Part shown: in pieces, positions 1-64,000 of the stretch
Numbering within the stretch: position 1 is the stretch's first letter
Layout of the letters: each line of letters begins with the position of its first letter
Origin: Candidatus Beckwithbacteria bacterium GW2011_GWC1_49_16
GTDB taxonomy: Bacteria; Patescibacteriota; Microgenomatia; UBA1400; CG1-02-47-37
Reading direction: 5' to 3'
Length of the DNA: 64,000 nt
NCBI GenBank assembly: GCA_001029675.1
Contig: CP011210.1
Span: 64,193-128,192 of the forward strand
Position numbers and translations under genes: made by a program
Notes under the pieces: generated by a model
The model's database searches: none
What the model was told of the DNA's origin: nothing
Seen by the model: the letters and a program-made list of their open reading frames with translations, nothing else

Positions 1-183
1 GGGTGGTTGGTGGGTGAGGCGGGATTTTTTTCGACAGGCAGAGTGTGGCTGGAGGGGGATTTGGGGGTTTTGTACTACACTGCCGACGAGGATAAGACTG
101 ACTTTGAGTCAGTGGTGATAACGCTTGAGCCTGAAGACGGAGATCCCGGTCCGGCGGACCATGTTTTGGAGGGGTCGTTCTAA
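1..183 (+). CDS. 3' end of an upstream gene (partial, last ~60 codons, open to the window edge)
   Basis: Frame 1 is open from position 1 to TAA at 181-183. The stop overlaps the ATG of the next gene. Product not recognisable. Confidence 0.3.
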   Translation, partial: GWLVGEAGFFSTGRVWLEGDLGVLYYTADEDKTDFESVVITLEPEDGDPGPADHVLEGSF

Positions 184-803
184 TGACTCCCGTCAGGGTT
201 ATTAAGAACGTTGCCTTTTTTGGGTATTCGGAATTTAAAAAGACCAGCAGAGAGTACCAGCAAGCGTTTACACTCTCGGCCTATTTAGCCGAGAAAGGCC
301 TGACCATTGTCAACGGCGGCGGCCCGGGGATTATGGCGGCTTCGACTCAAGGCGCCGAGTCGGTAGGGGGAGAGACTTTGGCGATTACCTTTTCTCCCCA
401 CGACGCGCCGGGGTTTGAAGGCAGGTACGTGGCTAACCGGGTGGACCGCGAGATCAAGACTAAAAACTATATCGAGCGGATGTTTAAGCTACTCGAGCAC
501 GCCGATTGTTTTGTGATCTTCAAGGGCGCTACCGGGACGTTGTCGGAGTTTGGTACGGCCTGGGTGTTGGCCCGGCTTTATTATCCCCACCACAAGCCGT
601 TTCTTCTTTACGGCAAGTTTTGGAAAAAGATAGTCAAGGTGATCAAAGAGAATATGAAGATCAGGCCGGAAGCCGACAAGGTGTTCAGAATCGTGGAGAC
701 GAAAGAGGAGGTGGTCAAAGCGATCGCCGAGTTTGAAGAGGAGATAGGCAAGTTTGACCACAGACACTGCAGGATTTGTAAAGACAAGGCGTTTATGACA
801 TGA
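183..803 (+). CDS. LOG family protein (cytokinin riboside 5'-monophosphate phosphoribohydrolase / TIGR00730-like)
   Basis: 206 aa. GGGPGIM nucleotide-binding motif and Rossmann-like LOG/lysine-decarboxylase-like fold signature. Confidence 0.75.
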   Translation: MTPVRVIKNVAFFGYSEFKKTSREYQQAFTLSAYLAEKGLTIVNGGGPGIMAASTQGAESVGGETLAITFSPHDAPGFEGRYVANRVDREIKTKNYIERMFKLLEHADCFVIFKGATGTLSEFGTAWVLARLYYPHHKPFLLYGKFWKKIVKVIKENMKIRPEADKVFRIVETKEEVVKAIAEFEEEIGKFDHRHCRICKDKAFMT

Positions 804-1312
804 AGGTTTATTTGGCAACAGACCACGCAGGTTTTGAACTAAAGGAAAAGGTGAAGCAGTGGCTTAAAAAAGAAGGATATGCGGTGGAGGATTGTGGAGC
901 TTATGAGTTTGATAAAACCGACGACTACCCGGATTTTGTTAGTAAGGCAGCTGCGGCCGTTTCTAACGATCCGCAAAACTCCAGGGCGATAATTTTAGGA
1001 GGATCCGGTCAAGCCGAGGCAATCTTGGCCAATAAGTTTAGAGGCGTCAGGGCGGCTTTATTTTATGCTCAAGCCGTACCAGTCGGCGTAGCTGATGTCA
1101 CCGGGAGGACGAGCGACGATCCTTTTGAAATGATCCGATTAACGCGTGAGCATAACAATACTAATGTCCTTTCCTTGGGAGCCAGATTTTTAACTGTGAA
1201 AGATATCTTAAAAGTAGTTAAACTATGGTTAGAAGAATCTTTTCCGGCGCATGAGCGGCACGTGAGAAGACTTGAAAAAATAAGAAAAATAGAGGATAAG
1301 TATTTTATATGA
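800..1312 (+). CDS. rpiB: ribose-5-phosphate isomerase B (RpiB/LacAB family)
   Basis: 170 aa. N-terminal MKVYLATDHAGFELKE and GGSGQAEAI motifs typical of RpiB. 4-nt overlap with the upstream gene. Confidence 0.85.
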   Translation: MKVYLATDHAGFELKEKVKQWLKKEGYAVEDCGAYEFDKTDDYPDFVSKAAAAVSNDPQNSRAIILGGSGQAEAILANKFRGVRAALFYAQAVPVGVADVTGRTSDDPFEMIRLTREHNNTNVLSLGARFLTVKDILKVVKLWLEESFPAHERHVRRLEKIRKIEDKYFI

Positions 1313-2316
1313 TTCGAGTCGCCATTAATGGTTTTGGCAGGATGGGGAGATTAGCTTTAAGGATTGCCCTGGATCGGTACCAGGACAAAATGGAGGTGGT
1401 GGCGGTTAATACTTCGGGCAACATGGATACGGCCGGTTGGGCTTATCTTTTTGAGTACGACACGGTTTACGGCCGTTACGGCAAGAAGGTAAAGACAGAA
1501 GGTGATTTGCTGGTGGTGGACGGAGTCAAGATTCCTTTTTTGGCCGTGGCCGAGCCAAAGGATTTGCCTTGGAAGAAGCTGGCGGTAGATTTGGTGTTGG
1601 AGTGTACCGGTAAGTTTAAGAAGCCGGAAGAGGTTGATGACCACCTCACGGCCGGAGCTAAAAGGGTGCTGTTGTCGGCTCCGCTTAAAGGTGAGGCTGG
1701 GGGTATTTTTATGCGGGGTATTAACGACGACAAACTTGCCGACGAGAAAGTGTTTTCCAACGCCTCCTGCACCACCAACTGTGTCGGTCCGGTGGCCCAG
1801 GTGATCGTTGCCAAGTTTGGGGTGAAGAAGGCGGCGATGACCACGATCCACGCGGTGACCTCGAGCCAGCGGCTGGTGGACAATTCTCACAAGGACTGGC
1901 GCCGGGCCCGAGCGGCATTTTTAAACATTATTCCCACCGATACCGGAGCGGCTACGGCCACGGGCAAAGTCATCCCGGAACTGGCGGGCATTTTTGACGG
2001 CATTGCGGTCAGGGTGCCGATTATCACCGGGTCTTTGACCGACTTTACCTTTTTGGTTGGTAGAAAGACCACGGTCGCGGCGGTCAACAAAGCTTTAACC
2101 GACGCCGCTGGCGGCAGACTCAAGGGGATTTTAGGAGTGAGTGAGACGCCGCTGGTGTCAAGCGACATCATCGGCTGCGAGTACTCGTCTTTGGTCGATC
2201 TTCAAATGACCCGGGTGATCGACGGGGACTTGGTGAAGATTTTGTCCTGGTACGACAACGAATGGGGCTATGTGGTGAGGATGATGGAGTTGGCCCTTCG
2301 GCCGAGCTCAGGGTAA
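1309..2316 (+). CDS. gap: glyceraldehyde-3-phosphate dehydrogenase, type I
   Basis: 335 aa. NGFGRMGR NAD-binding motif, SCTTNC active-site cysteine motif, WYDNEWGY C-terminal motif. Confidence 0.9.
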   Translation: MIRVAINGFGRMGRLALRIALDRYQDKMEVVAVNTSGNMDTAGWAYLFEYDTVYGRYGKKVKTEGDLLVVDGVKIPFLAVAEPKDLPWKKLAVDLVLECTGKFKKPEEVDDHLTAGAKRVLLSAPLKGEAGGIFMRGINDDKLADEKVFSNASCTTNCVGPVAQVIVAKFGVKKAAMTTIHAVTSSQRLVDNSHKDWRRARAAFLNIIPTDTGAATATGKVIPELAGIFDGIAVRVPIITGSLTDFTFLVGRKTTVAAVNKALTDAAGGRLKGILGVSETPLVSSDIIGCEYSSLVDLQMTRVIDGDLVKILSWYDNEWGYVVRMMELALRPSSG

Positions 2317-2324
2317 ACCCTCAA

Positions 2325-2984
2325 ATGATGGTTAAGGTCACCCCGACGGTTTTTGTCAAAGAAGAAGGGGTGTATCGGGAACGGTTGGAGCTTTATGAAG
2401 CCTTCGTGGATAGGGTACAGCTGGATGTAGCCGATGAAGAGTTTTGTTTGGCTCCGACTTTGTCGGTAAGGCAGTTGCTTGAAGTGCCGAGCATCTTGGC
2501 TCGTGACGTTCACCTGATGGTGAGCGAGCCGGTGACACATCTTCCTGTTTGTGCCGAGTACGGGGCGGGGGTAGTGACGGGCCAAATAGAGCAGATGAGC
2601 GACCAGAAAGAGTTTGCCCGGGAAGCGGAAAGGCTGGGGCTTAAAGCCGGTTTGGCGGTAGATTTGGAGACGGAGTTGTCGGAGCTTAACTGGTCGGTGG
2701 CCAAAGAGGTAGAGCAGATTTTGGTGATGACAGTGGCGGCCGGAAAAGAGGAGCAAAAGTTTAATCGGCAGGCGCTGGAGAAAGTGCGACAATTAAGAAA
2801 CAAGGGTTTTAGCGGAGAGATTTGCGTTGACGGTGGGGTAAATGAGGATACGGTTGTTTTCTGTGTTCGCGCCGGGGCGGACTTATTAGCTGTGGGCAGC
2901 GCTATCTGGAAGGCGACGGACGCCAAGGCAGCTTATGAGCAGTTATCTAGGCTAGCCACGGCAGCGCCAGGCAAGCTACAATAG
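2325..2984 (+). CDS. rpe: ribulose-phosphate 3-epimerase-like protein
   Basis: HLMV and DGGVN motifs of the Rpe TIM-barrel family. Start placed at the in-frame ATG after the gap stop. The listed ORF start at 2262 overlaps gap and is probably spurious. Confidence 0.6.
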   Translation: MMVKVTPTVFVKEEGVYRERLELYEAFVDRVQLDVADEEFCLAPTLSVRQLLEVPSILARDVHLMVSEPVTHLPVCAEYGAGVVTGQIEQMSDQKEFAREAERLGLKAGLAVDLETELSELNWSVAKEVEQILVMTVAAGKEEQKFNRQALEKVRQLRNKGFSGEICVDGGVNEDTVVFCVRAGADLLAVGSAIWKATDAKAAYEQLSRLATAAPGKLQ

Positions 2985-2990
2985 AAACGT

Positions 2991-3944
2991 ATGAAGTTTG
3001 ATGTGGTGGTTTTTGGCAGTGCCTTCGTGGACGCGTACTTAACCTCGCCTGATTTTAAGATAGTCAAATCGGACAAGAGCCCGACGGGAGTGGCTTTGTG
3101 CGAGGTTTACGGCGGCAAGGTGGCTTTAGACAAGATGGTGATGACTACCGGAGGGGGGGCGACCAACGTGGCGGTAGCCTTGGAGCGGTTGGGGTTGCAG
3201 ACGGCGGCGGTATGCTGCGTGGGCCGCGACGATTGGGGTTTATTTGTCAGAAAAAAGTTGCGCCAAGAAGGGGTAAGCCGGCTCTATGTCCAGCAAGTGG
3301 CCGAACCTACCAGCTACTCGACTATTTTGGTGAGCGGGGATGGGGGCAGGTCGGCTTTGGTTTACCGGGGGGCGAGCAATAAGCTTTCTTGGCAAAAGGT
3401 GGAGTGGGAGAAGCTGACCCCTGACTGGTTTTATGTCTCGAGCCTGGGTGGAGATTTGGCGATGCTAACCAAGATAGCCCGCCACGCCCAGAAACAAGGG
3501 ATCAGAATGGCTTTAAATCCGGGGTCGAAGGAAATCGCTGCCGGGGAGAAGTTGACCACCTTTTTGCCCCATATAGAGGTGTTATTGTTAAACCGCCAGG
3601 AGGCGGCGAGCTTGACTCATCACCAGTTTGCTAGTCGCGACGAGATCTTAAAAGATGTGGCTAAACTAGGTTCAAGGGTGGTGGCGGTGACCGAGGGCAG
3701 GCGCGGGGCGACGCTTGTCTCCGGCAAGGTCAAGTTAAATCTGCCGGCGGTGAAGGCCAAAACCATCGAGGAAACCGGAGCCGGTGATGCTTTTGGCGCC
3801 GGGCTGGTGGCGGGAATTATCAAAGGTTTTTCGCTGGAGCAAGCCTTGAAGCTGGGGCTAACTAACGGCGCCAGCGTCACCGAGCACTTCGGCCCCAAAG
3901 AGGGACTTTTATTTGAGCCGGAGATCAAGGAGCGGCTGGGGTAG
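2991..3944 (+). CDS. PfkB-family carbohydrate kinase (ribokinase-like)
   Basis: 317 aa. C-terminal GAGDAFGAG anion-hole motif and N-terminal GG dipeptide region of the ribokinase superfamily. Confidence 0.75.
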   Translation: MKFDVVVFGSAFVDAYLTSPDFKIVKSDKSPTGVALCEVYGGKVALDKMVMTTGGGATNVAVALERLGLQTAAVCCVGRDDWGLFVRKKLRQEGVSRLYVQQVAEPTSYSTILVSGDGGRSALVYRGASNKLSWQKVEWEKLTPDWFYVSSLGGDLAMLTKIARHAQKQGIRMALNPGSKEIAAGEKLTTFLPHIEVLLLNRQEAASLTHHQFASRDEILKDVAKLGSRVVAVTEGRRGATLVSGKVKLNLPAVKAKTIEETGAGDAFGAGLVAGIIKGFSLEQALKLGLTNGASVTEHFGPKEGLLFEPEIKERLG

Positions 3945-3946
3945 CC

Positions 3947-4969
3947 ATGGCAGACAAGATGGAAGAGAGGATAGAGGGGCAAGAGCCGCTTATTAAAAGA
4001 AAGCGGTCGAGAAAGACGATTGGTGAGGAAGGGGGTCGGAAGCAGACGGCGATTGTGTTTTTGGTGACTTTAGTCTTGGGGTTTATTTTTTATTTGCCCA
4101 AAGAGCTTGGCGGCTGGTGGCAAAAGTTAACCGCTCCGGAAGTAATTACCATCGAAAAACCGGTGGGGGATGCCGAGGATGTTTCCAGCGTGGTGGGGTT
4201 TAAGGTTAAAATTAACGACCGCGACGATGCCGCGGCTGCAGTAGAAAAGCTGGTGGGGGAAGTGGCGGGAGAGTTTGGGGTGTGGGTGGAAGAGCTTTCT
4301 GGGTCAAAGGGGTCTTGGGGGTTAGACGAGACAAACCAATTTACGGCGGCGTCGGTGATTAAGCTGCCGATTTTGGTGGCCTACTATGAGGCGGTAGACG
4401 AAGGCAGGCTTGACCCGGAAACGCTCTATACGCTGGTTGAGGCGGATAGGTTAGAGTACGGCACCGGATCACTGCAGCACCAGCCGGCGGGAACCAGGTA
4501 TAGCTACCGGGAGATTGCTGAACTTACCGCCAACCAGAGCGACAACATGGGGGCGGAGCTGTTGATTAAGTTTTTGGGAGGCTATGCGGCGGTGCAGCGG
4601 ACGGTGAACTCCTGGGGGTTGTCAGAAACCGATTTGCGGGAGAATTTAACTACGCCGCAAGAAATGGGCGATCTTTTGACCCGGCTTTATCGAGGCGAGT
4701 TGATAAGCGAGGAAAGCCGGGACGAGTTGTTTGCTAATTTAACCAACACGCTGGTTGAGGACAGAATTCCGGCAGGGGTGCCGACGGGGGTCAAGGTGGT
4801 CCATAAGTACGGCAGTGAGGCCGGGGTGGTCAATGACTGCGGCATCGTTTATGCCGATACGCCCTACGTGATTTGTGTCTTGTCTCAAAAGGTTAACGCC
4901 GGCGAGGCGGAGGCGGTATTACCTAAGATCTCGCGGGTGGTGTGGGAGTGGCGGGCAGCCGCCCCCTAA
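3947..4969 (+). CDS. membrane-anchored class A beta-lactamase-like serine hydrolase / low-MW penicillin-binding protein
   Basis: N-terminal TM helix. SVIK (SxxK), SDN and KYG(S) (a KTG variant) active-site triad spacing of class A beta-lactamase/PBP fold. Confidence 0.6.
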   Translation: MADKMEERIEGQEPLIKRKRSRKTIGEEGGRKQTAIVFLVTLVLGFIFYLPKELGGWWQKLTAPEVITIEKPVGDAEDVSSVVGFKVKINDRDDAAAAVEKLVGEVAGEFGVWVEELSGSKGSWGLDETNQFTAASVIKLPILVAYYEAVDEGRLDPETLYTLVEADRLEYGTGSLQHQPAGTRYSYREIAELTANQSDNMGAELLIKFLGGYAAVQRTVNSWGLSETDLRENLTTPQEMGDLLTRLYRGELISEESRDELFANLTNTLVEDRIPAGVPTGVKVVHKYGSEAGVVNDCGIVYADTPYVICVLSQKVNAGEAEAVLPKISRVVWEWRAAAP

Positions 4970-4983
4970 AGCTGGTGGAGGAG

Positions 4984-5685
4984 TTATTTTCTTTGACAGA
5001 CGACAAGGCTAAAAAATTTTTCCTGAGTACCGTTTGGGAAAATACCATCTTCTTGAAGGATTTCAATCCAATCTTGTGCATCTTCTGTGTCTGCTTTTTT
5101 AAAAAACACAGTCTTAAGGCCAATACCTTCTAATTCTGATTGGAGAAAAGGAAGGAGATTTCCCGGTGTTTTTGTAGAAAAGATTGCAGCAGAGTTTGGA
5201 TTGTCAGGATTGAGACATTGGTGGGTAGCTTTAAGGAGAGAGAAACCTTGTTTTCTGCCGGCTTCAGGGTCCTGTTTTGTAAACATGCCAGCACCAGCAG
5301 TAATAACCCCCCTAGAAATAACTAAGTCAAACTGGCTCCCAAGAGTAGCGGTAACATCCTCGAGGTTATTTTCTATGATGGTGATGTCGTTAGGGTCAGC
5401 TTGATATTCTTTAAGAATGACTCCAAATATATCTCGAAGAGGATGTTCGGGGTCAACAGAGAAAAGATGATTGCGTGTTGGTTGGCCTAATTTGGCGAAG
5501 GCCTGATGTATTTGGCCGAGGACATGCGCGTTATAGCCGGGACCAACTTCAAGAACAGTTTTAACATTTAAACTAGAAAGAGCCCCAGCAAGGTCGGGTT
5601 GCTGGGTGTACTTAATTAGGGCTTGGAGGTCGTCGCGAAGCCCCTCTGGGGGTTGAAGAAGGTCTTTAGAGATAGAGTTTGTCAT
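4984..5685 (-). CDS. class I SAM-dependent methyltransferase-like protein
   Basis: 233 aa. VLEVGPGYN glycine-rich motif I and FDLVIS motif. Substrate unknown. Confidence 0.45.
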   Translation of the reverse strand: MTNSISKDLLQPPEGLRDDLQALIKYTQQPDLAGALSSLNVKTVLEVGPGYNAHVLGQIHQAFAKLGQPTRNHLFSVDPEHPLRDIFGVILKEYQADPNDITIIENNLEDVTATLGSQFDLVISRGVITAGAGMFTKQDPEAGRKQGFSLLKATHQCLNPDNPNSAAIFSTKTPGNLLPFLQSELEGIGLKTVFFKKADTEDAQDWIEILQEDGIFPNGTQEKFFSLVVCQRK

Positions 5686-5715
5686 AAGTTGGGGTTAATT
5701 GATTTTAGCAGATAA

Positions 5716-7881
5716 TTATTCGATTCTGATGGAGCTGGCGCCGGTTAAGATTTGATCCCGGATAACCTCTTCGGAGCAGTGGTTTTGGGGCTGACTGCCG
5801 GGAACAAAGAACTCGGTGTAGTTAGGACAACCCGAGCAGCCCAGGGTGCCGGTTAGGGGGCAGATGGAGGCGGTGACTACCGATGGCGGGGGAGTGAATT
5901 GGCTGGCAGGTTGGTCTTTTAAGGCTTGTGTCATTAGTTCGTGCCAGATGGGAGTGGCGCCGGTGATACCAGAAGCCACAGCCGCCATGGGGGAGTTGTC
6001 GTTGTTGCCCACCCAAGAAGCGACCAGGAAATCGTCGGTGAAGCCGATGGTCCAGTTGTCGCGTTTGTCGTTGGTAGTGCCGGTTTTGACGGCCACTTGA
6101 TGACCGGGGGTGTTAAGGAGTGAGTTTGCGCCAAAGGCGGGGATACGGGCATTGGCGTCTGACAGGATGCTGGTTAAGATGAAGGCGACGGAGTCTGGCA
6201 AGACCGGGTCGGAGTTGCAGCCAAAGCCGCAGTCAAACTGCTTGAGGGTTTTACCTTCGGCGTCGGTGACCTTGAGAATAGGGTTTAAGTTAACCTTTTT
6301 GCCCTGGTTGGCCAGCGTCCCGTAAACCACAGCCAAATCGGTCATCTTGACCTCGCCGCCGCCTAAGGTCAGCGACAGGCCGAAGCGGCCGGGCTCGTTC
6401 CAGGTGGTGATGCCTAAAGCTTGACCCATGGCGATCATTTTCTCCACGCCATATGAGGCCAGCACCTTGACGGCCGGAACGTTGTAGGAGTTGGCCAGCG
6501 CCTGGTGAAGGCTGACTTGACCGTGGAACTTGCCGTCGTAGTTGATCGGCGAATAAGCTGGTTGCCCCGGAATGTTGTAGGTGACTGGCGAATCCTCAAT
6601 CACCGAGGCGGCAGTATAGCCGTTTTGCAAGGCGACAGCGTAGTTGACCGGTTTGATGGCCGAGCCGGGTTGTCTTGGGCGGGTGACGACGTTGACTTGG
6701 CCGTCTCTGGCTGTATCAAAGTAGTCGCGGGAGCCGACCATGGCCAGAATTTCTCCGGTTGACGGCTTGGTGACTAAAGCGGCGCCGTTGGTGACGTGGT
6801 AAGGGGAGAGGCTGTCGACCTCGCTGGCCACGACGGCCTGGGCTTGTTGTTGCAGATTAAGATCTAAAGAAGTGGTTACCGACAGACCACCTTGTTCAAC
6901 AGCAGCCTCGCCAAACTCCTCAACCAGAGCCTGTTTGACGTACATGACAAAGTGGGGAGCGGAAATGTTTTGGGTTTGGGGAGCAAGATAGACTTTTTGT
7001 TGTTTGGCCAGCTCTGCCTCCAGCGGGGCGATAGATTGGGTTTCGACCAGGCGGTTTAAGACTTGGTGCTGGCGGTGAATGGCCAAGTAAGGGTCGGAGC
7101 CAAAAGGAGAGTAGGCGGTGGGGGCGGCGGGCAGTCCCGCCAGTAGCGCGGCTTCGGCCAGAGTGACGTCTTTGATGGATTTGCCAAAGTAGCTTTCAGC
7201 GGCGGCTTCGGCGCCGTAGGCAGTGCCGCCGTAGGAAACTTGGTTAAAGTACATAGTGAGGATCTGGTCTTTGTCGAATAAAAACTCGACCTCTATGGCC
7301 AAAACCAGCTCTTTGAGTTTGCGGATGACGGTTCTTTCCGGGGTCAACAGGGCGTTTTTGACCAGCTGTTGGGTGATGGTGGAGCCGCCCTGGAGGTCTT
7401 GGTTTAAAACGATTTGACTCAAAGAGCGGGCGATGCCCCGGTAGGAAAAGCCGTTGTGGCGGTAAAAGTCGGCGTCTTCGATGGCCAGGGTCGCCAGCTT
7501 AAAATGCTCGGGGATGTCTGATAGGGGGATTAGGGTGCGGTTTTGGTCCCGGTAAAAGGTAAAGAGCAACTGGCCGTTTCGGTCATAAATTTTGGTTGAC
7601 AGCGACGGTTTTCTGGTGGCAAGATCAGACGGGTGGGGCAGGTCTTTTAAAATAAACCAGTAAAAGAGGTTGCCGGCGATAAAAAGCAGGATGAAGAGGG
7701 TAAGGGTGATGGTTTTAAACCTAAAGTGGGGAAGTTTTAACCGGCGAACCAGTTGAACAACAACTGTGATCAGTTGGGCAACAATATTAAGGAGTAGCAG
7801 GAAAAGCTTGAAGATGGATTTGTAGGTAAACCGGCCGATTTTTTCTAAAACCCGGCCGATAAACCAGAGCGCTCTGTCCAT
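5716..7881 (-). CDS. PBP1A-family bifunctional penicillin-binding protein (GT51 transglycosylase + transpeptidase)
   Basis: 721 aa. N-terminal TM. GT51 motifs EDADFYRHNGF and GGSTITQQLVKN. Transpeptidase SAIKP (SxxK), SYNVP (SxN), KTGTT (KTG). Confidence 0.9.
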   Translation of the reverse strand: MDRALWFIGRVLEKIGRFTYKSIFKLFLLLLNIVAQLITVVVQLVRRLKLPHFRFKTITLTLFILLFIAGNLFYWFILKDLPHPSDLATRKPSLSTKIYDRNGQLLFTFYRDQNRTLIPLSDIPEHFKLATLAIEDADFYRHNGFSYRGIARSLSQIVLNQDLQGGSTITQQLVKNALLTPERTVIRKLKELVLAIEVEFLFDKDQILTMYFNQVSYGGTAYGAEAAAESYFGKSIKDVTLAEAALLAGLPAAPTAYSPFGSDPYLAIHRQHQVLNRLVETQSIAPLEAELAKQQKVYLAPQTQNISAPHFVMYVKQALVEEFGEAAVEQGGLSVTTSLDLNLQQQAQAVVASEVDSLSPYHVTNGAALVTKPSTGEILAMVGSRDYFDTARDGQVNVVTRPRQPGSAIKPVNYAVALQNGYTAASVIEDSPVTYNIPGQPAYSPINYDGKFHGQVSLHQALANSYNVPAVKVLASYGVEKMIAMGQALGITTWNEPGRFGLSLTLGGGEVKMTDLAVVYGTLANQGKKVNLNPILKVTDAEGKTLKQFDCGFGCNSDPVLPDSVAFILTSILSDANARIPAFGANSLLNTPGHQVAVKTGTTNDKRDNWTIGFTDDFLVASWVGNNDNSPMAAVASGITGATPIWHELMTQALKDQPASQFTPPPSVVTASICPLTGTLGCSGCPNYTEFFVPGSQPQNHCSEEVIRDQILTGASSIRIE

Positions 7882-7907
7882 GGGGTTATTATAGCAGAGT
7901 CGAAAGT

Positions 7908-8882
7908 TTGGCCCCCGATGATATAATTTGCTCTAAACTTATGGGTGAAGCAGAAAGAGATCAAGTAATGGCCGAGCTCGAAGCAGCCGTACCCGCTAGT
8001 GAGGGTGTGGTTATGAACAGGGCATTTATCAGTTTTTTGGACATTGAGGGTTTTGATGATGTGCCTGATGATCAACTGGAGGAAAAGTTGAGGGAATGGG
8101 AGACGATGAATATTTTAAGGCATCTTCATCGAGACTTGATGGCTGTAGGGGAGACACAGAGTGAGGCGGCGGGTTTGATAGGCGGAGTAACTCAACAGAG
8201 ATTTGTCAATATATCCCGCTTTATTACCACGGTTTTAAACCGGCTAGTTGTTGAAAAGCCAGAGCTAGGTGACGACTTACCAGCTTACCCCTCGGAGGGT
8301 TTTTTTGAAGCTTCGGTGTTAGACATATTAAGAACGGTAACCTTAAATCCTGGTCATAGCCTTAATTTTTGGGTTCACGAGGATCAAAATTCAGTTCTTG
8401 ACTGGGACGACTGGGAGCAGAGGCATAACAAGGAGGAAAGAGTCAGAAATGAATTTGAGCGGGAAACGGGGGTAAGTTACGAGAAAGTTGAACATGATGA
8501 GTATTTTGAGAGGCTGTTTGAGTTTGCGGCGGGAAAGTTAGATAAAAAATCTCCTGCGTGGTGGCAAAAAACTACCAGAACCGAAGAAAAAGTGATTATG
8601 GAGTATTTGCACTCGAGAGCAAAACTGACGGCAGAAATGTGGGAGACTGAAGTGGTTATAAGAACTAGGCTAGAGACAGAAACAGAAATAAGTTACCCTG
8701 AGGACAAAATGAGAGCTTTAAAAATCAAGGCGCAAGAACTAAAAGATTTAAGCCTTAAGGTTTGCCACGCCGAAAGCTTAGAAGATGTTTTAAGCTTAGG
8801 CAATTTAAACGATTTGTTGACTACTTTAAACCCTAACTTTGATGAAATTGCGAGAACTACCTATAGTTTTTTTGACAGTTGA
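7908..8882 (+). CDS. hypothetical acidic protein
   Basis: 324 aa ORF between the two divergently placed PBP1A genes. No recognisable motif. An alternative ATG start lies at 7941. Confidence 0.4.
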   Translation: MAPDDIICSKLMGEAERDQVMAELEAAVPASEGVVMNRAFISFLDIEGFDDVPDDQLEEKLREWETMNILRHLHRDLMAVGETQSEAAGLIGGVTQQRFVNISRFITTVLNRLVVEKPELGDDLPAYPSEGFFEASVLDILRTVTLNPGHSLNFWVHEDQNSVLDWDDWEQRHNKEERVRNEFERETGVSYEKVEHDEYFERLFEFAAGKLDKKSPAWWQKTTRTEEKVIMEYLHSRAKLTAEMWETEVVIRTRLETETEISYPEDKMRALKIKAQELKDLSLKVCHAESLEDVLSLGNLNDLLTTLNPNFDEIARTTYSFFDS

Positions 8883-8884
8883 TT

Positions 8885-11143
8885 TTAACTGGCAACAGGG
8901 TTGATCGTGTAGGCGGACTCTTGGGGTTCGCCTTTTTCGTTTAAGGGTTTTTCGCAAGTTAGGCAGTAGTCTTTTTGGACCGGGTCTGACAAGATGATGT
9001 GTTCTTGGAGTTCTAAGTTTTCGGTCACTCCCGGCTCGGGAGGACGTTTGGTGGTGGTGTCGATCCAGATGCCGCGTTTTAAGGGCGGTTCCATGGCCGG
9101 CTCGTTGCCACGGATAAAGTATTCAAAGCGGGTTTCGCAAGGTGATTCGGGGTTGGGCCTTAGGCCGGTGATAGTGCAGACTTGAAGGCCGATGATGTTT
9201 TCCGGCCTGACCGGCCATTCGTCGGGTTGATCCTCTAGGATACCGGCCATGATGTCGTGCCAGATGGGGGCGGCGCCGGTAATGCCCGAGACTAAATAAG
9301 GGTGCATCGGGCTATTGTCGTTGTTGCCGACCCAGGCGGCGACCAAAAATGACGGGGTGTAGCCGATAGTCCAGTTGTCGCGCAAATCGTCGGTGGTGCC
9401 GGTTTTGACCGAGACGGCGTGGTTAGGAATGACCAGCTCGCTTGAACCCCCGAAGGCAGCCAGGCGAGCGTTGTTGTCAAGAAGAATATGGGAGATAAGG
9501 TAGGCGACTTCGGGGGAAAGGGCTTTGTCACCGGCTGGAAGCTGGCTAGCTAAATCGATTTGTTCTAGGGTGTTGCCTTTGAAGTCTTCGACTTTGAGGA
9601 TGGGGGTGAGGTCGACTTTTAAACCCTGGTTGGCAAAGACGCCAAAAGCCACAGCCATGTCGACCATTCTGACCTCGCCGCCGCCCAAGGTTAAACTCAA
9701 GCCGTAGTTTGACGGATCTTCCCAAGTATTAATACCCATAGCCGAGGCAGTGGCGATCATGGTTTCGACGCCATTGGCGGCGAGCATCTTGACGGCCGGG
9801 ATGTTGAAGGAGTTGCCTAAGGCAAAGCGCATTTGCACCGGGCCGTGGAAAGCGCCGTCGTAGTTACGGGGGCAATATAGGGGTTGGCCGGAGACGGCAA
9901 AACAAACGGGCACGTCCAGAAACATGGTCGAGGGGGTAAAGCCTTGGCCTAAGCCGGCGGCGTAGTTGACCGGTTTGATCGACGAGCCGGGCTGGCGCAA
10001 ACGGGTGGTGACGTTGACGTTGCCGTCGATTTCCTCATTGAAATAGTCTTTGGAGCCGACCATGGCCAGGATCTCGCCGGTTCTGGGGTGGGTGACTAAA
10101 GCGGCGGCGTTTGAAACGTTCAAGTTTTCAAGCTTCCCGGTTTCGGTGGCGATAACGTCTTCGGTCAGCTTCTGAAGGTCAAGATCCAAAGAGGTAGTGA
10201 CGCGCAGGCCGCCTCTTTCGACCAGCTGCTGGCCGTATTTATCAACCAGCAAGCTTTTGACGTAAAGGACAAAGTGGGGGGCTAAAATGTTTTGGGTTTG
10301 GGGGGCGTAAGTTAAGGGAGCGTCAAGAGCCTGTTGGTATTGATCTTGATCGATGTAGCCGTCTTCGAGCATGCGGCTTAATACCTGTTTTTGGCGGTTT
10401 TTGGCGGCTTCGGGGTCGGGGCCAAAAGGGGAGTAGCGGGTGGGAGCCTGGGGTAGTCCCGCCAAGAGCGCCGCTTCGGCTAAAGTCAGCTCGCGGGCGG
10501 CCTTGCCAAAGTAAGTTAAAGCTGCCTGCTCGATGCCGTAGGCAGTGCCGCCGTAGGGGACGTGGTTTAAATACATTTCTAAGATGTCGTCTTTAGAGTA
10601 GCGAACCTCGGTGGCAAAAGCCAAGATAGCCTCGCGGATTTTTCTTTTGATGGTGCGTTCGGGGGTTAAAAGCGTGGTTTTGACCAGCTGCTGGGTAATG
10701 GTGGAGCCGCCTTGGAGGTTACTCTTAAAGACGATGTTGACGGCGGCCCGGGTGATACCTTCCCAGGCAAAGCCGTGGTGGCGGTAAAAGTTTTTGTCTT
10801 CTATCGCCACGGTGGCATTTTTGACGTAGCCAGGGAGCCCTTCAAGTTCAATCGGGGTGCGATTTTGGTCGGCAAAGATTTCGTAAAGTAACTTCCCGTT
10901 TCGATCCAGAATTTTAGTGGAGACGGGGAAGTTACCGGCAGCCAGCCGACCCGGGGAGGGAAGGTCGTGGAAGATGACAAAGGTAGAGTAAAGACCGACG
11001 AGGATTGCGAGGCCAACAAGAAGAGCCTTTTTAGGCTGGGCACGATAGAATTTTTTAAGCCTTAAAAGGATTTTTTGCCAGAATTTCTTTTGGAGAAGTT
11101 TCTTTAAGTCTTTAAATTTTGGCATGGGAGTATTATAGTACAC
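8885..11143 (-). CDS. PBP1A-family bifunctional penicillin-binding protein, second paralog
   Basis: 752 aa. EDKNFYRHHGF and GGSTITQQLVKT GT51 motifs. SSIKP, SFNIP, KTGTTDD transpeptidase motifs. C-terminal extension of ~100 aa. Confidence 0.9.
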   Translation of the reverse strand: MYYNTPMPKFKDLKKLLQKKFWQKILLRLKKFYRAQPKKALLVGLAILVGLYSTFVIFHDLPSPGRLAAGNFPVSTKILDRNGKLLYEIFADQNRTPIELEGLPGYVKNATVAIEDKNFYRHHGFAWEGITRAAVNIVFKSNLQGGSTITQQLVKTTLLTPERTIKRKIREAILAFATEVRYSKDDILEMYLNHVPYGGTAYGIEQAALTYFGKAARELTLAEAALLAGLPQAPTRYSPFGPDPEAAKNRQKQVLSRMLEDGYIDQDQYQQALDAPLTYAPQTQNILAPHFVLYVKSLLVDKYGQQLVERGGLRVTTSLDLDLQKLTEDVIATETGKLENLNVSNAAALVTHPRTGEILAMVGSKDYFNEEIDGNVNVTTRLRQPGSSIKPVNYAAGLGQGFTPSTMFLDVPVCFAVSGQPLYCPRNYDGAFHGPVQMRFALGNSFNIPAVKMLAANGVETMIATASAMGINTWEDPSNYGLSLTLGGGEVRMVDMAVAFGVFANQGLKVDLTPILKVEDFKGNTLEQIDLASQLPAGDKALSPEVAYLISHILLDNNARLAAFGGSSELVIPNHAVSVKTGTTDDLRDNWTIGYTPSFLVAAWVGNNDNSPMHPYLVSGITGAAPIWHDIMAGILEDQPDEWPVRPENIIGLQVCTITGLRPNPESPCETRFEYFIRGNEPAMEPPLKRGIWIDTTTKRPPEPGVTENLELQEHIILSDPVQKDYCLTCEKPLNEKGEPQESAYTINPVAS

Positions 11144-11152
11144 AAAAAGGCT

Positions 11153-11776
11153 ATGGTTGATCCGAAAACGCTAAAGTATAAGAATGTGACCATTTCTGGT
11201 CTTCCCGGGGCGGGGTCGTCGACATTGGGGCTAAGTCTTTCGCGCGTTTTGGGCTGGGAATATTTTTCGGGCGGAGATTTTATGCGCCGTTATGCCGTGA
11301 AGCGGGGACTTTACGACCAAAGAAAGCGGGCGCACCACTCGGCAGCGGTTTACAGCGGCAAGTTTGATCGGAGAGTTGATTATCGCCAACGGGAGACGCT
11401 TCAGAAAAAAGAGGGAAAGATTTTGGATTCGTGGCTGTCCGGGTTTATGGCTCAAGGCTTAGTTAAAGTGTTGAAGATTTTGGTTTTTTGTAATAAAGAT
11501 TCGCTTCGGGTCGACCGGTTGGTTAACCGGGACAACACTTCGGTGGAGGAAGCCAAAAAACACATGTTTGAAAGAGAGAGGGATAATTTTTCCAAGTGGA
11601 GCCGGATGTATAAAAAAGAATGGGATGAGTGGCTGCCGGCAAAGACCAGAGGGGCGAGAAAAGGCAATTGGCTTAACTTTCATCACCCCGGGCTTTATGA
11701 CTTGGTGATCGATACCTACGCGGTGAGCAAAGAAAAGTCGCTTAAGCTGACGCTTGACGCTTTAGGATATAAATAG
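11153..11776 (+). CDS. cytidylate kinase-like P-loop NMP kinase family protein
   Basis: 207 aa. Walker A SGLPGAGSST near the N-terminus. Resembles the archaeal-type CMP kinase / cytidylate kinase-like family. Confidence 0.55.
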   Translation: MVDPKTLKYKNVTISGLPGAGSSTLGLSLSRVLGWEYFSGGDFMRRYAVKRGLYDQRKRAHHSAAVYSGKFDRRVDYRQRETLQKKEGKILDSWLSGFMAQGLVKVLKILVFCNKDSLRVDRLVNRDNTSVEEAKKHMFERERDNFSKWSRMYKKEWDEWLPAKTRGARKGNWLNFHHPGLYDLVIDTYAVSKEKSLKLTLDALGYK

Positions 11777-11789
11777 GTATATATAAGGT

Positions 11790-12719
11790 ATGAGAAAACA
11801 ACGGGGCGGACTAACGCTTTGGGCAATAATTTTGGGGTTGGCGATAAGTGCTTTGGTTTTGAACGTGTCTTACGGTCGCGCCCAGGAAGAACCTTTTGAT
11901 TCCACTGGCGAACAGCAGCTAGATTTGGTTCAGGGTGAAGCGACGGGCTCGGCGATGACAGTTGAAGCGGCGGCTCAAAGTGAAGGGGTGGAGTATTATC
12001 TGCCTTACCCCGGAGTGTTGCCCGACCACCCGTTGTATTGGCTCAAGATGATTCGCGATCGGGTGCAGTTGTGGTTGACGACCAAGTCTTTGCCCAGGGC
12101 GGAGAGATTGCTACTTTATGCTGATAAAAGGTTGGGAGCGGGCTGGGCGCTTATTGAGGGGGGCAAGGCCGACTTGGGGGTGACGACGATTACCAAAGCG
12201 GAGAAGTATTTGGAGAGAGCTTTGACGGAAACAACGAGCTTAGGAGACGGTGGCGACGAGGTGAGGTTTAAGAAGAGGCTTGGTCAGGCGGCTTTAAAAC
12301 ACGCCGAGGTGATCGATAAGCTTAGGGGGAGGGTGGACGAGCTAGACCGGGCGGCATTGGATGAGGTGATGAGGGTGCCCGGCGCCGTGACGGAAGAGCT
12401 TGAGGCAGCGGCGATGGAAAAGGAAAAGATGGAAGTAAGGGTGAGGGTGGAGTTTAGTGAAACAGAAGTGGTCGAAGGGCAAGTTAGAGCAGAGACGGCT
12501 TTGGAGGCGTTAACAAGTTTAGCGGATCAAGAAGGTTTTGAGGTGACGACCAAGATTTATGATTTTGGCAGCCTGGTGGAGGCGATTAACGATGTTGCCA
12601 ACAGCGCCGACAAGGCATGGATTTATTTTGTCAACGATAAGGCGGGAGAGGTTGGGGCGGGGGATTACCGGCTTAGCGCCGACGATGTGGTCGAGTGGCG
12701 TTATGTTGAACCGGTTTAA
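11790..12719 (+). CDS. secreted/membrane-anchored protein with DUF5667-like N-region and C-terminal DUF4430 (transcobalamin-like) domain
   Basis: N-terminal hydrophobic segment. PYPGVLPDHPLYWLK block typical of DUF5667 proteins. C-terminal KAWIYFVNDKAGEVGAGDYRLSADDVVEWRY fits the DUF4430 pattern W-Y-VNG...G...L-DGD-I-W-Y. Confidence 0.5.
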   Translation: MRKQRGGLTLWAIILGLAISALVLNVSYGRAQEEPFDSTGEQQLDLVQGEATGSAMTVEAAAQSEGVEYYLPYPGVLPDHPLYWLKMIRDRVQLWLTTKSLPRAERLLLYADKRLGAGWALIEGGKADLGVTTITKAEKYLERALTETTSLGDGGDEVRFKKRLGQAALKHAEVIDKLRGRVDELDRAALDEVMRVPGAVTEELEAAAMEKEKMEVRVRVEFSETEVVEGQVRAETALEALTSLADQEGFEVTTKIYDFGSLVEAINDVANSADKAWIYFVNDKAGEVGAGDYRLSADDVVEWRYVEPV

Positions 12720-12726
12720 AAGATAA

Positions 12727-13266
12727 ATGGCGGGTCGGTTTTTCTTGGTGATTTTATTAGTTTTGGCGGCGATAGCCGAGAGGCTGTGGTTTGATTTGGG
12801 GCCAAACGTTGAGCTGGTGACTTTGGCGGGAGTAGTTTCCGGGATGATTTTGGGGAGAAAGTGGGGGGGAGTGGCGGGGGTGATCGCAATGGTTATTTCT
12901 GATTTGGTGATCGGCAACACGGTGATCTTTTGGTTTACCTGGTCGGCTTTTTTGGTCATCGGCGCCGGGGGAGAGTGGTTGCGGTCTTTTACGGGATTAG
13001 GGCGGATTGCGGCCGGTGGAGGCTACGGCCTGGCGGCGGCAGTATTTTTTTATCTTTATACTAACTTGGGAGTTTGGTTGGTGGGCAACTTGTACCCGCC
13101 GACATTTGCGGGGCTGGCGAAGAGCTACTTAATGGGATGGCCGTTTTTTAAGATTCACGCGGCAAGCAGCGTTCTGACTTTGGTGGCCGGGTTGACGGCG
13201 GCAGAGCTAGTCGGTACAGTATTTACTGCCAGCAAGAGCTGGTTAAATTTAACAATTAAAGACTGA
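12727..13266 (+). CDS. small polytopic membrane protein, candidate ECF-type S component (substrate-capture subunit)
   Basis: 179 aa, ~5-6 predicted TM helices rich in G/A/L/V. Sits immediately after the DUF4430 gene, an arrangement known for CbrT-type S components. Identity is inferred. Confidence 0.35.
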   Translation: MAGRFFLVILLVLAAIAERLWFDLGPNVELVTLAGVVSGMILGRKWGGVAGVIAMVISDLVIGNTVIFWFTWSAFLVIGAGGEWLRSFTGLGRIAAGGGYGLAAAVFFYLYTNLGVWLVGNLYPPTFAGLAKSYLMGWPFFKIHAASSVLTLVAGLTAAELVGTVFTASKSWLNLTIKD

Positions 13267-13442
13267 CGATTCGCCTTTAGGGTGTGAAGCCATTGTCCCC
13301 ACCTAAGTGTGCCAATTTTTGGCGGGGGTGAGAAGGCTTTTAAACTCGCGGGAACCAGGCGTGATTCCTGGGCTATGCCGTAGCTGTTACAGCCAGAAGA
13401 CCGGCCTTAGAGGGGGTAAAGCAGTCATTTCCCGAGCAGGAA

Positions 13443-15134
13443 GTGAGGCGATTTTTTGTGGGCGTAGAATTTGATATCAGGGCCAGTTTAGCGGCAGCGA
13501 CAAAGGCATTTGACCAGTCCGTCGCCAGCGGTTGGCGGGCGATTAAACAAGAGGGGAAAAACCTATTCACAAGGGGTAAAGAAATAAGCGATCCTTGGGG
13601 GGCATATTTTAAAACGCCACTAGAAATAAGGCTCGATTCTCAAACTGGTAAAAGGAAGATATTTTGGCAAGGCTATGATCGTTCGGTCAGCGCCTCGATG
13701 CGACGCCATGCCGCGTGGCTAAGGCTTAATGGGGCAACTAAAGAAGAGATAGGCAAGGCAAGGGCGGAGTTATCGGCATGGCAGGGGTTGGAGACAGTTA
13801 TTCTAGGCCTAGAAGAAGGTGAAGCAGTACAGTTTTTGGCATTGCGAAGTTTAGATTCTAACGATGGTGTGGCCTTACAGCAGGTTAGCTTGAGAAATGG
13901 ACGCCTGGCGTTGGAATCACAGTTGTTGCCGTTTGATCGACCCGAGCAAATAGACAAATTTATTGAGAGCGTTGAATTTATGGGAGAAAGTTTAGAAATT
14001 AACCAGGCCGAAACCGATGTGGACCTGTTGGTATTTTGGGCGGTTAAGGGTGAAGCGATTGATTTTAAGCAGGATGTGCCTAAATTGATTGGGGCGGCGA
14101 CGAGAGCCGAGCAGCTGCCAACGATTCAGTCGAGACAGGCAGTGGTTGGTGATGTGCCTGAAGTATTAGCGGCGAACCCATTAGAAGACAGGGTGGTATC
14201 GGCTAAGCCGACGAGCTTTTGGTTTGAAATGGCGGCAGGGGTGAAAATTGCTTCAAGGTCCGACCCTGAAGCGGCGGAAGCGGCGGAGTCGGAAACGATA
14301 GTTTTGGATCGTCCAGAAGTCACGCCGGTTGTGTTTGCGGCAACCTCTGGGAAGATACAAGAAAGGGAAGTGATGGAGGGAGTTAGACCTGTGGTGGCAG
14401 TAAAACCTGTGTCGGCGGTAAGCCCTGCGTCCCGGCCCGCGAAAGCTTCTGGAAAAACAGGTGGGCGAGTAGATGTTGAGGCTGAGGCCGGCGTGATGCC
14501 TACGGGATCAGATCCTGTAGGACAACAGCCACCTTCAAGGATAAACCCTGAAGGAATCGAATCAACTCGGCCAGTTGAGCCCGACCAGCCGAAAGTTAAC
14601 CTCGATGCGCCACAGCAAGATTTTGTCCGTGACTTTGTCGATCTGTCTGCGCCTAAACATTCTATGGAAGTTTCTGAAAAAGTGGATGTGGTCAAGGAGC
14701 AGGACCATACGGAAGCTTCCGGAAAAACAGAAGTAGGGCAACTGCGACCTTCAAGGATAAACCCTGAAGTTGTGAAAGTGGAGCCGCCGGTGTGGCAAGT
14801 GGAGCTAGAAGGTTTAAGCTGGCAGGAGATACCGGAATGGAAGTTTGACAACCTGCTGGTGGAAGGGGATTGGGGGTTTTCGGTAGCGGCAGGCTTAACC
14901 AGCCTGAATGAGCAAATTATGACGGCTAAGAGGGCTTTTGAGGGCAGGCAGTGGCCGATTTTTGATTTTTATTGTCAGGTTTCAAACGTTGTGGCAGCAA
15001 CACTTTTTTTGATTGCGAACACATTTTGCCTAGATACACAGGGCTTGATTTTAGCGGAGGAGAAAGTGTTTGAAAAAAGCGGGGGAGTGGTTAGCGGTTT
15101 GACACCCAATTTCTTGAGGAAAAACGAAAGTTGA
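13443..15134 (+). CDS. hypothetical protein with internal repeats
   Basis: 563 aa. The repeated block ASGKT...PSRINPE occurs twice. Pro/Val/Glu-rich central region. No recognisable catalytic motif. Start codon uncertain. Confidence 0.4.
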   Translation: MRRFFVGVEFDIRASLAAATKAFDQSVASGWRAIKQEGKNLFTRGKEISDPWGAYFKTPLEIRLDSQTGKRKIFWQGYDRSVSASMRRHAAWLRLNGATKEEIGKARAELSAWQGLETVILGLEEGEAVQFLALRSLDSNDGVALQQVSLRNGRLALESQLLPFDRPEQIDKFIESVEFMGESLEINQAETDVDLLVFWAVKGEAIDFKQDVPKLIGAATRAEQLPTIQSRQAVVGDVPEVLAANPLEDRVVSAKPTSFWFEMAAGVKIASRSDPEAAEAAESETIVLDRPEVTPVVFAATSGKIQEREVMEGVRPVVAVKPVSAVSPASRPAKASGKTGGRVDVEAEAGVMPTGSDPVGQQPPSRINPEGIESTRPVEPDQPKVNLDAPQQDFVRDFVDLSAPKHSMEVSEKVDVVKEQDHTEASGKTEVGQLRPSRINPEVVKVEPPVWQVELEGLSWQEIPEWKFDNLLVEGDWGFSVAAGLTSLNEQIMTAKRAFEGRQWPIFDFYCQVSNVVAATLFLIANTFCLDTQGLILAEEKVFEKSGGVVSGLTPNFLRKNES

Positions 15135-15198
15135 TACGGTTTGAGTCAGAAATTGGTACTTGACTATTACTACAGACAGCGTGTTTATTTAAGTTTAC

Positions 15199-15214
15199 GC
15201 ACTATACATAGCGC
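15199..15214. promoter_or_regulatory. NrdR-box-like operator upstream of nrdR
   Basis: GCACTATACATAGCGC resembles the NrdR box consensus acaCwAtATaTwGtgt (left half exact, right half partial). Lies 15 nt upstream of the nrdR ATG. Confidence 0.4.
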
Positions 15215-15228
15215 AATTTCTTTCACAT

Positions 15229-15675
15229 ATGAAATGTCCGTTTTGCAGTCACGATGTGTCTTCCGTCTTGGAATCTCGTGACAGTGAAGACGGAGAAGTG
15301 ACCAGGCGAAGGCGGGAATGTGCCAAATGCGGCAAGCGCTTTACCACCTATGAACGCCTGGAGGGGCCGGCCTTATCGGTAATCAAAAAGGACGGCCGCA
15401 GGGAACCTTTTGACAGAAATAAAGTCCGCCGGGGAGTTATCCGCGCCTGCGAGAAGCGGCCGATTACGCCGTCGCAAATAGAGGCGGTGGTCGATCAAGT
15501 CGAGCGGGAAATGCTCCGGAAAAAAGACAACGAGGTCGAAAGCCAGGCAATAGGCAAGGCGATTATGCGGCGGCTTAAAAAGCTGGACAGGGCTGCTTAT
15601 GTTCGGTTTGCCAGCGTCTATATGGATTTTGCCGATATAGACGATTTTGCCAGGCTAATTAGAAAGAGTAAATAA
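15229..15675 (+). CDS. nrdR: transcriptional repressor NrdR
   Basis: 148 aa. N-terminal zinc ribbon CPFC...CAKC followed by an ATP-cone. Immediately precedes the RNR gene. Confidence 0.9.
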   Translation: MKCPFCSHDVSSVLESRDSEDGEVTRRRRECAKCGKRFTTYERLEGPALSVIKKDGRREPFDRNKVRRGVIRACEKRPITPSQIEAVVDQVEREMLRKKDNEVESQAIGKAIMRRLKKLDRAAYVRFASVYMDFADIDDFARLIRKSK

Positions 15676-17982
15676 ATGACCAAAATGATGTCGTCACAAC
15701 TGACCTTTTATCCACATGAGAGTGGGTTGGTGGATAAAGGGATTAATGGAGAAAGAAAGGATGAGGGCGGCAACGGCGAGGTAAAGCCCGCCTTTGAAGG
15801 CGAGGCGAGGCAGGTGATGGCCAGGTCGCAAGCTGGCTGGGACGTTGCCCGCATGAAAAAAAGAATGAAATTGACGGAAAGGCGCCTGGCTAATGGTTTG
15901 GGTAAGGCGGTGGCCAAAAGGACGATTTTGCGGCCAGGGGAGACCTGGGTGGATGTAGCCGAGCGGGTCGCCCGCGGCAACACCAGCTTGATCGGTAAAG
16001 GCCGACAGCAGCATCGAAAAGAGGAATACGAGCTTCTAAAAAAACACATTACCAACGCCACTCTACTGATGAGCGGCAGGCATCTACAGCACGGAGACGA
16101 GACGCAAGTGAAACGTAACATGGAGGTGTTTACTAACTGTTCGACGGCTTCGGCGTCTTTTCTTTTGTTCTACCTGCTTCTGAATGGTTCTGGGGTGGGC
16201 AGAGCTTACGACGACGACATGTGCGTGGTGGATTGGGACTATATGCCGATAGTCCGCTGCGTTTTAGACGAGAAACACCCGGATTTTGTTTGGGGTGAAG
16301 ACGAGTCGGTCAAAGAGGCCAGGCATAAATACGGCAAGGTGTATTGGTTTGAGGTGCCCGACACCCGTGAGGGCTGGGCCCAGGCGACAGAAAAGATGGA
16401 GGTAATGGCTTATGAGAAAAAATACAAAGACGATGTTTTGGTGATCGATTTTTCCAAAGTGAGGCACAAGGGGACCAAGATCCACGGCATGCAGGATCGC
16501 CCGGCTTCGGGTCCTAAACCTTTAATGAAAGCGATTGCCAAAGTGGCGACGGTGAAGAATGCGCGATTGCCGAAGTGGAAACAGGCGATGTACGTGGACC
16601 ATTACTTGGCCGAGTGTGTTTTGGTCGGAGGCGCAAGGCGCGCGGCCAGAATCGCTACCAAATTTTGGACAGACCCGGACATTTTAGACTTTATTGATAT
16701 TAAGCGGGGCGGGTTTTTGTGGAGCGCCAACAACTCGGTCGCGGTGGACGAGAAGTTTTGGCAGCAAAAGACCAAGCACGCCAGAAAGGTATTGACGGCG
16801 ATTGCTCATGCCAGCTACCACCACGATACGGGCGAGCCTGGGTTTGTCAATCAACACCGCTTGGTGCAAAACGACGACAAGTTTGCCGGCTACTTTAACG
16901 GTAAGTACGCGGAGAGCAAAAAGTACCAGGTGGGTAAAATCACCCGAAAGATGTTGGCGCGCTTGGCCAAAAACGCCTCGAGTAAAGTGTATATGCAGAT
17001 TCCCAACCCTTGCGGCGAGATTACGCTTAATATGTTGGGGGCTTATTGCGTTATTGGCGACGTGGTGCCGTTTCACGCCCCAGACGTAGATACGGCCGAG
17101 GAGGCATTCAGGGTAATGACTCGGGCTCTGATTCGAGTTAACACCATGGACTCGCTTTATCGTAAAGAGGTAGAAAGAACCAACCGGATCGGGGTAAGCC
17201 TGACCGGGATTCACGAGTTTGGTTGGAATGCTTTTGGCTACGCTTTTCGCGATCTAATCGATGAGGAGAAATCGCGTGATTTTTGGATGACGCTAGCCCG
17301 GTTCAAGCGGGCGGTGGTGGACGAAGCCGAGCGCTACAGCCGGGTTTTGGGAGCAACGGTGCCGCACACCAACACCACGATCAAACCGGCGGGGACGACG
17401 TCAAAACTTTTTGGGCTTTCTGAAGGAGCACACTTGCCGGCGATGAGGGAGTATATTCGTTGGGTGCAGTTTAGAGAAGATGACCCCTTGGTGGCAAGCT
17501 ACCAGAAGCAGGGTTATCCGACGCGCCAGCTTAAAAGCTACAACGGGACGACGGTAGTGGGTTTTCCGACCCAGCCGACTATCTGCCGGCTGGGGATGAA
17601 CGGTAAGTTGGTAACGGCCGGGGAGGCGACTCCCGAAGAACAATACCGCTGGTTGATGTTACTGGAGAAATACTGGATTGTGGGCGTGGACGAGGATGGT
17701 AACCCTCTCCCCGATACCGGCAACCAGGTTAGCTACACCCTCAAGTACAAGAAAGACAAGGTTAGCTTCAAAAAATACAAGGCGCTTTTGAAGAAATACC
17801 AATCAAGGGTGAAGTGCTGTAGCCTGATGCCCCAACAGGACTCGACCGCCTATGAGTATCAACCGGAGGAGCCGGTAACGGCAGGGCAGTTTATGAAGGC
17901 CTTAAACGAGATTACCGGAGAGCTGGACGAGGATATTGATCTTGAAGCTTTAAAGTGTGAGTCGGGGGCGTGCCCGATATAG
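15676..17982 (+). CDS. nrdJ: ribonucleoside-triphosphate/diphosphate reductase, class II (adenosylcobalamin-dependent)
   Basis: 768 aa monomeric RNR. Active-site loop NPCGEITL (thiyl-radical Cys, Glu). No adjacent small-subunit gene. Directly downstream of nrdR. Confidence 0.8.
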   Translation: MTKMMSSQLTFYPHESGLVDKGINGERKDEGGNGEVKPAFEGEARQVMARSQAGWDVARMKKRMKLTERRLANGLGKAVAKRTILRPGETWVDVAERVARGNTSLIGKGRQQHRKEEYELLKKHITNATLLMSGRHLQHGDETQVKRNMEVFTNCSTASASFLLFYLLLNGSGVGRAYDDDMCVVDWDYMPIVRCVLDEKHPDFVWGEDESVKEARHKYGKVYWFEVPDTREGWAQATEKMEVMAYEKKYKDDVLVIDFSKVRHKGTKIHGMQDRPASGPKPLMKAIAKVATVKNARLPKWKQAMYVDHYLAECVLVGGARRAARIATKFWTDPDILDFIDIKRGGFLWSANNSVAVDEKFWQQKTKHARKVLTAIAHASYHHDTGEPGFVNQHRLVQNDDKFAGYFNGKYAESKKYQVGKITRKMLARLAKNASSKVYMQIPNPCGEITLNMLGAYCVIGDVVPFHAPDVDTAEEAFRVMTRALIRVNTMDSLYRKEVERTNRIGVSLTGIHEFGWNAFGYAFRDLIDEEKSRDFWMTLARFKRAVVDEAERYSRVLGATVPHTNTTIKPAGTTSKLFGLSEGAHLPAMREYIRWVQFREDDPLVASYQKQGYPTRQLKSYNGTTVVGFPTQPTICRLGMNGKLVTAGEATPEEQYRWLMLLEKYWIVGVDEDGNPLPDTGNQVSYTLKYKKDKVSFKKYKALLKKYQSRVKCCSLMPQQDSTAYEYQPEEPVTAGQFMKALNEITGELDEDIDLEALKCESGACPI

Positions 17983-18010
17983 GATATTAGGAATTAGCTT
18001 CTAGTTTCTA

Positions 18011-18640
18011 GTGAAGTTATATTTAGCCTCAAGTTCCCCCCGCCGGCCCAAGTTGTTAAAGTGGTTTGGTTTACCCTTTGCGGTAGTTGACCACGGTTTT
18101 GACGAGGAGAGTATCGAAGCGGCCGACTCGGAAACGCTGGTAGGCCAGCTGGCTTTAAACAAGGCCTATTCGGCCGCCGAAACGATAGATAAACCGGCCT
18201 TGGTGATCGGTTCTGATTTGGTCGTTAGCCTCAATGACCACTCTTGGAGCAAGCCGGCCACTCTTGAGGAAGCCAAGTTTATGCTCAAAACTTTAGTCGG
18301 CCGGATGCATACCATCATGTGCGGAGTAGCCGTCTACGACACTGCCAGCGAAAAGGCGGTGATGAGTGTTGCTAAAACTGACGTCTGGATGAAAGCGTAT
18401 ACAGATGAAGTTATTGAGAAATATCTAAAACAGGTGCCGGTTTTAGATCGCGGTGGAGCCTACGGGATTCAGGATGAGATAGAAGGCTATGGCAGTTTGG
18501 TTAAAAGCTTTTCCGGGGGAATTACCACGATAATTGGCCTGCCGCTTCACTACTTAGAAAACTTGCTTTTGGAGTTTGGCGTCAAACCCAAAAAAGACTG
18601 GCGGCAAAAGTGTTTTGAGGAGACGGGGTATGAGTATTGA
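18011..18640 (+). CDS. maf: Maf-family nucleoside triphosphate pyrophosphatase
   Basis: GTG start. LASSSPRR N-terminal Maf signature. 209 aa. Confidence 0.85.
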   Translation: MKLYLASSSPRRPKLLKWFGLPFAVVDHGFDEESIEAADSETLVGQLALNKAYSAAETIDKPALVIGSDLVVSLNDHSWSKPATLEEAKFMLKTLVGRMHTIMCGVAVYDTASEKAVMSVAKTDVWMKAYTDEVIEKYLKQVPVLDRGGAYGIQDEIEGYGSLVKSFSGGITTIIGLPLHYLENLLLEFGVKPKKDWRQKCFEETGYEY

Positions 18641-18674
18641 CACACCAGTGGTATTATGGTATGTTTAGTATGAT

Positions 18675-18929
18675 ATGAGCCAAGTGGTCACTACCAATTT
18701 ACGCATAGAAAGGGCCGACTGGTTGCAGATTAAAACCATGGCGGCCGAGTTGGGCATGAGCGTGAATAAGTTTATCAACCAGTTAATCAGAAGAGTCACC
18801 ACCAAAGAACAGTTGGGGGTGATCAACGACTACCAAAACGCCAGTATTTGGGAAGAGTTGCCCAAGTTAGCGAAAATCAAGAATAAACCCGGCAAATTGA
18901 GTGCCGATGACGAAATCATCTATGCCTGA
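18675..18929 (+). CDS. ribbon-helix-helix antitoxin (VapB/CopG-like)
   Basis: 84 aa. N-terminal beta-strand then helix pattern (RIERADWLQIKTMAAELGMSVNKFINQLI). Stop overlaps the start of the downstream PIN gene. Confidence 0.55.
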   Translation: MSQVVTTNLRIERADWLQIKTMAAELGMSVNKFINQLIRRVTTKEQLGVINDYQNASIWEELPKLAKIKNKPGKLSADDEIIYA

Positions 18930-19332
18930 TTCGGTATTTATCGATACAGGTTTTTTTAAGGCACTGGTAGATGAAGACGATGATTTTTACCGCAAGGCGG
19001 TAAAAACCTGGCAGAAATTTAGAAAAAAGGAAACAGTTTTAATCACCAGCAATTTCATTATTGATGAAACACTGACGGTAATAAGAGTTAAATGTCGCCT
19101 GGAAAAGGCCTTAAAATTCCGTGACCTGTTAGCCGAGAGCGGCGACGTAATAAAAATTGTCAGAGTGACCGTGGCCGACGAGGCCGGCGCCTGGAAGTGG
19201 TTTGTGAAAGATTGGCGGAGGTTGTCTTTTACCGACTGCGTGTCGATGGCCTTGATGGAACGATTGGGTGTGAACATGGTTGCCGGATTTGACCAGCATT
19301 TTACCAGGGCGGGGTTTAAGTATGCCCACTAA
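18922..19332 (+). CDS. vapC: PIN-domain ribonuclease toxin VapC
   Basis: FIDTG N-terminal acidic motif, SFTDC and FDQHF C-terminal acidic residues of the PIN fold. ATG overlaps the antitoxin stop (ATGCCTGA). Confidence 0.7.
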   Translation: MPDSVFIDTGFFKALVDEDDDFYRKAVKTWQKFRKKETVLITSNFIIDETLTVIRVKCRLEKALKFRDLLAESGDVIKIVRVTVADEAGAWKWFVKDWRRLSFTDCVSMALMERLGVNMVAGFDQHFTRAGFKYAH

Positions 19333-19984
19333 GGATAGTCAGCCCGAAAGGCGAGTACCCGAAGAGCTGGAACAGGCATTTGTGGATCTGCTTGAGCCGG
19401 TAGTAACCCAAATGGTAGCCGATGGGACGGAGGAGGCGAGTTTGTATAAACACCCTCACCCTAGAAGCGAGGTTCCTGATTGGTATGACCCAATTGGAGT
19501 GATTACTAATTTAGATCTTAGAATTCAGGATCCAAAAGAATGGAGAAAAGAACAGGTGGACAATGTAATAAAGGGTAAAGCAAAAAGGCCAAGCGTAAGG
19601 GATTTTATAAACGACAAGGTAGTTGTTATCGAAATTAAGTCCAGGAGGAGGCCGTCAAAACTAGAGTTTAGGAAGAGACAGGTAGAAAGAGCTCATAGAC
19701 GGGGATCTAGCAATGCCGGACAGGCTGTTCAGGACAAACACGAGATAAATTTACTACTAAGGAAAGAAACGGGGGGCTTAGAACTTTTAGACACTCGTGA
19801 GTATAGAGACTTTAACAGGGTGGTGGAAACGCCGATAGCTTCGGGGAAGCCATGGCTGGGAATGCGGAAAGTTTGGGATTCGGTTGGCTACTGGCCAAGC
19901 TTTGATGCCTTATTAGAAGATTGGCGATCAAGCCCCGAGCTTTTGGGCCGGGTGTTGCCAGTATTAGAGAAGGCGCTTAAATGA
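19322..19984 (+). CDS. hypothetical basic protein
   Basis: ORF with in-frame ATG at 19322 just after the vapC stop. Lys/Arg-rich. No recognisable domain. Confidence 0.35.
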   Translation: MPTKDSQPERRVPEELEQAFVDLLEPVVTQMVADGTEEASLYKHPHPRSEVPDWYDPIGVITNLDLRIQDPKEWRKEQVDNVIKGKAKRPSVRDFINDKVVVIEIKSRRRPSKLEFRKRQVERAHRRGSSNAGQAVQDKHEINLLLRKETGGLELLDTREYRDFNRVVETPIASGKPWLGMRKVWDSVGYWPSFDALLEDWRSSPELLGRVLPVLEKALK

Positions 19985-20248
19985 AATTTGCTTTAGGTTA
20001 TTTATATGCGGCTTGGCGACGGGCGATGGAGTAGACGTCGAGGTTTTTGCATAGTTGCTTATGAGAGATAGCGGTTTTTTGTTTTTTGCCTTGGCGAACA
20101 GCCTTAATTTCCTCGCGGGAGGAGAGGATGTTAAGGGTTTCCCGCCAAGATTCAAGTCCTGGCTTTCTAGTAGTAAGATTTAGTAAATAGCTCATTGAGA
20201 AAGCGTACTATTAAAAGAGTGAATTGTTAAGAGTGGTAAAATAACGGC

Positions 20249-20770
20249 ATGTCAAAAGGATTAGTTTACGTGTTTACCGGTGATGGCAAGGGCAAGACCT
20301 CGGCGGCGTTTTGGACGGGAGTAAGGCTGGCGGCTCGGGGCAAAAAGGTGGCGGCAGTGCAGTTTTATAAAGAGGCGCGCTGGCCGACGGCAGAGCAGGA
20401 TATAAGTAAAAAGTTTAAAAACTTTAAGGTTTATCTTTCCGGCAAAGGGTTTTACAAGTTGCCGACCGACCATGCTAAGCCTGCCGAGCACAAACAGGCC
20501 GCTGAAGCGGGGCTAAAAAAGGCGGCAGAGTTAATCGGTAAAGTGGATCTTCTAATCTTGGATGAGATCAACAACGCCGTCAAAGATAAATTAATTGACC
20601 TAACTGCCCTAATTGACCTAATTTCTAAGCGCGGTCAAACCCACTTGATTCTAACCGGCCGAGGGGCTACAAGGAGAGTCCTTGAAGGTGCGGATTTGGT
20701 GACGGAAATGAAAAAGGTTAAACACCCGTTTGACCAGGGCAAGAAAGCGGTTAAGGGGTTGGATTATTGA
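20249..20770 (+). CDS. cobO: cob(I)yrinic acid a,c-diamide / cob(I)alamin adenosyltransferase (CobA/CobO/BtuR family)
   Basis: 173 aa. P-loop TGDGKGKTSAAFW near the N-terminus and VVQFYKE block, matching the BtuR/CobA YTGxGKGKTTAA signature. Confidence 0.8.
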   Translation: MSKGLVYVFTGDGKGKTSAAFWTGVRLAARGKKVAAVQFYKEARWPTAEQDISKKFKNFKVYLSGKGFYKLPTDHAKPAEHKQAAEAGLKKAAELIGKVDLLILDEINNAVKDKLIDLTALIDLISKRGQTHLILTGRGATRRVLEGADLVTEMKKVKHPFDQGKKAVKGLDY

Positions 20771-20807
20771 GTCGAGGGCGGGGAGATTGTGTTATCATTA
20801 AGTTATT

Positions 20808-21245
20808 ATGGCAGACCTGCCCGATGACCAGAATCAACCCGCTCCGCCGGTATCCCCGACGACCCCGGTAAGCGGAGGGACGGCGGCCAAGGAGAAGGAT
20901 AAACCCGCCTTCGCCGAAGGCTCCGGCGAGGCAAGACAGGAAGTCACCCCGATTACCGAGTATACCCGGCAAGTGGATTTGGAACCGGAAGTGGAGAGTT
21001 GGATGGAGAAGCTCGAGAAGGAGGAGGGTAAACTGACTCAGCCGGTGACCGACGATAAAGGCCAAGTGGTACTCGACGACAGCCAAAAGCAGGATAAAAA
21101 ATTTAAGGTGGTGTTGCCTTTGACACGCGACGAGGTAGAAAAGGGTTTGCATCACAAGGTGGTGGATGGGGTGAGGTGGTTGGCGGAGTGGTGCGTGAGA
21201 CTCGTTAAGATGTTTGGCAGTAAAGTTGCCTACAGGAAAAAATAA
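20808..21245 (+). CDS. hypothetical protein (Pro/Glu-rich N-terminus)
   Basis: 145 aa ORF immediately upstream of, and abutting, the coupling-ATPase gene. Confidence 0.35.
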   Translation: MADLPDDQNQPAPPVSPTTPVSGGTAAKEKDKPAFAEGSGEARQEVTPITEYTRQVDLEPEVESWMEKLEKEEGKLTQPVTDDKGQVVLDDSQKQDKKFKVVLPLTRDEVEKGLHHKVVDGVRWLAEWCVRLVKMFGSKVAYRKK

Positions 21246-23575
21246 TGGATCCAATAACTGTCTTTGTTGACCAGGCAAAATACCTGACCTTTTTGGCCTT
21301 TTTGATGGGGGCGAGCCTTGTGGGATTGGTGGGGCTAGTTTACCTTCTGGTTAATTTGATTAAGTTTAAAGACAGGGAGAAGCGGTCGTTGGAGTATGTG
21401 CTTTTGGAAGTAGCCGTGCCAAGAGACAACGAGGTCAAGATCGACGCGGCCGAGCAGATGTTTGCGGCGCTGACCAGCATCAAGAAAGGCGGGGGTTTCT
21501 TGAAGATTTTCAAACCCCAGCAGCACATTTCTTTTGAAATCGTGGGCAGAAAGGAAGACATTAGGTTTTATGTGTCGGCCCCGGACAAATTGAGGGATTT
21601 GGTGGAAAAGCAGATTAATGGGGCTTATCCCGGAGCCGACGTCAAAGAGGTGGAGGAATATAACATTTACACCGATCACGGTAAGGTGGCGTTTGCGGCT
21701 TTGAGACTTACCGGCACCAGCTACATGCCGATTCAGGTTTACAAGGACCTGCCGGTGGATTCTTTAAGTTCACTGACGGCGGCGATGGCCAAAATGGGGG
21801 ATAACGAGGGGGCGGCGGTACAGATAGTCGTGGCGCCGGCAGGAAATTCTTGGCGGAAAGCGGGCAAGGCTTATATCTCAAAGACCAAAAAGACCGAGGC
21901 CGACCCGGAGACGGCCAAGTACAACATTGATCCAAAAACCTACGAAGAGATAGATAACAAGTGTAGTAAGCCCGGTTTTGAGGTGGCGGTGAGAATGGTA
22001 GTTTCTTCCACAACCCGCGAGTCGGCCGAGGCGCATTTAGCTAACATGGTGGGGGCGTTTTCTCAGCTTAGTTCGGATCATAATGGTTTTGCCAAGGCCA
22101 AGGTGAGGCTCAAAAAGATTTTTATGGTCGATTTTATCTACCGCTACCAGCCGGTTTTTGGGTCTAAGAACATTTTGTCGGCCGAGGAGTTGGCGACGGT
22201 GTTCCACTTTCCCAATAAAAGCGTCGAAACGCCGCACATTTATTGGCTAAGAGCCAAGAGGGCGCCGGTGCCGGCTCAAATCCCCAAGGAAGGGCTTTTT
22301 TTGGGTAAAAGCAGTTATCGGGGGACGTCGCGGTCGGTTTTTATCGGCGAGGACGACCGGTTGCGGCACATTTATATTATCGGCAAGACCGGTGTGGGCA
22401 AGTCGGAGTTGATGACCGACATGATACTTCAAGACATTAAGGAGGGCAAAGGGGTGTGTTTTATTGACCCTCATGACACGGTGGAAAAGATTATGGAGAT
22501 GATTCCGCCCGAGCGGGCAGAGGACGTGATTTACTTTAACCCGTCGGATACCGAGCGGCCGATGGGGCTTAATATGCTTGAGGCGTCCACAGAAGAAGAG
22601 AAACACTTTGTGGTGACTTCGATCGTGGGTTTGATGTATAAGCTTTACGATCCGCACAAGACCGGAATTATCGGTCCCCGGTTTGAGCATGCCATCAGAA
22701 ACGCCATGCTGACGGTGATGAGTGATCCGGGAAACACTTTTATCGAAGTGGTGCGGGTTCTGACTGACAGTAAATACGTCCAAGAGTTACTCCCGCGAGT
22801 CAAAGACCCCATCGTCAGGCGCTACTGGACTGATCAGATTGCCCAAACGTCTGACTTTCACAAATCGGAGGTGTTGGACTATATTGTTTCAAAATTCGGC
22901 CGGTTTGTGACCAACAAGATGATGCGTAACATCATCGGCCAGTCGGAGAGCGCTTTTAACTTCAGGAAAGTGATGGACGAGGGCAAGATACTTTTAATTA
23001 ACCTGGCTAAGGGCAGGATCGGGGAGGAAAACAGTAATTTTTTAGGGTTGATTCTGGTACCGAAAATCTTGATTGCGGCCATGAGCCGGCAAGACACGCC
23101 GGAGGAGGAAAGGAAGCCGTTTTATCTCTATGTTGATGAGTTTCAGAATTTTGCCACGCCAGACTTTGCCCAGATATTGTCGGAAGCAAGAAAATTTAGG
23201 TTAGCCCTAACCGTGGCCAACCAGTTTATCGGCCAGGTAGAGGAGGATGTCAAAAACGCCATTTTCGGCAACGTCGGCAGCCTAATCGCCTTCAGGGTGG
23301 GAGTGTCGGATGCTAACTACCTCCAGCATGAGTTTCAACCGACTTTCACCGAAACGGACCTAATTAACATTGAGCGGTTTAACGTCTACGTCAAAACCAT
23401 CGTCAACAACGAGCCGGTGCCGCCCTTTTCCATGGACTTGACTAAAGACATGGGTCAGGCAAAGGCGCAGAGGAACGACAAGGTGGCGGAGATGGTCAAG
23501 CAATTGAGCCGGCTTAAATACGCCAGGGACATGGGTGTGGTCGAGGCGGAGATTTCCCAGCGGGCCAAACTTTAG
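21245..23575 (+). CDS. VirD4/TraG/TrwB-like type IV coupling protein family ATPase (FtsK/HerA superfamily), membrane-anchored
   Basis: 776 aa. N-terminal TM helices. Walker A IIGKTGVGKSE. Walker B-like LYVDEFQNF. Conserved C-terminal arginine block. Confidence 0.55.
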   Translation: MDPITVFVDQAKYLTFLAFLMGASLVGLVGLVYLLVNLIKFKDREKRSLEYVLLEVAVPRDNEVKIDAAEQMFAALTSIKKGGGFLKIFKPQQHISFEIVGRKEDIRFYVSAPDKLRDLVEKQINGAYPGADVKEVEEYNIYTDHGKVAFAALRLTGTSYMPIQVYKDLPVDSLSSLTAAMAKMGDNEGAAVQIVVAPAGNSWRKAGKAYISKTKKTEADPETAKYNIDPKTYEEIDNKCSKPGFEVAVRMVVSSTTRESAEAHLANMVGAFSQLSSDHNGFAKAKVRLKKIFMVDFIYRYQPVFGSKNILSAEELATVFHFPNKSVETPHIYWLRAKRAPVPAQIPKEGLFLGKSSYRGTSRSVFIGEDDRLRHIYIIGKTGVGKSELMTDMILQDIKEGKGVCFIDPHDTVEKIMEMIPPERAEDVIYFNPSDTERPMGLNMLEASTEEEKHFVVTSIVGLMYKLYDPHKTGIIGPRFEHAIRNAMLTVMSDPGNTFIEVVRVLTDSKYVQELLPRVKDPIVRRYWTDQIAQTSDFHKSEVLDYIVSKFGRFVTNKMMRNIIGQSESAFNFRKVMDEGKILLINLAKGRIGEENSNFLGLILVPKILIAAMSRQDTPEEERKPFYLYVDEFQNFATPDFAQILSEARKFRLALTVANQFIGQVEEDVKNAIFGNVGSLIAFRVGVSDANYLQHEFQPTFTETDLINIERFNVYVKTIVNNEPVPPFSMDLTKDMGQAKAQRNDKVAEMVKQLSRLKYARDMGVVEAEISQRAKL

Positions 23576-23609
23576 GATTTTTGTGCTATAGGGTATAATA
23601 CGGGGTTAT

Positions 23610-23861
23610 ATGGAAAAAGTAGTCGCCAGAGATTCTGGGGTGGAAGTAATATTTAAGCACCCAGAAACTCCTCAATGCCCAAACGGCATGACGAGTAGTA
23701 GGAACTACAAGGTTACCAAGGTAGTTGAGGGGGTTAACCAGCGACAAGCGGAGGCGATGTTTGAAACAGACGCGGCATTTAGGCTTGGCGCGGTGCCCCG
23801 GTGTGGCGCTTGCGGGATTCTTTACAAGGTGGCCGGGTCGGAGCTGCCGTTGGCAGGGTGA
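23610..23861 (+). CDS. small hypothetical Cys-containing protein
   Basis: 83 aa ORF preceded by a TATAAT-like box (gggtataatacgg). Cys pairs CPNG...CGACG. Weak support. Confidence 0.25.
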   Translation: MEKVVARDSGVEVIFKHPETPQCPNGMTSSRNYKVTKVVEGVNQRQAEAMFETDAAFRLGAVPRCGACGILYKVAGSELPLAG

Positions 23862-23924
23862 GTTTGGTAGTTGTCTGAAGGCAGAGTTTGTTGTACCATT
23901 GAATTGTATTAGTAAATAGTCTGG

Positions 23925-24608
23925 TTGATGGTTCGAATGGCTAAGGTTTTGATTGAAAAAAGGATTGAGGCGATAAAATTAAGAAAGTTAGGAAAAAGCT
24001 ACTCCCAGATTAAAAACAAGTTGGGTGTGAGTAAAAGCACTTTGAGCTATTGGTTGAGAAGATACCCTCTATCGAAAGAAAGGATTAGAGAGCTTCAGAA
24101 AAGTGAGAGGGCAATTGAAAAATACAGAGAAACAATGCGAAGAAAAAGAGAGGAGCGGTTAAGAGGCGTTTACAAGAAAATGAAGAAGAAACTATTGCCG
24201 CTTACAAAGAAACAGTTGTTGATAGCAGGTCTGTTTTTGTATTGGGGAGAAGGGTTAAAAGCAAGCCAGTCTCAGGTTAATTTCAGCAACAGCGATCCGG
24301 AAATGGCGAAGTTTTATTTATATTGGCTAACTAGAGCGTTGGGGATTAGCAGAAGAAAAATTAAGGTAAGATTACATCTTTACAGAGATATGAATATTAA
24401 CGCGGAGACAAAATATTGGAGCGAGCTATTAAGAATACCGAGAAGTCAATTTACTAAACCCTATATTAAAAACACAACCCTTAAAAGTATTACTTATAAA
24501 GGGTTTGGGCACGGCACGTGTGATATTAGATACGGAAACGTTGGTTTAAAAGAAGAAATAATAATGGGGATAAAGGCGATTTCGGATAAACACTCAAGAC
24601 TTTCGTGA
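23925..24608 (+). CDS. HTH-domain protein with LAGLIDADG-like homing-endonuclease-type core (paralog 1)
   Basis: 227 aa. N-terminal resolvase-type HTH (GKSYSQIKNKLGVSKSTLSYWLR). Central LLIAGLFLYWGEGLK...NSDPEMAKFYLYWLTRALGI matches LAGLIDADG helix/beta/beta/helix spacing. AT-rich relative to neighbours. Paralogous to 27685-28362. Confidence 0.5.
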   Translation: MMVRMAKVLIEKRIEAIKLRKLGKSYSQIKNKLGVSKSTLSYWLRRYPLSKERIRELQKSERAIEKYRETMRRKREERLRGVYKKMKKKLLPLTKKQLLIAGLFLYWGEGLKASQSQVNFSNSDPEMAKFYLYWLTRALGISRRKIKVRLHLYRDMNINAETKYWSELLRIPRSQFTKPYIKNTTLKSITYKGFGHGTCDIRYGNVGLKEEIIMGIKAISDKHSRLS

Positions 24609-24620
24609 TAAAATACGCTT

Positions 24621-24692
24621 AGGCGGATAGCTCAATGGTAGAGCGGTGCTCTTATACAGCATTGGTTGTGGGTTCGACTCCCGCTCCGCCTA
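24621..24692 (+). tRNA. tRNA-Ile, anticodon TAT (UAU)
   Basis: Folded by hand: acceptor AGGCGGA/TCCGCCT, D-arm GCTC-AATGGTA-GAGC, anticodon stem GTGCT/AGCAT with loop CTTATAC, T-arm GTGGG-TTCGACT-CCCGC, discriminator A. No encoded CCA. Confidence 0.7.
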
Positions 24693-24700
24693 CAAGATGG

Positions 24701-24730
24701 TCGGTGGTTCGAGTCCAGCCCGGCCTACCG
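24701..24730 (+). other. degenerate tRNA 3'-end fragment (T-arm plus acceptor-like), possible att-site remnant
   Basis: GGTGGTTCGAGTCCAGCCCGGCCTACC resembles a T-arm and 3' acceptor strand (20/27 matches to the 3' end of the adjacent tRNA). Lacks D and anticodon arms. Confidence 0.4.
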
Positions 24731-24772
24731 CGTCAAACGCGGCCAGTCCCTGCCCGAAAGAGCAGGTTTTTT

Positions 24773-25240
24773 ATGACTTTTGAAAAGCCACGCCATAGAT
24801 TGCTACCAAAAAGGGATATCAAAGAGGCCTTGAACGAGATGCAGGCTCTTGCTTTTCGCGGAATTTGCGGCGAGATACTTGCAGGGAGGGAGATTCAAAA
24901 ATTTGATATGTATTTGTTCGGCTCCATTTCTAGAGGAACATTTGATGATGACTCCGATATAGATGTTTTGTTAGTGCTTGAAGGCGACCAAAAAACTAGT
25001 AGTGGGGTGCAGGAGATAAGCCCAAGACTTCAATTTTGGTTGGTAGTTGAATTAACAAGAGTTCGTCCCAAAATTGAAGAGGAATTGGGTAGGTCAGTTG
25101 AGATCGCTTTTGCCACTTATGATGACCTGGAGATTGCTAGAGAATCTCTTCGTGACGGTATGTGGAATCATTTAACGCGAATCTATAGAGATCTTAAGCC
25201 TTTGACTGACAAGGATTCGAGAGAGTTTATAGCTCTTTGA
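24773..25240 (+). CDS. minimal nucleotidyltransferase (Pol-beta superfamily, MNT/KNTase-like)
   Basis: LFGSISRGTFDDDSDIDVLLV = GSxxRG...DxD nucleotidyltransferase motif. Start taken at the ATG at 24773. The longer listed ORF start overlaps the tRNA and is spurious. Confidence 0.65.
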   Translation: MTFEKPRHRLLPKRDIKEALNEMQALAFRGICGEILAGREIQKFDMYLFGSISRGTFDDDSDIDVLLVLEGDQKTSSGVQEISPRLQFWLVVELTRVRPKIEEELGRSVEIAFATYDDLEIARESLRDGMWNHLTRIYRDLKPLTDKDSREFIAL

Positions 25241-26090
25241 GGCTGGCGGGGGCTTCGGCTTTGTTTTTGACTACGTCCAGGTATTTTTCGGTGGTACTAA
25301 GCCTCTTGTGGCCGACAAGCTTGGACACCAAGGTTAAGGGGGTGCCGGCCGTCAGCTGGTGGGCGATAAAGGTGTGCCTTAAATCGTTGACCTTGGCGTT
25401 TTTGATGTCTGACAATTTAAAGAAGCGGTCGATGGCGGTGCGGATGTTTCTAATCAAAAAAGGCCGGCCGGTTTTGGTGACAAAGACTTTTTGGCTTTTG
25501 GTTTTGGGGCGGGGTTTAAGGTAGTCGGCCAAGGCTTGGTGAGCGGCTTTGTTTAGAGGCACAACTCGTGAAGAGTGGGATTCGTAGGCACGAATGGTGA
25601 GTTTGTTGTCGTCGACGTCGTTTAACTCAAGGTTGGCCAGCTCGCCGATTCTGATGCCGGTTTGGAGCAGCAACTCGACGATGGCCCTGATCCTAATGTC
25701 GTCGCGGCAGACGTCGCGCAGGGCGCGATATTCCATTTTAGTTAAAACCCGGGGCGGTTTGATGTCGTACTTGGGGTGGGAGACGGCAGCGGCAGGGTTG
25801 GTGGTGATTGCTTTTTGAGCCAGCAAAAAGCGGCAGAAGGTTTTGATGGAGTTTAGCTTGCGGCTAATGGACTTGGCGGTGTATTTCTTGTCGGCAAGAT
25901 ATTTTTTGAAGTCTTCGATGTGGCTGGTGGTAAGATTATTTGGTTGGTGAACTTTTTTGGGAGCGACAAACTGGATTAGTTGGTCGACGTCCTTGTTGTA
26001 TGCTAGGATAGTGGACGTGGAGCGATTCTTGTTTTTAAGATCTTCGACAAAGGCAGTCCTGGCGGCTTTAAGATCGTTTGGTTTAACCAT
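25227..26090 (-). CDS. tyrosine site-specific recombinase (XerC/XerD/integrase family)
   Basis: 287 aa. N-terminal core-binding SAM-like domain. Catalytic LRHTF (box II His/Arg) and HKRLSTTEKYL (catalytic Tyr). Converges on, and overlaps by 14 nt, the nucleotidyltransferase gene. Confidence 0.8.
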   Translation of the reverse strand: MVKPNDLKAARTAFVEDLKNKNRSTSTILAYNKDVDQLIQFVAPKKVHQPNNLTTSHIEDFKKYLADKKYTAKSISRKLNSIKTFCRFLLAQKAITTNPAAAVSHPKYDIKPPRVLTKMEYRALRDVCRDDIRIRAIVELLLQTGIRIGELANLELNDVDDNKLTIRAYESHSSRVVPLNKAAHQALADYLKPRPKTKSQKVFVTKTGRPFLIRNIRTAIDRFFKLSDIKNAKVNDLRHTFIAHQLTAGTPLTLVSKLVGHKRLSTTEKYLDVVKNKAEAPASLKEL

Positions 26091-26135
26091 AAATTCTGAG
26101 GCAGAAGTAGCTTATAATAGCAACAACAGGGATAG

Positions 26136-26516
26136 GTGTCAATGAGAAAAAAACGACTTCTAACTTATCTTATTATGTTAGTGAGTTTGTTGGTTTCGGG
26201 TAAGCTGACTCGCGATATCGTTAAGCTTTGGCGGGCCGACGAGCGCCTGATTGAGGCCCAAGCGGAATTAACTAAGGTTCAGGAGGAACAGCTGAAGCTG
26301 AAGCGGGAGTTGTCTGAGGCGGAGGGAGAGTTGTGGTGGGAAAGACAAGTGAGGGATACTTTGCGGATGGCGAAAGAAGGAGAAGTGGTGGTGGTGGTGC
26401 CGGACGAGGTGAAGAATCAATCGGGGGGAGCGGCCGATTTGAACCCGGTTGACGGGGTCGGGGAGGAAAGCAATCTAACTAAGTGGGTCAAGGCGTTTGC
26501 TATAATAGGGCAATAA
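26136..26516 (+). CDS. septum formation initiator family protein (FtsB/DivIC-like)
   Basis: 126 aa. Single N-terminal TM, coiled-coil (LKLKRELSEAEGEL), then RDTLRMAKEGEVVVVV beta-strand typical of FtsB/DivIC. Confidence 0.55.
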   Translation: MSMRKKRLLTYLIMLVSLLVSGKLTRDIVKLWRADERLIEAQAELTKVQEEQLKLKRELSEAEGELWWERQVRDTLRMAKEGEVVVVVPDEVKNQSGGAADLNPVDGVGEESNLTKWVKAFAIIGQ

Positions 26517-26517
26517 T

Positions 26518-27219
26518 ATGGGTTTACTTGATGATCTGATCAGCAAGCACGTTAAGCGGCGAGAACTGCTGTTGGTAGATAAATCGATGGAGGGGAGAGA
26601 GAAGAGGTTTCGCCGCCGGCCGTTTATTACCGTGTCGCGCGAGGCGGGCAGCGGGGGGCGGCCCGTCGCCCAAGCGGTGGCCAAAAAGCTGGGGTTTAAG
26701 TTTTACGACAGGAAAATTATTGAACTAACTGCCAAAAAAGCCAAAAGGAGAGAAAATTTAATTGCCTCGCTGGACGAGAGGGAAAGGGGCCTGGTGGACG
26801 ACTTGGTTCACTCGCTGTTAAACCCCGATTATGTATCGGAACAAAGCTACATCAAAAGTCTTTGTGAGGTGATGTTGTCTTTGGCGCATAAAGGAGCTTG
26901 TGTGCTTTTGGGCAGGGGAGGGAATTTTGTTACTTCCCAGTACGGCGGGCTTCATGTGAGGATAGCGGCGCCGTTTTTGGTTCGGGCCGGCTATACGGCG
27001 CAATACGAGGACTATACGATTTTTAAAGCCAAGGATAGGGTAAAAAAGTTTGACCAGAGAAGGAAGGAATTTATCAAGCAGTACTTTGGCAAAGATCCTT
27101 CCAACGACAACTATTATGACTTGGTGGTGAACACGACTTATTTTAATATCAATGAGGCTAGGGATATTGTGGTGGCTGCCTTTGTGAAAAAGTTTCCGGA
27201 CTGGAAGAAGTTTCGCTAG
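26518..27219 (+). CDS. cytidylate kinase-like family protein (Cytidylate_kin2-type)
   Basis: 233 aa. ITVSREAGSGGRPVAQAVAKKLGFKFYDRKII P-loop/NMP-binding block characteristic of this family. Confidence 0.6.
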   Translation: MGLLDDLISKHVKRRELLLVDKSMEGREKRFRRRPFITVSREAGSGGRPVAQAVAKKLGFKFYDRKIIELTAKKAKRRENLIASLDERERGLVDDLVHSLLNPDYVSEQSYIKSLCEVMLSLAHKGACVLLGRGGNFVTSQYGGLHVRIAAPFLVRAGYTAQYEDYTIFKAKDRVKKFDQRRKEFIKQYFGKDPSNDNYYDLVVNTTYFNINEARDIVVAAFVKKFPDWKKFR

Positions 27220-27244
27220 GCGATTATAATAGAATGTTCTTTAA

Positions 27245-27621
27245 CATAGCGGGTGGGAGGTAAGTATCTCGTGAGGCTCAAGGTAGTGGGCCCCTCCGAG
27301 GGTAACTTCGGAGAGAGAACCCGGCTCATAACGGAGAAATCCCGGTTAAGACCGAGGATAACCCCGTGGGAAGTCGAGGGCATATAGAAATATATAGTCC
27401 GAGACCCCGTAACGACTGATTCCCGGTGAAAACCGAGGATGAGATGGTGACCGATGCTTCGGCCCATCACACGCCGGGCTCCCGGTCACGACGATAGTCG
27501 GACCGAGGATGATGGTATAGTCTAACTCTGGAAAACAGAGGCATAATCTCACTTAATCTGGGAGCGTAACCCAGAACCCGCTACCAAATTAGCCTCTAGG
27601 CGTTAGCTTCTAGCTCCTAGA
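27245..27621 (+). ncRNA. structured non-coding RNA candidate with RNase P RNA-like motifs (possible rnpB). Identity unresolved.
   Basis: ~380-nt ORF-free GC-rich region. Motifs resembling RNase P conserved regions: GAGAGAACCCGGCUCAUAACGGAG, CCCGGUGAAAACCGAGG (GGUGAAA block), GCCGGGCUCC, and 3'-proximal CCCAGAACCCGCUACC. Long-range complementarities GUAGUGGG (27273)/CCCGCUAC (27575) and GAGGCU (27262)/AGCCUC (27589). Ends at an intrinsic terminator. The motif ACCGAGGAU recurs three times. Confidence 0.35.
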
Positions 27622-27645
27622 CAGCCCCGATTTTTCGGGGCTTTT
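27622..27645 (+). terminator. rho-independent terminator
   Basis: CAGCCCCGATTTTTCGGGGC hairpin followed by TTTT. Confidence 0.7.
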
Positions 27646-27649
27646 GGTA

Positions 27650-27678
27650 TTGACATATTCGGTAAATGTTCGCATAAT
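27650..27678 (+). promoter_or_regulatory. sigma-70-type promoter (TTGACA-17 nt-CATAAT) driving a probably leaderless transcript
   Basis: Perfect -35 TTGACA, 17-nt spacer, -10 CATAAT. The ATG of the downstream gene lies 7 nt after the -10, implying a leaderless mRNA. Confidence 0.55.
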
Positions 27679-27684
27679 GGAACT

Positions 27685-28362
27685 ATGGCTAAATCTGCCC
27701 AACGGTTGGAAGCGAGACGGCTACGACGGCAAGGCTACAGCATTAACGAGATCGCCTCAAAGGTGACAATATCTAAACGAACTGTAAGCAGGTGGTGTAG
27801 AGATATTGTGTTGAATAGGCGACAGAAGAAAATTTTGTGGGCGAGGGCCAAATCTAAATACGCGATTAATTTTAGAAAATACCTTGAAAGAAAAAGTTTA
27901 AGAACCAAAAACAAAATTAAAACCCTTAGGGTAAAAGGGATAAATAAGATTGGGAGTTTGTCCGAAAGGGAACTATTTGTCGTTGGTGCCTCTCTGTATT
28001 GGGCGGAAGGATTTAAAAAAGACACGAGAATCGGTTTTGCTAACTCTGATCTGGATATGATTAAGTTGTTTATTAGGTGGTTAACGAAGTGCCTAAAGAT
28101 TACCAAAGATAATTTGACTTTTTGTGTAACCGTCAATGCTTCGTATAGAAGAAAAATTGCTGAAATTGAGCGGTATTGGGTAAAGAGTTTAGGCGTTAGT
28201 AGAAAGCAATTCACCAGGCCGTTTTTCCAAGAAGTTAAATGGAGGAAGAAGTATGAGAAACCGGAGGAATATCATGGCGTGTTAAGGGTAAGGGTAGTTA
28301 AGAGCCTGGATTTGTTGAGAGAGGTTAATGGTTATATTGAAGGGTTGAGGCGAAGTGTATAG
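27685..28362 (+). CDS. HTH-domain protein with LAGLIDADG-like homing-endonuclease-type core (paralog 2)
   Basis: 225 aa. N-terminal HTH (GYSINEIASKVTISKRTVSRWCR). Core LFVVGASLYWAEGFKKD...NSDLDMIKLFIRWLTKCLKI aligns with paralog 1 (LYWxEG...NSD...WLT). AT-rich. Immediately followed by a tRNA. Confidence 0.5.
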   Translation: MAKSAQRLEARRLRRQGYSINEIASKVTISKRTVSRWCRDIVLNRRQKKILWARAKSKYAINFRKYLERKSLRTKNKIKTLRVKGINKIGSLSERELFVVGASLYWAEGFKKDTRIGFANSDLDMIKLFIRWLTKCLKITKDNLTFCVTVNASYRRKIAEIERYWVKSLGVSRKQFTRPFFQEVKWRKKYEKPEEYHGVLRVRVVKSLDLLREVNGYIEGLRRSV

Positions 28363-28384
28363 CAATTTGGTAAAATACTTGTGC

Positions 28385-28457
28385 GGCAGGGTAGCTCAGT
28401 TGGTGGAGCACGGGATTCATAAACCCGCGGTCGCGAGTTCGATCCTCGCCCCTGCTA
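28385..28457 (+). tRNA. tRNA with anticodon CAT (Met, or Ile2/initiator class)
   Basis: Hand fold: acceptor GGCAGGG/CCCTGCT (G1-U72 wobble), D-arm GCTC...GAGC, anticodon stem CGGGA/ACCCG (A31-A39 mismatch) with loop TTCATAA, T-arm GCGAG-TTCGATC-CTCGC, discriminator A. Confidence 0.65.
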
Positions 28458-28928
28458 CTAGGAAGCCTTTTTAATTTCCTGATGATCGGGCCAGACGGGG
28501 CGAGTCATTTTTTCCCACCAGTAAAACTGATTGCCTTTCTTAAAACTCATCTTGGCTAGAAATTTTTCCTCGTTTGAATCAGGGCGAGCCAGCCAGTCAA
28601 TGTCGTCAATCCCGAGTTTTCCCAATCTTTTTTGGCATTCGGCAAATAAGGCCTCGTCAACGCCTACGTCTTTATCTTTAGGCAACACCATAATGTTTTC
28701 GCCCATGGCCCAGGTTCTAAACATTACCCGACAAAAAAGAAAACCAACAATTTGTCCGTCTTTGTTCGCTACTAATAAGATGTCGTCGTTTTTTTGCTTG
28801 AGCCAGGCGGTTAAATACTTTTGATCGTAAAAACCGGTTTCACCCACTTGAAAGTCCTGGTTCAAAACCCCTGGTTTATAAATCTGGTCAATATCTTGTT
28901 CGGTTAAATCCCGAACCACAATCTCCAT
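28458..28928 (-). CDS. GNAT-family N-acetyltransferase
   Basis: 156 aa. ILLVANKDGQIVGFLF beta-strand/motif A-like region typical of GNAT fold. Specificity unknown. Confidence 0.45.
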   Translation of the reverse strand: MEIVVRDLTEQDIDQIYKPGVLNQDFQVGETGFYDQKYLTAWLKQKNDDILLVANKDGQIVGFLFCRVMFRTWAMGENIMVLPKDKDVGVDEALFAECQKRLGKLGIDDIDWLARPDSNEEKFLAKMSFKKGNQFYWWEKMTRPVWPDHQEIKKAS

Positions 28929-28938
28929 ACCAAGATGA

Positions 28939-29247
28939 TTATACCCTTTTGAGGGGCACCTGGGACAGCTTGGTAAGTTCTTCCTGGTTGTCGTTTGGAG
29001 CCGTTTTGTTTCTGGTGATTTTTGAGCATTTGTCGCACTGGTGGAAGATAATCGGTTTGCCTGATTTTATCTGTAGACCAATGGGTGGCATCAGCCCGCC
29101 GCAGTCGGCGGCCCGGTCGCCGGGAGTCAGCTCGTCGACGTGTTTAGAATAGAGGCAATTAGGGCAGTGGTTGGTGTAGCCGGAGCCGCGGACTTTTTGG
29201 CCGCAGTGAGCACAGGTGAAATTTTCGGTGACTTTGACAAAAGCCAT
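28939..29247 (-). CDS. RNHCP-domain zinc-ribbon protein
   Basis: FTCAHCGQKV...TNHCPNCLYSKHVD...CDKCSKI contains the (R/T)NHCPxC signature of RNHCP domain proteins. Start at MAFVKV. Confidence 0.55.
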   Translation of the reverse strand: MAFVKVTENFTCAHCGQKVRGSGYTNHCPNCLYSKHVDELTPGDRAADCGGLMPPIGLQIKSGKPIIFHQCDKCSKITRNKTAPNDNQEELTKLSQVPLKRV

Positions 29248-29452
29248 TTTGGTGATAGAATAGCACAAGTTGAAAAGTTAATTAAACGCGACGATCCGGA
29301 GGGTTGGAACCGGGGAGCGGACTCTAATCAAGTACGGAGGCAAAACCGTAAAAAGACAGCAGCGTATGTTGCCATAATCGGATAAAGTACGTGTCATAAG
29401 AGAACCCTCGTTTGACCATTTACTGTTGTGGCAAAGCGAGGGTTTTTTTGTT

Positions 29453-29528
29453 AGGCGCGTAGCTTAGTTGGTAAAGCACTTGTCTCCAAAACAAGCGAGC
29501 GCAGGTTCGACCCCTGCCGCGCCTGCCA
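29453..29528 (+). tRNA. tRNA-Trp, anticodon CCA, with encoded 3' CCA
   Basis: Hand fold: acceptor AGGCGCG/CGCGCCT, D-arm GCTT-AGTTGGTA-AAGC, anticodon stem CTTGT/ACAAG with loop CTCCAAA, T-arm GCAGG-TTCGACC-CCTGC, discriminator G, CCA. Confidence 0.8.
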
Positions 29529-29557
29529 CTTTGACAGTTATATCAATTAGTTAAATA

Positions 29558-30571
29558 ATGAAAGAAAATATGAAAAATATAAAACGAGTTTTATCCGGCA
29601 TCAGAGCCACCGGCAGGTTGCATTTGGGCAACTACCTGGGCATGGTCAAAGGCATGCTGGAGTTACAAGATAATCCGGGCTACGAGATTTTTTACATGGT
29701 AGCCGATCTTCATTCGATGACCACGCCGTACGACCAGAAAACCTTGGCGTCAACGGCTAGGGAGGTGGTATTAGACTATCTTTCTTGCGGTCTAGAGCCT
29801 GACAAAAGTGCGGTTTTTCTTCAGTCGGATTTAGCCGAGCTCCATACAGAACTGATGTTTTATCTGTCCACGGTAGTGACTGTTGCCCGGATGCAGCACC
29901 TGCCGACATTTAAAGAAAAAGTTAAACAATATCCCCAAAATGTGACCATGGCGTTGTTAAACTATCCGGTGCTGATGGCGGCGGATATTTTGATTTATAA
30001 ATCGTCTGACGTACCGACGGGCATAGATCAAGAGCCGCACTTGGAAGTGGCCCGGGAAATCGCCCGGAAGATGAACGAGGCGTTTGGCACTGATTTTCCC
30101 GAACCGAAGCGTTTTGGAACTCGCGGCGAGTACGTGCCGAGCTTAACCGATGAGGGCAAGATGAGTAAATCTGTCGAGGGCAGCTATATCCAGTTGACGG
30201 ATGATTTGGAAACGATCAAAAAACGGCTGGCAGCAGCGCCGACGGATAGTGGCCGCGGCCAAGCCGTGCCGACCGCAGGCGGCGTGGCCAATCTGCTTAC
30301 CCTGGTGGAGTTGTTTGAAGGCAAGGAGAAGCGCAAGAAGTATGAGAAGCAGTATGTTACAAGCGGCATCCGCTATGGCGAGTTGAAAACTGAGCTGGCC
30401 GAGGCTATCTACCGCGATCTTAAGCCGATTCAGGAAAAGAGGCGGGAGCTTGAGAAAAAGCCCGACTATGTGGAACAGGTGTTAAAAGACGGAGCGGACA
30501 AGGCCAGAAAGATTGCCCAAAAAACCATCGACGAAGTCAAAACCAAAATGGGGCTGAAAGGCGGATTATGA
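29558..30571 (+). CDS. trpS: tryptophan--tRNA ligase
   Basis: 337 aa. Class I HIGH region SGIRATGRLHLGNYLG and KMSKS motif. Sits 30 nt downstream of tRNA-Trp. Confidence 0.9.
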   Translation: MKENMKNIKRVLSGIRATGRLHLGNYLGMVKGMLELQDNPGYEIFYMVADLHSMTTPYDQKTLASTAREVVLDYLSCGLEPDKSAVFLQSDLAELHTELMFYLSTVVTVARMQHLPTFKEKVKQYPQNVTMALLNYPVLMAADILIYKSSDVPTGIDQEPHLEVAREIARKMNEAFGTDFPEPKRFGTRGEYVPSLTDEGKMSKSVEGSYIQLTDDLETIKKRLAAAPTDSGRGQAVPTAGGVANLLTLVELFEGKEKRKKYEKQYVTSGIRYGELKTELAEAIYRDLKPIQEKRRELEKKPDYVEQVLKDGADKARKIAQKTIDEVKTKMGLKGGL

Positions 30572-30684
30572 GATTTTGCTGGTGGCAGGAACGATATTTA
30601 TGGCGGGCTAAAATGTAGCTTGAGTTTTTATTATTAAACTTTAACCCCGCCAACAAGCGGGGTTTTTGAAAGGAGGTGATAATC

Positions 30685-31968
30685 ATGAATATTCCACAAA
30701 GATTTTTAAACCTAAACTACTATTTGCAAAAATACTTGGGCGAGTTGCCGCCGCCGCCACTTCATCCGGCAAGTAGGCAGCCGGTGGGGCCTGAAGATTT
30801 GACGCCTTTGTTCCCTATGGAACTAATTAAACAGGAAGTGTCTGTGGACGAGTTTGTGGACATACCTGATGAAGTCAGGGAGATTTATAAGCTTTATCGG
30901 CCCAGCCCCTTAATCCGGGCTAAGCGCTTGGAAAAAGCTTTAAAAACCCCGGCCCGAATTTACTACAAATACGAAGGGGTCAGCCCGGCCGGAAGCCACA
31001 AATTAAATACCGCCTTGGTCCAGGCTTATTACTCTAAAAAAGAAGGGGTTAAGCGTTTGGTGACCGAGACCGGCGCCGGCCAGTGGGGATCGGCCCTGGC
31101 GCTGGCGACCAAGTTTTTTGGCCTCAAGTGTCTGGTTTACATGGTTAAGATTTCTTTTGAGCAAAAGCCTTACCGGCGGGTGGTGATGGAGCTGTTTGAT
31201 GCTAAGGTGGTTCCCAGCCCGTCAAAAAAAACGCGCGTCGGTAGAAGCTTTTTAAAGCAATACCCCCGGACGCACGGCAGTCTCGGCATGGCGATTGCCG
31301 AAGCGATCGAAGTGGCAGCGGGTGATGAGGCTACCAAGTACTCGCTGGGATCGGTGTTAAACCATGTACTGCTTCATCAAACTGTCATCGGCCTGGAAGC
31401 CAAAGACCAGTTTAAGGCGTTGGGCGACGAGCCTGACGTGGTCATCGGCTGCTGCGGCGGGGGATCGAACTTTTCCGGCCTGGCCTTTCCGTTTCTGGTG
31501 GATAAGCTGTCTGGTAAAAAACCCAACCGGCGGTTTGTGGGAGTGGAGCCAAGCTCGTGCGCCTCAATGAGTAAAGGGGAATATCGCTATGACTTTGGCG
31601 ATACGGGTCAGCAGACACCGTTACTTAAAATGGAGACGCTGGGGAGTGATTTTGTGCCACCGCCGATCCATGCAGGGGGCTTACGCTATCACGGCATTGC
31701 CCCAACCTTGGCCTTTTTGCACCAGAAAAAGTTGGTTGAGGCCAAGGCTTATGATCAAGTCAGTGTTTTCAGAGCGGCACAGGAGTTTGCCCATAGCGAG
31801 GGGGTTATTCCGGCGCCGGAGTCAGCCCATGCGATTAAGGCGGCAATCGATGAAGCTCTACGCTGCAGGAGACAAAGAAAGGCGGAAACGATTATTTTCA
31901 ACCTTTCCGGTCACGGTCTTTTGGACCTCAAAGGCTATGAAGATTTTTTGGCCGGGAGTTTGAGGTAG
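30685..31968 (+). CDS. trpB: tryptophan synthase beta chain-like protein, TrpB2 type (PLP-dependent)
   Basis: ~428 aa. GSHKLN PLP-lysine motif and the long N-terminal extension typical of TrpB2. AGGAGG RBS 8 nt upstream of ATG 30685. No trpA nearby. Confidence 0.7.
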
Positions 31969-31974
31969 TTAAAA

Positions 31975-31998
31975 GGGGGGCGGAGCAATCCGCCCCCC
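31975..31998. terminator. GC-rich hairpin, probable bidirectional terminator
   Basis: GGGGGGCGGAGCAATCCGCCCCCC perfect 8-bp-plus stem. The T-tract is better on the minus strand (TTTT) than the plus strand (TT). Confidence 0.5.
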
Positions 31999-32008
31999 TT
32001 GTGGTAGA

Positions 32009-32368
32009 ATGGCAACCATGATTACCATCAACGATTTTGCTAAAATTGAAATCCGCGTCGGCAAGGTGATGAAAGCAGAGAATGTGGCGGGAAGTGAGAA
32101 ACTAATTCGACTGAAGGTTGACGTGGGAGAAGAGAAGCCGCGGACCATTTTTACCGGAGTGAGGCCTTTTGGATATGAGGAGAGCGATTTTGAGGGGAAG
32201 AAGTTTTTGTTTGTGACTAACCTTGAGCCGAAACCAATAATGGGTGAAGAAAGCCAGGGGATGGTGTTGGCGGTTGACCCCACTTCGCCAGAGGCTTCGT
32301 TGGGGCAGGCGTCAAAGCCTTTATTTATTTCCGGGGAAGGGATGCCGGTAGGGGCGAAGGTAAGATAA
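32009..32368 (+). CDS. tRNA-binding protein (CsaA/Trbp111/EMAP-II-like OB-fold domain)
   Basis: 119 aa. DFAKIEIRVGKV...KLIRLKVDVGEEKPRTIFTG matches the MetRS C-terminal-like tRNA-binding domain. Confidence 0.7.
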   Translation: MATMITINDFAKIEIRVGKVMKAENVAGSEKLIRLKVDVGEEKPRTIFTGVRPFGYEESDFEGKKFLFVTNLEPKPIMGEESQGMVLAVDPTSPEASLGQASKPLFISGEGMPVGAKVR

Positions 32369-32861
32369 GCTGATTGTATTCTTGCCAAAAAGCTTTGGGT
32401 AGCTCGGGTGAATATTCTTCAATAATTTTTTCCATACTAGGATTAAAAGGTGGAGTGGTTACGTTTTGAATTAACAAGCCTTCGTTGCCAGCCACAAAAC
32501 AGAATGCGTGACCAGTGCCATATTGAAGCACAATGGGTTTTTCGGCGTCAAGATAATGTTTGGTAATTTTCCCCTTAGGATCGATATCTAAAAACCAGCC
32601 ATTCCCCTTAATCGCGTGTTCGATTAATTGGACTTCTGGTTCAGTTACCTTAGCCACCGCGGTGTGGGAATCTGGATCGATATCAAACAACGCTCCACTG
32701 GCCCAATCCTTGGCTTCATCCAGAAAGACAAAGGGGTAAATATGATATCCACCCAGATCAATGTCTGGTTGAAAATCTATGTTTCGGTGAACACTTTTAA
32801 ACTCAACGCTTTTGATTTCGACTTTATCCATATGTATATTTTTGTGATATAATAAAGCCAA
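32325..32861 (-). CDS. hypothetical protein, possibly cupin-like
   Basis: 178 aa. Gly/His-containing beta-rich segment (QYGTGHAFCFVAGNEG). No firm family assignment. 3' end overlaps the convergent upstream gene by 44 nt. Confidence 0.3.
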   Translation of the reverse strand: MALLYHKNIHMDKVEIKSVEFKSVHRNIDFQPDIDLGGYHIYPFVFLDEAKDWASGALFDIDPDSHTAVAKVTEPEVQLIEHAIKGNGWFLDIDPKGKITKHYLDAEKPIVLQYGTGHAFCFVAGNEGLLIQNVTTPPFNPSMEKIIEEYSPELPKAFWQEYNQLILPSPLPASLPRK

Positions 32862-32911
32862 TAAGAGTGAGAAAGCAAGAATTTTTGTATGTATATATGT
32901 AGGCAGAATTT

Positions 32912-33478
32912 ATGATAGTTTTTTATACTGCCAGCTACTTTGGCAAGAAAAAATATCAGAAAGACTATGATTTGGTGCTTAACACCTTAAAGCAATTCGG
33001 GGTGCAGCTAATTGGCACAGAAGTGGGTAACTATAAAGATTTTGTAGATGAGGCGACGAGGGAAAGATTAAAAGCCAAACCCAAACTACTTCATTACGAA
33101 GCCATTCGCCAGGGAATTCACATGGCCGACGCGGTGGTGTTGGAAGTGTCTAACGAAGATTTTCAGATTGGCCACGAGGCCAGCCTGGCCATTGCCGAAA
33201 AGAAACCGGTTTTATGTTTGTCGGTGAATGAAGATGTGAGTTTTAGGGTAATAAACGACTATCTTTTTGGGGCTAAATACAACCAGAGGAATGTAAAAAG
33301 TGTGGTTCAGGACTTTTTGGCTAAAGCGAGACGGATGAGTCTGTCGCAGCGGTTTAATTTGTTTTTGTATCCGCACCAGATTGATTATTTAAAAAAAGCG
33401 TCAAAGCGGGCGGGGATGAACATGAGCGAGTATATTCGGCGGCTAATTAGCCTCGACCGGCGGGGAAGAGAAAACTAA
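32912..33478 (+). CDS. hypothetical protein, nucleoside 2-deoxyribosyltransferase-like Rossmann N-region with C-terminal ribbon-helix-helix-like tail
   Basis: 188 aa. N-terminal MIVFYTASYFG strand-loop resembles the NDT/LOG-like superfamily. C-terminal MSEYIRRLISLD resembles a CopG/RHH helix. Weak. Confidence 0.3.
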   Translation: MIVFYTASYFGKKKYQKDYDLVLNTLKQFGVQLIGTEVGNYKDFVDEATRERLKAKPKLLHYEAIRQGIHMADAVVLEVSNEDFQIGHEASLAIAEKKPVLCLSVNEDVSFRVINDYLFGAKYNQRNVKSVVQDFLAKARRMSLSQRFNLFLYPHQIDYLKKASKRAGMNMSEYIRRLISLDRRGREN

Positions 33479-33519
33479 CCCTTGCCAAGTAAAAAAATTT
33501 AGTTATAATTCTGGAGAAT

Positions 33520-33699
33520 ATGAAAGACTTTGAGCCAGCGCCGATCAGAGACTTGTCTACAGAGGACGGGCTAACGCCCTACGCTCAGCCAGGGTCACCT
33601 GTTGAGCTGGGTAGGTTAGAGTTGACTGGAGAGGCAGGTCGCACGGAAGCGACCGAAGGACAAGCTCCCCTGGGCGGTCACGGCGGTCACGGAGAGTAA
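33520..33699 (+). CDS. small acidic Gly-rich ORF (59 aa) upstream of ftsH
   Basis: TATAAT box (agtTATAATtc) ~15 nt upstream. GGAG Shine-Dalgarno 6 nt before ATG. Peptide MKDFEPAPIRDLSTEDG...GGHGGHGE. Below the ORF-track length cut-off. Coding status uncertain. Confidence 0.3.
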   Translation: MKDFEPAPIRDLSTEDGLTPYAQPGSPVELGRLELTGEAGRTEATEGQAPLGGHGGHGE

Positions 33700-33755
33700 A
33701 ACCTCTCAATTAGCGGCCAGTTCCAGGAGAGTAGCTTTTTCTGTGGTACAATCGG

Positions 33756-35654
33756 TTGATAATGGCAAAACAGGCTAGAAAACCACAAACTCCTCATGAA
33801 ATGGAACGCTTGCGGCAGGCTTTGGAAAAGCAGGCAGGCGGTCCGGTGAAGATGTTTAAGTTTAATCCCAAGAGGATGTTCATTTGGGTGATCGTGGGGT
33901 TTTTGTTGTTGTCGTTTTTCTTTTCTTTTTCCGGGCCGGTGCCGAGCCAAAAGGTATCTTTGTCCCAGCTTTTATCGGACATCAAGCAGGAAAGAATAGA
34001 TAAGATTGACGTTGAAGAAGAGCGCCTGGTGGTTAAATACAAGGATAGGGAGGAGTTGGTAGAGTCGAGAAAAGAGGTCCAGGAGAACTTTACCCAAATT
34101 TTGGACCAAGCCGGGATTGACCCGGCGGCGGTCAATTACGAAGTCAAAGACCAATCGGCGGCCAAGGCCATGAGCAACATTTTGGAGATCTTGCTGCCGG
34201 TGGTGTTGACAGGCTTGATTTTCCTGTTTATTTTTCGTCAAGCTCGGGGGGCCCAAGACGGCCTGTTTTCTTTTGGCCGGTCCCGGGCCAAGGTGTTTGT
34301 CAAAGGCAAGCAGGATGTGACCTTTAAGGACGTGGCCGGGGTGGAGGAGGCCAAAAAAGAGCTGGAAGAGATTGTCGATTTTTTGAAGCACTCGAAGAAA
34401 TACCGAGCGATGGGGGCGCGAACTCCCAAGGGGGTGATTTTGGTGGGGCCGTCTGGTGTGGGCAAGACGTTACTAGCCCGCGCCGTAGCCGGGGAGGCCA
34501 ACGTGCCCTTTTTCAGTATGGCCGGGTCGGAGTTTATGGAAATGTTAGTAGGGGTCGGGGCGTCTAGGGTTCGGGACCTGTTTGACACTGCCAAAAAACA
34601 AGCGCCGTCGATTATTTTTATCGACGAGATTGACGCTATCGGCAGGCAGCGCTCTCGGGGTTTTGCCGGCGGGCACGACGAAAGGGAGCAGACCTTAAAC
34701 CAGATTTTGGTGGAGATGGACGGCTTTACGCCCAACGATCAGGTGATGGTCATGGCCGCTACCAACCGAGGCGACCTCCTTGACCCGGCGCTGATTCGGC
34801 CGGGCCGGTTTGACCGGCGAGTGATTTTGGACATGCCGGACATTGAGGGAAGAAAGCGGATCAGCAAGATCCACGCCCGGGGCAAGCCGTTTACCGACGA
34901 CGTCAACTGGGACAAGGTGGCTAAAAGAACGGTAGGTTTTTCCGGAGCGGACATTGAAAATATGCTCAACGAGGCGGCGATTCTGGCTGCCAGAAATGAA
35001 AAAAAAGCCATTGGCATGGAGGAGCTCGAAGAAGCGGCTTTGAAGGTGAAGCTGGGGCCGGAGAAGAAGTTGAAACAAAGCAAAGAGGATTTGAGAATGA
35101 CGGCCTATCACGAAGCCGGACACGCGGTGGTATCCTACTACTTACCCAAGATGGATCCGGTGCACCGGATCAGCATTGTCTCACGCGGCGGGGCCTTGGG
35201 GCACACCTTGATTCCGCCCAAAATCGACCGCTACACCGAAACCCGGTCGCATTTAGTGGCCCAGATTACCTCGCTTTTGGGGGGCAGGGCGGCGGAAAAG
35301 CTGACTTTTAACGAATTGACCGGCGGGGCGGCCAGCGATATTACCCGGGCGACAGAGCTGGCCCGGGCCATGGTGGTGAGAATGGGCATGAGCGACTTGG
35401 GGCCGATCAACTTGGGGCCAGGGGTAGACATTGCCGAATTGGGTATGGCTTGGTACGAACCCAACCGGGTGTCGGAGGAACTTTTGGCCAAAGCCGACGA
35501 GGAGATTAAAAAGATAGTCTCTCACTGCGCCGATGAGGCAGTGCGTATCCTAACCAAAAACAAAGATAAACTAAAGCTGGTAGCAGAAACACTACTCAAA
35601 AAGGAAACCGTGGAAGCGGAAGAGTTTGAGAGTTTGATGGCTGCCAAGGGCTGA
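33756..35654 (+). CDS. ftsH: ATP-dependent zinc metalloprotease FtsH
   Basis: 632 aa. N-terminal TMs. AAA Walker A GPSGVGKT. Second region of homology. HEAGHAV zinc-binding motif. Confidence 0.92.
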
Positions 35655-35706
35655 TCTTATAATATTAGATAACTTAAACCTGCCGAGAGGGCAGGTTTTT
35701 TAAAAT

Positions 35707-36273
35707 ATGGCCTTAGTTGAAGAAGGGATTCAGCACTATTTCGACACAGCTCTACCGACTCAAAAGCCAGAGAGGGTGGCGGGGATGATTTTGGAGTTTG
35801 AAAAAGAGGGTTGTGTTGAAGTTAGGCCATTTAAGAAAGATGAGCGATTGGCCGGTCTACAAAATAGGGTTTTTGTGGTTTGTTGTCCAGGAGTGGAAGT
35901 GAAAATGGTTGGTTTGGAGGAAACGCCTGAAGAACACCAAGAATTGTATAAAGTTGAAGGTTTGGGATATCCGGTTTTTCCTGAAGAAAAGGCGATTCAT
36001 TTAGTGTCTAGGGTGGATGGTGAAGCGAGGCGAGGTTTGAGCTTTATGGTAAGCGGCGAGTACATTGACGGCAGTTGTAATGCGCGAATGATAAGAAGGG
36101 CGGGAGAAGGGGTGGTTAACAGAACGGTGGAGGTGAAAAGGAATGAGGTGTTAGCGGTGGTGGCGACAGAGGAGTCCTTGACCATTAAAGTGGCAACAAA
36201 AAATGAGTTGGCGGGGTTGGGTCTAAAATTGCCATCAAGGTGGCGGCGGTTTCAGGGGAGAATGGTACAATAA
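35707..36273 (+). CDS. hypothetical protein
   Basis: 188 aa ORF between ftsH and the 5'-3' exonuclease gene. No recognisable motif. Confidence 0.4.
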   Translation: MALVEEGIQHYFDTALPTQKPERVAGMILEFEKEGCVEVRPFKKDERLAGLQNRVFVVCCPGVEVKMVGLEETPEEHQELYKVEGLGYPVFPEEKAIHLVSRVDGEARRGLSFMVSGEYIDGSCNARMIRRAGEGVVNRTVEVKRNEVLAVVATEESLTIKVATKNELAGLGLKLPSRWRRFQGRMVQ

Positions 36274-36277
36274 CCTC

Positions 36278-37207
36278 ATGAAAAGGCGATTGGTGTTGAT
36301 CGATGGGCACGCGATTGTGTTTCGAGCTTATTACGCTTACCCGGCGTCTTTGACCACCCCTGAAGGAGAACAAATCAACGCGGTTTATGGCTTCGCCAGC
36401 ATACTTTTATCGGTGGTGAGGGAGCTAGCGCCGACCCATATTGCGGTCGCTTTTGACCTGGATAAGCCGACTTTTAGGCACATCGACTACGCGGGTTACA
36501 AAGCCCAACGGCCGGAAGTAGACGTGGAGTTGACGAACCAGCTTGATCGGGTTAGAGAAGTGGTTGAGGTGTTGAGCATGCCGATTTTTCAGGTGGAAGG
36601 TTTCGAAGCCGACGACGTCATTGGCACATTGGCTCGCCAGGCCGCAGATGGGGGGGAAGTAATAATTGTTACCGGCGATCAAGACGCGATGCAGTTGGTG
36701 GACGATAGTGTCAGGGTGTGGTTGCCCAAGAGAGGTAAACAGGAGGCGAAACTTTACGGGGTAGAGGAGGTAAAGCAAAAGTTTGAGCTGACGCCGGAGC
36801 AGATTGTCGACCTTAAGGCTTTAGCCGGAGACGCGTCGGATAATATTCCGGGAGTCCGCGGCATCGGGCCCAAGACGGCCACGACGCTTTTAAACAAGTT
36901 TTTGACGGTAGAAAGATTGTATGACGCCATCCGCTCCAAAAACCTACCAGCCGTGTCGGCAGCGGTGATTAAAAAACTGGCTGACGGTTACGAGGAGGCA
37001 GTCAGAAGCAAAAAATTGGCGGCGATTGTGACCGACGTGCCGATTAAATTATCCTGGGATAAGTGCCGGATACATGAGTATGATAAGGCCAAGGCGGTAA
37101 AACTGTTTAATAAATTTGGGTTTAAGTCTTTGGTTAACAAGTTGCCCAACGATGAGAAGGAAGAGGAGTTAACTCAAGTGTTTGAAGTGGGGTTGTTTGA
37201 GAAATGA
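36278..37207 (+). CDS. stand-alone 5'-3' exonuclease (Pol I N-terminal / FEN-like)
   Basis: 309 aa. LIDGHAIVFRAYYA N-terminus. Acidic clusters EADDVIGT and GDQDAMQLV. H3TH motif GIGPKTA. No polymerase domain. Confidence 0.8.
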   Translation: MKRRLVLIDGHAIVFRAYYAYPASLTTPEGEQINAVYGFASILLSVVRELAPTHIAVAFDLDKPTFRHIDYAGYKAQRPEVDVELTNQLDRVREVVEVLSMPIFQVEGFEADDVIGTLARQAADGGEVIIVTGDQDAMQLVDDSVRVWLPKRGKQEAKLYGVEEVKQKFELTPEQIVDLKALAGDASDNIPGVRGIGPKTATTLLNKFLTVERLYDAIRSKNLPAVSAAVIKKLADGYEEAVRSKKLAAIVTDVPIKLSWDKCRIHEYDKAKAVKLFNKFGFKSLVNKLPNDEKEEELTQVFEVGLFEK

Positions 37208-38337
37208 AGCTAGCTTTGATCCACGATTATTTGAATGAGTTTGGCGGGGCAGAGAGGGTGCTTTTGGCTTTGTCAGAAATTTGGCCCCGGGCACCGATCT
37301 ACACTGCTTTTTACAAAAAGGGCTCGCCGGCGTGGCAGAGGTTTAAAGATAAAGACGTGAGAGTTAGCTTTGCGCAAAAGATTCCATTTTTTCCCGGCAA
37401 GCTTCATTCGCCGTTAAGGTTTTTGGCGCCAAAGATCTGGGGGAGCGTGGCACAGGAGCTTAAAGATTATGACGTGGTGATTTCTTCTGCTAGCTGGTAT
37501 GTGACTAAGGGTTTTGGTGTCCCGATTGAAATTTGTTACTGCCACACGCCGCCGCGGTGGCTTTATGGTTATCCGACTTCGGTGGAGTGGCAAAAGTATT
37601 GGCCGGTTAAAGTTTACGGTCTGGTGGTGGGCCATTTTATGCGGCTTTATGATTATGAAGCAGCCCAAAAGGTGACTTACTTTATCGCCAACAGCGACAA
37701 TGTTAAAAAAAGAATCGCCAAGTTTTATCGGAGAGATAGTCAGGTTATCTATCCACCGGTTGATTTAGGCAGCAGCAATCAGCTCCTAGCTTCTAGCAGA
37801 AAAAAAGACTACTACTTAGTGGTTTCCAGGATCGTGGGCGGAAAAGGTCTTCAGTTGGCGGTAAAAACGGCGGTCAAGCACGGGCTTAAACTTAAAGTGG
37901 TGGGCGAGGCGGCAGGTTGGGGCAGGGAGTTTGAGCGGCTACAAAAGGGGGTCTCTCGACAAGCTCGAGATAAAATTAAGTTTATGGGGCGAGTTGACGA
38001 CGAGAAACTGGTTAAGCTTTACTCGCAAGCCAAGGCCTTTCTGGCGTTGGCGACCGACGAGGATTTTGGCATGACGCCGGTGGAGGCGATGGCATGCGGT
38101 ACGGGAGTGGTGGCTTACAACGGCGGGGGCTACCGGGAGACAATTTTGCCGGGCAAAACAGGAGTGCTGTTTGATAATTACTCGGTTGAAGGTTTATGGC
38201 AGGCGCTCAAGCGCTTCAATAATTTAAATTATCTTAGTGTCAGAAAAAACTGCCTTGACCAAGCCAGAAAGTTTAGTAAAGCCCGGTTTAAGAGAGAGAT
38301 GAAAGAGTTTGTTGAGGAAAAAGTCAAGAAAGCCTGA
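37204..38337 (+). CDS. GT4-family glycosyltransferase
   Basis: 377 aa. C-terminal EDFGMTPVEAMACGTGVVAYNGGGYRETI = E-X7-E / Glycos_transf_1 signature. Confidence 0.8.
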   Translation: MKLALIHDYLNEFGGAERVLLALSEIWPRAPIYTAFYKKGSPAWQRFKDKDVRVSFAQKIPFFPGKLHSPLRFLAPKIWGSVAQELKDYDVVISSASWYVTKGFGVPIEICYCHTPPRWLYGYPTSVEWQKYWPVKVYGLVVGHFMRLYDYEAAQKVTYFIANSDNVKKRIAKFYRRDSQVIYPPVDLGSSNQLLASSRKKDYYLVVSRIVGGKGLQLAVKTAVKHGLKLKVVGEAAGWGREFERLQKGVSRQARDKIKFMGRVDDEKLVKLYSQAKAFLALATDEDFGMTPVEAMACGTGVVAYNGGGYRETILPGKTGVLFDNYSVEGLWQALKRFNNLNYLSVRKNCLDQARKFSKARFKREMKEFVEEKVKKA

Positions 38338-38350
38338 TAGAATAGGACGC

Positions 38351-39310
38351 ATGCCTTCCAAGATAGTTCTTGAGGTGAATAACCTGACTAAGGTGTTTGA
38401 CGGCGGCTTTTCTTTTCGAAAAATGAAACGAAACGAGCCGACGCTGGCCGTTTACAAGGTTTCTTTCAAGATTCATGAAGGCGAGATTGTGGGGCTTTTG
38501 GGCCCGAACGGAGCCGGTAAAACTACCACGATCCAAATGCTTTTAGGGACGACAGCGGAAACGGCCGGGACGATAAAATACTTTGGAAAAAACGTTAAAA
38601 AAAATCGACCAGAATTGATGCAGCAGGTGAATTACTCCTCGGCCTATGCCAAGCTGCCGTGGCTGACGGTGTTTGAGAACTTGATGGTGTTTGCCAAGCT
38701 GTATCAAGTGGAAAAACCGGAAGAGAGGATTGAAATGTTGTTAAGCGAATTTGGCATGTCGGAATACAAGCACAAAATTGCTAATGCGTTAAGCGCCGGG
38801 CAGTTGACCCGGGTGCTACTAGCTAAAGCGTTTATCAACTTTCCCAGGATACTGCTTTTGGACGAGCCGACCGCCAGCCTTGATCCTGATATTGCCGACA
38901 GCGTCAGAAAATTTTTGTTAAAGCAGCAGCAAAAGTATGGAGTAGCGATGCTGTTTACTTCGCACAACATGGCCGAGGTAGCGGAAGTGTGTGACCGGGT
39001 GATCTTTTTGAGAAAAGGCAAGATCGTTGCCGAGGATACGCCTGATGGTTTGGCTAAAACAGTTAAAAACTGCACTTTAAGGTTGTGGGTGGGAGATGGT
39101 TTGAAGCGGCTTAAGGCCTTTGCCCAAGGCAGAGGCTATCCGGTTAAAGTCAGCGGCAGGGAGGCGGAAGTGGTAATCAAGGAAGACGAGGTAGCGGCGT
39201 TTTTAAACAAGTTGGCCAGACACAATATTAAGTATTCAAAAATCAGCATCGACAAGCCGACTTTAGAAGATTACTTTATTGCTCAAAGCGGGAGGGAAAA
39301 TGAGTCTTAA
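38351..39310 (+). CDS. ABC transporter ATP-binding protein (ABC-2 exporter type)
   Basis: Walker A GPNGAGKTT. Signature LSAGQLTRV. Walker B LLLDEPTASLD. Start at the ATG after the GT4 stop. Confidence 0.85.
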   Translation: MPSKIVLEVNNLTKVFDGGFSFRKMKRNEPTLAVYKVSFKIHEGEIVGLLGPNGAGKTTTIQMLLGTTAETAGTIKYFGKNVKKNRPELMQQVNYSSAYAKLPWLTVFENLMVFAKLYQVEKPEERIEMLLSEFGMSEYKHKIANALSAGQLTRVLLAKAFINFPRILLLDEPTASLDPDIADSVRKFLLKQQQKYGVAMLFTSHNMAEVAEVCDRVIFLRKGKIVAEDTPDGLAKTVKNCTLRLWVGDGLKRLKAFAQGRGYPVKVSGREAEVVIKEDEVAAFLNKLARHNIKYSKISIDKPTLEDYFIAQSGRENES

Positions 39311-40082
39311 TCGGGTCAAGGCGATTTGGTGGCGTCACGCTTACGATTTAAAACATAATGTGGGTAGGCTGTTTGATACTTTCTACTGGCCGGCCTTGGA
39401 TATTGTTTTGTGGGGGATGACCAGTGTTTACTTTCAGCAGAAGGCGGCAACAGCTGACATAGTTTTGGTGTTGTTATCCGGGTTAGTGTTTTGGCAGGTG
39501 ATCTGGCGGAGTCAGTATGAAGTGACGGTCAACTTACTCGAAGAGCTTTGGTCGCATAACTTAGTAAACGTGTTGGCGACTCCACTGACAATTTATGAAT
39601 GGGTAGTGGCGGTAATTTGTTTAGGGTTTATAAGAATGTTTTTTGCCATTGGTTTTGGTTTGGCATTGGTGTACTGGTTGTATGGGGTAAATATTTTACA
39701 GGTGGGCTGGATGATGGTGCCGTTTGTGGCGCTACTTTTAATGAGCGGCTGGTATATTGGTTTGGTAGCTGCCGGAGTAATTCTAAGATTTGGGATGAGA
39801 ATTGAGGTCATTGCTTGGTCGGGGGTGTCTTTGTTGGCGCCGTTTTCGGCGATTTACTATCCGGTAAGCACGCTGCCAGAATGGGGGCAGAGGATTGCCG
39901 CTTGGGTGCCCGCCAGTTATGTTTTTGAAGGTATGAGGGTGGTTTTGAGTCGGGGTCAAATTGACCAAGCGATGTTGTTGAAAAGCTTGGGGTTGACGGT
40001 GATCTATTTAGTCTTGGGGCTGGGCTTTTTTTGGTTGATGTATCAGCAAAGGAGAAAGCTGGGCGTGTCCAGCCTGGAGTAG
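39300..40082 (+). CDS. ABC-2 family transporter permease
   Basis: ~260 aa, 6 predicted TM helices. Translationally coupled to the ATPase gene (ATG overlaps its last codons). Confidence 0.7.
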   Translation: MSLNRVKAIWWRHAYDLKHNVGRLFDTFYWPALDIVLWGMTSVYFQQKAATADIVLVLLSGLVFWQVIWRSQYEVTVNLLEELWSHNLVNVLATPLTIYEWVVAVICLGFIRMFFAIGFGLALVYWLYGVNILQVGWMMVPFVALLLMSGWYIGLVAAGVILRFGMRIEVIAWSGVSLLAPFSAIYYPVSTLPEWGQRIAAWVPASYVFEGMRVVLSRGQIDQAMLLKSLGLTVIYLVLGLGFFWLMYQQRRKLGVSSLE

Positions 40083-40084
40083 TT

Positions 40085-40963
40085 ATGCCGGAACTACCTG
40101 AGGTAGAAACCATACGCCGTCAACTGCAGAAAGTTTTGGTGGGGCAGGCGATAAAAAAGATAACGGTGAGAAGGGCCAAAAGCTGGCAGGGAGATAAACA
40201 GGCGGTGGCGGGCAAGAAGATTTTAGGGGTGGAAAGAAAAGCTAAGATGTTTGTTATTAAGCTTTCCGGAGGAATGAACTTGTGGATTCACCTGAAAATG
40301 ACGGGGCAGCTGGTTTACACCAGCAAACCCGAAGCTCGAAACCCGAAACCCGAAACAAGAATTGCCGGCGGCCACCCGACTGCGGACTGGGTGAGTAAGC
40401 TTCCCAGCAAACACACCCGAGTGGTTTTAGGGCTTTCCCGCGGCCGGCTTTTCTTTAACGACATGAGAGTGTTTGGTTGGGTTAAGACGGTGAGTGATAA
40501 AAAGCTTAAGGCGGAGCTTGATAAACTACCGCCGGATGTGATTGATAAGGAAGCCACTGCAGAGTATCTAAAAAAAATTCTGGCGTCTTCCCGGAGGGCG
40601 GTGAAACTGGTGATCTGCGACCAGGCAAAACTGGGCGGAGTGGGCAACATTTATGCCAATGATGCCTTATTCTGCGCCGGCATAGATCCGAGAAGGCAGG
40701 CACAGAAAATAACCAATTCACAATTTACAATTTTCAAACTTCATAAATGCTTAAGAAAAGTGATAAATAACGGTATTAAATATGGCGGGGCCACAGCCAG
40801 CGACGAAAATTTTGTTAATGTGTCGGGAATGGGCGGGAAGTACCAAGAGCATTTTTTAGTCTACGAGCGGGCGGGAGAAAAATGTCGGCGGGATGGGGGG
40901 ATTATAAAAAAGATAAAACTGGGGGGTAGGGGGACATACTTTTGCCCCAAGTGTCAAAAATGA
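40085..40963 (+). CDS. mutM: formamidopyrimidine-DNA glycosylase (Fpg/MutM; Fpg/Nei family)
   Basis: MPELPEVE N-terminal catalytic Pro. H2TH region. C-terminal zinc finger CPKC. Confidence 0.85.
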   Translation: MPELPEVETIRRQLQKVLVGQAIKKITVRRAKSWQGDKQAVAGKKILGVERKAKMFVIKLSGGMNLWIHLKMTGQLVYTSKPEARNPKPETRIAGGHPTADWVSKLPSKHTRVVLGLSRGRLFFNDMRVFGWVKTVSDKKLKAELDKLPPDVIDKEATAEYLKKILASSRRAVKLVICDQAKLGGVGNIYANDALFCAGIDPRRQAQKITNSQFTIFKLHKCLRKVINNGIKYGGATASDENFVNVSGMGGKYQEHFLVYERAGEKCRRDGGIIKKIKLGGRGTYFCPKCQK

Positions 40964-41976
40964 TTTTAGCCAGTTTGCAACTAAAAAACTTCAGAAACTA
41001 CCGCAAGAAAATGGTGGTGCTAACAGATAACACCACCTTGATTGTCGGGGACAACGGCGCGGGCAAGACCAATATTTTGGAGGCGGTCTATCTTTTGGCC
41101 ACGGGCAAAAGTTTTCGGGCGACGCGGGAAGATCAAATGATTTTTTATGGCGAAAACTTAACCCGGGTAGTGGGGCAAGCCAGCGAAGAGTTGGAGATTA
41201 GGTTGACGGGCGGCCAGAAGCGATATCTGGTCAATGGAGTGGGTAAGAGGAGGATGGACTTTGTGGGCATTTTACGCTCTGTTTTGTTTCGACCGGAGGA
41301 CATCGAGTTGACTTTGGGGAGCCCGAAGATAAGGCGGGACTATTTGGACAGCGTTTTGGAGCAGACGGACAGGGAGTATCGCCGGTCTAATTTGTCTTAT
41401 CAAAAAGGCTTGAGGCAAAGGAATAAACTTTTGGAAAAGATTCGCGAGGGCGAGGGAGAAAGAAAACAGCTTATATTTTGGGACCAGATGTTGATTAAGA
41501 ATGGGGATATCGTGGCCGGCAAGCGCGAAGAATTTTTGGGATTTATCAGCGAGGGGTTGGCAAAGCGGGGGTTGGGGTTGAAGTTGGCATATGATAAGAG
41601 CGTGATTTCGGTTAGTAGACTGAAACAGTATGAAACTCAAGAAGTGGCGGCGGCGACCACTTTGGTGGGGCCGCACCGGGACGACTTTGGCTTTATCAGC
41701 CGTCGACCCGGCAAGGCAGAGAAGAATTTAAGCCTTTATGGATCGCGGGGGGAACAGCGGATAGCGGTATTTGCGGTTAAGCTCATTGAGCTTGAGTTTG
41801 TGGCCGAAAAGAGCGAGACAAGGCCGGTGCTTTTATTGGACGATATTTTTTCCGAGCTTGATGCCCGGCACCGCCAAGAAGTGGTCAAGCTGTTGGCCAA
41901 GCAACAGACCATCATTACTGCCACCGACGAAGCGATGCTACCGAAATCCGCCCACGCCGAAGTGGTGAGGTTATGA
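40960..41976 (+). CDS. recF: DNA replication and repair protein RecF
   Basis: Walker A GDNGAGKTNILEA. RecF-type SMC-like signature. ATG overlaps the mutM stop (ATGA). Confidence 0.85.
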   Translation: MILASLQLKNFRNYRKKMVVLTDNTTLIVGDNGAGKTNILEAVYLLATGKSFRATREDQMIFYGENLTRVVGQASEELEIRLTGGQKRYLVNGVGKRRMDFVGILRSVLFRPEDIELTLGSPKIRRDYLDSVLEQTDREYRRSNLSYQKGLRQRNKLLEKIREGEGERKQLIFWDQMLIKNGDIVAGKREEFLGFISEGLAKRGLGLKLAYDKSVISVSRLKQYETQEVAAATTLVGPHRDDFGFISRRPGKAEKNLSLYGSRGEQRIAVFAVKLIELEFVAEKSETRPVLLLDDIFSELDARHRQEVVKLLAKQQTIITATDEAMLPKSAHAEVVRL

Positions 41977-42533
41977 GGCTGTTTGTCGGCTTGCCGCTAA
42001 GTGACGAGGCCAAGCGGGGGGTAGCCAAAATAATCAAAGATTTAAAACGGGGTCACTGGCCGGTGAGATGGGAAGATGAAGACAAGTGGCACTTTACAGC
42101 AGCCTTTTTAGGAGAAGTAGATAAGTTCGATCGGGTAGCCGCAGCGGTCAAAAGAGGCGTTGGCGAGATAAAACCGTTTGAAGTTGGTTTTAAGGGATTG
42201 GGTGCGTTTCCCTTTTTAGTGATCCCTAAAGTCATCTGGTTAGGCTTAAACGGCGACTTGAAAACCATGGCCCGGCTTTACAAGCAAGTGAGGGCGGAGT
42301 TGTCCGGGGCGGGGTTTGAGTTTGAGGAAAGATCGTTCATGCCCCACGTGACTATAGGCAGAGTTGGTAAAGAAGCTAAAAGAAAACAGCGGTTGGAACT
42401 GGGAAAGCTGGTGGCCAAAAAACTTCAGCTTAAAATCCCCCAACGTTGGCAGGTCGACAGAGTGGTGGTGTATGAGAGCAGGCTCTCGCCCAAAGGATCA
42501 AAGTATCAAGTGATCGAAGAAATTAACCTGTGA
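41973..42533 (+). CDS. thpR: RNA 2',3'-cyclic phosphodiesterase (ThpR/LigT, 2H phosphoesterase)
   Basis: Two H-x-T/S motifs: WHFTAAFLG and PHVTIGRV. ~185 aa. Confidence 0.8.
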   Translation: MRLFVGLPLSDEAKRGVAKIIKDLKRGHWPVRWEDEDKWHFTAAFLGEVDKFDRVAAAVKRGVGEIKPFEVGFKGLGAFPFLVIPKVIWLGLNGDLKTMARLYKQVRAELSGAGFEFEERSFMPHVTIGRVGKEAKRKQRLELGKLVAKKLQLKIPQRWQVDRVVVYESRLSPKGSKYQVIEEINL

Positions 42534-42545
42534 TAGAATAGGAAC

Positions 42546-43712
42546 ATGCTAACCCGGGCGGTGAAGAAACTGACGCCGTCTGCCACTTTAGCCATTACCG
42601 CTCGCGCCAAACAGATGGCGGCCGAGGGAGATTGGGTGATAAGTTTTGCGGCGGGGCAACCCGATTTTGACACGCCAACCATAGTTAAAAACGCGGCCAA
42701 AACGGCACTCGATCAGGGTTTTACCAAGTACACCCCGAGTTCAGGAATTCCGGAATTAAAAGAAGCGATTGTTAGGAAACTCAAGCGGGATAACAAGCTT
42801 AGATACATTCCCGGTCAGGTAATAGTAGCCAACGGAGCCAAGCAGGCCTTATTTGAGGCGATCATGGCGTTGGCGGAGGCCGGCGACGAGGTGGTCATCC
42901 CGACGCCTTACTGGGTGAGTTATCCGGAGATGGTCAAGGCAAGTGGGGCCAAACCGGTGATCGTTAACACCGGGAGTGATTTTAGGTTGACGCCGGAAAG
43001 GTTGGCTCGCGTCCTAAACGGCAAGAGCCGGGCGTTGATTGTAAACGCCCCCAGCAACCCGACGGGAGTGATGTATGACAGGCGGGAATTGGCTGATCTC
43101 TCGCGGGTGGCTTTAAGATACAAAAAGCTCCGGGTGATTTCAGACGAGTGCTATGACCAGTTTTACTACGGCAAGGGAGCGCAAGTCAGTTTTGCCGCTT
43201 TGAGCCGTGAGGCTTACCGGCGGACGATAACGGTTAATTCGTTGTCGAAAAGCTTTTCCATGACCGGCTGGCGGATTGGCTACGCGGCCGGAGACGAGAA
43301 AGTGATTGCTGCCATGGGTGCGCTACAAAGCCACCTAACGGCCAACCCGACTTCATTTGCCCAAAAGGGGGCGGTGGTGGCGCTTGAAAAGGCCGGCGCT
43401 TTTACCAAAAAAATGCGGCGGGAGTTTGCCAGGCGGCGCTTGATGATGGTGGCGGGGTTAAACAAAATTGCCGGGCTTAAGGCGAGTCTTCCCGACGGAG
43501 CTTTTTATGTGATGGCCGACGTTAGCCAATTGACTAAAAGCAGCCTTGATTTTGCCGAGAAGCTTTTGGCAAAGCAAAAGGTGGCGGTGATTCCGGGGGC
43601 GCCCTTTGGCGCCGAGGGTTACATTCGCTTGAGTTTTGCTTGTAGTTTGGGGGATATTAAGGAAGGCCTAAAAAGGCTGACAAAGTTTATTGAAAAGGAA
43701 TATGGAAGTTAA
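42546..43712 (+). CDS. pyridoxal-phosphate-dependent aminotransferase, class I (aspartate aminotransferase-like)
   Basis: 388 aa. NPTG...SLSKSFSMTGWRIGY PLP-lysine region typical of class I/II aminotransferases. Confidence 0.8.
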   Translation: MLTRAVKKLTPSATLAITARAKQMAAEGDWVISFAAGQPDFDTPTIVKNAAKTALDQGFTKYTPSSGIPELKEAIVRKLKRDNKLRYIPGQVIVANGAKQALFEAIMALAEAGDEVVIPTPYWVSYPEMVKASGAKPVIVNTGSDFRLTPERLARVLNGKSRALIVNAPSNPTGVMYDRRELADLSRVALRYKKLRVISDECYDQFYYGKGAQVSFAALSREAYRRTITVNSLSKSFSMTGWRIGYAAGDEKVIAAMGALQSHLTANPTSFAQKGAVVALEKAGAFTKKMRREFARRRLMMVAGLNKIAGLKASLPDGAFYVMADVSQLTKSSLDFAEKLLAKQKVAVIPGAPFGAEGYIRLSFACSLGDIKEGLKRLTKFIEKEYGS

Positions 43713-45327
43713 CGAGCTTAAACCGAAGCAGGTTTACCACAATTTGAGTTACCAGGAGCTTTTCAAGCACGAGACCGGCAAGGGGTTTAGTAAGCTTGAG
43801 CGGGGGGTGGTGACCCGCCAGCCGGCGGGCGCGGTGGCGGTGGATACGGGTAAGTTTACCGGCAGGTCGCCCAAGGATAAATATATTGTTGGCGGCGGGC
43901 CGTCGGCCGAAAACATTTGGTGGGCGGGGGAGGGTAGTCCGGGATCGGACAACAAGCCGATCTCGATTGAAACCTGGGACTATTTGTTGGGGGTAGTCAA
44001 AGACCAGTTGACGGGTAAAAGGCTTTATCTTATGGACGGCTGGGCCGGGGCGAGTAAAGAAAACCGGTTTGGGGTAAGAATGGTGACCGAGGTGGCCTGG
44101 CAGGCGCATTTTTTCAAGAATATGTTTATAAAATTATCTAAAAGCGAAAACTTAAAACACAATTTTGTCCCGGAATGGACGATTTGGAATGGGTGTAAAA
44201 CGGTCGCCGGTGAGTTTGAGACACACGGCCTTAACTCGCCGGTGTTTATCGCCATCAATATCGAAAAAAAGACGATCTTGATCGGCGGCACTTGGTACGG
44301 CGGCGAGATTAAAAAGGGTATTTTCTCGGTGGCCAACTACTTACTGCCCTTAAAAGGCGTGGGGTCGTTTCACTGCTCGGCCAACGAGGGGGCAAAAGGC
44401 GACGTCGCTTTGTTTTTTGGCCTTTCGGGGACGGGCAAAACTACCCTGTCTCATGATCCGAGGCGCAAACTCATCGGCGACGACGAGCACGGCTGGGACG
44501 ATGAAGGAGTCTTTAACCTTGAGGGCGGTTGTTATGCTAAAGTGATTAATTTGTCCCAACAGGGCGAGCCGGATATTTACAAGGCGATAAAAAGAAACGC
44601 GCTGTTGGAAAATGTAGTCATAGACGGCAAGGGTAGGGTGGATTTTAGCGATGTTACCAAGACGCAAAATACCAGAGTCAGCTACCCGATAGATCACGTC
44701 AAAAACATCGTCAGGCCGGTATCCAAAGGGGGACACGCCCAAAAGATTATTTTCTTGACTTGCGACAGTTTTGGGGTGTTGCCGCCGGTCGCCAGACTGA
44801 CTCGACAGCAGGCGGAGTACTGGTTTTTGTCCGGCTACACGGCCAAGGTTGCCGGCACCGAGCGGGGAGTGGACGAGCCGCAGGCGACGTTTTCGGCCTG
44901 TTTCGGGGCGCCGTTTTTACTGCTTCACCCCACGGCCTATGCCGAGATTTTAGGGAAAAAGATTGACCAGCACCAAGCTCAAGTTTACCTGGTGAGTACC
45001 GGCTGGACCGGCGGGGGTTACGGCGTGGGCCAGAGGATGCCGCTTGCCAACACCCGAGCGATTATTACGGCGATTTTGACCGGAAAGCTTGAGAAGGCCG
45101 AGTATGAGCCGGTGGGAGTGTTTGCTTTGGCTTTGCCTAAAAAAGTCGCCGGGGTTAGCGCGACAGTTTTAAACCCGAGAAATACCTGGGCGGATAAGCG
45201 CGAGTATGATTTGGCCGAAACCAGGCTGGCGCGGATGTTTATTGATAACTTTAAGACTTTCAGCGATACTAAAGAGGGGCTTGAGCTAGAGAAGGCAGGA
45301 CCCCGGACAACGGGGCAAACCCCGTAG
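43702..45327 (+). CDS. pckA: phosphoenolpyruvate carboxykinase (ATP)
   Basis: Kinase-1a FFGLSGTGKTTLS. ATP-PEPCK-specific blocks. RBS AAAAGGAA before ATG 43702. Confidence 0.88.
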   Translation: MEVNELKPKQVYHNLSYQELFKHETGKGFSKLERGVVTRQPAGAVAVDTGKFTGRSPKDKYIVGGGPSAENIWWAGEGSPGSDNKPISIETWDYLLGVVKDQLTGKRLYLMDGWAGASKENRFGVRMVTEVAWQAHFFKNMFIKLSKSENLKHNFVPEWTIWNGCKTVAGEFETHGLNSPVFIAINIEKKTILIGGTWYGGEIKKGIFSVANYLLPLKGVGSFHCSANEGAKGDVALFFGLSGTGKTTLSHDPRRKLIGDDEHGWDDEGVFNLEGGCYAKVINLSQQGEPDIYKAIKRNALLENVVIDGKGRVDFSDVTKTQNTRVSYPIDHVKNIVRPVSKGGHAQKIIFLTCDSFGVLPPVARLTRQQAEYWFLSGYTAKVAGTERGVDEPQATFSACFGAPFLLLHPTAYAEILGKKIDQHQAQVYLVSTGWTGGGYGVGQRMPLANTRAIITAILTGKLEKAEYEPVGVFALALPKKVAGVSATVLNPRNTWADKREYDLAETRLARMFIDNFKTFSDTKEGLELEKAGPRTTGQTP

Positions 45328-45346
45328 AACGGGGTAAACCTAAAAT

Positions 45347-46642
45347 ATGAAGAAAACGGCGATTAAAAAAGTTGAAGCTTTGGAGGTTTTGGACTCGCGG
45401 GGCAACCCGACGGTGGCCTGTTGGGTAACGCTTGCCGACGGCAGCCGGGGTTGGGCGGTAATTCCTTCCGGAGCCTCGACCGGAACTCATGAGGCTTTGG
45501 AGCTTAGAGACGGAGACAAGCGCCGCTACGGCGGCAAAGGGACGCTTAAAGCAGTGAAAAACGTTACCGACGTCATCGGGCCGAAAGTGCGCGGCTTTGA
45601 TGCCGCCGACCAGCCCGGCTTAGACGAGCTGACGATTGGACTTGACGGAACGGAGTATAAAGAAAGACTTGGGGCTAACGCGATCTTAGCTGTGTCTCTA
45701 GCCGCGGCCCGGGCGGTGGCGGAAAGTTACCAACTCGAGCTTTACGAGTATTTGCGCAAAACTTTCTGGCCCAAAAACCGCGACTGGTGGCTACCCGACC
45801 CGATGATGAACGTCTTAAACGGCGGCAAACACGCCATTGGTTCGGTAGACCTTCAAGAGTTTATGCTCTTTCCGGTGGGAGCCAGAAGTTTTAGTCAGGC
45901 GCTTCGCTGGGGAGCGGAGATTTACCATACTTTAAAAAAGACGCTTCACGAGAAGGGTTTGCCGGTCGGGGTGGGCGATGAGGGCGGCTTTATGCCCAAG
46001 TTTGGCTCGCACCGCGAGCTTTTAACCACCATGGTCAAGGCGATCGAGGCGGCCGGTTACAAGCCGGGGGGTCAAGTCGCCATCGCTTTGGACCCGGCGG
46101 CCAGTGAAGTATTTAGCAACGGCAAATACCAACTTAAAACAGAAAACTTAAAACTATCAAGCGAAGAGTTGATTGAGCTTTACCAAAAGTGGGTTAAACA
46201 ATACCCGATTGTATCAATCGAGGACGGTTTGGCGGAGGATGACTGGTTTGGCTTTAAGCTGATGACGGAGAAGATGGGCGGCAGAATCCAGATCGTCGGT
46301 GATGACATTTATGTGACTAACATCGACAGGTTGAAAAAGGGCATTGAGGAGAAAGCGACCAACTCGGTTTTGATTAAGCTAAACCAGATCGGCACCCTAA
46401 CCGAGACGGTGGCGGCGATTGACATGGCCCATGAAGCGGGGATGACGGCGGTGGTGAGCCACCGCTCGGGAGAAACTAAGGACGACTTTATCGCCGACTT
46501 GGTGGTGGCGGGCAGCTGTGGGCAAATAAAAACCGGGGCGCCGGCAAGAAGCGAGCGGATAGAGAAATATAACCGCCTTTTGCGAATCGAGCAGCTTCTG
46601 GGCAAAAAAGCCCAATACGCCAAGTTTCCCTTTAAGAGATAA
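45347..46642 (+). CDS. eno: enolase (phosphopyruvate hydratase)
   Basis: 431 aa. N-terminal [11 protein letters not shown]. Metal-binding and catalytic Lys regions (SHRSGETED-like: SHRSGETKD). Confidence 0.92.
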
Positions 46643-47863
46643 ATGGATAAGGTTTTTTTAATCGTGATTGATGGTTTGGGTGATAGGCCTATCCCAGCTT
46701 TTGGCAGAAAAACTCCTTTGGAGGCGGCCAAAACCCCCAACCTTGACAAACTGGCTCGGGGCGGAATTTCCGGAGTGATGCACACTATTGACATTGGAGT
46801 GAGGCCGGGAAGCGACACGGCCCATTTGGCCCTTTTTGGCTATGACCCGAAAACTTACTACACCGGCCGCGGCCCGTTTGAAGTGGCCGGGATCAACATG
46901 GAAGTTAGGCCTGGCGATGTCTGTCTTAGAGTCAACATGGGGACAGTTGATGACAACTTGGTGGTAGTGGATAGGCGGGCAGGGAGGATTGATGACACCA
47001 ACCCTTTTGCTAAAAAGTTTAACGGAACCGTAGTCGACGGGGTGAAGTTTTTGGTTAAGGCCGGTACTGGCCACCGTTTGGGAATAATTATGCGCGGCAA
47101 AGGTTTAAGCAGCCAAATTTCCAGCGCCGACCCTAAGGAGTTAGGAGTAAAGTTGAAAACTGTCGAGGGCTTAGACGCATCGAAAGAGGCCAAATTCACC
47201 GCCAGAGTTTTAAATAAGTTTTTATTGAAGGTTTACAAGGAAATTAAAGATTGGCCTTTGAATAAACAAAGGGTAAAGGTTGGGAAGCTTCCGGCCAACT
47301 TTATGCTGGCGCGAGGGGCGGGGGTCTATCCCGAGCTACCCAGTTTTTTTGACAAGTACGGTTTAAAAGCGGCCTGCATTGCCGGCGCCGGGCTTTACAA
47401 AGGCGTGGCCAAAATTTTGGGGATGGAAGTAATCGACGTTCCCGGTGCCACAGGTAAGCCGGACTCGGATGTCGCCGCCAAGATCAAAAAAGCGATTAAA
47501 GCAACCCACAAGTTCGACTTTATTTTTGTCCATATCAAAGGCGCCGATACTTTAGGAGAAGACGGCAACCCGGAGGGGAAAAAGGCCTTTATCGAAAAGG
47601 TGGACCAGGCCGTAGCCCCGCTTTCTAAACTTAAAAAATCTTTGGTGGTGGTGACCGCCGATCACTCGACGCCCTGCGCCCTGAAAAATCACTCGGCCGA
47701 CGATGTGCCGATCACCATTTTTGGAGAGAGCGTCCGCGACGACGACGTCGAGGCTTTTGGCGAAAGGGCTTGCGCCAAGGGACGGCTGGGGCGGATCAGG
47801 GGTGAACACCTGATGCCGATCATCATTGACCTGATGGGGCTGGCACAAATGTTTGGCGCCTAG
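46643..47863 (+). CDS. apgM: 2,3-bisphosphoglycerate-independent phosphoglycerate mutase, archaeal type
   Basis: 406 aa. N-terminal VIDGLGDRPIPAFGRKTPLE and TADHSTP metal-binding motifs of the aPGAM family. Confidence 0.85.
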   Translation: MDKVFLIVIDGLGDRPIPAFGRKTPLEAAKTPNLDKLARGGISGVMHTIDIGVRPGSDTAHLALFGYDPKTYYTGRGPFEVAGINMEVRPGDVCLRVNMGTVDDNLVVVDRRAGRIDDTNPFAKKFNGTVVDGVKFLVKAGTGHRLGIIMRGKGLSSQISSADPKELGVKLKTVEGLDASKEAKFTARVLNKFLLKVYKEIKDWPLNKQRVKVGKLPANFMLARGAGVYPELPSFFDKYGLKAACIAGAGLYKGVAKILGMEVIDVPGATGKPDSDVAAKIKKAIKATHKFDFIFVHIKGADTLGEDGNPEGKKAFIEKVDQAVAPLSKLKKSLVVVTADHSTPCALKNHSADDVPITIFGESVRDDDVEAFGERACAKGRLGRIRGEHLMPIIIDLMGLAQMFGA

Positions 47864-47880
47864 CGTGGTAAACTAACCTC

Positions 47881-48750
47881 ATGGACCAGTTTGACCCTAA
47901 AGTTTTAGCCCAGCTTTATCGGCCTCCCAAAGATTCACACAAAGGCCAGAACGGCAAGCTACTTTTGATCGGCGGGAGCCAGTTGTTTCATGCGGCCAGC
48001 ATGTGGTCTTTGGAGGTGGCCAGCCGTATCGTCGATATGGTGTTTTACTTTAGCGTGCCGGTCAATGAAGCCATCGTCAAAAAGCAGAAGGAAAGATTTC
48101 ACGACGGCATCGTCGTCCCCCAAGGCGAGGTGGAAACGTATCTTGGCGAGGCCGATTGTGTACTTATCGGCCCGGGGATGGAACGGGGCAAAGAAACAGA
48201 GGAGAAAACCAACAAGCTTTTGAAAAAATATCCTGACAAGCGCTGGGTGATTGACGGCGGGGCTTTACAGATGATGGATCCCGGATTACTCAACGAGCGA
48301 ATGATTGTTACCCCACATTTAAGGGAGCTTAGAGGTTTGATAGATCGTTCCGGAAGAAAATTGCTAATTTCTAAATCCGAATTTCTAAACAAATTCAAAT
48401 TTTCTAAGGACCAAATATCTAAAATGGCCGATTTTTTGGAAGATTTTTCGAAGGTCTATGGTGGGGCGACAGTGGTGCTTAAAGGGCCGACGGATGTGGT
48501 TTGTGATGCCAAACAGTGCGTGCTTAATGTTACTGGTAACGAGGGGATGACCAAAGGGGGAACGGGTGACGTGTTGGCGGGGTTGGTTGCCGCGCTTTAC
48601 TGCAAATCGCCCGCTTTTTTGGCGGCCTCGTGCGGCGTTTATCTTAACGGTTTGGCCGGCGACCGGCTTTACAGCTTGGTGGGTGCTTACTTTAACGCTT
48701 CGGACCTGGTCCACGAGATTCCCAAGGTAATGGCGGAAGTTTTAGGTTAG
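47881..48750 (+). CDS. nnrD: NAD(P)H-hydrate dehydratase (YjeF C-terminal domain family)
   Basis: HKGQNGKLLLIGGS and GPGMERG, GGTGDVLAGL motifs of the carbohydrate-kinase-like Nnr2 family. Its last 14 codons form direct-repeat copy 1. Confidence 0.8.
   Translation: MDQFDPKVLAQLYRPPKDSHKGQNGKLLLIGGSQLFHAASMWSLEVASRIVDMVFYFSVPVNEAIVKKQKERFHDGIVVPQGEVETYLGEADCVLIGPGMERGKETEEKTNKLLKKYPDKRWVIDGGALQMMDPGLLNERMIVTPHLRELRGLIDRSGRKLLISKSEFLNKFKFSKDQISKMADFLEDFSKVYGGATVVLKGPTDVVCDAKQCVLNVTGNEGMTKGGTGDVLAGLVAALYCKSPAFLAASCGVYLNGLAGDRLYSLVGAYFNASDLVHEIPKVMAEVLG
48708..48750. repeat. 43-bp direct repeat, copy 1 (left flank of insertion)
   Basis: GGTCCACGAGATTCCCAAGGTAATGGCGGAAGTTTTAGGTTAG. It is the 3' end of nnrD. 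Confidence 0.9.
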
Positions 48751-51700
48751 TTGGCCTGTTTATTGGCATTATTTAATCTTTTTAACTAAGTCATTTAGAT
48801 TAATTGTTTCTTTAAGGCTGCTTAGTTTTTCTAAGGCTTCAGCCTCTATTTGTCTAATTCTTTCCCTGGTTAACCCAAACGCATAACCAACTTCTTGTAG
48901 AGTGTAGAAGACGCCGTCTTTTAAACCATACCTCATTCTAAGAATCTCAGCCTGCCTTGGAGAAATGTTGTTTTGGGAAAGGAGAGTATCTACTTGATGT
49001 CTAATTACTCTTTGGAGTGCTTCTCTTTCGGTGTCCACATTGGGGTCTTTAGTTGTGTCTAGCAGAGTTCTTTCGTCATCTCCAGGGGCTGATGCCTCGA
49101 GTGAAATAGGATACACTCTTTGTAGCAAGGCCTGAATTCTTTCAACGGGAATGTTTGTTTTCTCCGAGATAAGCTCTTCAGAGACCTGTTTTTGTTCTTT
49201 CTCGATTTCTCCGATAGCTCTTGTAATTTGAGTAAAAAGCTTGTTGTCGTATGTTGAAAGTCCCCTGTCTTGAGCCAAAAGGGCCCTCATTTCATTTTCG
49301 ATCCAGTAGGTAGCGTAAGTTGAAAGTTTTACCCCTTTTCTCCAGTCATATTTGTTAATTGCTACAAGTAAGCCTATATTTCCTGTCTGATAAAGGTCAA
49401 AAGTTGATGGCTTAGCTCCTCTTTTTTTAAACCTACTGGCTAAAAAGAAAATCCAACGTTGCATAGATTTAATTAGAGCATCTTTGGCTTCTTGTCCACG
49501 CAGAACAAATTGTTCTAGGTTTTGACTATCTGGATGTTGAGGGTTGTTCTCGATTGTTTCTTTGGCTAGCTCGCCACGCTCGATCTCTTTAGCAAGGGCT
49601 ATTTGTGTTTGTAGATCGTACGTTTGGTAAAGATTTACCCTCCGGCCTATTTCTGTGGGGAGGTCAATGGTGTCATAGTCTTCTTCTTCGGCAACCGTAA
49701 TGCCCGATCTTACCCTGGCAAGAATTTCCGCCAGCACTTGATGTTCCTGGGTAGTTGTTTCGTCTTCAACAGGGAAGGCAGAGGACTTTCGGAGAGAAGT
49801 TAGATATTCTTCGTCAAAAATGTACTCAAAATCATCTGGGAAGTTAAGCAAAAGCAACTCTCTAACGTCGAGAGGTGCCTTAGAGTAAAGATAAGATTTT
49901 AAGCTTGAGATTACACTGCTTGTTAGGGTCTCTGGGAGTTCTTGTAAACCATCTTCTAAAAAGAGTTGCAAGTGTCTGGAAAAAGTATGGACTAAGGTGT
50001 AGTATTTTCCTAAATACGGCTTTCTTTTTTCATCTGTTTTTTGTTCAAGTTTGATGTTTTCCTCGTCAAAAAAGAATAAAAAATTCCAAAAGGTTTCGTT
50101 TTTTGCCTTAAACATTTCTAGATCTTGACGGAGTTCTTCCCAAAAGTCTTTTGTTTCTAGTGTCTGAATCCATTGTTCTGGAGAAACTCGCGGCCTAATA
50201 AAAGATACTTTTTTCTCCAGCTCTTGCTTAGCCATTCGTATTGCTTGAATTAATTCTGGTTCGTAAGGAAGGGTAGGAGTGAAGTTGCGGATAAAATGTC
50301 CAGCGCTTTCGGTGTGCCTTTCTAGCGCATATAGGAGGTTGAGATAGTATCCTGGAGTAGATGGATTAATCTTGCCGCCGTTGTTTTCATTTCTTGAAAA
50401 ACCCCTCATAAAGTTAGTGAAATAGGTGTTCTCTGGTATGGTTTTAAGGTCTTGATATAGTTGCACCCAAAAAGCCTCTGTATGGAGTTCTTCATAGTAG
50501 TCTCGCCAATTTTTTTTAATAGGAGTTTCTATAAGTTTCTCTATTAAATTAAGCTGAATTTTTGCTACTAAATCCATGACTTCTTGTTTTTGTGGTTGAT
50601 ACTCTGTGAGATATTTATATGGATATCTAATGCCAGATTTCCTGAGAGCCAAAACCAAGTTATAGTATTTACCGTTAGTGTAATTATCTCTTTCTGCCCA
50701 GTTTGGGTTATCGGGATCGTAGAGGCTAAAAAACTCTCTTTGGGTATAGGCTTTTTTTGGTAGCTGGTCGAGATCTTCTTGAATTTCCAGCCATAAATCA
50801 TGGGTTTCCAGTTGGGCTAAATAGTGTTCTTTTGGCAGGCAAGTTGGAGGAAGTAAATCTTCTGGTTGTGAAAAATCAACCGCTAACACTGGTCTTTCAA
50901 CTTGCGGTTTATCCAGAGTTGGAAGCAGATAAAAGACAGCCTTACCGTCTTGGTGTTTTATTATCCTGCCCGATTCTGATAGATGTTTTAACACCGGGGC
51001 AGTTTTTTTTCCGTATCGTTCCTTTAAATCTTTTGGTCTTGTGGGACCATACTCAATTAAGTGGTCAATAATTATATCTGCGTTTTCTTCTTTGGTTATT
51101 TTTTCGTTGTGTCTTCTGTAGTTTTGTATGGCTTTTTCGGTTATTGAGGGGTCATTCTGAATTTTTTCTAGGGTTTCATTCATGGTTGTCAATTGTTGAG
51201 TGTGTCCAGAAACGGCCGCTAGTATAGGCCTAATAATTGTTTCTACAAATTCTGTTCCCTTCGGGGTTATATGGGTTATTGATTGTTGAACACCGCCAGT
51301 CCACTTTTTTGTTTCAAGGTAACCAGATTCAGCTAATTCTGAAAAAATAGTGTAAACATCCGAGGCATCTTGTCTGCCGAGAGCCTTTAGAACGCTTGGG
51401 ATATTTCCTTCTTCATTTACTTCAAAGTATTTAATAACATTTTTTCTTAGTCGGTTAAGTCTTGGGGAATGGGTTGCAAGATTTTTAGGCCCTACTCGCT
51501 TATATATAAGCCAACCTTTTTGCTCCGTGTCTACAGCCTCGTGATTTATTAATCCTAGGTCGTTTAGGGATTTAAGATTGCCCCTGATAGAGGAGAGATC
51601 TGAGTTTAATGTTCGGCATAACTCGATTTCAAAAGAACTTTTTTGATTAAGGGTTAAAAGTATAGCGCTTCTGGTGATATGAGCTCTGTTGCCACTTGAA

Positions 51701-52238
51701 GTTATTGGTTGACCGAAGATTTTAGACGCAGGAATGTCTTGACTGGCAGAATACTCCAACAACAATGCGGCTATTGGTTTGGCGTAGTTTTCTGCTTCTA
51801 AAGTAAGCTGGTATCCTTTGTTTGTTTTTTGAGCTAAGCCTGTAGGGAGCAGAGAATTAATCAAATATGACATATATATAGAGTTACTTTTTGGATACCA
51901 TGTGGAATAGCCTATACAGTCTCGGGTGCGTTTTCTTAGAGAAGAGACCGAAATAGGTTCAGGAGCGAAACCATGAACAACTAGTGCTTGTTTGGGTTCT
52001 GCTGTGCCGAGGGCGAAGATAACTCTGTCAAATCTTCTTAGGTGTTCTGGCCCAATTTTCGAACCTTCAAGGTTGTTGAGCAATGATTCTAAGTTAGATT
52101 GTTGCCACGTTGTTTGGCCGATTTCGCTTTGACCACGATTTTCCACTAGCATAGTTATCTGGGCGGATTTGAAAGATTATACCACTTGAGGAAAGTTAAA
52201 TATGCCAAGACTGCCGGTCCTATTTATTATTCTGCTTT
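48751..52238. mobile_element. ~3.5 kb single-gene insertion bounded by 43-bp direct repeats, AT-rich relative to flanks
   Basis: Direct repeats at 48708-48750 and 52239-52281 (41/43 identical, both differences synonymous in each reading frame). The insert holds only the 1127-aa sigma-fusion gene. Composition is visibly AT-richer than flanking housekeeping genes. Confidence 0.7.
48769..52152 (-). CDS. giant sigma-70-family protein (1127 aa): C-terminal RpoD-like sigma regions 1.2-4.2 behind a ~800-aa N-terminal extension
   Basis: C-terminus: DLYQTGNIGLLVAINKYD...KLSTYATYWI (region 2). TLQEVGYAFGLTRERIRQIEAEALEKL (region 4.2 HTH). N-terminal part has several winged-helix-like segments (e.g. 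ITPKGTEFVE) and three tandem ~60-aa repeats (D/E-x-W-x-E...DL...P...GKYY-x-LV). Confidence 0.75.
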   Translation of the reverse strand: MLVENRGQSEIGQTTWQQSNLESLLNNLEGSKIGPEHLRRFDRVIFALGTAEPKQALVVHGFAPEPISVSSLRKRTRDCIGYSTWYPKSNSIYMSYLINSLLPTGLAQKTNKGYQLTLEAENYAKPIAALLLEYSASQDIPASKIFGQPITSSGNRAHITRSAILLTLNQKSSFEIELCRTLNSDLSSIRGNLKSLNDLGLINHEAVDTEQKGWLIYKRVGPKNLATHSPRLNRLRKNVIKYFEVNEEGNIPSVLKALGRQDASDVYTIFSELAESGYLETKKWTGGVQQSITHITPKGTEFVETIIRPILAAVSGHTQQLTTMNETLEKIQNDPSITEKAIQNYRRHNEKITKEENADIIIDHLIEYGPTRPKDLKERYGKKTAPVLKHLSESGRIIKHQDGKAVFYLLPTLDKPQVERPVLAVDFSQPEDLLPPTCLPKEHYLAQLETHDLWLEIQEDLDQLPKKAYTQREFFSLYDPDNPNWAERDNYTNGKYYNLVLALRKSGIRYPYKYLTEYQPQKQEVMDLVAKIQLNLIEKLIETPIKKNWRDYYEELHTEAFWVQLYQDLKTIPENTYFTNFMRGFSRNENNGGKINPSTPGYYLNLLYALERHTESAGHFIRNFTPTLPYEPELIQAIRMAKQELEKKVSFIRPRVSPEQWIQTLETKDFWEELRQDLEMFKAKNETFWNFLFFFDEENIKLEQKTDEKRKPYLGKYYTLVHTFSRHLQLFLEDGLQELPETLTSSVISSLKSYLYSKAPLDVRELLLLNFPDDFEYIFDEEYLTSLRKSSAFPVEDETTTQEHQVLAEILARVRSGITVAEEEDYDTIDLPTEIGRRVNLYQTYDLQTQIALAKEIERGELAKETIENNPQHPDSQNLEQFVLRGQEAKDALIKSMQRWIFFLASRFKKRGAKPSTFDLYQTGNIGLLVAINKYDWRKGVKLSTYATYWIENEMRALLAQDRGLSTYDNKLFTQITRAIGEIEKEQKQVSEELISEKTNIPVERIQALLQRVYPISLEASAPGDDERTLLDTTKDPNVDTEREALQRVIRHQVDTLLSQNNISPRQAEILRMRYGLKDGVFYTLQEVGYAFGLTRERIRQIEAEALEKLSSLKETINLNDLVKKIK

Positions 52239-53122
52239 GGTCCACGAGATTCCCAAAGTGATGGCGGAAGTTTTAGGTTAGGCAGGGCGGCGGCCAAAAC
52301 GATCAAGGCCCCGCCCAAGAAAGTGGTGGCAGAGAGAATTTCGCCGAAGAATAAAAAGCCAAAGAGGATGCCGAAGATAATTTCAGCCATGCCGATAAGG
52401 CTGCCGATAGAGGCTTCTAAATATTTGAAGCCTTCAATCACTGAAAAGTTGGCGATCAAAAGCGCAGCGGCGTAGGCGGCGGCGGCTAGCCAAGCGGAGT
52501 GGGCGGAGATAGGGGGAAGAGAGTCTTTAACCAAGTAGGCGATCAGGCCATTGGCGACGAGCATAACGGTGAGATAGCCGGCCATGATTTGGAATTCGTG
52601 ATACTGGCCTGACAATTTTTTAGGCAAGACTGCTGAAATTGCCCCCATGAGGCCGGCGATGATGGTTAAGGTAGCCGGCCAGATTTGAGCCGGAGTCAAG
52701 GAAAGGCGGTAGATTACTCCTAGGCCGGCAAGACCGATGACCAGGCTTGTCAGTTTGGTTCTGGTCAGGGTTTCGTTGAAGACGAGTTTGCCGATAAGGT
52801 AGCCGCCGATGACCAGAGCGGCGTAGAATAAAAGGGTGGCGGTGCCAACCCCAAGGTGTTGGAAGCCGTAGTAATAAGGGGCTTGATTTAGGCCGATTGA
52901 GGCAATAACCAAAAACCAAGGCCAGTCTTTTTTAGGCATGGGTTTGAAGAGTTTTTTCCATTTACCGACCAGGACTACAAAGACCAATAAGATTAAGCCC
53001 CTGGTCCAGGCTTGGCTAAATTCGCCAAAGTCGTGGCCCATGAGGTGCGACCAGACGCCGTAGGTGGCAAAAAAGACAGCCGAGTTTAAAATCCAGGCAG
53101 TACCTTTTGTTTTTGGGTTCAT
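52220..53122 (-). CDS. EamA/DMT-family transporter
   Basis: 300 aa. 10 predicted TM helices in two EamA-like halves. C-terminal codons lie inside direct-repeat copy 2. Confidence 0.7.
   Translation of the reverse strand: MNPKTKGTAWILNSAVFFATYGVWSHLMGHDFGEFSQAWTRGLILLVFVVLVGKWKKLFKPMPKKDWPWFLVIASIGLNQAPYYYGFQHLGVGTATLLFYAALVIGGYLIGKLVFNETLTRTKLTSLVIGLAGLGVIYRLSLTPAQIWPATLTIIAGLMGAISAVLPKKLSGQYHEFQIMAGYLTVMLVANGLIAYLVKDSLPPISAHSAWLAAAAYAAALLIANFSVIEGFKYLEASIGSLIGMAEIIFGILFGFLFFGEILSATTFLGGALIVLAAALPNLKLPPSLWESRGPKQNNK
52239..52281. repeat. 43-bp direct repeat, copy 2 (right flank of insertion)
   Basis: GGTCCACGAGATTCCCAAAGTGATGGCGGAAGTTTTAGGTTAG. On the minus strand it encodes the C-terminal LKLPPSLWESRGPKQ of the EamA transporter. 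Confidence 0.9.
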
Positions 53123-53163
53123 AGGCTGGAATTGTAGTTGAAGGTAGGGGTATAATCAAGCTG

Positions 53164-53985
53164 ATGTCCGAACAAACAGACAATTTGGTTTCACTTTTGA
53201 CGCCGTATGGCCTAAGCGCTGATGAAGCCAGAGTTTATCTTGATTTGTGGGCCGGCGGCAGCAACTCAGCCTTGGGTATAAGCGGTAATGTTCACTTGGC
53301 CAGAACCAAAGTGTACCGGATTTTGGACAAGCTTAATAAAATGGGCTTGGTGGTAGTAAGGCTCCACTCGCGTGGTCAGAGGTTTGAGGCCAGCCACCCC
53401 AAAAGGATAGGGGTCCTGGTTGAAGAGAAGGAAAAACAAGCGGAGGCGTTGAAGGCGAGTTTGACGATGGTGGTGGGTGAGTTAGACAAGATAGGCAGAG
53501 AGAGAAGGGGAGTTTCTAAGGTGCTTTATTATCAGGGGCCGGAAGGTTTAAAGCAGGTAACCTACAACTCGCTTAAGGCTCGCGGCGAACTTTTGACCAT
53601 GGAGATTGAAACCATGAACGCTTTTTTTGACAAAGACTATGCCGAGAAGATGCGCTTGAAGTTTGTTGAGCGGCAAATTACCTCCAGGACTTTGACTAAC
53701 GTGACCAGGTTAGCGCCGTGGACTGAAGTGGCGGGGGAAATGGTAGAAAAATATTGGCAGATTCGTCATATTCCGGCGAGTCAAATGAAAATAAAGTTTG
53801 AGATTTTGATTTATAACGACGTTTACGTCATGTACCGCTACCAGGGCAGGGAAGTGTTCTGCGTGGAGATTTATAACCAGGAGTTAGCCGATATGCAGCG
53901 GCAGATTTTTGAGTATATGTGGGCCAAAGCCGGGAAGTTTAAGGTATTAAACCGGCGGGGCGAGGCGGTGCTTGACAAACCATGA
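53164..53985 (+). CDS. TrmB-family transcriptional regulator
   Basis: N-terminal winged HTH LSADEARVYLDLW...ISGNVHLARTKVYRILDKLNKMGLV (TrmB signature). C-terminal effector-binding domain. Confidence 0.7.
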   Translation: MSEQTDNLVSLLTPYGLSADEARVYLDLWAGGSNSALGISGNVHLARTKVYRILDKLNKMGLVVVRLHSRGQRFEASHPKRIGVLVEEKEKQAEALKASLTMVVGELDKIGRERRGVSKVLYYQGPEGLKQVTYNSLKARGELLTMEIETMNAFFDKDYAEKMRLKFVERQITSRTLTNVTRLAPWTEVAGEMVEKYWQIRHIPASQMKIKFEILIYNDVYVMYRYQGREVFCVEIYNQELADMQRQIFEYMWAKAGKFKVLNRRGEAVLDKP

Positions 53986-54988
53986 AGTGTTACTTTATAC
54001 TTTATGGTATATGCGGAATTGGTTGGCGATTTTGGCGAAAAAGAAAGAGAGGCTGGATCGCATGAGGTCCTTGCCCCAAGCCCAGGAAAAAAACCTGGCT
54101 GATTGGTTGCGGGTGGAGCTGACTTATACTTCTAACGCGATTGAAGGCAACACTTTATCCAGGCAGGAAACGGCACTGGTGGTGGAAAAAGGCTTGACGG
54201 TTGAGGGTAAAACCTTGAGAGAACATCAGGAAGCAATAAACCACGCCGCGGCTTGGGAGCTGACCAAAAATTTGGCAAGGGAGGGCAAGAAAATTACCAC
54301 TGGGGCGATTTTAGAGATTCACCGATTGATTTTGAATCAGCTTGATGAGCCAAGTGCCGGCAGGTTTCGCCGCGGCCCGGTGAGAATTGCCGGATCGAGA
54401 GTGGTTTTGCCTAATGCGGTCAAAGTACCGAAACTCACGGATAAACTGGTTAACTGGTTGACTACCACCAAAGACCAGCCGGTAAAAGTCGCCGCCGAGG
54501 CCCATTACCGTTTAGTGACTATTCATCCATTTGTGGACGGCAATGGCCGGACCGCCAGGCTAGTGATGAATCTGGTTTTGCTAAAAGCCGGCTATCCGGC
54601 GGCCATAATTAGAAAGGAAGAGCGGTTAAAGTACCTTAACTCCCTGGAAAAAGCCCAGCTGGGTGGAAGCGGTGATGATTATTACCAGTTGATTTACGCC
54701 GCGGTTAACCGGTCGCTTGATCTTTATCTTGAGGTGGCCGGGGCTAAAGCTAGAAAGACATCCACAAAGAAACAACGGTTAAAAATTGGCCAGCTAGCCA
54801 GTTCAAGCGGGGAAAGTATATCTACTATCAGATTTTGGACCAAAGCGGGTTTGTTGCCCGTGGCCGGTCGTACCCGGGGCGGCTATCAGCTTTATAGCCG
54901 GGATGCAATCAAGCGAATTAAACTGATCCGCAAACTACAGCAGGAAAAGCGCCTGACGATTAAAGAGATTAAGAAGGAAATTAGTTGA
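53972..54988 (+). CDS. Fic-family protein fused to a C-terminal MerR-type HTH domain
   Basis: Fic motif HPFVDGNGRTARL (HPFx[D/E]GNGR). C-terminal IGQLASSSGESISTIRFWTKAGLL...YQLYSRDAIKRIKLIRKLQ resembles a MerR-family DNA-binding domain. An alternative start lies at 54011. Confidence 0.7.
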   Translation: MTNHEVLLYTLWYMRNWLAILAKKKERLDRMRSLPQAQEKNLADWLRVELTYTSNAIEGNTLSRQETALVVEKGLTVEGKTLREHQEAINHAAAWELTKNLAREGKKITTGAILEIHRLILNQLDEPSAGRFRRGPVRIAGSRVVLPNAVKVPKLTDKLVNWLTTTKDQPVKVAAEAHYRLVTIHPFVDGNGRTARLVMNLVLLKAGYPAAIIRKEERLKYLNSLEKAQLGGSGDDYYQLIYAAVNRSLDLYLEVAGAKARKTSTKKQRLKIGQLASSSGESISTIRFWTKAGLLPVAGRTRGGYQLYSRDAIKRIKLIRKLQQEKRLTIKEIKKEIS

Positions 54989-55676
54989 TTGATCTGGCCG
55001 CCATTTCCTGATCGGGAGAGGTGCCGAGAAAATGAACTTGGCCGTTGACCACTTCGAGGGTTTCGATGCTGTAACTGGGCTGGCGGTCTTTGATGACCGA
55101 CTCGACTAAGCCGTTTAGTGCCGGGCCGTACTGGTCGACTAAGCTTTGAGGAATATTTAGGTTGGCGATTTTGGCGGCGGCAACGGCAATCTGGCTGGTG
55201 TTTTCAGTGATGCTACCTGAAACTTTGAGATAAACCGGCAAGTCGGTCGGGGGAATTTTGAACTTGGCCGCGCCCTCGGCGATAACCTCTTGGGAAACTC
55301 CCAGGGCGACCAAGTAGTTGACCGCGTCTTGGTAGTTGACAGTGGCCGAGCCTTCGACGCTACCGTCGGCGTTGACGCGAATTTGAACGTTTTTAAAAGG
55401 GAAGTAGGGGAAGTCTTTTTGGCGGTTGTCTGCCAGGGCGGTTAGCTCTTGGCTGGAGAAAGTTTGGTCGACCGGATGAGAGTCGGAGACAAGCAAAACT
55501 TTGTCGGCGCCAGCGTCGGCGGGCAGAGGGGCGTAAGTGACGGCCAGTTTTTCTTTGGCCGAGGCAAGGTCTTGTTGGCCGTAAGTGACTCCCAGGGCTT
55601 TGGGTTTTAGAAGATAAAAGCCGGCGGCGGCGAGTAAGAGGACGAGGAAAACGAGGATAAATAGAAGCTTTTTCAT
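54981..55676 (-). CDS. hypothetical secreted or membrane-anchored protein
   Basis: 231 aa. N-terminal signal/anchor MKKLLFILVFLVLLLAAAGF. No recognisable domain. Confidence 0.45.
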   Translation of the reverse strand: MKKLLFILVFLVLLLAAAGFYLLKPKALGVTYGQQDLASAKEKLAVTYAPLPADAGADKVLLVSDSHPVDQTFSSQELTALADNRQKDFPYFPFKNVQIRVNADGSVEGSATVNYQDAVNYLVALGVSQEVIAEGAAKFKIPPTDLPVYLKVSGSITENTSQIAVAAAKIANLNIPQSLVDQYGPALNGLVESVIKDRQPSYSIETLEVVNGQVHFLGTSPDQEMAARSIN

Positions 55677-55730
55677 TTGAGGCTAATTATAGCAAGTTTT
55701 ATGAGCAGAAACTGGTATAAAATAAGGGAG

Positions 55731-56285
55731 ATGAATGTTTTTATCTTCCACGGCACCGGCGCCAGCCCGGAAAGTAATTGGTTTCCTTGGTTGAAAAAGG
55801 AGCTAGAGAGTAATGGAGTTGATGTGTTGGTACCCAAATTTCCGACGCCTAAAGGGCAAAGTTTAGACAAGTGGTTGAGGGTCTTTGAGCCTTTTGAGAA
55901 AAAAGTTACCGCTGAGTCGATTTTTGTCGGCCATTCGATGGGGCCGGCGTTTATTTGGAGGCTTTTGGAAAAAGGTGTTGGCCCGATCAGGGCAGCCATT
56001 TTAGTCTCCCCGTTTGACGCCTTGTTAAATCTTCCTGATTTTGACCCGCAAGTCAAAAGTTTTGTCGATCACCCTTTTGATTGGGAAAAGATTAGGGTAA
56101 ACTGCCAGAACTTTGTGGTTTATGCCGGCGGCGACGATCCTTACATTCCCAGAGAGCAGCTTGAAAGAGTGGTTAAAAATCTAAAAGTTAAACTTAACTT
56201 TATTAAAGGCGGCAAACATTTAAACGCCGAGGCGGGATATTTAGAGTTTCCGCAAATACTTAAGGAAGTATGGCAGAATCGGTAA
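55731..56285 (+). CDS. alpha/beta-fold serine hydrolase (RBBP9/YdeN-like)
   Basis: GHSMG nucleophile elbow (GxSxG). ~185 aa. RBS AAGGGAG before ATG 55731. Confidence 0.6.
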   Translation: MNVFIFHGTGASPESNWFPWLKKELESNGVDVLVPKFPTPKGQSLDKWLRVFEPFEKKVTAESIFVGHSMGPAFIWRLLEKGVGPIRAAILVSPFDALLNLPDFDPQVKSFVDHPFDWEKIRVNCQNFVVYAGGDDPYIPREQLERVVKNLKVKLNFIKGGKHLNAEAGYLEFPQILKEVWQNR

Positions 56286-57202
56286 CTTTGACTCCGGAGC
56301 GGGCGGTATTAAGAGATAAAATGGCTGGTTGGTATGAAGAGACTAAAAGGTTGGTGTTTGGAGAACATACTTGTGAGCGAGGGTGGGGGGATTTTGACCC
56401 GAGCTTGACTGAAGGGTGTGGTCCGTATCACGCGGCATTTCCTTTGTTGGATTTATTTGGAGTGGTGTCTACCCCCCGAGCCCATGAAGAATTTTACAGA
56501 AACGCGGTTGATTCGGCAACCATGCGACTGGATCCGGAGACAAGAATTTTAGTTTCCGGTCTAGCCTCACCATCAATGGCGGATATAGTTTTGGAAGAGG
56601 CTAAGTTTATGAAACCTTTTCCAGGGTTAAAACATGAGCTTGAGGGCAGAATTGATGTTTTAGATGTCTGTGCCACCCCGCTCTTAACTTGCCAAAGAGT
56701 TTTTAAGCCGGAACAGTTGGCGGTGATGGCATTTATTCAAGACGATGCTCGCGAATATGCCAGCGGTGGGCCGTATGACTTGATTGTGACCGATGCCTTT
56801 TTAACCAGGTTTAACGATAAGGATAAAGCAGTGGTCTTGAAAAACTGGGTGAAAATGTTGGCCGATGACGGGGAGATAGCCACCACCTGGCGTATCGGGA
56901 GAAAAGATGACGAGCCAGATTATGGTGACGAAGAGGCCAGAAAAAGGTTTATTTACAATGTGACAAGGAGAATGGAAGAGTGGCACGTTTCGCTGGGAAC
57001 GTTTGCGGAAGTAAATACCACTTTAGATTTAGCTGAAAAATATGCCGCAAAAATGCATAGCTATTCAGGTCAGCCGGAAGAGGAGATTCAGGCTTTTATG
57101 GAAAAGTTTTTTGGCGATGTGAGAATCAGTCTGTCTCCGCCGGTTTACGATGTCACTACCAGGCTGTATGCTAGGATAATTGCTCGAAAACCGAAAAAGT
57201 AA
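56270..57202 (+). CDS. hypothetical protein (weak methyltransferase-like features)
   Basis: 310 aa. RILVSGLASPSMAD and YDLIVTDAF loosely resemble SAM-MTase motifs I and IV. Not assignable. Confidence 0.3.
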   Translation: MAESVTLTPERAVLRDKMAGWYEETKRLVFGEHTCERGWGDFDPSLTEGCGPYHAAFPLLDLFGVVSTPRAHEEFYRNAVDSATMRLDPETRILVSGLASPSMADIVLEEAKFMKPFPGLKHELEGRIDVLDVCATPLLTCQRVFKPEQLAVMAFIQDDAREYASGGPYDLIVTDAFLTRFNDKDKAVVLKNWVKMLADDGEIATTWRIGRKDDEPDYGDEEARKRFIYNVTRRMEEWHVSLGTFAEVNTTLDLAEKYAAKMHSYSGQPEEEIQAFMEKFFGDVRISLSPPVYDVTTRLYARIIARKPKK

Positions 57203-58376
57203 GATGAAGTTTAATTTAGCCAAATTGGGAAAAAAGTTTTTGGGGGTGAAGTGGACAGCGGCGATAGCGGTGGCGGCTGCGGCGCTTATCTCATGGCAAG
57301 GTTGGCAGTTTGTCAGCTACAGCCGGCAGCTTTCGGCCAACTGGTTTTCGACCCTGGGGAGACTTGATAGTACACGAGGGGAGTTAGCCGAGCTTAAAAG
57401 CCAAGACCAGTATGTGGTCAACCAGGAACTTAAGGCGCAAATCGAGCAAACCGGCAAGGCTTTTGGCGGCATGGGGGATTTACTCGAGCTTAAAAGCGAC
57501 TACGAGCAGCAAAAGATTGAGTTGGGAGCCCTAAACGATAAGTTTGTGGAGATTTTCAGAAAACTTTCTGAACTAAAATACGACGAGGCAGGGAGTTTAG
57601 CCGCAGAGGTTAAGGGAGAGATGGAGAAAAAGCTAGCAGAAGCGGTAGCCGAAGTGAACATTAGTGTCGCGGCACCGGCGTCAAACGAACTGCCCGGCGG
57701 CGGCTACTCGCGCCAGGTGGTGACTACCGACCGGGGCCAGTTTACTGTGGCCATGGTAGTGGCCGAAGGAGCCCAGGTGGTGGTGGACACGGCCGCAGAC
57801 GACAACTGCGCCAATAACTGTCCCACTTTGCCTTTGGGTGAGTTTGTGGCCAGAAACGGCGGCTTTGCCGGCATCAACGGCGGCTACTTTTGCCCGGCAG
57901 ATTACGCCGGTTGCGCCGGTAAAGTTAACAGTTTTGACACCATGGTGATGCGGACGCGCGACAAAAAGGTATTTAACCGGGACAACAACGTTTACTCGAC
58001 CGTGCCGCTGGTAGCCATGAACGGTGCCAGCGTTAACTTTTACGGCCGGACTTTGGATTGGGGAGTGGGCAGCGGTACTGGCGCGGTGGCCAACTACCCG
58101 ATGCTAGTTTCCGGTGGGCAGGATGTGGTCAACGAGGGGGCACTCGATGCCAAAGCCGCCGCCCGGGGGCCAAGGGGTTTTATCGGAAACCGCGGCGGCA
58201 AAGTGATTATCGGCCACGTGTTGTCTGCCACCATCGGTGAGGCGGCGAAAACATTGGCGACTTTGGGGGTGGAAACGGCCCTAAACCTTGACGGCGGCGG
58301 TTCGGCGGCTTTATGGTCCGGCGGCTACAAAGTCGGCCCGGGGCGGAGTTTACCGGTGGCGATAGTGCTTAAATAG
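57180..58376 (+). CDS. membrane-anchored phosphodiester glycosidase family protein (NAGPA/DUF2233-like)
   Basis: N-terminal TM. Coiled-coil segment. C-terminal LNLDGGGSAAL and surrounding Gly-rich blocks characteristic of the phosphodiester glycosidase family. Confidence 0.6.
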   Translation: MLENRKSKMKFNLAKLGKKFLGVKWTAAIAVAAAALISWQGWQFVSYSRQLSANWFSTLGRLDSTRGELAELKSQDQYVVNQELKAQIEQTGKAFGGMGDLLELKSDYEQQKIELGALNDKFVEIFRKLSELKYDEAGSLAAEVKGEMEKKLAEAVAEVNISVAAPASNELPGGGYSRQVVTTDRGQFTVAMVVAEGAQVVVDTAADDNCANNCPTLPLGEFVARNGGFAGINGGYFCPADYAGCAGKVNSFDTMVMRTRDKKVFNRDNNVYSTVPLVAMNGASVNFYGRTLDWGVGSGTGAVANYPMLVSGGQDVVNEGALDAKAAARGPRGFIGNRGGKVIIGHVLSATIGEAAKTLATLGVETALNLDGGGSAALWSGGYKVGPGRSLPVAIVLK

Positions 58377-59142
58377 TTGTTGTTCGATTGCGGTTGAGGT
58401 TGAAAATCAGCGAGGCTCTGATCCGGCTATGTTTGGTTCTACCAGTTTCACACTCAAGCATAAGGTAGATGTGGGTAAGGTAGTTGCGTGCGGTAATAGG
58501 GGAAATATTTAGTTGTCGCCCGATTTCCTGGTTGCTCAAGCCTTGGCTAACTAACTTGAGAAGATTGATTTGATGCTGCGTGAGCCGACTGAGGTGAGGA
58601 ATTTTAGCGGTCTCTGGCATGGTCGACGCGGCCTGAGGAGTGATCAGGCCGGTTTCTAAGGCAACGGCGGCCAGTTGGACTCGGTTGACGGCCCCAAGTT
58701 TTTCCATAGCTGAGTTAAGCCAAGAGGCGACGGGGCTTTTTCCTCTTATAAGTGTGCGAGTTATTTCCTGGTAAGTTTTGTCTCTGATTGCCAGGATGGC
58801 AGTGGCATATTCTGTCGGGCTTAGACCATTGCCGTGGTTTTTAATGGTTTGCTCTAGCGGTTTCCGGGCGTTTGAGTCAGGGAGTAAGTGTTTGTACCAA
58901 GAAATAAAGTTTTTGTCGTCCACTTGACCGACAGTTGACATAAGTTCGGGCTTTAAGGTGTCTATAAGCGAAGTGGCTGGTTGGCCGCTGACTAAGGCAA
59001 GGAAGACGCTGGCGGTGTGGAAGTCAATAGAGTCCCAGCCGAAATGGCCTTTAATGGTTTCTTCTGGCCGCAGGGTTCCTTCCCGAACTCCGTTCAGGCT
59101 ATGGTGAAGAAAATAGCCTGGCTGACCTTCAATAAATCCCAT
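58369..59142 (-). CDS. LuxR/GerE-family transcriptional regulator with unknown N-terminal domain
   Basis: C-terminal LTQHQINLLKLVSQGLSNQEIGRQLNISPITARNYLTHIY = LuxR-type HTH. Confidence 0.65.
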   Translation of the reverse strand: MGFIEGQPGYFLHHSLNGVREGTLRPEETIKGHFGWDSIDFHTASVFLALVSGQPATSLIDTLKPELMSTVGQVDDKNFISWYKHLLPDSNARKPLEQTIKNHGNGLSPTEYATAILAIRDKTYQEITRTLIRGKSPVASWLNSAMEKLGAVNRVQLAAVALETGLITPQAASTMPETAKIPHLSRLTQHQINLLKLVSQGLSNQEIGRQLNISPITARNYLTHIYLMLECETGRTKHSRIRASLIFNLNRNRTTTI

Positions 59143-59199
59143 GTCTCGCGGGCAGTTTTAAGTATTATACCAATGATGTCAATGTGTTAAGATGGGCGC

Positions 59200-59724
59200 A
59201 TGAAAGTGGTTTTGTACATGGCTACTTCGGCTGACGGGCTGGTAGCGAAAAAAGACGGGGACTCAGATTGGGTTTCTGATGTTGACGCGGCAGTTTTTGA
59301 TAAAAAAATCAAGGAACTTGGTTGTATTGTGGTGGGGCGGACGACTTTTGATCAGTATTATGGTGATTTGTACCCGGTTGAGGGGGTAACTAACATTGTT
59401 TTGACGACAGACGACGCAAGGAAAAGCGAGAAGGAAAGTGTGGTTTTTGTGACTTCGGCTCGTGACGCTTTGGAGATAGCAAAGAAAAAAGGTCACCAGG
59501 AAATTTTACTGATTGGCGGGGGCACGGTGAATGGGATGTTTTTGAAAGAGGGATTGGTGGACGAGATGATTTTGAGTGTGCATCCTAAAGTTTTGGGCGA
59601 GGGGATCAGGTTGTTTGAAGGAGGAGAGGTGGATGTTGATTTGGAGCTTAAGAGTGTGAAGCAATTGGGTGAGGATTTGGTGCAGTTGAGATATAAAGTG
59701 AAAAAAGCGTCACGTTTAAGTTGA
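59200..59724 (+). CDS. dihydrofolate reductase-like protein (RibD C-terminal domain family)
   Basis: MKVVLYMATSADGLVAKKDGDSDWV N-terminus and LLIGGGTVNGMFLKEGLVDEMIL block of the RibD_C/DHFR fold. Confidence 0.65.
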   Translation: MKVVLYMATSADGLVAKKDGDSDWVSDVDAAVFDKKIKELGCIVVGRTTFDQYYGDLYPVEGVTNIVLTTDDARKSEKESVVFVTSARDALEIAKKKGHQEILLIGGGTVNGMFLKEGLVDEMILSVHPKVLGEGIRLFEGGEVDVDLELKSVKQLGEDLVQLRYKVKKASRLS

Positions 59725-59779
59725 CGATCGCTTACGTAAAAGTGACGGTAATGCTGGGGACGATTAGGGTTGTGGTATA

Positions 59780-60310
59780 GTGGGTAATATGCAGGCGGCG
59801 GATTTTAAGTTGCCGGGAGTGGACGGCAAAGAATATAGCCCGAGCGACTTTGAGGATAAAAAAGGGCTTTTAGTGGTGTTTTCCTGCAACCATTGCCCTT
59901 ACGCTCAAGCGGCCTGGCCGTTGTTAGTGGATTTACACAAAAAATTCGGCGGCCAGATCGGCTTTGTGGCCATAAACTCAAATGAGGACGTCGATCACCC
60001 GGATGACAGTTTTGCCAAGATGAAGGAAAAAGCGCCGGAGTGGGGGATAACTTTTGCCTACCTTCGTGACGAAAGCCAGGAGGCGGCTAGGGCCTACGAG
60101 GCGGTTTGTACCCCGGATCCGTTTCTGTTTAAAAACGAAGAGGGGATTTTCAAGCTTTATTACCGGGGCAGGATCAATGACAATTGGCAAAACCCGGACC
60201 AAGTAGAAGAAAAAAATTTGGAAGAGGCGATGACGGGGTTACTAGCAGGGGAGCCGGCGCCTGACAACCAGCCGGCGTCGATGGGCTGCTCGATTAAGTG
60301 GAGGCAGTAG
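59780..60310 (+). CDS. thioredoxin-fold protein (AhpC/TSA-like thiol-disulfide oxidoreductase)
   Basis: CNHCPY CxxC motif inside a thioredoxin-fold context (LLVVFSC...AQAAWP). 176 aa. Confidence 0.55.
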   Translation: MGNMQAADFKLPGVDGKEYSPSDFEDKKGLLVVFSCNHCPYAQAAWPLLVDLHKKFGGQIGFVAINSNEDVDHPDDSFAKMKEKAPEWGITFAYLRDESQEAARAYEAVCTPDPFLFKNEEGIFKLYYRGRINDNWQNPDQVEEKNLEEAMTGLLAGEPAPDNQPASMGCSIKWRQ

Positions 60311-60324
60311 GGTAAAATAGCTTA

Positions 60325-60897
60325 ATGATTTTGGCGGACGGAGATATCAAAAAGGCGCTTGCCTCCGGCAGAATTAAGATTACGCCGGCGCCGGATTTGA
60401 CCACCCAACTCGGGTCGTGTTCGATTGACTTGAGATTGGGGAATAAGTTTGCCGTTTTTAACCACTCGAAAAAAGCTTTTATTGATCCCAATGACCCAAA
60501 GATGGCCCGGGAACTGATGGAAGAGGTGGTGGTGAAAAAGGATGAACAGTTTATTTTGCAGCCGGGAGATTTTGTTTTGGCGACGACAGTAGAAAGCTTT
60601 AAGCTGCCGGACGATTTACTAGCCCGGCTTGAGGGGAGGTCGAGCCTGGGGAGGCTCGGAGTGGTGGTCCACTCGACCGCATCGGTGTTTGAGCCGGGGT
60701 GGGAAGGGGTGGTGGTGATGGAGCTGGGGAATTTGGGGAGGATGCCGGTGGCTTTGTACCCGGGCATGAGGGTGTGCGCTCTAACCTTTGAGCAGTTAAC
60801 CCATGAGGCCGAAGTGCCTTACTACAAGAAAAAAACCGCCAAGTACAGAAAACAGAAAACGCCCATGCCGAGCAAGATTGCGGAGGAGAAAGAGTAG
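60325..60897 (+). CDS. dcd: dCTP deaminase
   Basis: 190 aa. MILADGDIKKAL N-terminus. GSCSIDLRLG and ELGNLG...ALYPGMRVCAL blocks of the dCTP deaminase/dUTPase trimeric fold. Confidence 0.85.
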   Translation: MILADGDIKKALASGRIKITPAPDLTTQLGSCSIDLRLGNKFAVFNHSKKAFIDPNDPKMARELMEEVVVKKDEQFILQPGDFVLATTVESFKLPDDLLARLEGRSSLGRLGVVVHSTASVFEPGWEGVVVMELGNLGRMPVALYPGMRVCALTFEQLTHEAEVPYYKKKTAKYRKQKTPMPSKIAEEKE

Positions 60898-60899
60898 CT

Positions 60900-61184
60900 A
60901 TGCCAGAACCAGAACCAGCGCCAAAACAGATCAATTATGAAGATCTGCATCAGTCTATCCAAGTGATAGTTAATTTTGGAGAAGAGTTTCGGGGAAAAAG
61001 TGATGTTCCAGAGTTTTTTAGTGGAAGCCAAGATTATATTCGAGAAGCAATAGGGCATTATGGTTGGCAATCTCCTGATGAGATGGTGGAAGCGGTGAAT
61101 AGTAAAATGAAAGAAATGAATGAGTCGCCGATAGAGCTTGATGATATTAAAGAATTTTTTCCGGAAGAGACAGATGGAGAGTAG
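60900..61184 (+). CDS. hypothetical small acidic protein
   Basis: 94 aa ORF. No recognisable motif. Confidence 0.35.
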   Translation: MPEPEPAPKQINYEDLHQSIQVIVNFGEEFRGKSDVPEFFSGSQDYIREAIGHYGWQSPDEMVEAVNSKMKEMNESPIELDDIKEFFPEETDGE

Positions 61185-61228
61185 TTTTTCTTGCAGAGTA
61201 GGCGGGGTTGTTATATGATGGTCGGGTG

Positions 61229-63891
<2,663 letters not shown>

Positions 63892-63895
63892 GATT

Positions 63896-64000
63896 TATGT
63901 CAAAAAGATTTTATAGAGCATTGGGTAAAAGTGAAACTTGGCCGGAGATAACCGGAGTCAACCCCTGCGGCATTACCTATGACGATGTGTTGTTGGTGCC
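63896..64000 (+). CDS. guaB: IMP dehydrogenase, 5' partial (runs off window)
   Basis: MSKRFYRALGKSETWPEITGVNPCGITYDDVLLV matches the GuaB N-terminus (..LTFDDVLLVP). Confidence 0.6.

Follow-up and report, generated by a model that had tools for sequence, protein, structure and literature searches.

Our analysis supports the view that a groundwater CPR (Patescibacteria) bacterium brings together, in one gene cluster, the import of vitamin B12, its activation and its use for making DNA building blocks. We consider it likely that the region is a corrinoid salvage-and-use module which corresponds, in Patescibacteria, to the Lactobacillaceae cluster nrdJ – cbrS (DUF4430) – cbrT – adenosyltransferase. 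The clustering is not a matter of chance; diverged relatives repeat the same gene order. A preliminary description of the window (the whole 64-kb stretch of DNA analysed) had proposed an uptake, adenosylation and use module; every element it listed was recovered at its coordinates as an ORF with its translation, and comparative, riboswitch, structural and Lactobacillaceae-plasmid evidence now backs the reading. It had overlooked a cobalamin riboswitch, the 558-aa ORF that follows it and NrdR boxes upstream of nrdR. The features of the locus are as follows.

11153–11776, + strand: cytidylate-kinase-like gene (PF13189, E = 1e-12)
11790–12719, + strand: DUF5667–DUF4430 protein, with a signal-anchor, a DUF5667 helical domain and then DUF4430 (SLBB) (Pfam, hydropathy, hhalign)
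12727–13266, + strand: DUF6580 membrane protein, six helices, ECF S-component fold (PF20221, AF2, Foldseek)
13289–13423, + strand: short-form cobalamin riboswitch aptamer (RF00174, 45.7 bits, gathering score 31.5, E = 2.8e-8)
13425–13446, + strand: expression-platform hairpin with a Shine-Dalgarno sequence (GGAAGTGAGG) in its 3′ arm, then a T-run (sequence, terminator-like match)
13458–15134, + strand: 558-aa ORF, predicted to be riboswitch-controlled (start at MG..EF, from homolog alignment)
15160–15214, + strand: promoter-like TTGACT and two NrdR-box-like palindromes (sequence; conserved upstream of nrdR)
15229–15675, + strand: NrdR repressor, Zn-ribbon and ATP-cone (TIGR00244, 186.9 bits, cutoff 124.65)
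15676–17982, + strand: monomeric RTPR-like class II (adenosylcobalamin-dependent) ribonucleotide reductase, RNR (TIGR02505, PF21995, 1L1L)
18011–18640, + strand: Maf nucleotide pyrophosphatase, a neighbour (PF02545, 4e-43; TIGR00172, 127.7 bits against 117.15)
20249–20770, + strand: CobA/CobO/BtuR-type ATP:cob(I)alamin adenosyltransferase (PF02572, E = 3e-49)

Ribonucleotide reduction and adenosylation genes

The RNR aligned end to end with the RTPR model TIGR02505 (E = 2e-72) at 244.5 bits, under the cutoff of 340, and carries the class II insertion domain PF21995. Lactobacillus leichmannii RTPR (1L1L) was its sole match among PDB sequences (6e-39), and its translation contains NPCGEITL and a C-terminal CESGACPI. 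Together with the TIGR00244 match of its neighbour, these results confirm the earlier assignment of NrdR and of a monomeric class II RNR with the NPCGEITL motif. The proposed CobO/BtuR also held, as the PF02572 match was accompanied by the quoted P-loop in the translation; its score on TIGR00708 was 144.5 bits, under the cutoff of 167.75. Among the annotated ORFs of the window, which include most of the larger ones, we found no cob/cbi biosynthesis gene, in line with the preliminary description, and no class I or class III RNR, EcfT or EcfA pair.

Upstream of nrdR lie two palindromes that we take to be NrdR boxes, a degenerate one at about 15168–15181 and CACTATACATAGCG at 15200–15213, with centres about 32 bp apart. 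Loci L006, L007, L010, L011, L013–L015 and L018 share the element TTGACG-CACTAnnnnTAGTG…CACTAnnnnTAGTG in front of nrdR. The RNR operon would have its own promoter with NrdR boxes and may be autoregulated by NrdR. At the other end of the locus, the cytidylate-kinase-like gene occupies the same upstream position in L006, L008 and L010–L016 and, with a gap of 13 nt, is probably co-transcribed with the next two genes.

A cobalamin riboswitch before a 558-aa ORF

The riboswitch has 4 nt where the 3′ half of the model has 73 consensus positions. We detected it in the same position, at Rfam gathering scores, in L006–L011, L013–L016 and L021. In the alignment 92% of cells were paired, with double changes in 10 of 16 pairs, which none of 500 shuffles reached. 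The hairpin that follows appeared in both the MFE and the centroid folds and is conserved, with compensatory changes in 5 of its 6 pairs across 13 loci; the Shine-Dalgarno sequence in its 3′ arm lies 9 nt before the GTG start at 13458. This architecture suggests OFF polarity. Placed between the transporter genes and nrdR, the riboswitch with B12 bound would hide the ribosome-binding site of this single ORF, so that scarcity of B12 would be the main condition under which the 558-aa protein is produced. We predict that the hairpin blocks translation when B12 is bound, and it possibly blocks transcription as well.

Classical cobalamin riboswitch regulons (RF00174/RF01689) comprise transport and biosynthesis genes and B12-independent isozymes. 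The riboswitches described here resemble them in that a canonical aptamer is followed by a hairpin sequestering the Shine-Dalgarno sequence and, in sister lineages, in standing before the predicted transporter. In this clade, by contrast, the gene controlled is no recognisable transporter or biosynthesis gene and no known B12-independent isozyme; that the riboswitch precedes this ORF and not the transporter genes counts against the salvage reading.

The AF2 model of the 558-aa ORF comprises a folded N-domain (aa ~10–220), a disordered stretch of ~260 residues and, conserved at the C-terminus, an 'IPEW … hydrophobic-LxNT' helix. Searches of Pfam, NCBIfam, PADLOC and PHROGs gave no family match, and comparison with known structures gave no fold match. 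Among 1.84e9 proteins, the N-domain family accounts for 37 clusters. The ORF is hypervariable in its N-terminal part, which is mosaic between lineages and whose cassette has been replaced between L006/L012 and L011/L014, a swap between 99.8%-identical genomes. Our best guess is that the protein is an accessory factor for B12 acquisition in starvation.

We think it unlikely that the protein is instead a cytoplasmic, tail-tethered partner of the transporter (an acceptor or chaperone for B12, or a stand-in for the missing ECF energizing module), as opposed to a surface or host-directed factor. Such a role would suit the absence of an N-terminal signal (KD19 ≤1.4), a C-terminal helix that is borderline-hydrophobic in several versions (KD19 up to 1.75), the constant adjacency to DUF6580 and B12-repressed expression, which fits an uptake accessory. 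However, a housekeeping transport subunit would not usually show sequence-unrelated N-domains in the same slot or cassette replacement between near-identical genomes. The ORF is also missing from lineages in which the riboswitch precedes DUF4430, and neither an ATPase motif nor a known fold was found in it.

It is rather improbable that the riboswitch regulates the downstream RNR operon, with the long ORF as a passenger or leader. Riboswitch and ORF do lie upstream of RNR genes in every locus of the clade, and the T-run after the hairpin looks like a terminator in the window and in L009. In L009 they precede class III nrdDG, a classical target of B12 repression, which there replaces the B12-dependent RNR and also counts against the salvage reading. 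Repression of a B12-dependent RNR by B12 would be counter-productive, however, and the tested RNRs of these loci are class II except in L009. Moreover, the conserved promoter-like element and NrdR boxes separate the ORF from nrdR, the Shine-Dalgarno sequence and start codon of the ORF sit exactly at the regulatory hairpin in 13 of 13 loci, and its N-domain is a genuine conserved fold.

The DUF4430–DUF6580 pair and its relatives

A profile scan of the 11790–12719 protein matched PF18915 (DUF5667) at aa 75–183 (E = 7e-12; 46.1 bits, cutoff 27) and PF14478 (DUF4430) at aa 235–306 (E = 1.1e-11; 45.4 bits, cutoff 23.8), so the C-terminal DUF4430 domain and the transcobalamin-related fold claimed for it stand, PF14478 being an SLBB, transcobalamin-beta-like family. 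The DUF4430 profile matched 3U7Z (E = 0.026) and the transcobalamin-1 beta domain (E = 0.4) in the PDB and, in hhalign, a DUF4430 protein of L. plantarum (95.3%, E = 2e-8). The fusion to DUF5667 is unpublished, as the preliminary description supposed, but it is not rare: hundreds of Patescibacteria proteins carry it, and the protein has more than 800 homologs. Its N-terminus is a hydrophobic anchor (KD19 2.3), and an N-terminal signal or anchor is common to all DUF4430 proteins. We predict an extracytoplasmic, membrane-anchored corrinoid-capture protein, the counterpart of Lactobacillus CbrS.

The adjacent membrane protein matched PF20221 (DUF6580, E = 2.5e-22) and only faintly the ECF-type models PF07155 (E = 0.07) and TIGR04518 (E = 0.009). 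With its AF2 model (pLDDT 94.9) as query, Foldseek ranks 1–17 were all S-components, headed by BtuM with cobalamin (8C7P and 8OVV; TM 0.64, 20% identity, probability 1.0, E = 0.05). CbrT (6FNP_A) was the sole match among PDB sequences, near full length (E = 3.1e-4), and hhalign aligned the protein with an L. plantarum CbrT homolog (77.5%, E = 1.9e-5). The earlier ECF-S-like assignment therefore stood, with CbrT and BtuM as best matches. The protein does not belong to the Pfam family matched by CbrT (PF12822) and matched DUF6580 alone. We regard it as a predicted corrinoid translocator. Several observations count against the salvage reading: the ties to CbrT and BtuM are statistically modest, the protein falls below the Pfam and NCBIfam S-component models, and it has no invariant Cys or His matching the cobalt ligand of BtuM. 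A sequence-level match to BtuM was not obtained.

In about 31 of 36 Patescibacteria (GTDB) species loci DUF6580 has DUF4430 in front of it, and the pair has three independent links to B12. An Rfam cobalamin riboswitch lies directly upstream of DUF4430 in L019 (42 bits), L023 (71), L025 (74), L026 (88.5) and L040 (84). The order NrdR – class II NrdJ – CobO – riboswitch – DUF4430 – DUF6580 occurs in L023, L025 and L026, with CobO directly between NrdJ and the riboswitch–DUF4430–DUF6580 unit; the L023 RNR scored 760 bits on TIGR02504, and those of L025 and L026 are close homologs (phmmer). In 12 Parcubacteria-type loci the pair is followed on the same strand, at a distance of 0–5 kb, by an MtrA-like + pterin-binding + ThyA-like gene, MtrA belonging to a corrinoid-protein family. 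Against the salvage reading, no riboswitch was detected in about 20 of the 36 loci, L044, a DUF6580 locus from Chitinophagales, shows no B12 context, and we found no ECF module either among the annotated ORFs of the window or beside the pair in any locus.

The closest known system is the Lactobacillaceae cluster, present on L. plantarum pLp900-2 and an L. intestinalis plasmid (annotated plasmids); ECF-CbrT itself was characterised in L. delbrueckii (PDB 6FNP; PMC5997447). Both systems cluster an RTPR-type class II RNR and a corrinoid adenosyltransferase with transporter genes, and in both the gene for a small exported DUF4430 protein is immediately followed by that for an S-component-type membrane protein of ~180 aa and six helices. 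By hhalign the DUF4430 domains are homologs (95%), and the RNR shares 27% identity over 596 aa with L. plantarum NrdJ, both ending in a CxxGACP tail (CExGACP). The transporter family differs: the membrane proteins are only distantly related, PF12822 there and DUF6580 here. Our locus also differs in showing no EcfAA'T and in having NrdR, DUF4430 fused to DUF5667 in this clade, an inserted hypervariable ORF under riboswitch control and the cobalamin riboswitch itself, of which we detected none in the two plasmid clusters.

BtuM of Thiobacillus denitrificans (PDB 6FFV, 8C7P, 8OVV) is a solitary S-component-like B12 transporter, showing that this fold can import B12 without an ECF module (PMC6072759). 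DUF6580 is likewise a small six-helix protein with no ECF module encoded beside it, and BtuM is its best structural match. BtuM differs from DUF6580 in lacking a DUF4430 partner and in being found chiefly in Proteobacteria, together with BtuB. It also ligates cobalt through a cysteine (PMC6072759). Burroughs et al. (2007, PMC1796856) predicted that bacterial transcobalamin-like SLBB proteins scavenge B12 in organisms that do not synthesise it; they too have an exported or anchored domain and are encoded with membrane transport genes. Their operons usually contain CbiO-like and CbiQ-like (ECF A and T) genes and often an alpha/alpha-toroid partner domain; neither occurs here, where the N-terminal partner is DUF5667.

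That the pair imports another substrate (heme or another tetrapyrrole, folate or pterin, or a (deoxy)nucleoside) within a deoxynucleotide-metabolism island is very improbable: the nucleotide-enzyme neighbours (cytidylate-kinase-like, RNR, Maf, dCTP/dCMP deaminases, ThyA-like, NUDIX and DeoC), the FolT structures at ranks 3–9 of the fold search, the missing conserved cobalt-ligating Cys and a Lactobacillus sakei ECF operon (S-component with transcobalamin-like proteins) argued to carry heme are consistent with it, but the riboswitch directly precedes the pair in five lineages, each neighbourhood type with an observed link has a corrinoid-dependent protein (NrdJ or MtrA-like; CobO adjoins in three), the best sequence and fold matches of DUF6580 are the cobalamin-specific S-components CbrT and BtuM, and DUF4430 is a B12-binding beta-domain family.

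Proposed route of the corrinoid

For a corrinoid salvage-and-use module we propose the following route. The anchored DUF5667–DUF4430 protein would capture extracellular corrinoid by means of its transcobalamin-beta-like SLBB domain and pass it to DUF6580, which may carry it across the membrane either unaided, as BtuM does, or together with an ECF module from another part of the genome. CobO, assigned by its profile match, would adenosylate the corrinoid, and the RTPR-like RNR would make dNTPs with the resulting adenosylcobalamin. In this clade, the riboswitch is predicted to govern a fast-diversifying ORF that belongs to no family.

Predicted genes for corrinoid adenosylation and use

The preliminary description had proposed a module for B12 uptake, adenosylation and use at positions 11790–20770. 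Inspection of ORFs and their translations placed every gene that it named where it had been called.

Features of the putative cobalamin salvage locus (window coordinates)
11790–12719, + strand: DUF5667–DUF4430 protein (PF18915, PF14478) with a strongly hydrophobic N-terminus
12727–13266, + strand: DUF6580 membrane protein (PF20221)
13289–13423, + strand: cobalamin riboswitch (Rfam RF00174)
13425–13446, + strand: putative Shine–Dalgarno-sequestering hairpin (Shine–Dalgarno in its 3′ arm), then a T-run
13458–15134, + strand: riboswitch-controlled ORF of 558 aa, GTG start, no Pfam or NCBIfam match
~15168–15181 and 15200–15213, + strand: NrdR-box-like palindromes, conserved across loci
15229–15675, + strand: NrdR (TIGR00244)
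15676–17982, + strand: RTPR-like class II ribonucleotide reductase (RNR; TIGR02505 full-length alignment, PF21995)
20249–20770, + strand: CobA/CobO/BtuR adenosyltransferase (PF02572)

The RNR bears the class II signature ascribed to it: its translation contains the NPCGEITL loop and a C-terminal C…CESGACPI cysteine pair, and no PF00268-type beta-subunit gene occurs in the window. The model for RTPR, the monomeric class II enzyme (TIGR02505), aligned over positions 31–723 of its 724 (E = 2e-72) with a score of 244.5 bits, below the cutoff of 340; the class II insertion domain PF21995 scored 50.1 bits against 27, and the only PDB sequence match was L. leichmannii RTPR (1L1L). NrdR exceeded the TIGR00244 cutoff. 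The adenosyltransferase matched PF02572 over its full length (167.9 bits against 25.7) and carries the P-loop GDGKGKT, its score of 144.5 for the NCBIfam equivalog TIGR00708 being below the cutoff of 167.75. Annotation covered most of the larger ORFs in the 64 kb; in this set we saw no RNR of another class and, as the preliminary description had reported, no cob or cbi gene, the remaining annotated ORFs encoding central metabolism, cell-wall, tRNA and mobile-element functions.

A VapBC-like toxin–antitoxin pair (18675–19332; an 84-aa ORF and a PIN-domain protein) followed by an ORF of ~220–234 aa with no family match (19280–19984) lies between Maf and CobO, so that the 'module' is interrupted. 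Downstream of CobO, after a small unannotated ORF, a 776-aa membrane ATPase (20808–23575) has weak matches to the type IV secretion system (T4SS) coupling-protein models TrwB_AAD_bind, TraG-D_C and DUF8128, and counterparts are encoded close to the DUF6580 locus of several lineages (L009:17158–19880 and L020:1886–4665; L006–L045 are loci from relatives compared with the window). A possible integrated element occupies 24621–28458, where tRNA-Ile (anticodon TAT) is followed by genes for a nucleotidyltransferase, a minus-strand tyrosine integrase, another cytidylate-kinase-like protein and HTH proteins, and by tRNA-Met. At 48769–52152, where GC content falls to 0.38–0.44 and AT skew goes negative, the minus strand encodes a 1127-aa ORF (1034 aa as the called gene) with sigma-70 regions 2 and 4. 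GC skew is positive and uniformly strong (0.12–0.33) over all 64 kb, and most genes lie on the plus strand. Near-identical DNA (99.9–100%) was present in Rifle aquifer metagenome scaffolds and in the MAGs GCA_003445575.1 and GCA_001001885.1, and the window proteins have their nearest homologs in entries labelled Candidatus Beckwithbacteria or Patescibacteria, which makes the organism a CPR bacterium. In relatives (L006:10172–17432, L008:13291–20271 and also L010–L015), NrdR precedes a tandem array of class II NrdJ paralogs, two or three in number; LAGLIDADG-endonuclease inteins interrupt some of them, and an ATP-cone is present in one.

The DUF4430–DUF6580 pair as a candidate corrinoid importer

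We examined the two genes at the upstream end of the locus using profile searches, structure prediction and comparative genomics. The C-terminus of the first product is a DUF4430 domain, as had been read from the sequence (PF14478 at aa 235–306, 45.4 bits against a gathering score of 23.8), and its fusion to DUF5667 was borne out by a match to PF18915 above the Pfam threshold. The fusion is limited to the clade of the window; elsewhere the DUF4430 protein is ~150 aa long. An N-terminal signal or anchor is present in all ~34 orthologs, and the gene lies directly upstream of the S-component-like gene, as in Lactobacillaceae. Searched against the PDB, the DUF4430 profile gives weak matches to 3U7Z and the transcobalamin-1 beta domain. 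Bacterial transcobalamin-like SLBB proteins have been predicted to be B12 scavengers (Burroughs et al., PMC1796856), and the DUF4430 protein is predicted to bind cobalamin. A literature search returned no paper naming DUF6580 or DUF5667, and none tying DUF4430 to CPR bacteria.

The second product had been compared to ECF S-components, a proposal that held for the fold but not for curated sequence models. Its AlphaFold2 model, built from a 61-sequence alignment, has six helices (pLDDT 94.9), consistent with the small (~160–200 aa) S-component fold, and Foldseek ranks 1–17 against the PDB were occupied only by ECF S-components (BtuM, FolT, RibU, ThiT and PanT; TM 0.5–0.66), led by the solitary B12 transporter BtuM with cyano- or hydroxocobalamin (TM 0.64, probability 1.0, 20% identity). 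No curated S-component model matched above its cutoff (PF07155, E = 0.07; TIGR04518, E = 0.009), and the sole full match was PF20221 (DUF6580); CbrT, the cobalamin S-component of the lactobacilli, matches PF12822 at E = 2e-13, whereas the DUF6580 protein does not. Single-sequence phmmer searches of the PDB with this protein or with the 309-aa DUF5667–DUF4430 protein gave nothing useful. By contrast, a 23-sequence DUF6580 profile searched against all PDB sequences picked out a single chain, 6FNP_A, with a nearly full-length alignment at E = 3.1e-4. Entry 6FNP is ECF-CbrT (PMC5997447), and chain A, which matches PF12822, is its cobalamin S-component. Alignment of profiles with hhalign linked DUF6580 to an L. 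plantarum CbrT homolog with a probability of 77.5% (E = 1.9e-5), a relation visible to profile methods only.

The resemblance to BtuM is one of fold, since neither phmmer nor hmmsearch against the PDB with DUF6580 recovered a BtuM chain at E ≤ 10. BtuM binds the corrin cobalt through an axial cysteine ligand (PMC6072759), whereas our DUF6580 alignments A5 and A7 show no Cys or His at any invariant or almost invariant position, so this mode of ligation is not shared. From the fold ranking and the CbrT profile match, we place DUF6580 in the S-component superfamily as a branch of its own, distant from the others, whose nearest characterized relatives are the two B12-specific members, CbrT and BtuM.

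The cbrT gene lies in an nrdJ–cbrS–cbrT–pduO cluster (PMC5997447). Searching annotated plasmids with the CbrT sequence returned L. plantarum pLp900-2, which carries nrdJ (RTPR), an adenosyltransferase, a 'DUF4430 domain-containing protein' and an 'ECF transporter S component', and an L. intestinalis plasmid with nrdJ, DUF4430, S-component and adenosyltransferase genes; these clusters indicate that CbrS is the DUF4430 protein. The Lactobacillaceae cluster therefore encodes the same four functions as the window. The DUF4430 domains of the two systems are homologous (hhalign 95%), and the RNRs are 27% identical with matching C-terminal tails, that of the window enzyme aligning with the tail of L. 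plantarum NrdJ.

Scanning one genome per GTDB species with the DUF6580 profile gave 36 loci, nearly all in Patescibacteria, which we annotated with our own HMMs. A DUF4430 gene lies directly 5′ of DUF6580 in ~31 of the 36, the exceptions being contig-end fragments and one Chitinophagales locus. Diverged relatives retain the order cytidylate-kinase-like gene, DUF5667–DUF4430, DUF6580, riboswitch, long ORF, NrdR and RNR. Three independent links connect the pair to B12: Rfam-level cobalamin riboswitches (42–88 bits) directly 5′ of DUF4430 in five loci (L019, L023, L025, L026 and L040); the order NrdR, class II NrdJ, CobO, riboswitch, DUF4430, DUF6580 in three of these (L023, L025 and L026); and 12 Parcubacteria-type loci in which a same-strand dCTP or dCMP deaminase gene comes next after the pair, ahead of an MtrA/pterin-binding/thymidylate-synthase-like gene or fusion. 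The RNRs tested in type A and type B loci were class II (TIGR02504), L009 aside, which has a class III NrdDG instead.

In the Parcubacteria loci L032 (8043–9700) and L035 (9932–11440), a PF04208 MtrA-like protein, of a corrinoid-binding family, is combined with pterin-binding DUF4346 and a thymidylate-synthase-like protein. The same genes occur in L028–L030, L036–L039, L041, L042 and L045, as a fusion or neighbouring pair just 3′ of DUF4430–DUF6580 and beside the deaminase gene. This set looks like a corrinoid-protein-based dTMP module, and our literature search found no paper combining MtrA, pterin-binding and thymidylate-synthase-like terms. A Woesebacteria locus (L031:9352–9572) has a group I intron (RF00028, 56.7 bits) ~1.8 kb 3′ of its DUF6580 gene.

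Genes for an ECF module (EcfA, EcfA′ and EcfT), which the preliminary description had suggested seeking elsewhere, turned up neither in the ORFs that we annotated across the 64 kb nor among the neighbours checked in ~40 loci. The Parcubacteria ORFs 3′ of DUF6580 were considered as EcfA or EcfT and ruled out, being the dCTP deaminase, MtrA-like and ThyA-like genes. In a reading that we consider unlikely, DUF4430 and DUF6580 would form an ECF-independent importer that pairs a binding protein with a lone S-component, a design without a described precedent. The Chitinophagales DUF6580 protein (L044:6971–7516) scores 147 bits on the Pfam model, far above the CPR proteins, and its locus has no DUF4430 partner, riboswitch or B12 neighbours. 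We therefore limit the functional inference to the Patescibacteria clade; outside CPR, DUF6580 may act on another substrate or in another setting.

A cobalamin riboswitch and its variable downstream ORF

A cobalamin riboswitch that the preliminary description had missed lies 3′ of the DUF6580 gene (RF00174, 45.7 bits against a gathering score of 31.5). Its aptamer is of the short form, and the hairpin, T-run and GTG start at 13458 follow, a start set by alignment of homologs (MG..EF). Orthologs occupy the same position in 12 further loci; Rfam gathering scores were reached in the window, L006–L011, L013–L016 and L021, and L012 was recognized by our own model only. Two weak matches in L018 to our own model R1, below Rfam gathering scores, were left uncounted. 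The MFE z-score of the region (0.25) is not significant and is uninformative for riboswitches, so we based the call on the covariance-model score and on covariation. In an alignment of 13 instances, 92% of cells pair, against 40–57% in slid-register controls, and 10 of 16 pairs show compensatory changes, values reached by none of 500 shuffles; because this alignment was fitted to the covariance model, the figures are biased towards the structure. In the Shine–Dalgarno hairpin, 5 of 6 pairs covary, and the sequestering arrangement suggests that the riboswitch would act as an OFF switch. By eye, we saw no convincing kissing-loop complementarity between the aptamer hairpin loop (~13356–13372) and the loop of this hairpin.

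NrdR regulons are characterized by paired 16-bp palindromic boxes ~31–32 bp apart in the nrd promoter. The interval between the ORF and nrdR contains a conserved TTGAC(G/T) element and two CACTAnnnnTAGTG palindromes ~32 bp apart, kept across loci, which we take to be NrdR boxes from their arrangement rather than from a model score. These elements indicate that the nrdR–RNR operon is most likely a separate unit and that the riboswitch most likely governs only the ORF.

The slot downstream of the riboswitch always holds one ORF, of 437–659 aa, whose N-terminal domain varies. One type is found in the window, L006, L007, L009, L012, L014 and L016, an unrelated second type in L008, L010 and L015, and singletons in L011, L013, L018 and L021; a C-terminal 'IPEW … hydrophobic LxNT' segment is common to many versions. 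No version matched Pfam, and eight versions searched against PADLOC and PHROGs gave no match, which lends no support to a defence-system or phage origin. A search of 1.84 billion representative proteins gave only 37 clusters for the N-domain family of the window ORF, with the domain at the N-terminus in all matches but one, probably truncated. AlphaFold2 predicts an alpha/beta N-domain (~10–220, pLDDT about 90), ~260 disordered residues and C-terminal helices, for which Foldseek found no credible structural relative. We rejected the possibility that the ORF is an artefact of the purine-rich strand, because its N-domain family is conserved and the AlphaFold2 fold is confident.

Comparison of close relatives indicates how this variation arises. 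L006 and L012 are 99.7–99.8% identical over 13.5 kb, save for ~0.93–0.99 kb without detectable nucleotide similarity (L006:7989–8916 and L012:7557–8543), which runs from the riboswitch 3′ end to about codon 305 of the ORF. L011 (3793–6030) and L014 show the same replacement pattern, with flanks ~87% and the C-terminal motif 94% identical. Recombination thus swaps the N-terminal part and leaves the C-terminus constant, and such cassette exchange between near-clonal genomes is typical of arms-race proteins or of those that recognize variable partners.

Its predicted B12-repressed expression, adjacency to the transporter genes and rapid diversification suggest that the ORF product is a starvation-induced acquisition or interaction factor. 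The protein has no N-terminal signal, its C-terminal helix is only borderline hydrophobic, and a cytoplasmic accessory role is equally possible. A broader reading, which we consider unlikely, is that in this clade the riboswitch was recruited to a new class of B12-starvation-induced proteins with a fixed C-terminal helix, which may serve in targeting or anchoring, and a cassette-exchanged N-domain, with DUF4430 and DUF6580 separately constituting an ECF-independent importer. On this reading, such a protein in an episymbiont could serve corrinoid piracy directed at a host or a surface, and it might be exported by a signal-peptide-independent route; the T4SS coupling-protein-like ATPase is encoded 6 kb downstream.

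Implications for B12 use in Patescibacteria

Regulon and neighbourhood evidence, together with fold and profile similarity, make the proposed uptake, adenosylation and use module a well-supported prediction. What is new is that B12 import in CPR bacteria can now be provisionally attributed to a DUF family, and that a hypervariable, unexplained member joins the B12 regulon, a riboswitch-controlled gene outside the usual categories of that regulon and diversifying unusually fast. Corrinoid import becomes a testable function for DUF6580 and CPR DUF4430 proteins, which are widespread in Patescibacteria, a large, reduced and mostly uncultured group that relies on scavenged cofactors. The cbrS–cbrT logic of lactobacilli would thereby reach a distant phylum with another S-component family, possibly without the ECF motor, and ECF-free import would bear on how S-component proteins can act alone. 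The Parcubacteria loci, in turn, point to a thymidylate module built on a corrinoid protein. Should dNTP synthesis in Patescibacteria be gated by B12 supply, this could inform co-culture strategies.

Follow-up and report, generated by a model that had tools for sequence, protein, structure and literature searches.

A single-gene cassette encoding a giant sigma factor in the former nnrD/EamA overlap of a Candidatus Beckwithbacteria genome

This Candidatus Beckwithbacteria lineage, CPR bacteria from groundwater, descends from an ancestor in which a stretch of foreign DNA (48751-52237 of the 64-kb window, i.e. the whole stretch of DNA analysed) entered the 59-bp overlap between two convergent genes, nnrD and the gene for an EamA transporter. 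The insert is a cargo-only cassette, which consists of one gene and a promoter-like motif and lacks a recombinase. The single gene encodes a very large sigma-70 fusion protein, further called giant sigma. All features are listed in Table 1.

Table 1. Positions of the host genes, the insert and its parts in the 64-kb window
Feature	Position	Strand	Remarks
nnrD (NAD(P)H-hydrate dehydratase), target gene	47881..48750	+	PF01256 E=5.6e-30
Direct repeat, proximal copy	48707..48750	+	functional nnrD 3' end (LVHEIPKVMAEVLG, then stop)
Inserted DNA, 3,487 bp, one gene and promoter-like region	48751..52237	.	boundaries from alignment with the L010 empty site
Spacer, nnrD stop to cargo-gene stop, 18 bp	48751..48768	.	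read directly
Cargo gene, giant sigma, 1127 aa, multi-winged-helix / helical-repeat / sigma-70 fusion	48769..52152	-	
Residues ~845-1127, sigma-70 regions 1.2-4, group 1/2-like	48772..49620	-	Sigma70_r2, r3, r4
Residues ~440-800, all-helical, three ~110-aa repeats (W..FW.E..DL...GKYY.L)	49753..50835	-	
Residues ~20-410, four to five winged-helix (ArsR/MarR-like) domains	50923..52095	-	
Extended -10-like motif TGGTATAAT	52176..52184	-	consensus match only; 23 nt upstream of cargo ATG, within insert
New EamA tail KQNNK and stop	52220..52237	-	from right end of insert; replaces ancestral GPKR and stop
EamA/DMT transporter	52220..53122	-	PF00892 E=1.3e-22; formerly overlapped nnrD by 59 bp
Direct repeat, distal copy	52238..52281	+	orphaned nnrD 3' end
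Xer-like tyrosine recombinase	25227..26090	-	Phage_integrase E=1e-29

An earlier note on this DNA had predicted an empty site holding a single copy of the repeated 43-mer in related genomes, and such sites were found in L010 (EamA 77% identical) and L011/L012 (78%), where EamA and nnrD are convergent and overlap. In these closest empty-site relatives the overlap measures 59 bp, and in L010 the DNA on the left is homologous to the left flank of the window and the DNA on the right to its right flank. EamA and nnrD are also adjacent, with nothing between them, in L017/L018 and L019. At least four distinct empty lineages were recognized (EamA identity 59-78%), with an overlap of 59 bp, one of 8 bp or a gap of 18 bp, and the sigma gene is absent between EamA and nnrD in all of them. 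Since the two genes are adjacent or overlapping without the insert in these relatives, parsimony suggests that the empty state is ancestral.

The insert is flanked by a direct repeat of 44 nt (TGGTCC...GGTTAG) with 42/44 identical positions. The earlier note had both copies right, but described them as one base shorter (41/43). Within 46-55 kb this is the longest direct repeat by far, and the repeat pattern gave two matches in the window versus 0 in 100 dinucleotide-preserving shuffles. The proximal copy forms the final 13 codons and the stop of nnrD, while the distal copy owes its retention to the minus strand, on which EamA residues ...NLKLPPSLWESRGP are encoded. The two genes once overlapped as had been proposed, but by 59 bp instead of ~43 bp, of which 44 are repeated now; the ancestral EamA stop was a TAA formed by the conserved Phe-Asn codons of nnrD. 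The idea that both reading frames were kept intact stands for nnrD, of which the C-terminus (...EIPKVMAEVLG, then stop) is normal for the family in an alignment with 31 homologs. It does not stand for EamA, which exchanged four terminal codons (GPKR) for five (KQNNK), so that its last five codons and stop lie in the insert and not, as thought before, in the distal repeat. Both repeat mismatches are synonymous in the nnrD frame, in line with the earlier reading. At both positions the distal copy has the ancestral state and agrees with L010, whereas the proximal copy has two derived bases, to which strain L003 adds a third. Between two strains, the sole nucleotide difference across the whole of nnrD is a synonymous change within the proximal repeat. 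This points to drift of the proximal copy after the insertion, which would still be going on.

Computing base composition confirmed that the insert is richer in AT than its flanks: its GC content is 39.4% versus 50.1% for the rest of the window, and no other 3.5-kb stretch in the 64 kb is as low in GC. GC3 is 0.34 all along the cargo gene, compared with 0.605 in the same-strand EamA gene; 54 other genes average 0.567 (z=-2.6). The difference in GC sits at synonymous sites, and this foreign composition clearly points to horizontally acquired DNA. The insert holds exactly one gene, also as described before. Its putative extended -10 motif was not reported by a standard -35/-10 scan.

The long start of the giant sigma gene is supported by homologs, which align from residue ~13, and the AlphaFold model of the protein has a mean pLDDT of 79.7. 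The N-terminal winged-helix module also occurs as stand-alone proteins of ~400 aa, and for the helical-repeat region (residues ~440-800) no match to any known fold or family was found. In the C-terminal part, the Pfam models for sigma regions 2 and 4 score above their cut-offs and that for region 3 reaches 20.7 versus 25.3 bits; RpoD_Cterm matches with E=1.6e-42, below its cut-off, and the top Foldseek matches are all primary sigma A factors, over ~300 residues with E~1e-11. The presence of regions 2, 3 and 4 together with a sigma A fold places the C-terminus with sigma-70 groups 1/2. An equivalog of the housekeeping RpoD was rejected (RpoD_Cterm 145.7 versus 354 bits, PRK05658 143 versus 555 bits), as was MzaA, the sigma factor of MZA defence (135 bits versus a cut-off of 800, over the sigma part only). 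MzaA (NCBIfam NF041931; PADLOC PDLC02203) and phage sigma factors (phrog_351) resemble giant sigma in combining a group-1/2-like C-terminus with a long unrelated N-terminal region and in being encoded on accessory DNA, but they have no counterpart of the winged-helix array and helical repeats. Full-length homologs of giant sigma are rare (about 15 representatives, ~35% identity) and are found in unrelated contexts. Judging by its folds, giant sigma would be an accessory sigma factor of which the C-terminus should bind core RNA polymerase, and recognition of DNA or partners is probably contributed by the winged-helix array and the helical repeats.

That no integrase or transposase lies inside the insert, as the earlier note stated, held across Pfam, NCBIfam, PHROGs, PADLOC and fold comparison, and the same searches found no transfer domain in it. 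The only recombinase seen in the 64-kb window is an Xer-like gene, 23 kb from the insert, which has a host-like composition (GC3 0.65) and matches the XerC, XerD and XerA models with E~1e-47 to 1e-50, below their cut-offs. This gene is a possible candidate for an enzyme acting in trans, its link to the insert being purely hypothetical. No integrase-bearing element was found adjoining the nnrD 3' end in the limited sample of about 75 assessable loci, nor did a circular form, an excision product or a helper element come to light. Several known element classes were rejected. A transposon or IS does not agree with the lack of a transposase, the lack of inverted repeats at the ends and a repeat of 44 nt. 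For an integron cassette, an imperfect palindrome at the ends and an adjacent integron integrase are missing (the integrase_gron model gives 75 bits on the distant Xer-like gene, versus a cut-off of 265). An IMEX at dif shares the presence of an Xer-like gene in the window, but the repeat is coding sequence and GC skew is positive across the whole 64 kb, without a switch.

Similar cassettes, with different small cargoes such as toxin-antitoxin genes, were found at other nnrD 3' ends. L013 has a 53-nt repeat around 1,461 bp of PIN/Phd cargo, L070 a ~48-nt repeat around ~490 bp with a DUF2283 pair and L026 a ~44-nt repeat with a DUF4143 fragment. All three repeats include the EIPKVM codons of nnrD, none of the three cargoes contains a recombinase by sequence or fold, and an orphan nnrD 3' end lies downstream of the cargo, as in the window. 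Further cargo is present behind the distal repeat copy in L026 and L013. In these sister cases third codon positions take more than their share of the differences between the copies, also in non-coding distal copies (14/22 nt, p=0.0035); 12 codon changes are synonymous and 6 conservative, where ~35% synonymous is expected, and each copy makes a plausible nnrD C-terminus. By this codon pattern, the copies look like two nnrD alleles, one of them brought by the cargo; the claim that the insertion duplicated the overlap may be wrong. In the window the copies are told apart by no more than 2-3 synonymous sites, and the 3' third of nnrD is host-like, closest to near relatives and without a donor-like mosaic, so the window alone does not show that one copy is foreign; with such a 3' third, the donor may have been a close relative, or donor sequence may be absent altogether. 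Across 66 nnrD genes, the synonymous sites of EIPKVM vary freely and therefore do not form a clade-wide DNA recognition core. Repeat boundaries are unlike among the four nnrD cases. Moreover, in another CPR genome (L009) a segment of 3,523 bp holds a homolog of giant sigma (36-39% identical) and no other gene; this segment has a tRNA-Pro(GGG) on one side and an exact 17-nt repeat of the tRNA 3' end on the other, followed by a second copy of this end (18/19). The islands of the window and L009 have no end sequences in common. Enzyme-less cassettes at gene 3' ends are a recurring pattern in CPR bacteria.

Our preferred, still tentative, explanation is a Campbell-type single crossover of a cargo-only cassette within the 3' end of the gene, by an enzyme supplied in trans. 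A circular cassette carrying a copy of the nnrD 3' end would recombine with the chromosomal nnrD 3' end through a tyrosine recombinase of a helper element, a host Xer-like enzyme or possibly RecA acting on short homology. One repeat would be left beside nnrD, which stays complete, and the other would be moved 3.5 kb away, where it would survive since its opposite strand encodes the end of EamA; EamA would lose four codons and gain five plus a stop from the insert, and the copy at nnrD, freed from coding for EamA, would drift at synonymous sites. Counted for this model are the empty sites, the foreign composition of the insert and its lack of an enzyme of its own, the recurrence at nnrD 3' ends, the L009 island, the repeats that look like two alleles, the drift of the proximal copy and the Xer-like gene in the window; counted against it are the variable repeat boundaries, the lack of shared ends and of a conserved core, the near identity of the two copies in the window, and the fact that neither an integrase-bearing element nor a circular form, excision product or helper was seen. 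For RecA, 44 bp of homology is short.

The insert comes close to two known kinds of elements. CIMEs are integrated elements that keep attL and attR without integration or transfer genes (PMC5704250, section 2.3), and the insert is likewise cargo without such genes, flanked on both sides by a direct repeat that takes in the target's 3' end; tandem or accreted repeat copies occur here too (the two orphan tRNA ends in L009, the extra cargo in L026 and L013). CIMEs, however, are decay products of ICEs or IMEs with an att-recognising integrase, of which no integrase-bearing relative was seen in the ~75 nnrD loci. Also unlike CIMEs, the insert is a single gene without a conserved att core, its target is the overlap of two protein-coding genes, and the orphan repeat is retained as coding sequence of the second gene. 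Islands placed by tyrosine integrases at the 3' ends of tRNAs and other genes share the restored 3'-end target, repeats of 17-53 nt and a foreign composition, and the L009 homolog at the tRNA-Pro 3' end fits as well. Such a genomic island was rejected nevertheless, because the insert lacks an integrase, as do 5/5 cases, and the 66 nnrD genes have no conserved core beyond coding constraint; the cases span only 0.4-3.5 kb and have no arm-type or shared end sequences.

A possible, though rather unlikely, alternative to the single crossover is displacement of the 3' end by homology-facilitated illegitimate recombination. Here, linear DNA from a related cell, comprising part of nnrD and the sigma gene, would recombine homologously inside nnrD on one side and form an illegitimate joint on the other, 44 bp before the resident stop. 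The resident 3' end would then be stranded behind the cargo, the way in which orphan 3' ends at Rhs, CDI and T6SS loci have been proposed to arise (process and outcome described in PMC5361080, section 13). Such displacement would predict two alleles in the repeats, need no integrase, allow variable boundaries and fit both the lack of a conserved DNA core and the orphaned resident 3' end in the window, L013, L070 and L026. Furthermore, competence and pilus genes are reported to be prevalent in Patescibacteria, and most of the horizontal transfer they take part in is from Patescibacteria to Patescibacteria (PMC12455944). With the Rhs, CDI and T6SS loci, the nnrD cases have in common that a new 3' end and cargo arrive, that the resident end is orphaned downstream, that the repeat copies resemble different alleles and that an integrase is lacking (PMC5361080). 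Those loci, however, exchange polymorphic toxin tips and immunity genes and leave orphans of hundreds of bases, whereas at nnrD a housekeeping gene has just 44-53 nt displaced, by cargo that has nothing to do with nnrD and at positions that cluster tightly. All four joints would have to lie no more than ~33-62 nt from the end of a gene 870 nt long, the probability of which is of the order of 1e-5 if joints are taken as uniform along the gene and long repeats as not quickly lost; longer repeats were not seen, though a 93-nt probe would have detected one. The missing donor-like mosaic in the 3' third of nnrD in the window may also speak against displacement, and a tRNA of 74 nt would have to serve as the anchor in L009.

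A true target-site duplication, in which staggered cuts 44 nt apart, ligation of foreign DNA and gap filling would yield identical copies that drift afterwards, appears improbable. It agrees with the 95% identity of the copies in the window, with the fact that all differences sit in the proximal copy, where dual coding no longer constrains them, and with the strain-level SNP, by which this copy would still be drifting. Transposase and terminal inverted repeats are missing, however; target-site duplications of transposons are 2-15 bp as a rule, far below the 44-53 nt seen here, and the non-coding distal copies of L070, L013 and L026 differ mostly synonymously (12/18), unlike neutral drift. More improbable still is that the giant sigma gene is itself a single-gene element, of which the protein, or the RNA polymerase it directs, would drive excision and integration of its own ~3.5-kb cassette at gene 3' ends, with nnrD as the site in the window and tRNA-Pro in L009. 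We consider it very improbable that the sigma gene was ancestral between nnrD and EamA and was lost from the relatives by repeat recombination, with the overlap being secondary: deletion between 44-nt direct repeats regenerates exactly the single-copy site, but the empty lineages with their differing overlaps, the GC3 of the cargo (0.27 below its neighbours) and the homologs in unrelated contexts speak against this, and the origin of the repeats is left unexplained. Finally, a chimeric join at the repeated 44-mer, for which nothing pleads except the presence of the repeat, has practically no probability left and is excluded by the agreement of six assemblies: five independent assemblies agree base for base over the insert and its two junctions, and a sixth differs by one base (contigs of 78-173 kb, independent samples and assemblers, from ENA, JGI and NCBI). 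The index of the collection lists the cargo protein in 88 blocks.

CPR bacteria (Patescibacteria) have tiny, gene-dense genomes with many overlaps, and little is understood of how they gain genes while keeping the old ones whole. At base resolution, this locus presents a solution, with a cassette placed in a convergent overlap and a repeat by which both genes end up with a 3' end they can use. Recombinase-less cassettes have struck one stretch of 60 bp in nnrD independently in at least four lineages; this recurrence and the homolog at a tRNA site in an unrelated genome point to a recurrent route of gene capture supplied in trans, for which a systematic search is feasible. In a broader form of the improbable single-gene reading, CPR bacteria may capture small cassettes at gene 3' ends independently of integrases, and a self-mobilising giant-sigma cassette, if true, would be a new class of element without a recognisable recombinase fold. 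Giant sigma itself represents an uncharacterised family of very large sigma factors bearing a winged-helix array. Its horizontal transfer takes just one gene, and it may be asked whether minimal cells have their transcription rewired by sigma factors acquired in this way.

In a groundwater-derived genome of Candidatus Beckwithbacteria (CPR), foreign DNA has been inserted between the convergent genes nnrD, for a NAD(P)H-hydrate dehydratase, and EamA, for a transporter. The observation of the earlier note was confirmed. Its interpretation is supported as well but needs three corrections, which concern the size of the ancestral gene overlap, the fate of EamA and the possible origin of the second repeat copy. 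Both repeat copies it had reported were found and are exceptional, as a degenerate search with the 43-mer gave exactly 2 matches in the window and 0 in 100 shuffles. A repeat finder extended the pair by one base to 44 nt (42/44 identical), the longest direct repeat in the 46-55 kb region. The proximal copy comprises the final 13 codons and stop of the Carb_kinase/NnrD gene, and the distal copy codes on the opposite strand for near-terminal residues of the EamA transporter. No stretch of the window is lower in GC than the 3,487 bp enclosed (39.4% versus 50.1%), in agreement with the AT-richness noticed earlier. This deficit sits at synonymous positions and is even throughout the gene, GC3 being 0.34 in the cargo gene, 0.605 in EamA, which lies on the same strand, and 0.567 on average in 54 other genes. 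As had also been stated, this gene of 1127 residues is the only one in the insert, which encodes no enzyme of its own, and no inverted repeats were present at the insert ends.

Coordinates of the insertion and of other features in the window and in two other loci (L009 and L013)
Feature	Sequence	Position	Strand	Remarks
nnrD	window	47881-48750	+	
Low-GC patch in nnrD	window	48320-48470		codons ~135-200
Proximal repeat copy	window	48707-48750		
Insert between repeats	window	48751-52237		
Giant sigma gene	window	48769-52152	-	
Distal repeat copy	window	52238-52281		
EamA	window	52220-53122	-	
Low-GC3 gene	window	4984-5685	-	no Pfam match
Low-GC3 gene	window	32325-32861	-	no Pfam match
Cobalamin riboswitch	window	13289-13423	+	45.7 bits, above gathering score
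ORF downstream of riboswitch	window	13443-15134		
HTH_23 paralog	window	23925-24608	+	~225 aa, low-GC, N-terminal HTH_23
tRNA-Ile	window	24621-24693		
Xer-like tyrosine recombinase	window	25227-26090	-	host-like composition
HTH_23 paralog	window	27685-28362	+	~225 aa, low-GC, N-terminal HTH_23
tRNA-Met	window	28385-28458		
Island with tRNA-Pro(GGG) and giant-sigma homolog	L009	4402-8105		
Orphan tRNA 3' end	L009	7999-8015		exact
Orphan tRNA 3' end	L009	8081-8099		18/19
Short repeat copies	L013	8830-8976, 9583-9613, 10207-10316, 11172-11200, 12128-12169		

The empty-site comparison used the nearest EamA relatives and their DNA. In locus L010 (EamA 77% identical), EamA and nnrD converge with a 59-bp overlap that contains a single 43-mer copy, to the left of which the sequence is homologous to the left flank of the window and to the right of which it is homologous to the right flank. 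In the lineage of the window, the empty-site junction would read ...CTTCGGACC / TGGTCCACGAG...GGTTAG / GCAGGGCGG. EamA runs directly into the antisense of the nnrD 3' end in L011/L012 (EamA 78% identical), and both genes are adjacent in L017/L018 (8-bp overlap) and L019 (18-bp gap). By parsimony, these empty arrangements make the junction without the insert the ancestral state, and an ancestral sigma gene that was later lost in the relatives is disfavoured. The postulated ancestral overlap is thereby borne out, although not at its proposed size of ~43 bp.

The ancestral EamA stop is a TAA within the conserved Phe-Asn codons of nnrD (TTTAAY). Because the repeat covers just 44 of the 59 overlap bases, nnrD is still complete after the insertion, with its usual C-terminus, whereas the tail of EamA was changed: ...GPKR-stop was lost and KQNNK-stop gained from insert DNA, so that the claim of two intact ORFs holds for nnrD and fails for EamA. 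The distal copy has the L010 state at both mismatch positions; the changes in the proximal copy are silent in nnrD, as noted before, and would alter EamA residues. Moreover, nnrD of the NCBI strain differs from that of the window at one nucleotide, silent and within the proximal copy, which together with the silent changes suggests that this copy has been drifting since its release from dual coding. In four loci (L010, L031, L079 and L090), no stop interrupts the antisense frame at the nnrD 3' end before the Phe-Asn TAA, and several lineages have convergent downstream ORFs of different families that all overlap nnrD by 58-62 bp, some of which may be spurious. The nnrD gene of the window also has a separate low-GC patch (GC 0.27-0.38; GC3 0.36 versus 0.62-0.66 in the rest of the gene), the protein sequence of which resembles the distant homolog P0111 and not the close relatives; it is an independent mosaic segment, the second one here, and lies in a variable loop of the enzyme. 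No donor-derived mosaic was seen in the 3' third of this gene.

In the cargo protein, a giant sigma factor, the C-terminal ~280 residues are a domain comprising sigma-70 regions 2-4. Its matches to RpoD-type models reach E~1e-42 but stay far short of the equivalog cut-offs, and its structural neighbours are primary sigma A in every case. The protein family is small (about 15 representatives of 900-1127 aa, ~35% identity), and the long start of the 1127-aa reading is supported by homologs whose alignment begins at residue ~13. The 64-kb window contains no second sigma gene. A phage or plasmid origin of the cargo was rejected: tblastn with the N-terminal 884 aa as query matched none of 50,697 phage records and none of 72,556 plasmid records, and a scan of IMG/VR viral contigs revealed no relative. 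Four other homologs (L100, L101, L102 and the contig of P0003) lie on contigs without circular overlap, just 3.6-4.6 kb long, that end near the gene, as would be expected if islands whose boundaries vary between strains interrupt the assembly. For P0245, P0246 and P0253, on contigs of 3.6-4.6 kb that are too short to inform, no tRNA, flanking repeats or circular overlap were found.

Of the full-length homologs, the best is P0002 (36-39% identical), located in another CPR genome (L009) directly after a tRNA-Pro(GGG), the last 17 nt of which are repeated exactly right after the gene, with a second copy 84 bp further. The segment inside the repeats (3,523 bp) holds the giant-sigma homolog only, without an integrase; this single-gene island shows signs of tandem accretion. 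With a GC3 of 0.33, P0002 is close to its host (0.36-0.49), so the family appears native to CPR lineages of lower GC, in keeping with a low-GC ultimate source for the copy in the window. The islands of the window and L009 share no end sequences or inverted repeats.

Among ~75 loci of relatives assessed, drawn from 80 loci of a metagenome scan with nnrD alignment and from loci fetched earlier, three besides the window repeat their own nnrD 3' end shortly downstream. In L013 a 53-nt repeat encloses a 1,461-bp PIN/Phd-type toxin-antitoxin cassette, and in L070 a ~48-nt repeat a ~490-bp two-gene cassette including a DUF2283 protein. In L026 the ~44-nt repeat, which extends through the stop, flanks a DUF4143 fragment, and further cargo follows before EamA is reached. 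The EIPKVM codons lie within each of the four repeat pairs, none of the four cargoes has a recombinase, and Rfam gave no match in the insert or in L013, L070 or L026. The copies differ mostly at third codon positions (14/22, p=0.0035), even where the distal copy is non-coding, and at the codon level by 12 synonymous and 6 conservative changes, both copies being plausible nnrD C-termini. In L013, L070 and L026 the two copies are thus best interpreted as different alleles, one of them imported with the cargo, and not as in-situ target-site duplications; what the earlier note took for a duplication of the overlap in the window may likewise be an imported second allele. Synonymous sites in the shared core of the repeats are not conserved across 66 nnrD genes, so nothing points to a fixed DNA recognition core. 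Downstream neighbours of nnrD belong to 25 families versus 15 upstream over 50 loci; a hotspot deduced from neighbour diversity alone is weak, since the 13 closest relatives have 9 versus 7. No repeats occur downstream of nnrD in L016 (nnrD 70% identical, followed by Phd/YafQ genes). L013 also contains a short repeat specific to its genome (30-147 nt, 88-97% identical, 5 copies in 13 kb, no Rfam match); one copy lies in frame inside nnrD, and another, at the boundary of the insert, gives nnrD a new C-terminal tail. A similar motif, CCGCCAGAGG, lies between the two orphan tRNA ends of L009.

The data show that foreign DNA was inserted, with which polarity, and that it encodes no enzyme for the process; the mechanism is a matter of inference. 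From the use of gene 3' ends as targets, the 17-53-nt repeats, the restored target gene, the tandem orphan copies and the separate-allele repeats, we infer a crossover between a cassette-borne and the chromosomal copy of the gene end, which would give the observed layout from a circular cassette with the junction ...ATTCTGCTT / TGGTCC...GGTTAG / TTGGCCTGT. The insert resembles a cis-mobilizable element (CIME), att-flanked and integrase-less (PMC5704250). The chief competing explanation is that linear DNA recombined homologously on one side and was joined illegitimately on the other, an event known at Rhs/T6SS loci as C-terminal displacement (PMC5361080). It explains both the missing integrase and the missing core, and is plausible in organisms reported to have competence genes (PMC12455944), but leaves the tight clustering of joints unexplained. 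A true target-site duplication at a staggered cut fits the nearly identical copies of the window and conflicts with the sister cases L013, L070 and L026. An assembly artefact, for which the earlier note had proposed a check, is excluded, because in five independent assemblies the insert and its two junctions are identical to those of the window, with a single base different in the sixth.

Elsewhere in the window, an Xer-like tyrosine recombinase gene lies 23 kb from the insert between two HTH_23/tRNA pairs. The HTH_23 paralogs (31% identical, with weak transposase-like similarity), each followed by a tRNA gene 12-23 bp past its end, may be another tRNA-associated accessory gene type. Two more minus-strand genes with a GC3 of 0.35-0.38 may be further acquired genes. 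GC skew is positive throughout positions 1-64000 (0.08-0.35) and never changes sign, most genes are on the plus strand, and minus-strand host genes are C3-rich, in keeping with the skew. A cobalamin riboswitch was detected upstream of an ORF.

Islands without an integrase at the 3' end of a gene are a known type of event, and the locus is a clean, well-documented case of one. It is unusual in three respects: the insertion hit a gene overlap and left the orphan repeat with a coding role, the same site was hit independently again, and the cargo, moving as an island of one gene, is an uncharacterised giant sigma factor.

Follow-up and report, generated by a model that had tools for sequence, protein, structure and literature searches.

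The gene and its parts

The 64-kb window (the whole stretch of DNA that was analysed) comes from Candidatus Beckwithbacteria, a lineage of Microgenomates within the Candidate Phyla Radiation (CPR). On its minus strand lies an uninterrupted open reading frame (ORF) of 3384 nt, running from ATG to stop at positions 48769 to 52152. The order of parts in the coding sequence (CDS) is four winged helices, three repeats, an acidic linker, and sigma-70 regions 1.2 to 4. The features, from the upstream side of the gene, are as follows.

52176..52184, minus strand: consensus extended -10 element TGGTATAAT, 23 nt upstream of the ATG, a candidate promoter read from the sequence
48769..52152, minus strand: complete CDS, 1127 aa plus stop codon (ORF list, translation)
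52051..52152, minus strand: N-terminal leader, residues 1-34 (family alignment)
51733..52050, minus strand: winged helix 1 (WH1) and a long connecting helix, residues 35-140, pI 9.1
51478..51732, minus strand: WH2, residues 141-225, pI 9.7 (structure model, profile matches in homologues)
51103..51477, minus strand: WH3 and three connecting helices, residues 226-350 (alignment, structure model)
50917..51102, minus strand: WH4, residues 351-412, pI 9.3 (structure model, charge)
50512..50832, minus strand: repeat unit 1, a six-helix unit, residues 441-547 (hhalign between units; model pLDDT 87)
50188..50511, minus strand: repeat unit 2, residues 548-655 (hhalign, structure model)
49783..50187, minus strand: repeat unit 3 and a helical cap, residues 656-790 (hhalign, structure model, charge)
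49618..49782, minus strand: acidic, poorly conserved linker, residues 791-845, net charge -8 (pLDDT, identity, charge)
49258..49617, minus strand: sigma regions 1.2 and 2, residues 846-965 (Pfam Sigma70_r2 at 893-961; alignments to solved and canonical sigma factors)
49003..49257, minus strand: sigma region 3, a weak match, residues 966-1050 (Pfam Sigma70_r3, 20.7 bits)
48772..49002, minus strand: sigma region 4, residues 1051-1127 (Pfam Sigma70_r4, 48.2 bits; alignment to solved SigA structures)

An earlier note on this DNA, which gave no strand, had described a protein of the sigma-70 family at over double the size of a normal sigma factor, and the single 1127-aa ORF bears this out. The ORF is not split by a frameshift or an assembly error: the 3384-nt gene is present with 0 nucleotide differences, and with unchanged neighbours, in three other independent assemblies (ENA ERZ909576, NCBI GCA_001776075.1, and JGI 3300002502). 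The same fusion, with its parts in the same order, occurs in at least 15 divergent proteins (24-38% identity) that belong to different 50%-identity clusters and come from several samples; homologues of 1114-1127 aa share this order. In addition, nucleotide composition is uniform over all parts of the gene. Each of these observations argues against a frameshift or chimeric assembly that joined a regulator gene to an ordinary sigma gene downstream of it. We regard such an artefact as extremely improbable, although a short JGI metagenome contig (L013) carries the gene with two deletions, one removing the start and the other shifting the frame.

The database gene model (P0001) encodes 1034 aa, against 1127 aa from other gene callers. 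Since residues 1-93 are conserved in homologues, the start of P0001 has been placed too late. Residues W16, S19, L24, and L28 of the leader are conserved across the family alignment, which supports the ATG of the 1127-aa form as the true start; low pLDDT in the leader is confined to residues 1-9 of the structure model.

What had been noticed as several short winged-helix-like segments are indeed winged helices, but the structure model resolves them into four, packed confidently into one compact block (pLDDT 94, pTM 0.90). The N-terminal units have the three helices and beta-hairpin wing of the winged helix-turn-helix fold, and are folds of the MarR/PadR type. WH2, which has a conserved KGW motif in its wing, is the unit that matches HTH_5, MarR, and TFIIE_alpha profiles in homologues; the WH3 region holds conserved NRLRxN and GGVQQS motifs. 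Pfam matches of the window protein are all below threshold (B-block_TFIIIC, 18.2 bits versus 22; PadR, 13.6 versus 27), and homologues score above the gathering threshold (HTH_5, 31.3 bits in P0005; MarR, 43.1 bits in P0035). Regulators of the MarR, ArsR, and PadR families are homodimers of ~100-150 aa, whereas a single chain of this protein contains four units, fused as a compact array. Three of the four (WH1, WH2, and WH4) are basic, with pI values of 9.1-9.7; WH3 has an acidic recognition helix. The array may bind DNA; winged helices can also contact proteins.

The earlier note had also reported three tandem 60-aa repeats. Profile-profile comparison with hhalign confirmed that there are three (probability, 96-97%; E-values, 3e-9 to 7e-11; for unit 1, 97% and 7e-11), but the period is ~108 aa rather than 60, with units beginning near residues 441, 548, and 656; the 60-aa stretches correspond to the N-terminal half of a unit, which is conserved. 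The repeats are invisible to a plain BLAST self-comparison of the protein. Repeat unit 3 and its cap are acidic (net charge, -10), and the linker that follows has 20% identity to the Gottesmanbacteria homologue P0002 and falls below a pLDDT of 50 at its end (residues about 819-845; residues 389-415 of the model). Together, residues 656-845 carry a net charge of -18 directly ahead of region 1.2. The ~108-aa six-helix repeat is previously undescribed. As the earlier note had suspected, the N-terminal architecture belongs to no recognised family: it matches no curated family, and no description of it was found in the literature searched. The fusion of a divergent sigma-70 factor, four winged helices, and an undescribed helical repeat is a real gene with an architecture that has not been described before.

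Residues kept and lost in the sigma domain

Searches with hidden Markov models confirmed that the C terminus belongs to the sigma-70 family. Sigma70_r2 (PF04542; 43.7 bits versus a cut-off of 24; residues 893-961) and Sigma70_r4 (PF04545; 48.2 versus 24.1; residues 1064-1110) are both above their cut-offs; Sigma70_r3 (PF04539), at 20.7 bits, is under its cut-off of 25.3 in the window protein and over it in homologues P0005, P0012, and P0013. Region 1.2 was detected in three homologues. The closest solved relatives are group 1/2 sigma factors (E-values, 1e-35 to 1e-30), with 35-40% identity to SigA and SigB chains. Group 1/2 factors (RpoD/SigA, Mycobacterium SigB, and cyanobacterial SigA) have regions 1.2, 2, 3, and 4 in the same order, and share with the window protein the core-binding region 2.2 and the -35-reading motif of region 4.2 (TRERIRQIE). 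Unlike them, the window protein has an 845-aa module of winged helices and repeats in place of region 1.1. The absence of region 1.1, which the earlier note had pointed out, was upheld by a Pfam search of the protein, with no match to Sigma70_r1_1 (PF03979); the acidic tract of residues 656-845 occupies the equivalent position and is unrelated.

The sigma peptides quoted in the earlier note lie where it placed them. Its description of a full RpoD-like C terminus holds as far as membership in the sigma-70 family but not further. The NCBIfam model RpoD_Cterm (TIGR02393) aligns end to end with residues 889-1122, yet scores 145.7 bits against an equivalog cut-off of 354, below what marks a primary sigma factor, and full-length RpoD, SigA, and RpoS models all score far under their cut-offs. 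When promoter determinants were compared with those of RpoD, as the earlier note had proposed, most of the readers in regions 2.4 and 3.0 proved to be lost and region 4.2 proved to be kept. Region 2.2 is retained (DLYQTGNIGLL); regions 2.3 and 2.4 have diverged (YATYWIENEM). Relative to E. coli, the changes are Y425V, W433Y, R436E, and Q437N, and T440 is substituted or deleted; the RTIRIPVH motif of region 3 is absent, including the TG-reading residues H455 and E458. Among the readers of the -10 and extended -10 elements (Y425, Y430, W433, W434, Q437, T440, H455, and E458), only Y430 and W434 are kept. The E. coli numbering follows a reference peptide that aligns consistently with five canonical sigma factors. 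Region 4.2 is canonical (LTRERIRQIEAEALEKL) and aligns to solved SigA. It has diverged in P0002 and is conserved here, so no single scheme of promoter recognition is common to the family. The sigma part (31% identity to P0002) is evolving more rapidly than the repeats (42%) and the winged helices (36%).

Such losses raise the question of whether the sigma domain is a decaying relic, and the protein a multi-winged-helix transcription factor or DNA-organising protein rather than an initiation factor. Regions 2.3, 2.4, and 3.0 are the more diverged the more repeats (0 to 3) a protein has; in relatives with 0-2 repeats the residues are still near-canonical, including RTIR.P.H. In six relatives (P0003, P0006, P0007, P0008, P0010, and P0011) regions 2 and 3 are undetectable, and in P0009 a region-4-like stretch is all that is left of sigma. 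However, in the window protein regions 2.2 and 4.2 are near consensus and the 280-aa domain is intact and without truncation, which argues that the ability to bind RNA polymerase is still being selected for. We consider decay to a relic quite unlikely.

Locus, family, and origin

The flanking genes are ordinary housekeeping genes; a NAD(P)HX dehydratase, an EamA transporter, and a TrmB-like regulator are among the neighbours. The GC content of the gene is 39.4% and its GC3 is 34%, compared with window means of 49% and 57%; its GC3 is the lowest in the window. The gene is the only compositional outlier, which suggests single-gene transfer, probably from a lower-GC Microgenomates lineage. An apparently horizontally acquired cassette, as the earlier note had it, is not what we see: the mobile-cassette reading fails on the housekeeping surroundings and on the lack of a link to phage or defence.

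That note had further proposed a sigma factor encoded by a phage or element. We weighed a factor that redirects host RNA polymerase and is encoded by a phage, some other mobile element, or a defence system (an MzaA-like one, for instance), and judge this very improbable and largely refuted. In its favour are the odd composition of the gene, matches of the sigma part to MzaA profiles, and a Fic-MerR gene with PADLOC hits 1.8 kb away. However, no relative of the N-terminal 845 aa was found among 50,697 phage records (tblastn, residues 1-845), in a scan of IMG/VR, or as a fold match in BFVD, and PHROGs and PADLOC matches are restricted to the sigma part. Pfam scans of the ten genes that flank this one, and of ten large ORFs from other parts of the window, detected no integrase or transposase; three tRNA genes lie ~20 kb away. 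We rejected identity with MzaA, the sigma factor of the MZA anti-phage system: the match to NF041931 (135.3 bits versus a cut-off of 800) covers positions 463-714 of 726 only and misses the ~460-aa N-terminal region peculiar to MzaA, the PADLOC match (87.8 bits) covers residues 876-1123 only, both being the generic sigma part, and no MZA partner genes were present among five genes scanned with PADLOC. MzaA has no sequence similarity to the window protein outside the sigma part.

The family is rare and small, and its architecture is recurrent: about 25 clusters with the N-terminal module were found among 1.84 billion representatives, with 0 to 3 repeats per member. Some relatives have a full sigma domain and others a short tail only; those that lack sigma regions 2 and 3 retain the N-terminal 800 aa. 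In two Gottesmanbacteria genomes the relatives adjoin recA, RNase Y, and ribosomal protein genes. Across the family the housekeeping contexts differ and there are no conserved partner genes, which also speaks against a mobile origin.

The only other relatives of the winged-helix array, among the matches listed, are stand-alone four-winged-helix proteins of ~400 aa, which make up over 100 of the best 150 and align as homologues along profile positions 40-410 (E-values, 1e-39 to 1e-18). Three of the four examined are archaeal, one of them labelled Candidatus Pacearchaeota (DPANN), and the archaeal contigs carry genes for aIF2-beta, tRNA-splicing endonuclease, family B DNA polymerase, and ribosomal protein L32e. 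These DPANN-type archaeal proteins, which are uncharacterised, have the same four-unit layout and, unlike the window protein, neither repeats nor a sigma domain. That the array exists elsewhere as an autonomous protein supports its DNA-binding potential.

Housekeeping, self-regulated, or accessory sigma factor

The element upstream of the gene, TGGTATAAT, belongs to the class TGnTAnAAT, which is enriched ~14-fold in the intergenic DNA of the window (11 sites, including that of the gene itself, versus 0.8 +/- 0.9 in shuffles). Judged by this motif, promoters in the window appear to be canonical extended -10 sites. Such promoters need a sigma factor with exactly the residues lost here, which points to an accessory rather than a housekeeping factor.

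The alternative, that these CPR lineages use the protein as their primary housekeeping sigma factor and that region 1.1 gave way to an N-terminal extension specific to them, fits the group 1/2 type organisation including region 1.2, the identity of the gene in four assemblies, and the adjoining recA in the two Gottesmanbacteria genomes. We also found no second sigma gene in the 64-kb window or up to 10 kb beyond either end; a separate canonical rpoD would be expected elsewhere in the genome. Against this alternative stand the low RpoD_Cterm score, the loss of -12 and TG readers in a genome whose own promoters appear to be extended -10 sites, the faster evolution of the sigma part than of the N terminus, the lowest GC3 in the window, the rarity of a family in which some members lack sigma regions 2 and 3, and the metagenome contig with start-removing and frameshifting deletions in the gene. 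We think a housekeeping role unlikely. Rarity, rapid sigma evolution, siblings without regions 2 and 3, and low, uniform GC3 instead support accessory status.

Most likely, the protein is a chromosomally encoded accessory member of the sigma-70 family in Microgenomates, and its N-terminal module governs either which promoters it chooses or how active it is. Since the readers of the extended -10 element are lost and the window promoters appear to be of that type, we infer that accessory status is the most likely one. In the fuller scheme that we propose, a group 1/2 type sigma factor would have had region 1.1 replaced by a module of ~845 aa comprising four MarR/ArsR-like winged helices, three repeats, and an acidic linker. 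Regions 2.2 and 4 would dock on core RNA polymerase, as in other sigma factors, and the protein is thus predicted to bind the polymerase. With the readers of the -10 element and the TG extension degenerated, promoter choice would come largely from the basic winged-helix array, which would contact DNA and act as an activator or targeting domain inside the sigma factor. The acidic tract (repeat 3 and linker) would sit where region 1.1 is found in other factors. The repeat array may be a spacer or scaffold, the latter role being a guess because the repeat module is without a functional analogue. Taken as a whole, with the winged-helix array directing promoter choice, we hold this scheme to be about evenly poised between right and wrong.

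The earlier note had also raised a sigma factor fused to its own regulatory module, an idea that is still viable. Here the N-terminal module would be a fused anti-sigma or sensor domain whose winged helices bind a ligand or partner; repeat 3 and the linker would mask regions 2 and 4 until a signal released them, and the sigma domain itself would read promoters. Region 1.1, and the C-terminal extensions of some ECF sigma factors, mask in a similar way. The acidic tract lies at the position of the acidic region 1.1 of primary sigma factors, MarR/PadR-type folds are commonly ligand-responsive, and the four-winged-helix block is compact. However, the N-terminal 845 aa match no known anti-sigma domain family. 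The whole module is retained in homologues that lack sigma regions 2 and 3, so it has a role independent of masking a sigma factor; and the -10-reading residues have degenerated, so specificity must come from something else. We consider self-regulation possible but unlikely. Some ECF groups with C-terminal extensions are sigma factors with built-in regulation; these, MzaA, and P0004 (a 703-aa protein of ankyrin repeats and sigma that surfaced in the same homologue search) share with the window protein the concept of a sigma factor joined to a presumed controlling module. The extension here differs in being N-terminal, three times as large as the sigma domain, built of winged helices and a new repeat, and attached to a group 1/2 type rather than an ECF sigma factor.

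A broader and tentative reading is that the family arose when a sigma factor captured an archaeal (DPANN-type) four-winged-helix module, and that promoters are chosen through DNA contacts outside sigma. If so, one polypeptide would both recruit bacterial RNA polymerase and select promoters, with -10 reading progressively lost and regions 2 and 3 discarded in some members. The family would then represent an evolutionary transition between sigma factor and transcription factor, and two episymbiotic radiations, CPR and DPANN, would have exchanged a transcription module across domains; the ~108-aa repeat would make up a new family of protein folds that serves this machinery specifically.

The sigma fusion gene and its sigma-70 domain

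The sigma fusion that the earlier note had proposed is encoded by a single unbroken ORF of 1127 codons with an ATG start, and its product has the following layout.

48769-52152, minus strand: sigma fusion gene, 1127 aa
Residues 35-412: four winged helices
Residues from approximately 441, 548, and 656: three repeats
Residues 791-845: acidic linker
Residues 846 onward: sigma-70 regions 1.2 to 4

The identical 3384-nt gene (0 nucleotide differences), with the same neighbors, was recovered intact in three further independent assemblies (an ENA groundwater metagenome, NCBI GCA_001776075.1, and JGI 3300002502), whose gene callers likewise predict an 1127-aa product. For a 100% identical protein of Candidatus Beckwithbacteria bacterium GW2011_GWB1_47_15 (P0001, "RNA polymerase sigma factor"), the annotation gives a length of 1034 aa. 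Residues 1 to 93 are kept in homologs (W16, S19, D42, R43, and others), and we therefore conclude that the 1127-aa model is the correct one. Together, this conservation and the presence of the same gene in independent assemblies exclude an assembly chimera or a split gene. In one short JGI contig from another metagenome (Ga0209728_1008798), which matches positions 49273-52533, the gene is again present, without a single mismatch over the 2.8-kb stretch that covers it and with two deletions. The first, of 81 bp and in frame, takes out the first 22 codons together with the ATG and the -10 box; the second, of 7 bp, shifts the frame near codon 152. Either the allele is decaying in part of the population or the contig was misassembled. 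If the deletions are real, the gene is dispensable.

Textbook sigma factors are compact promoter-recognition subunits, in which the reading of the -10 and -35 elements rests on conserved residues. Pfam searches of the sigma fusion matched Sigma70_r2 (residues 893-961, 43.7 bits) and Sigma70_r4 (residues 1064-1110, 48.2 bits) above their cut-offs and Sigma70_r3 (residues 975-1044, 20.7 bits) below its cut-off of 25.3; they gave no match to region 1.1, the position of which is occupied by the acidic tract. The C-terminus is thus sigma-70, as first claimed, and on these profile matches to regions 2 and 4, with a subthreshold region 3, the protein is assigned to the sigma-70 superfamily. The further claim that this C-terminus is fully RpoD-like did not hold up: the NCBIfam profile RpoD_Cterm aligned end to end (residues 889-1122) with 145.7 bits against a cut-off of 354, and the -10 and TG readers are lost. 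Profiles for SigB, cyanobacterial SigA, RpoS, and MzaA (the sigma factor of the MZA anti-phage system) scored about equally, over the sigma part only. The nearest solved structures are those of group 1/2 sigma factors (cyanobacterial SigA, Mycobacterium SigB, and E. coli RpoD; E values of 1e-35 to 1e-30).

Regions 2.2 (DLYQTGNIGLL) and 4.2 (LTRERIRQIEAEALEKL) are near consensus. Aligned to E. coli, regions 2.3, 2.4, and 3.0 read LSTYATYWIENEMRALLAQDRGL---STY, with substitutions at W433 (to Y), R436 (to E), Q437 (to N), and Y425 of region 2.3 (to V); at T440, the alignments differ between a substitution and a deletion. The RTIRIPVH motif, which includes the TG-reading H455 and E458, is absent. 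Judged from this alignment, the polymerase-docking motifs are intact and the -10 and TG readers are degenerate. Membership among the primary RpoD proteins was rejected on the score, on region 1.1, and on the -10 readers. With the sigma domain as the sole query, the homolog search matched only ordinary primary sigma factors at 34 to 41% identity, the named ones being from Chloroflexi/Anaerolineae; it found neither a close normal-size relative nor a second Beckwithbacteria sigma factor.

The N-terminal module and its family

The model of residues 431 to 845 (pLDDT, 87) consists of three units of six helices each, which recur every ~108 aa; after them come a helical cap and a tail of low confidence. 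The earlier note's three tandem repeats were borne out by profile-profile comparison of the units (three-sequence alignment each; probability, 96 to 97%; E, 3e-9 to 7e-11) and were visible only in this way, since a BLASTP self-comparison of residues 1 to 850 detected no internal repeat. Although confidently modeled, the six-helix repeat had no Pfam family and no solved structural neighbor. The four basic, MarR-like winged helices are predicted to form one confidently packed block. We found no curated family and no paper describing a four-winged-helix N-terminal array with this repeat on a group 1/2-type sigma factor, and literature searches for CPR (Candidate Phyla Radiation), Microgenomates, or winged-helix sigma factors returned nothing relevant, in agreement with the earlier view that the N-terminal architecture is not a described family. 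The protein is a group 1/2-type sigma factor carrying 845 aa of putative nucleic-acid-binding and scaffold domains.

Scanning 1.84 billion representative proteins with an N-terminal profile gave 503 matches, which were sorted with local domain HMMs.

Architectural classes of the family.
Class i: four winged helices, three repeats, and sigma. Sigma fusion, P0002 (Gottesmanbacteria homolog), P0005, P0012, P0013, and the gene at locus L003
Class ii, two repeats: four winged helices and sigma. P0014, P0015, P0017
Class ii, one repeat: four winged helices and sigma. P0022, P0089
Class ii, no repeat: four winged helices and sigma. P0024, P0025, P0028
Class iii: four winged helices and three repeats, no sigma regions 2/3. 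P0003, P0006, P0007, P0008, P0010, P0011
Class iii, P0009: as class iii, retaining only a region-4-like stretch
Class iv: ~640 aa, repeats and a C-terminal GerE-like helix-turn-helix. P0109, P0122, P0146, P0148
Class v: ~400-aa stand-alone four-winged-helix proteins. More than 100 of the 150 matches listed

The three class iii genes examined in their contigs (those for P0003, P0006, and P0008) are complete. Most members of this class have in common a conserved tail of ~80 aa; the tail of P0009 is significant as sigma region 4 (E, 4e-11), and it alone passes, the short tails of the other members being nonsignificant. In class iv, two matching stretches of the repeat span most of each ~640-aa protein, and P0122 lies on a bacterial contig (L012, 8001-9947). 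The ~108-aa repeat is also joined to a helicase C-terminal domain in P0032 (1148 aa). Since the repeat occurs in GerE-type helix-turn-helix and helicase proteins, we concluded that it is a mobile module tied to nucleic-acid-binding domains. Region 2 is near canonical (an 11-residue motif followed by RTIR.P.H) in P0017, P0025, P0026, and P0028, and strongly diverged in most three-repeat members, including the sigma fusion. Identity between the sigma fusion and P0002 is 42% in the repeats, 36% in the winged helices, and 31% in the sigma domain, which, as a comparison of sequences, is an inverted order for a sigma factor. A scan of genome contigs with a three-sequence profile found one locus only, L003, and a metagenome scan with a narrow profile found only re-assemblies of known loci.

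Three of the four stand-alone four-winged-helix homologs examined are archaeal. The contig of P0030 also encodes aIF2-beta and mevalonate-diphosphate decarboxylase; that of P0031 also encodes a tRNA-splicing endonuclease, a family B DNA polymerase, and ribosomal protein L32e; and P0037 is labeled Candidatus Pacearchaeota, a DPANN (archaeal radiation) lineage. The contig of the fourth (L021) gave no lineage signal. The four-winged-helix module seems, from these sequences, to be common to DPANN-type archaea and CPR bacteria, and its presence in archaeal proteins, at least one of them DPANN, points to gene exchange between domains. The stand-alone family (~400 aa) is large and uncharacterized, with weak TFIIE-alpha/TFE-like profile matches; members at L008 (8001-9239) and L010 (8001-9155), and P0037, are homologous to the N-terminus of the sigma fusion.

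Genomic context, probable origin, and probable accessory status

The earlier note had placed the gene on a horizontally acquired cassette of possible phage or mobile-element origin; neither suggestion was upheld. One flank is a convergent row of PEPCK, enolase, phosphoglycerate mutase, and NAD(P)HX-dehydratase genes; the other is an EamA transporter gene with, farther out, genes for a TrmB-like regulator and a Fic-MerR protein. Pfam found no integrase or transposase among 20 window ORFs, ten of them flanking the gene and ten being large ORFs from other parts of the window, and phage records, IMG/VR, PHROGs, PADLOC, and BFVD gave no link past the generic sigma part. A phage sigma factor was rejected on the absence of such a link and on the chromosomal contexts, and an MzaA-type defense sigma factor was rejected on its N-terminal region and partner genes. 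At L001 (Candidatus Gottesmanbacteria RIFCSPLOWO2_01_FULL_46_9) and L003 (Gottesmanbacteria RBG_13_45_10, both assigned by neighbor proteins), the family gene is divergent beside recA and near RNase Y; L001 additionally has HU and the S13-S11-S4-rpoA-L17 ribosomal protein gene cluster. Other members have unrelated chromosomal surroundings, and no partner gene is conserved among them.

Within the window, GC3 is lowest in the sigma fusion gene (34%; window mean, 57%; z = -2.5), where it is evenly low across the winged helices, repeats, and sigma domain. Family members have ~39 to 41% GC everywhere, against flanks of 42 to 45% in other genomes and ~50% in the window. The simplest reading is that this Beckwithbacteria lineage acquired the fused gene whole from a relative with lower GC. 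Other low-GC ORFs are included among the further features of the window.

Further features of the window.
4984-5685: low-GC outlier ORF (GC3, 35%)
5716-7881, 8885-11143 (minus strand): two class A penicillin-binding proteins (transglycosylase and transpeptidase), 1 kb apart
13443-15134 (563 aa), 21245-23575 (776 aa): no Pfam match at E of <=1e-5
15676-17982: B12-dependent ribonucleotide reductase
23925-24608, 27685-28362: low-GC outlier ORFs (GC, 37% and 40%)
24621-24693: tRNA-Ile, anticodon TAT (UAU)
53164-53985: TrmB-family winged-helix regulator, 273 aa, separated from the sigma fusion by the EamA gene
53972-54988 (1.8 kb from the sigma fusion gene): Fic domain with a MerR helix-turn-helix fused at its C-terminal side

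The TrmB regulator has an ordinary single winged helix and, as far as tested, is not kin of the four-unit array. The Fic-MerR protein has strong PADLOC matches to the candidate defense families PDC-S04 (E, 8e-32) and SoFic (E, 1e-28), and a Fic gene also lies near the sigma fusion homolog at L004. Three tRNA genes lie ~20 kb from the sigma fusion gene. The UAU anticodon of tRNA-Ile is uncommon in bacteria; because this tRNA gene overlaps the listed start of ORF 24635-25240, the true start of that ORF, if it is a gene at all, is farther downstream. GC skew is +0.12 to +0.33 on the plus strand in every 2-kb bin of positions 1-64000, and 47 of the 56 larger ORFs tabulated are on that strand, consistent with one replichore with very strong strand bias.

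No other sigma gene was found in the window and 10 kb past each end. Immediately upstream of the window start (L017, 9492-10001) is a gene whose 169-aa product bears an anti-sigma-K C-terminal domain (RskA_C); no cognate ECF sigma gene was visible in the 10 kb read. The motif TGnTAnAAT occurs at 11 sites in the 6.3 kb of intergenic DNA in the window (e.g., 28368, 33744, 26498, 59172, 7896, and 52184), whereas shuffled sequence yields 0.8 +/- 0.9 sites, an enrichment of ~14-fold; in coding DNA the density is 0.10 per kb. Sites lie 10 to 25 nt upstream of starts, such as those of tRNA-Met, ftsH, and a penicillin-binding protein gene. This suggests that TG-dependent promoters with no -35 element and very short leaders are the norm in this CPR genome. 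A perfect TGGTATAAT also lies at 52176-52184, upstream of the sigma fusion gene, which is therefore probably transcribed by another holoenzyme. We infer that the sigma fusion is an accessory rather than a primary sigma factor, because promoters in the window need readers of TG and TAnAAT, exactly the residues that it has lost; because its own gene has such a promoter; because evolution has been faster in its sigma domain than in its N-terminal module; because sibling proteins have no sigma regions 2 and 3; and because the family is rare and the gene compositionally foreign here.

A proposed model for promoter choice

The sigma fusion would form a holoenzyme via regions 2.2 and 4. The winged-helix array may then supply sequence-specific DNA contacts in place of the lost -10 reading, with the repeats as a possible spacer or scaffold. 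Fused regulatory extensions are known in some sigma factors, as in ECF C-terminal extensions and MzaA, and an ankyrin-sigma fusion (P0004) that surfaced in our homolog search likewise joins a sigma domain to a fused module. The main rival to DNA targeting is gating, in which the N-terminal module would control the sigma domain as a built-in sensor or anti-sigma. However, the whole module persists in proteins with no sigma regions 2/3, and the four-winged-helix array also occurs as a stand-alone protein, which favors autonomous binding of DNA or a partner over pure masking. Targeting and gating are not exclusive, and both can hold; the interpretation of a sigma factor fused to its own regulatory or targeting module stands.

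The family offers a natural series for sigma remodeling, with 0 to 3 repeats and a region 2 that runs from canonical through degenerate to absent. The organisms are uncultivated CPR bacteria, about whose gene regulation almost nothing is known. If the winged-helix array sets promoter choice, bacterial RNA polymerase would here be programmed differently, in a manner conceptually nearer to recruitment by a fused activator or to the winged-helix initiation factors of archaea and eukaryotes.
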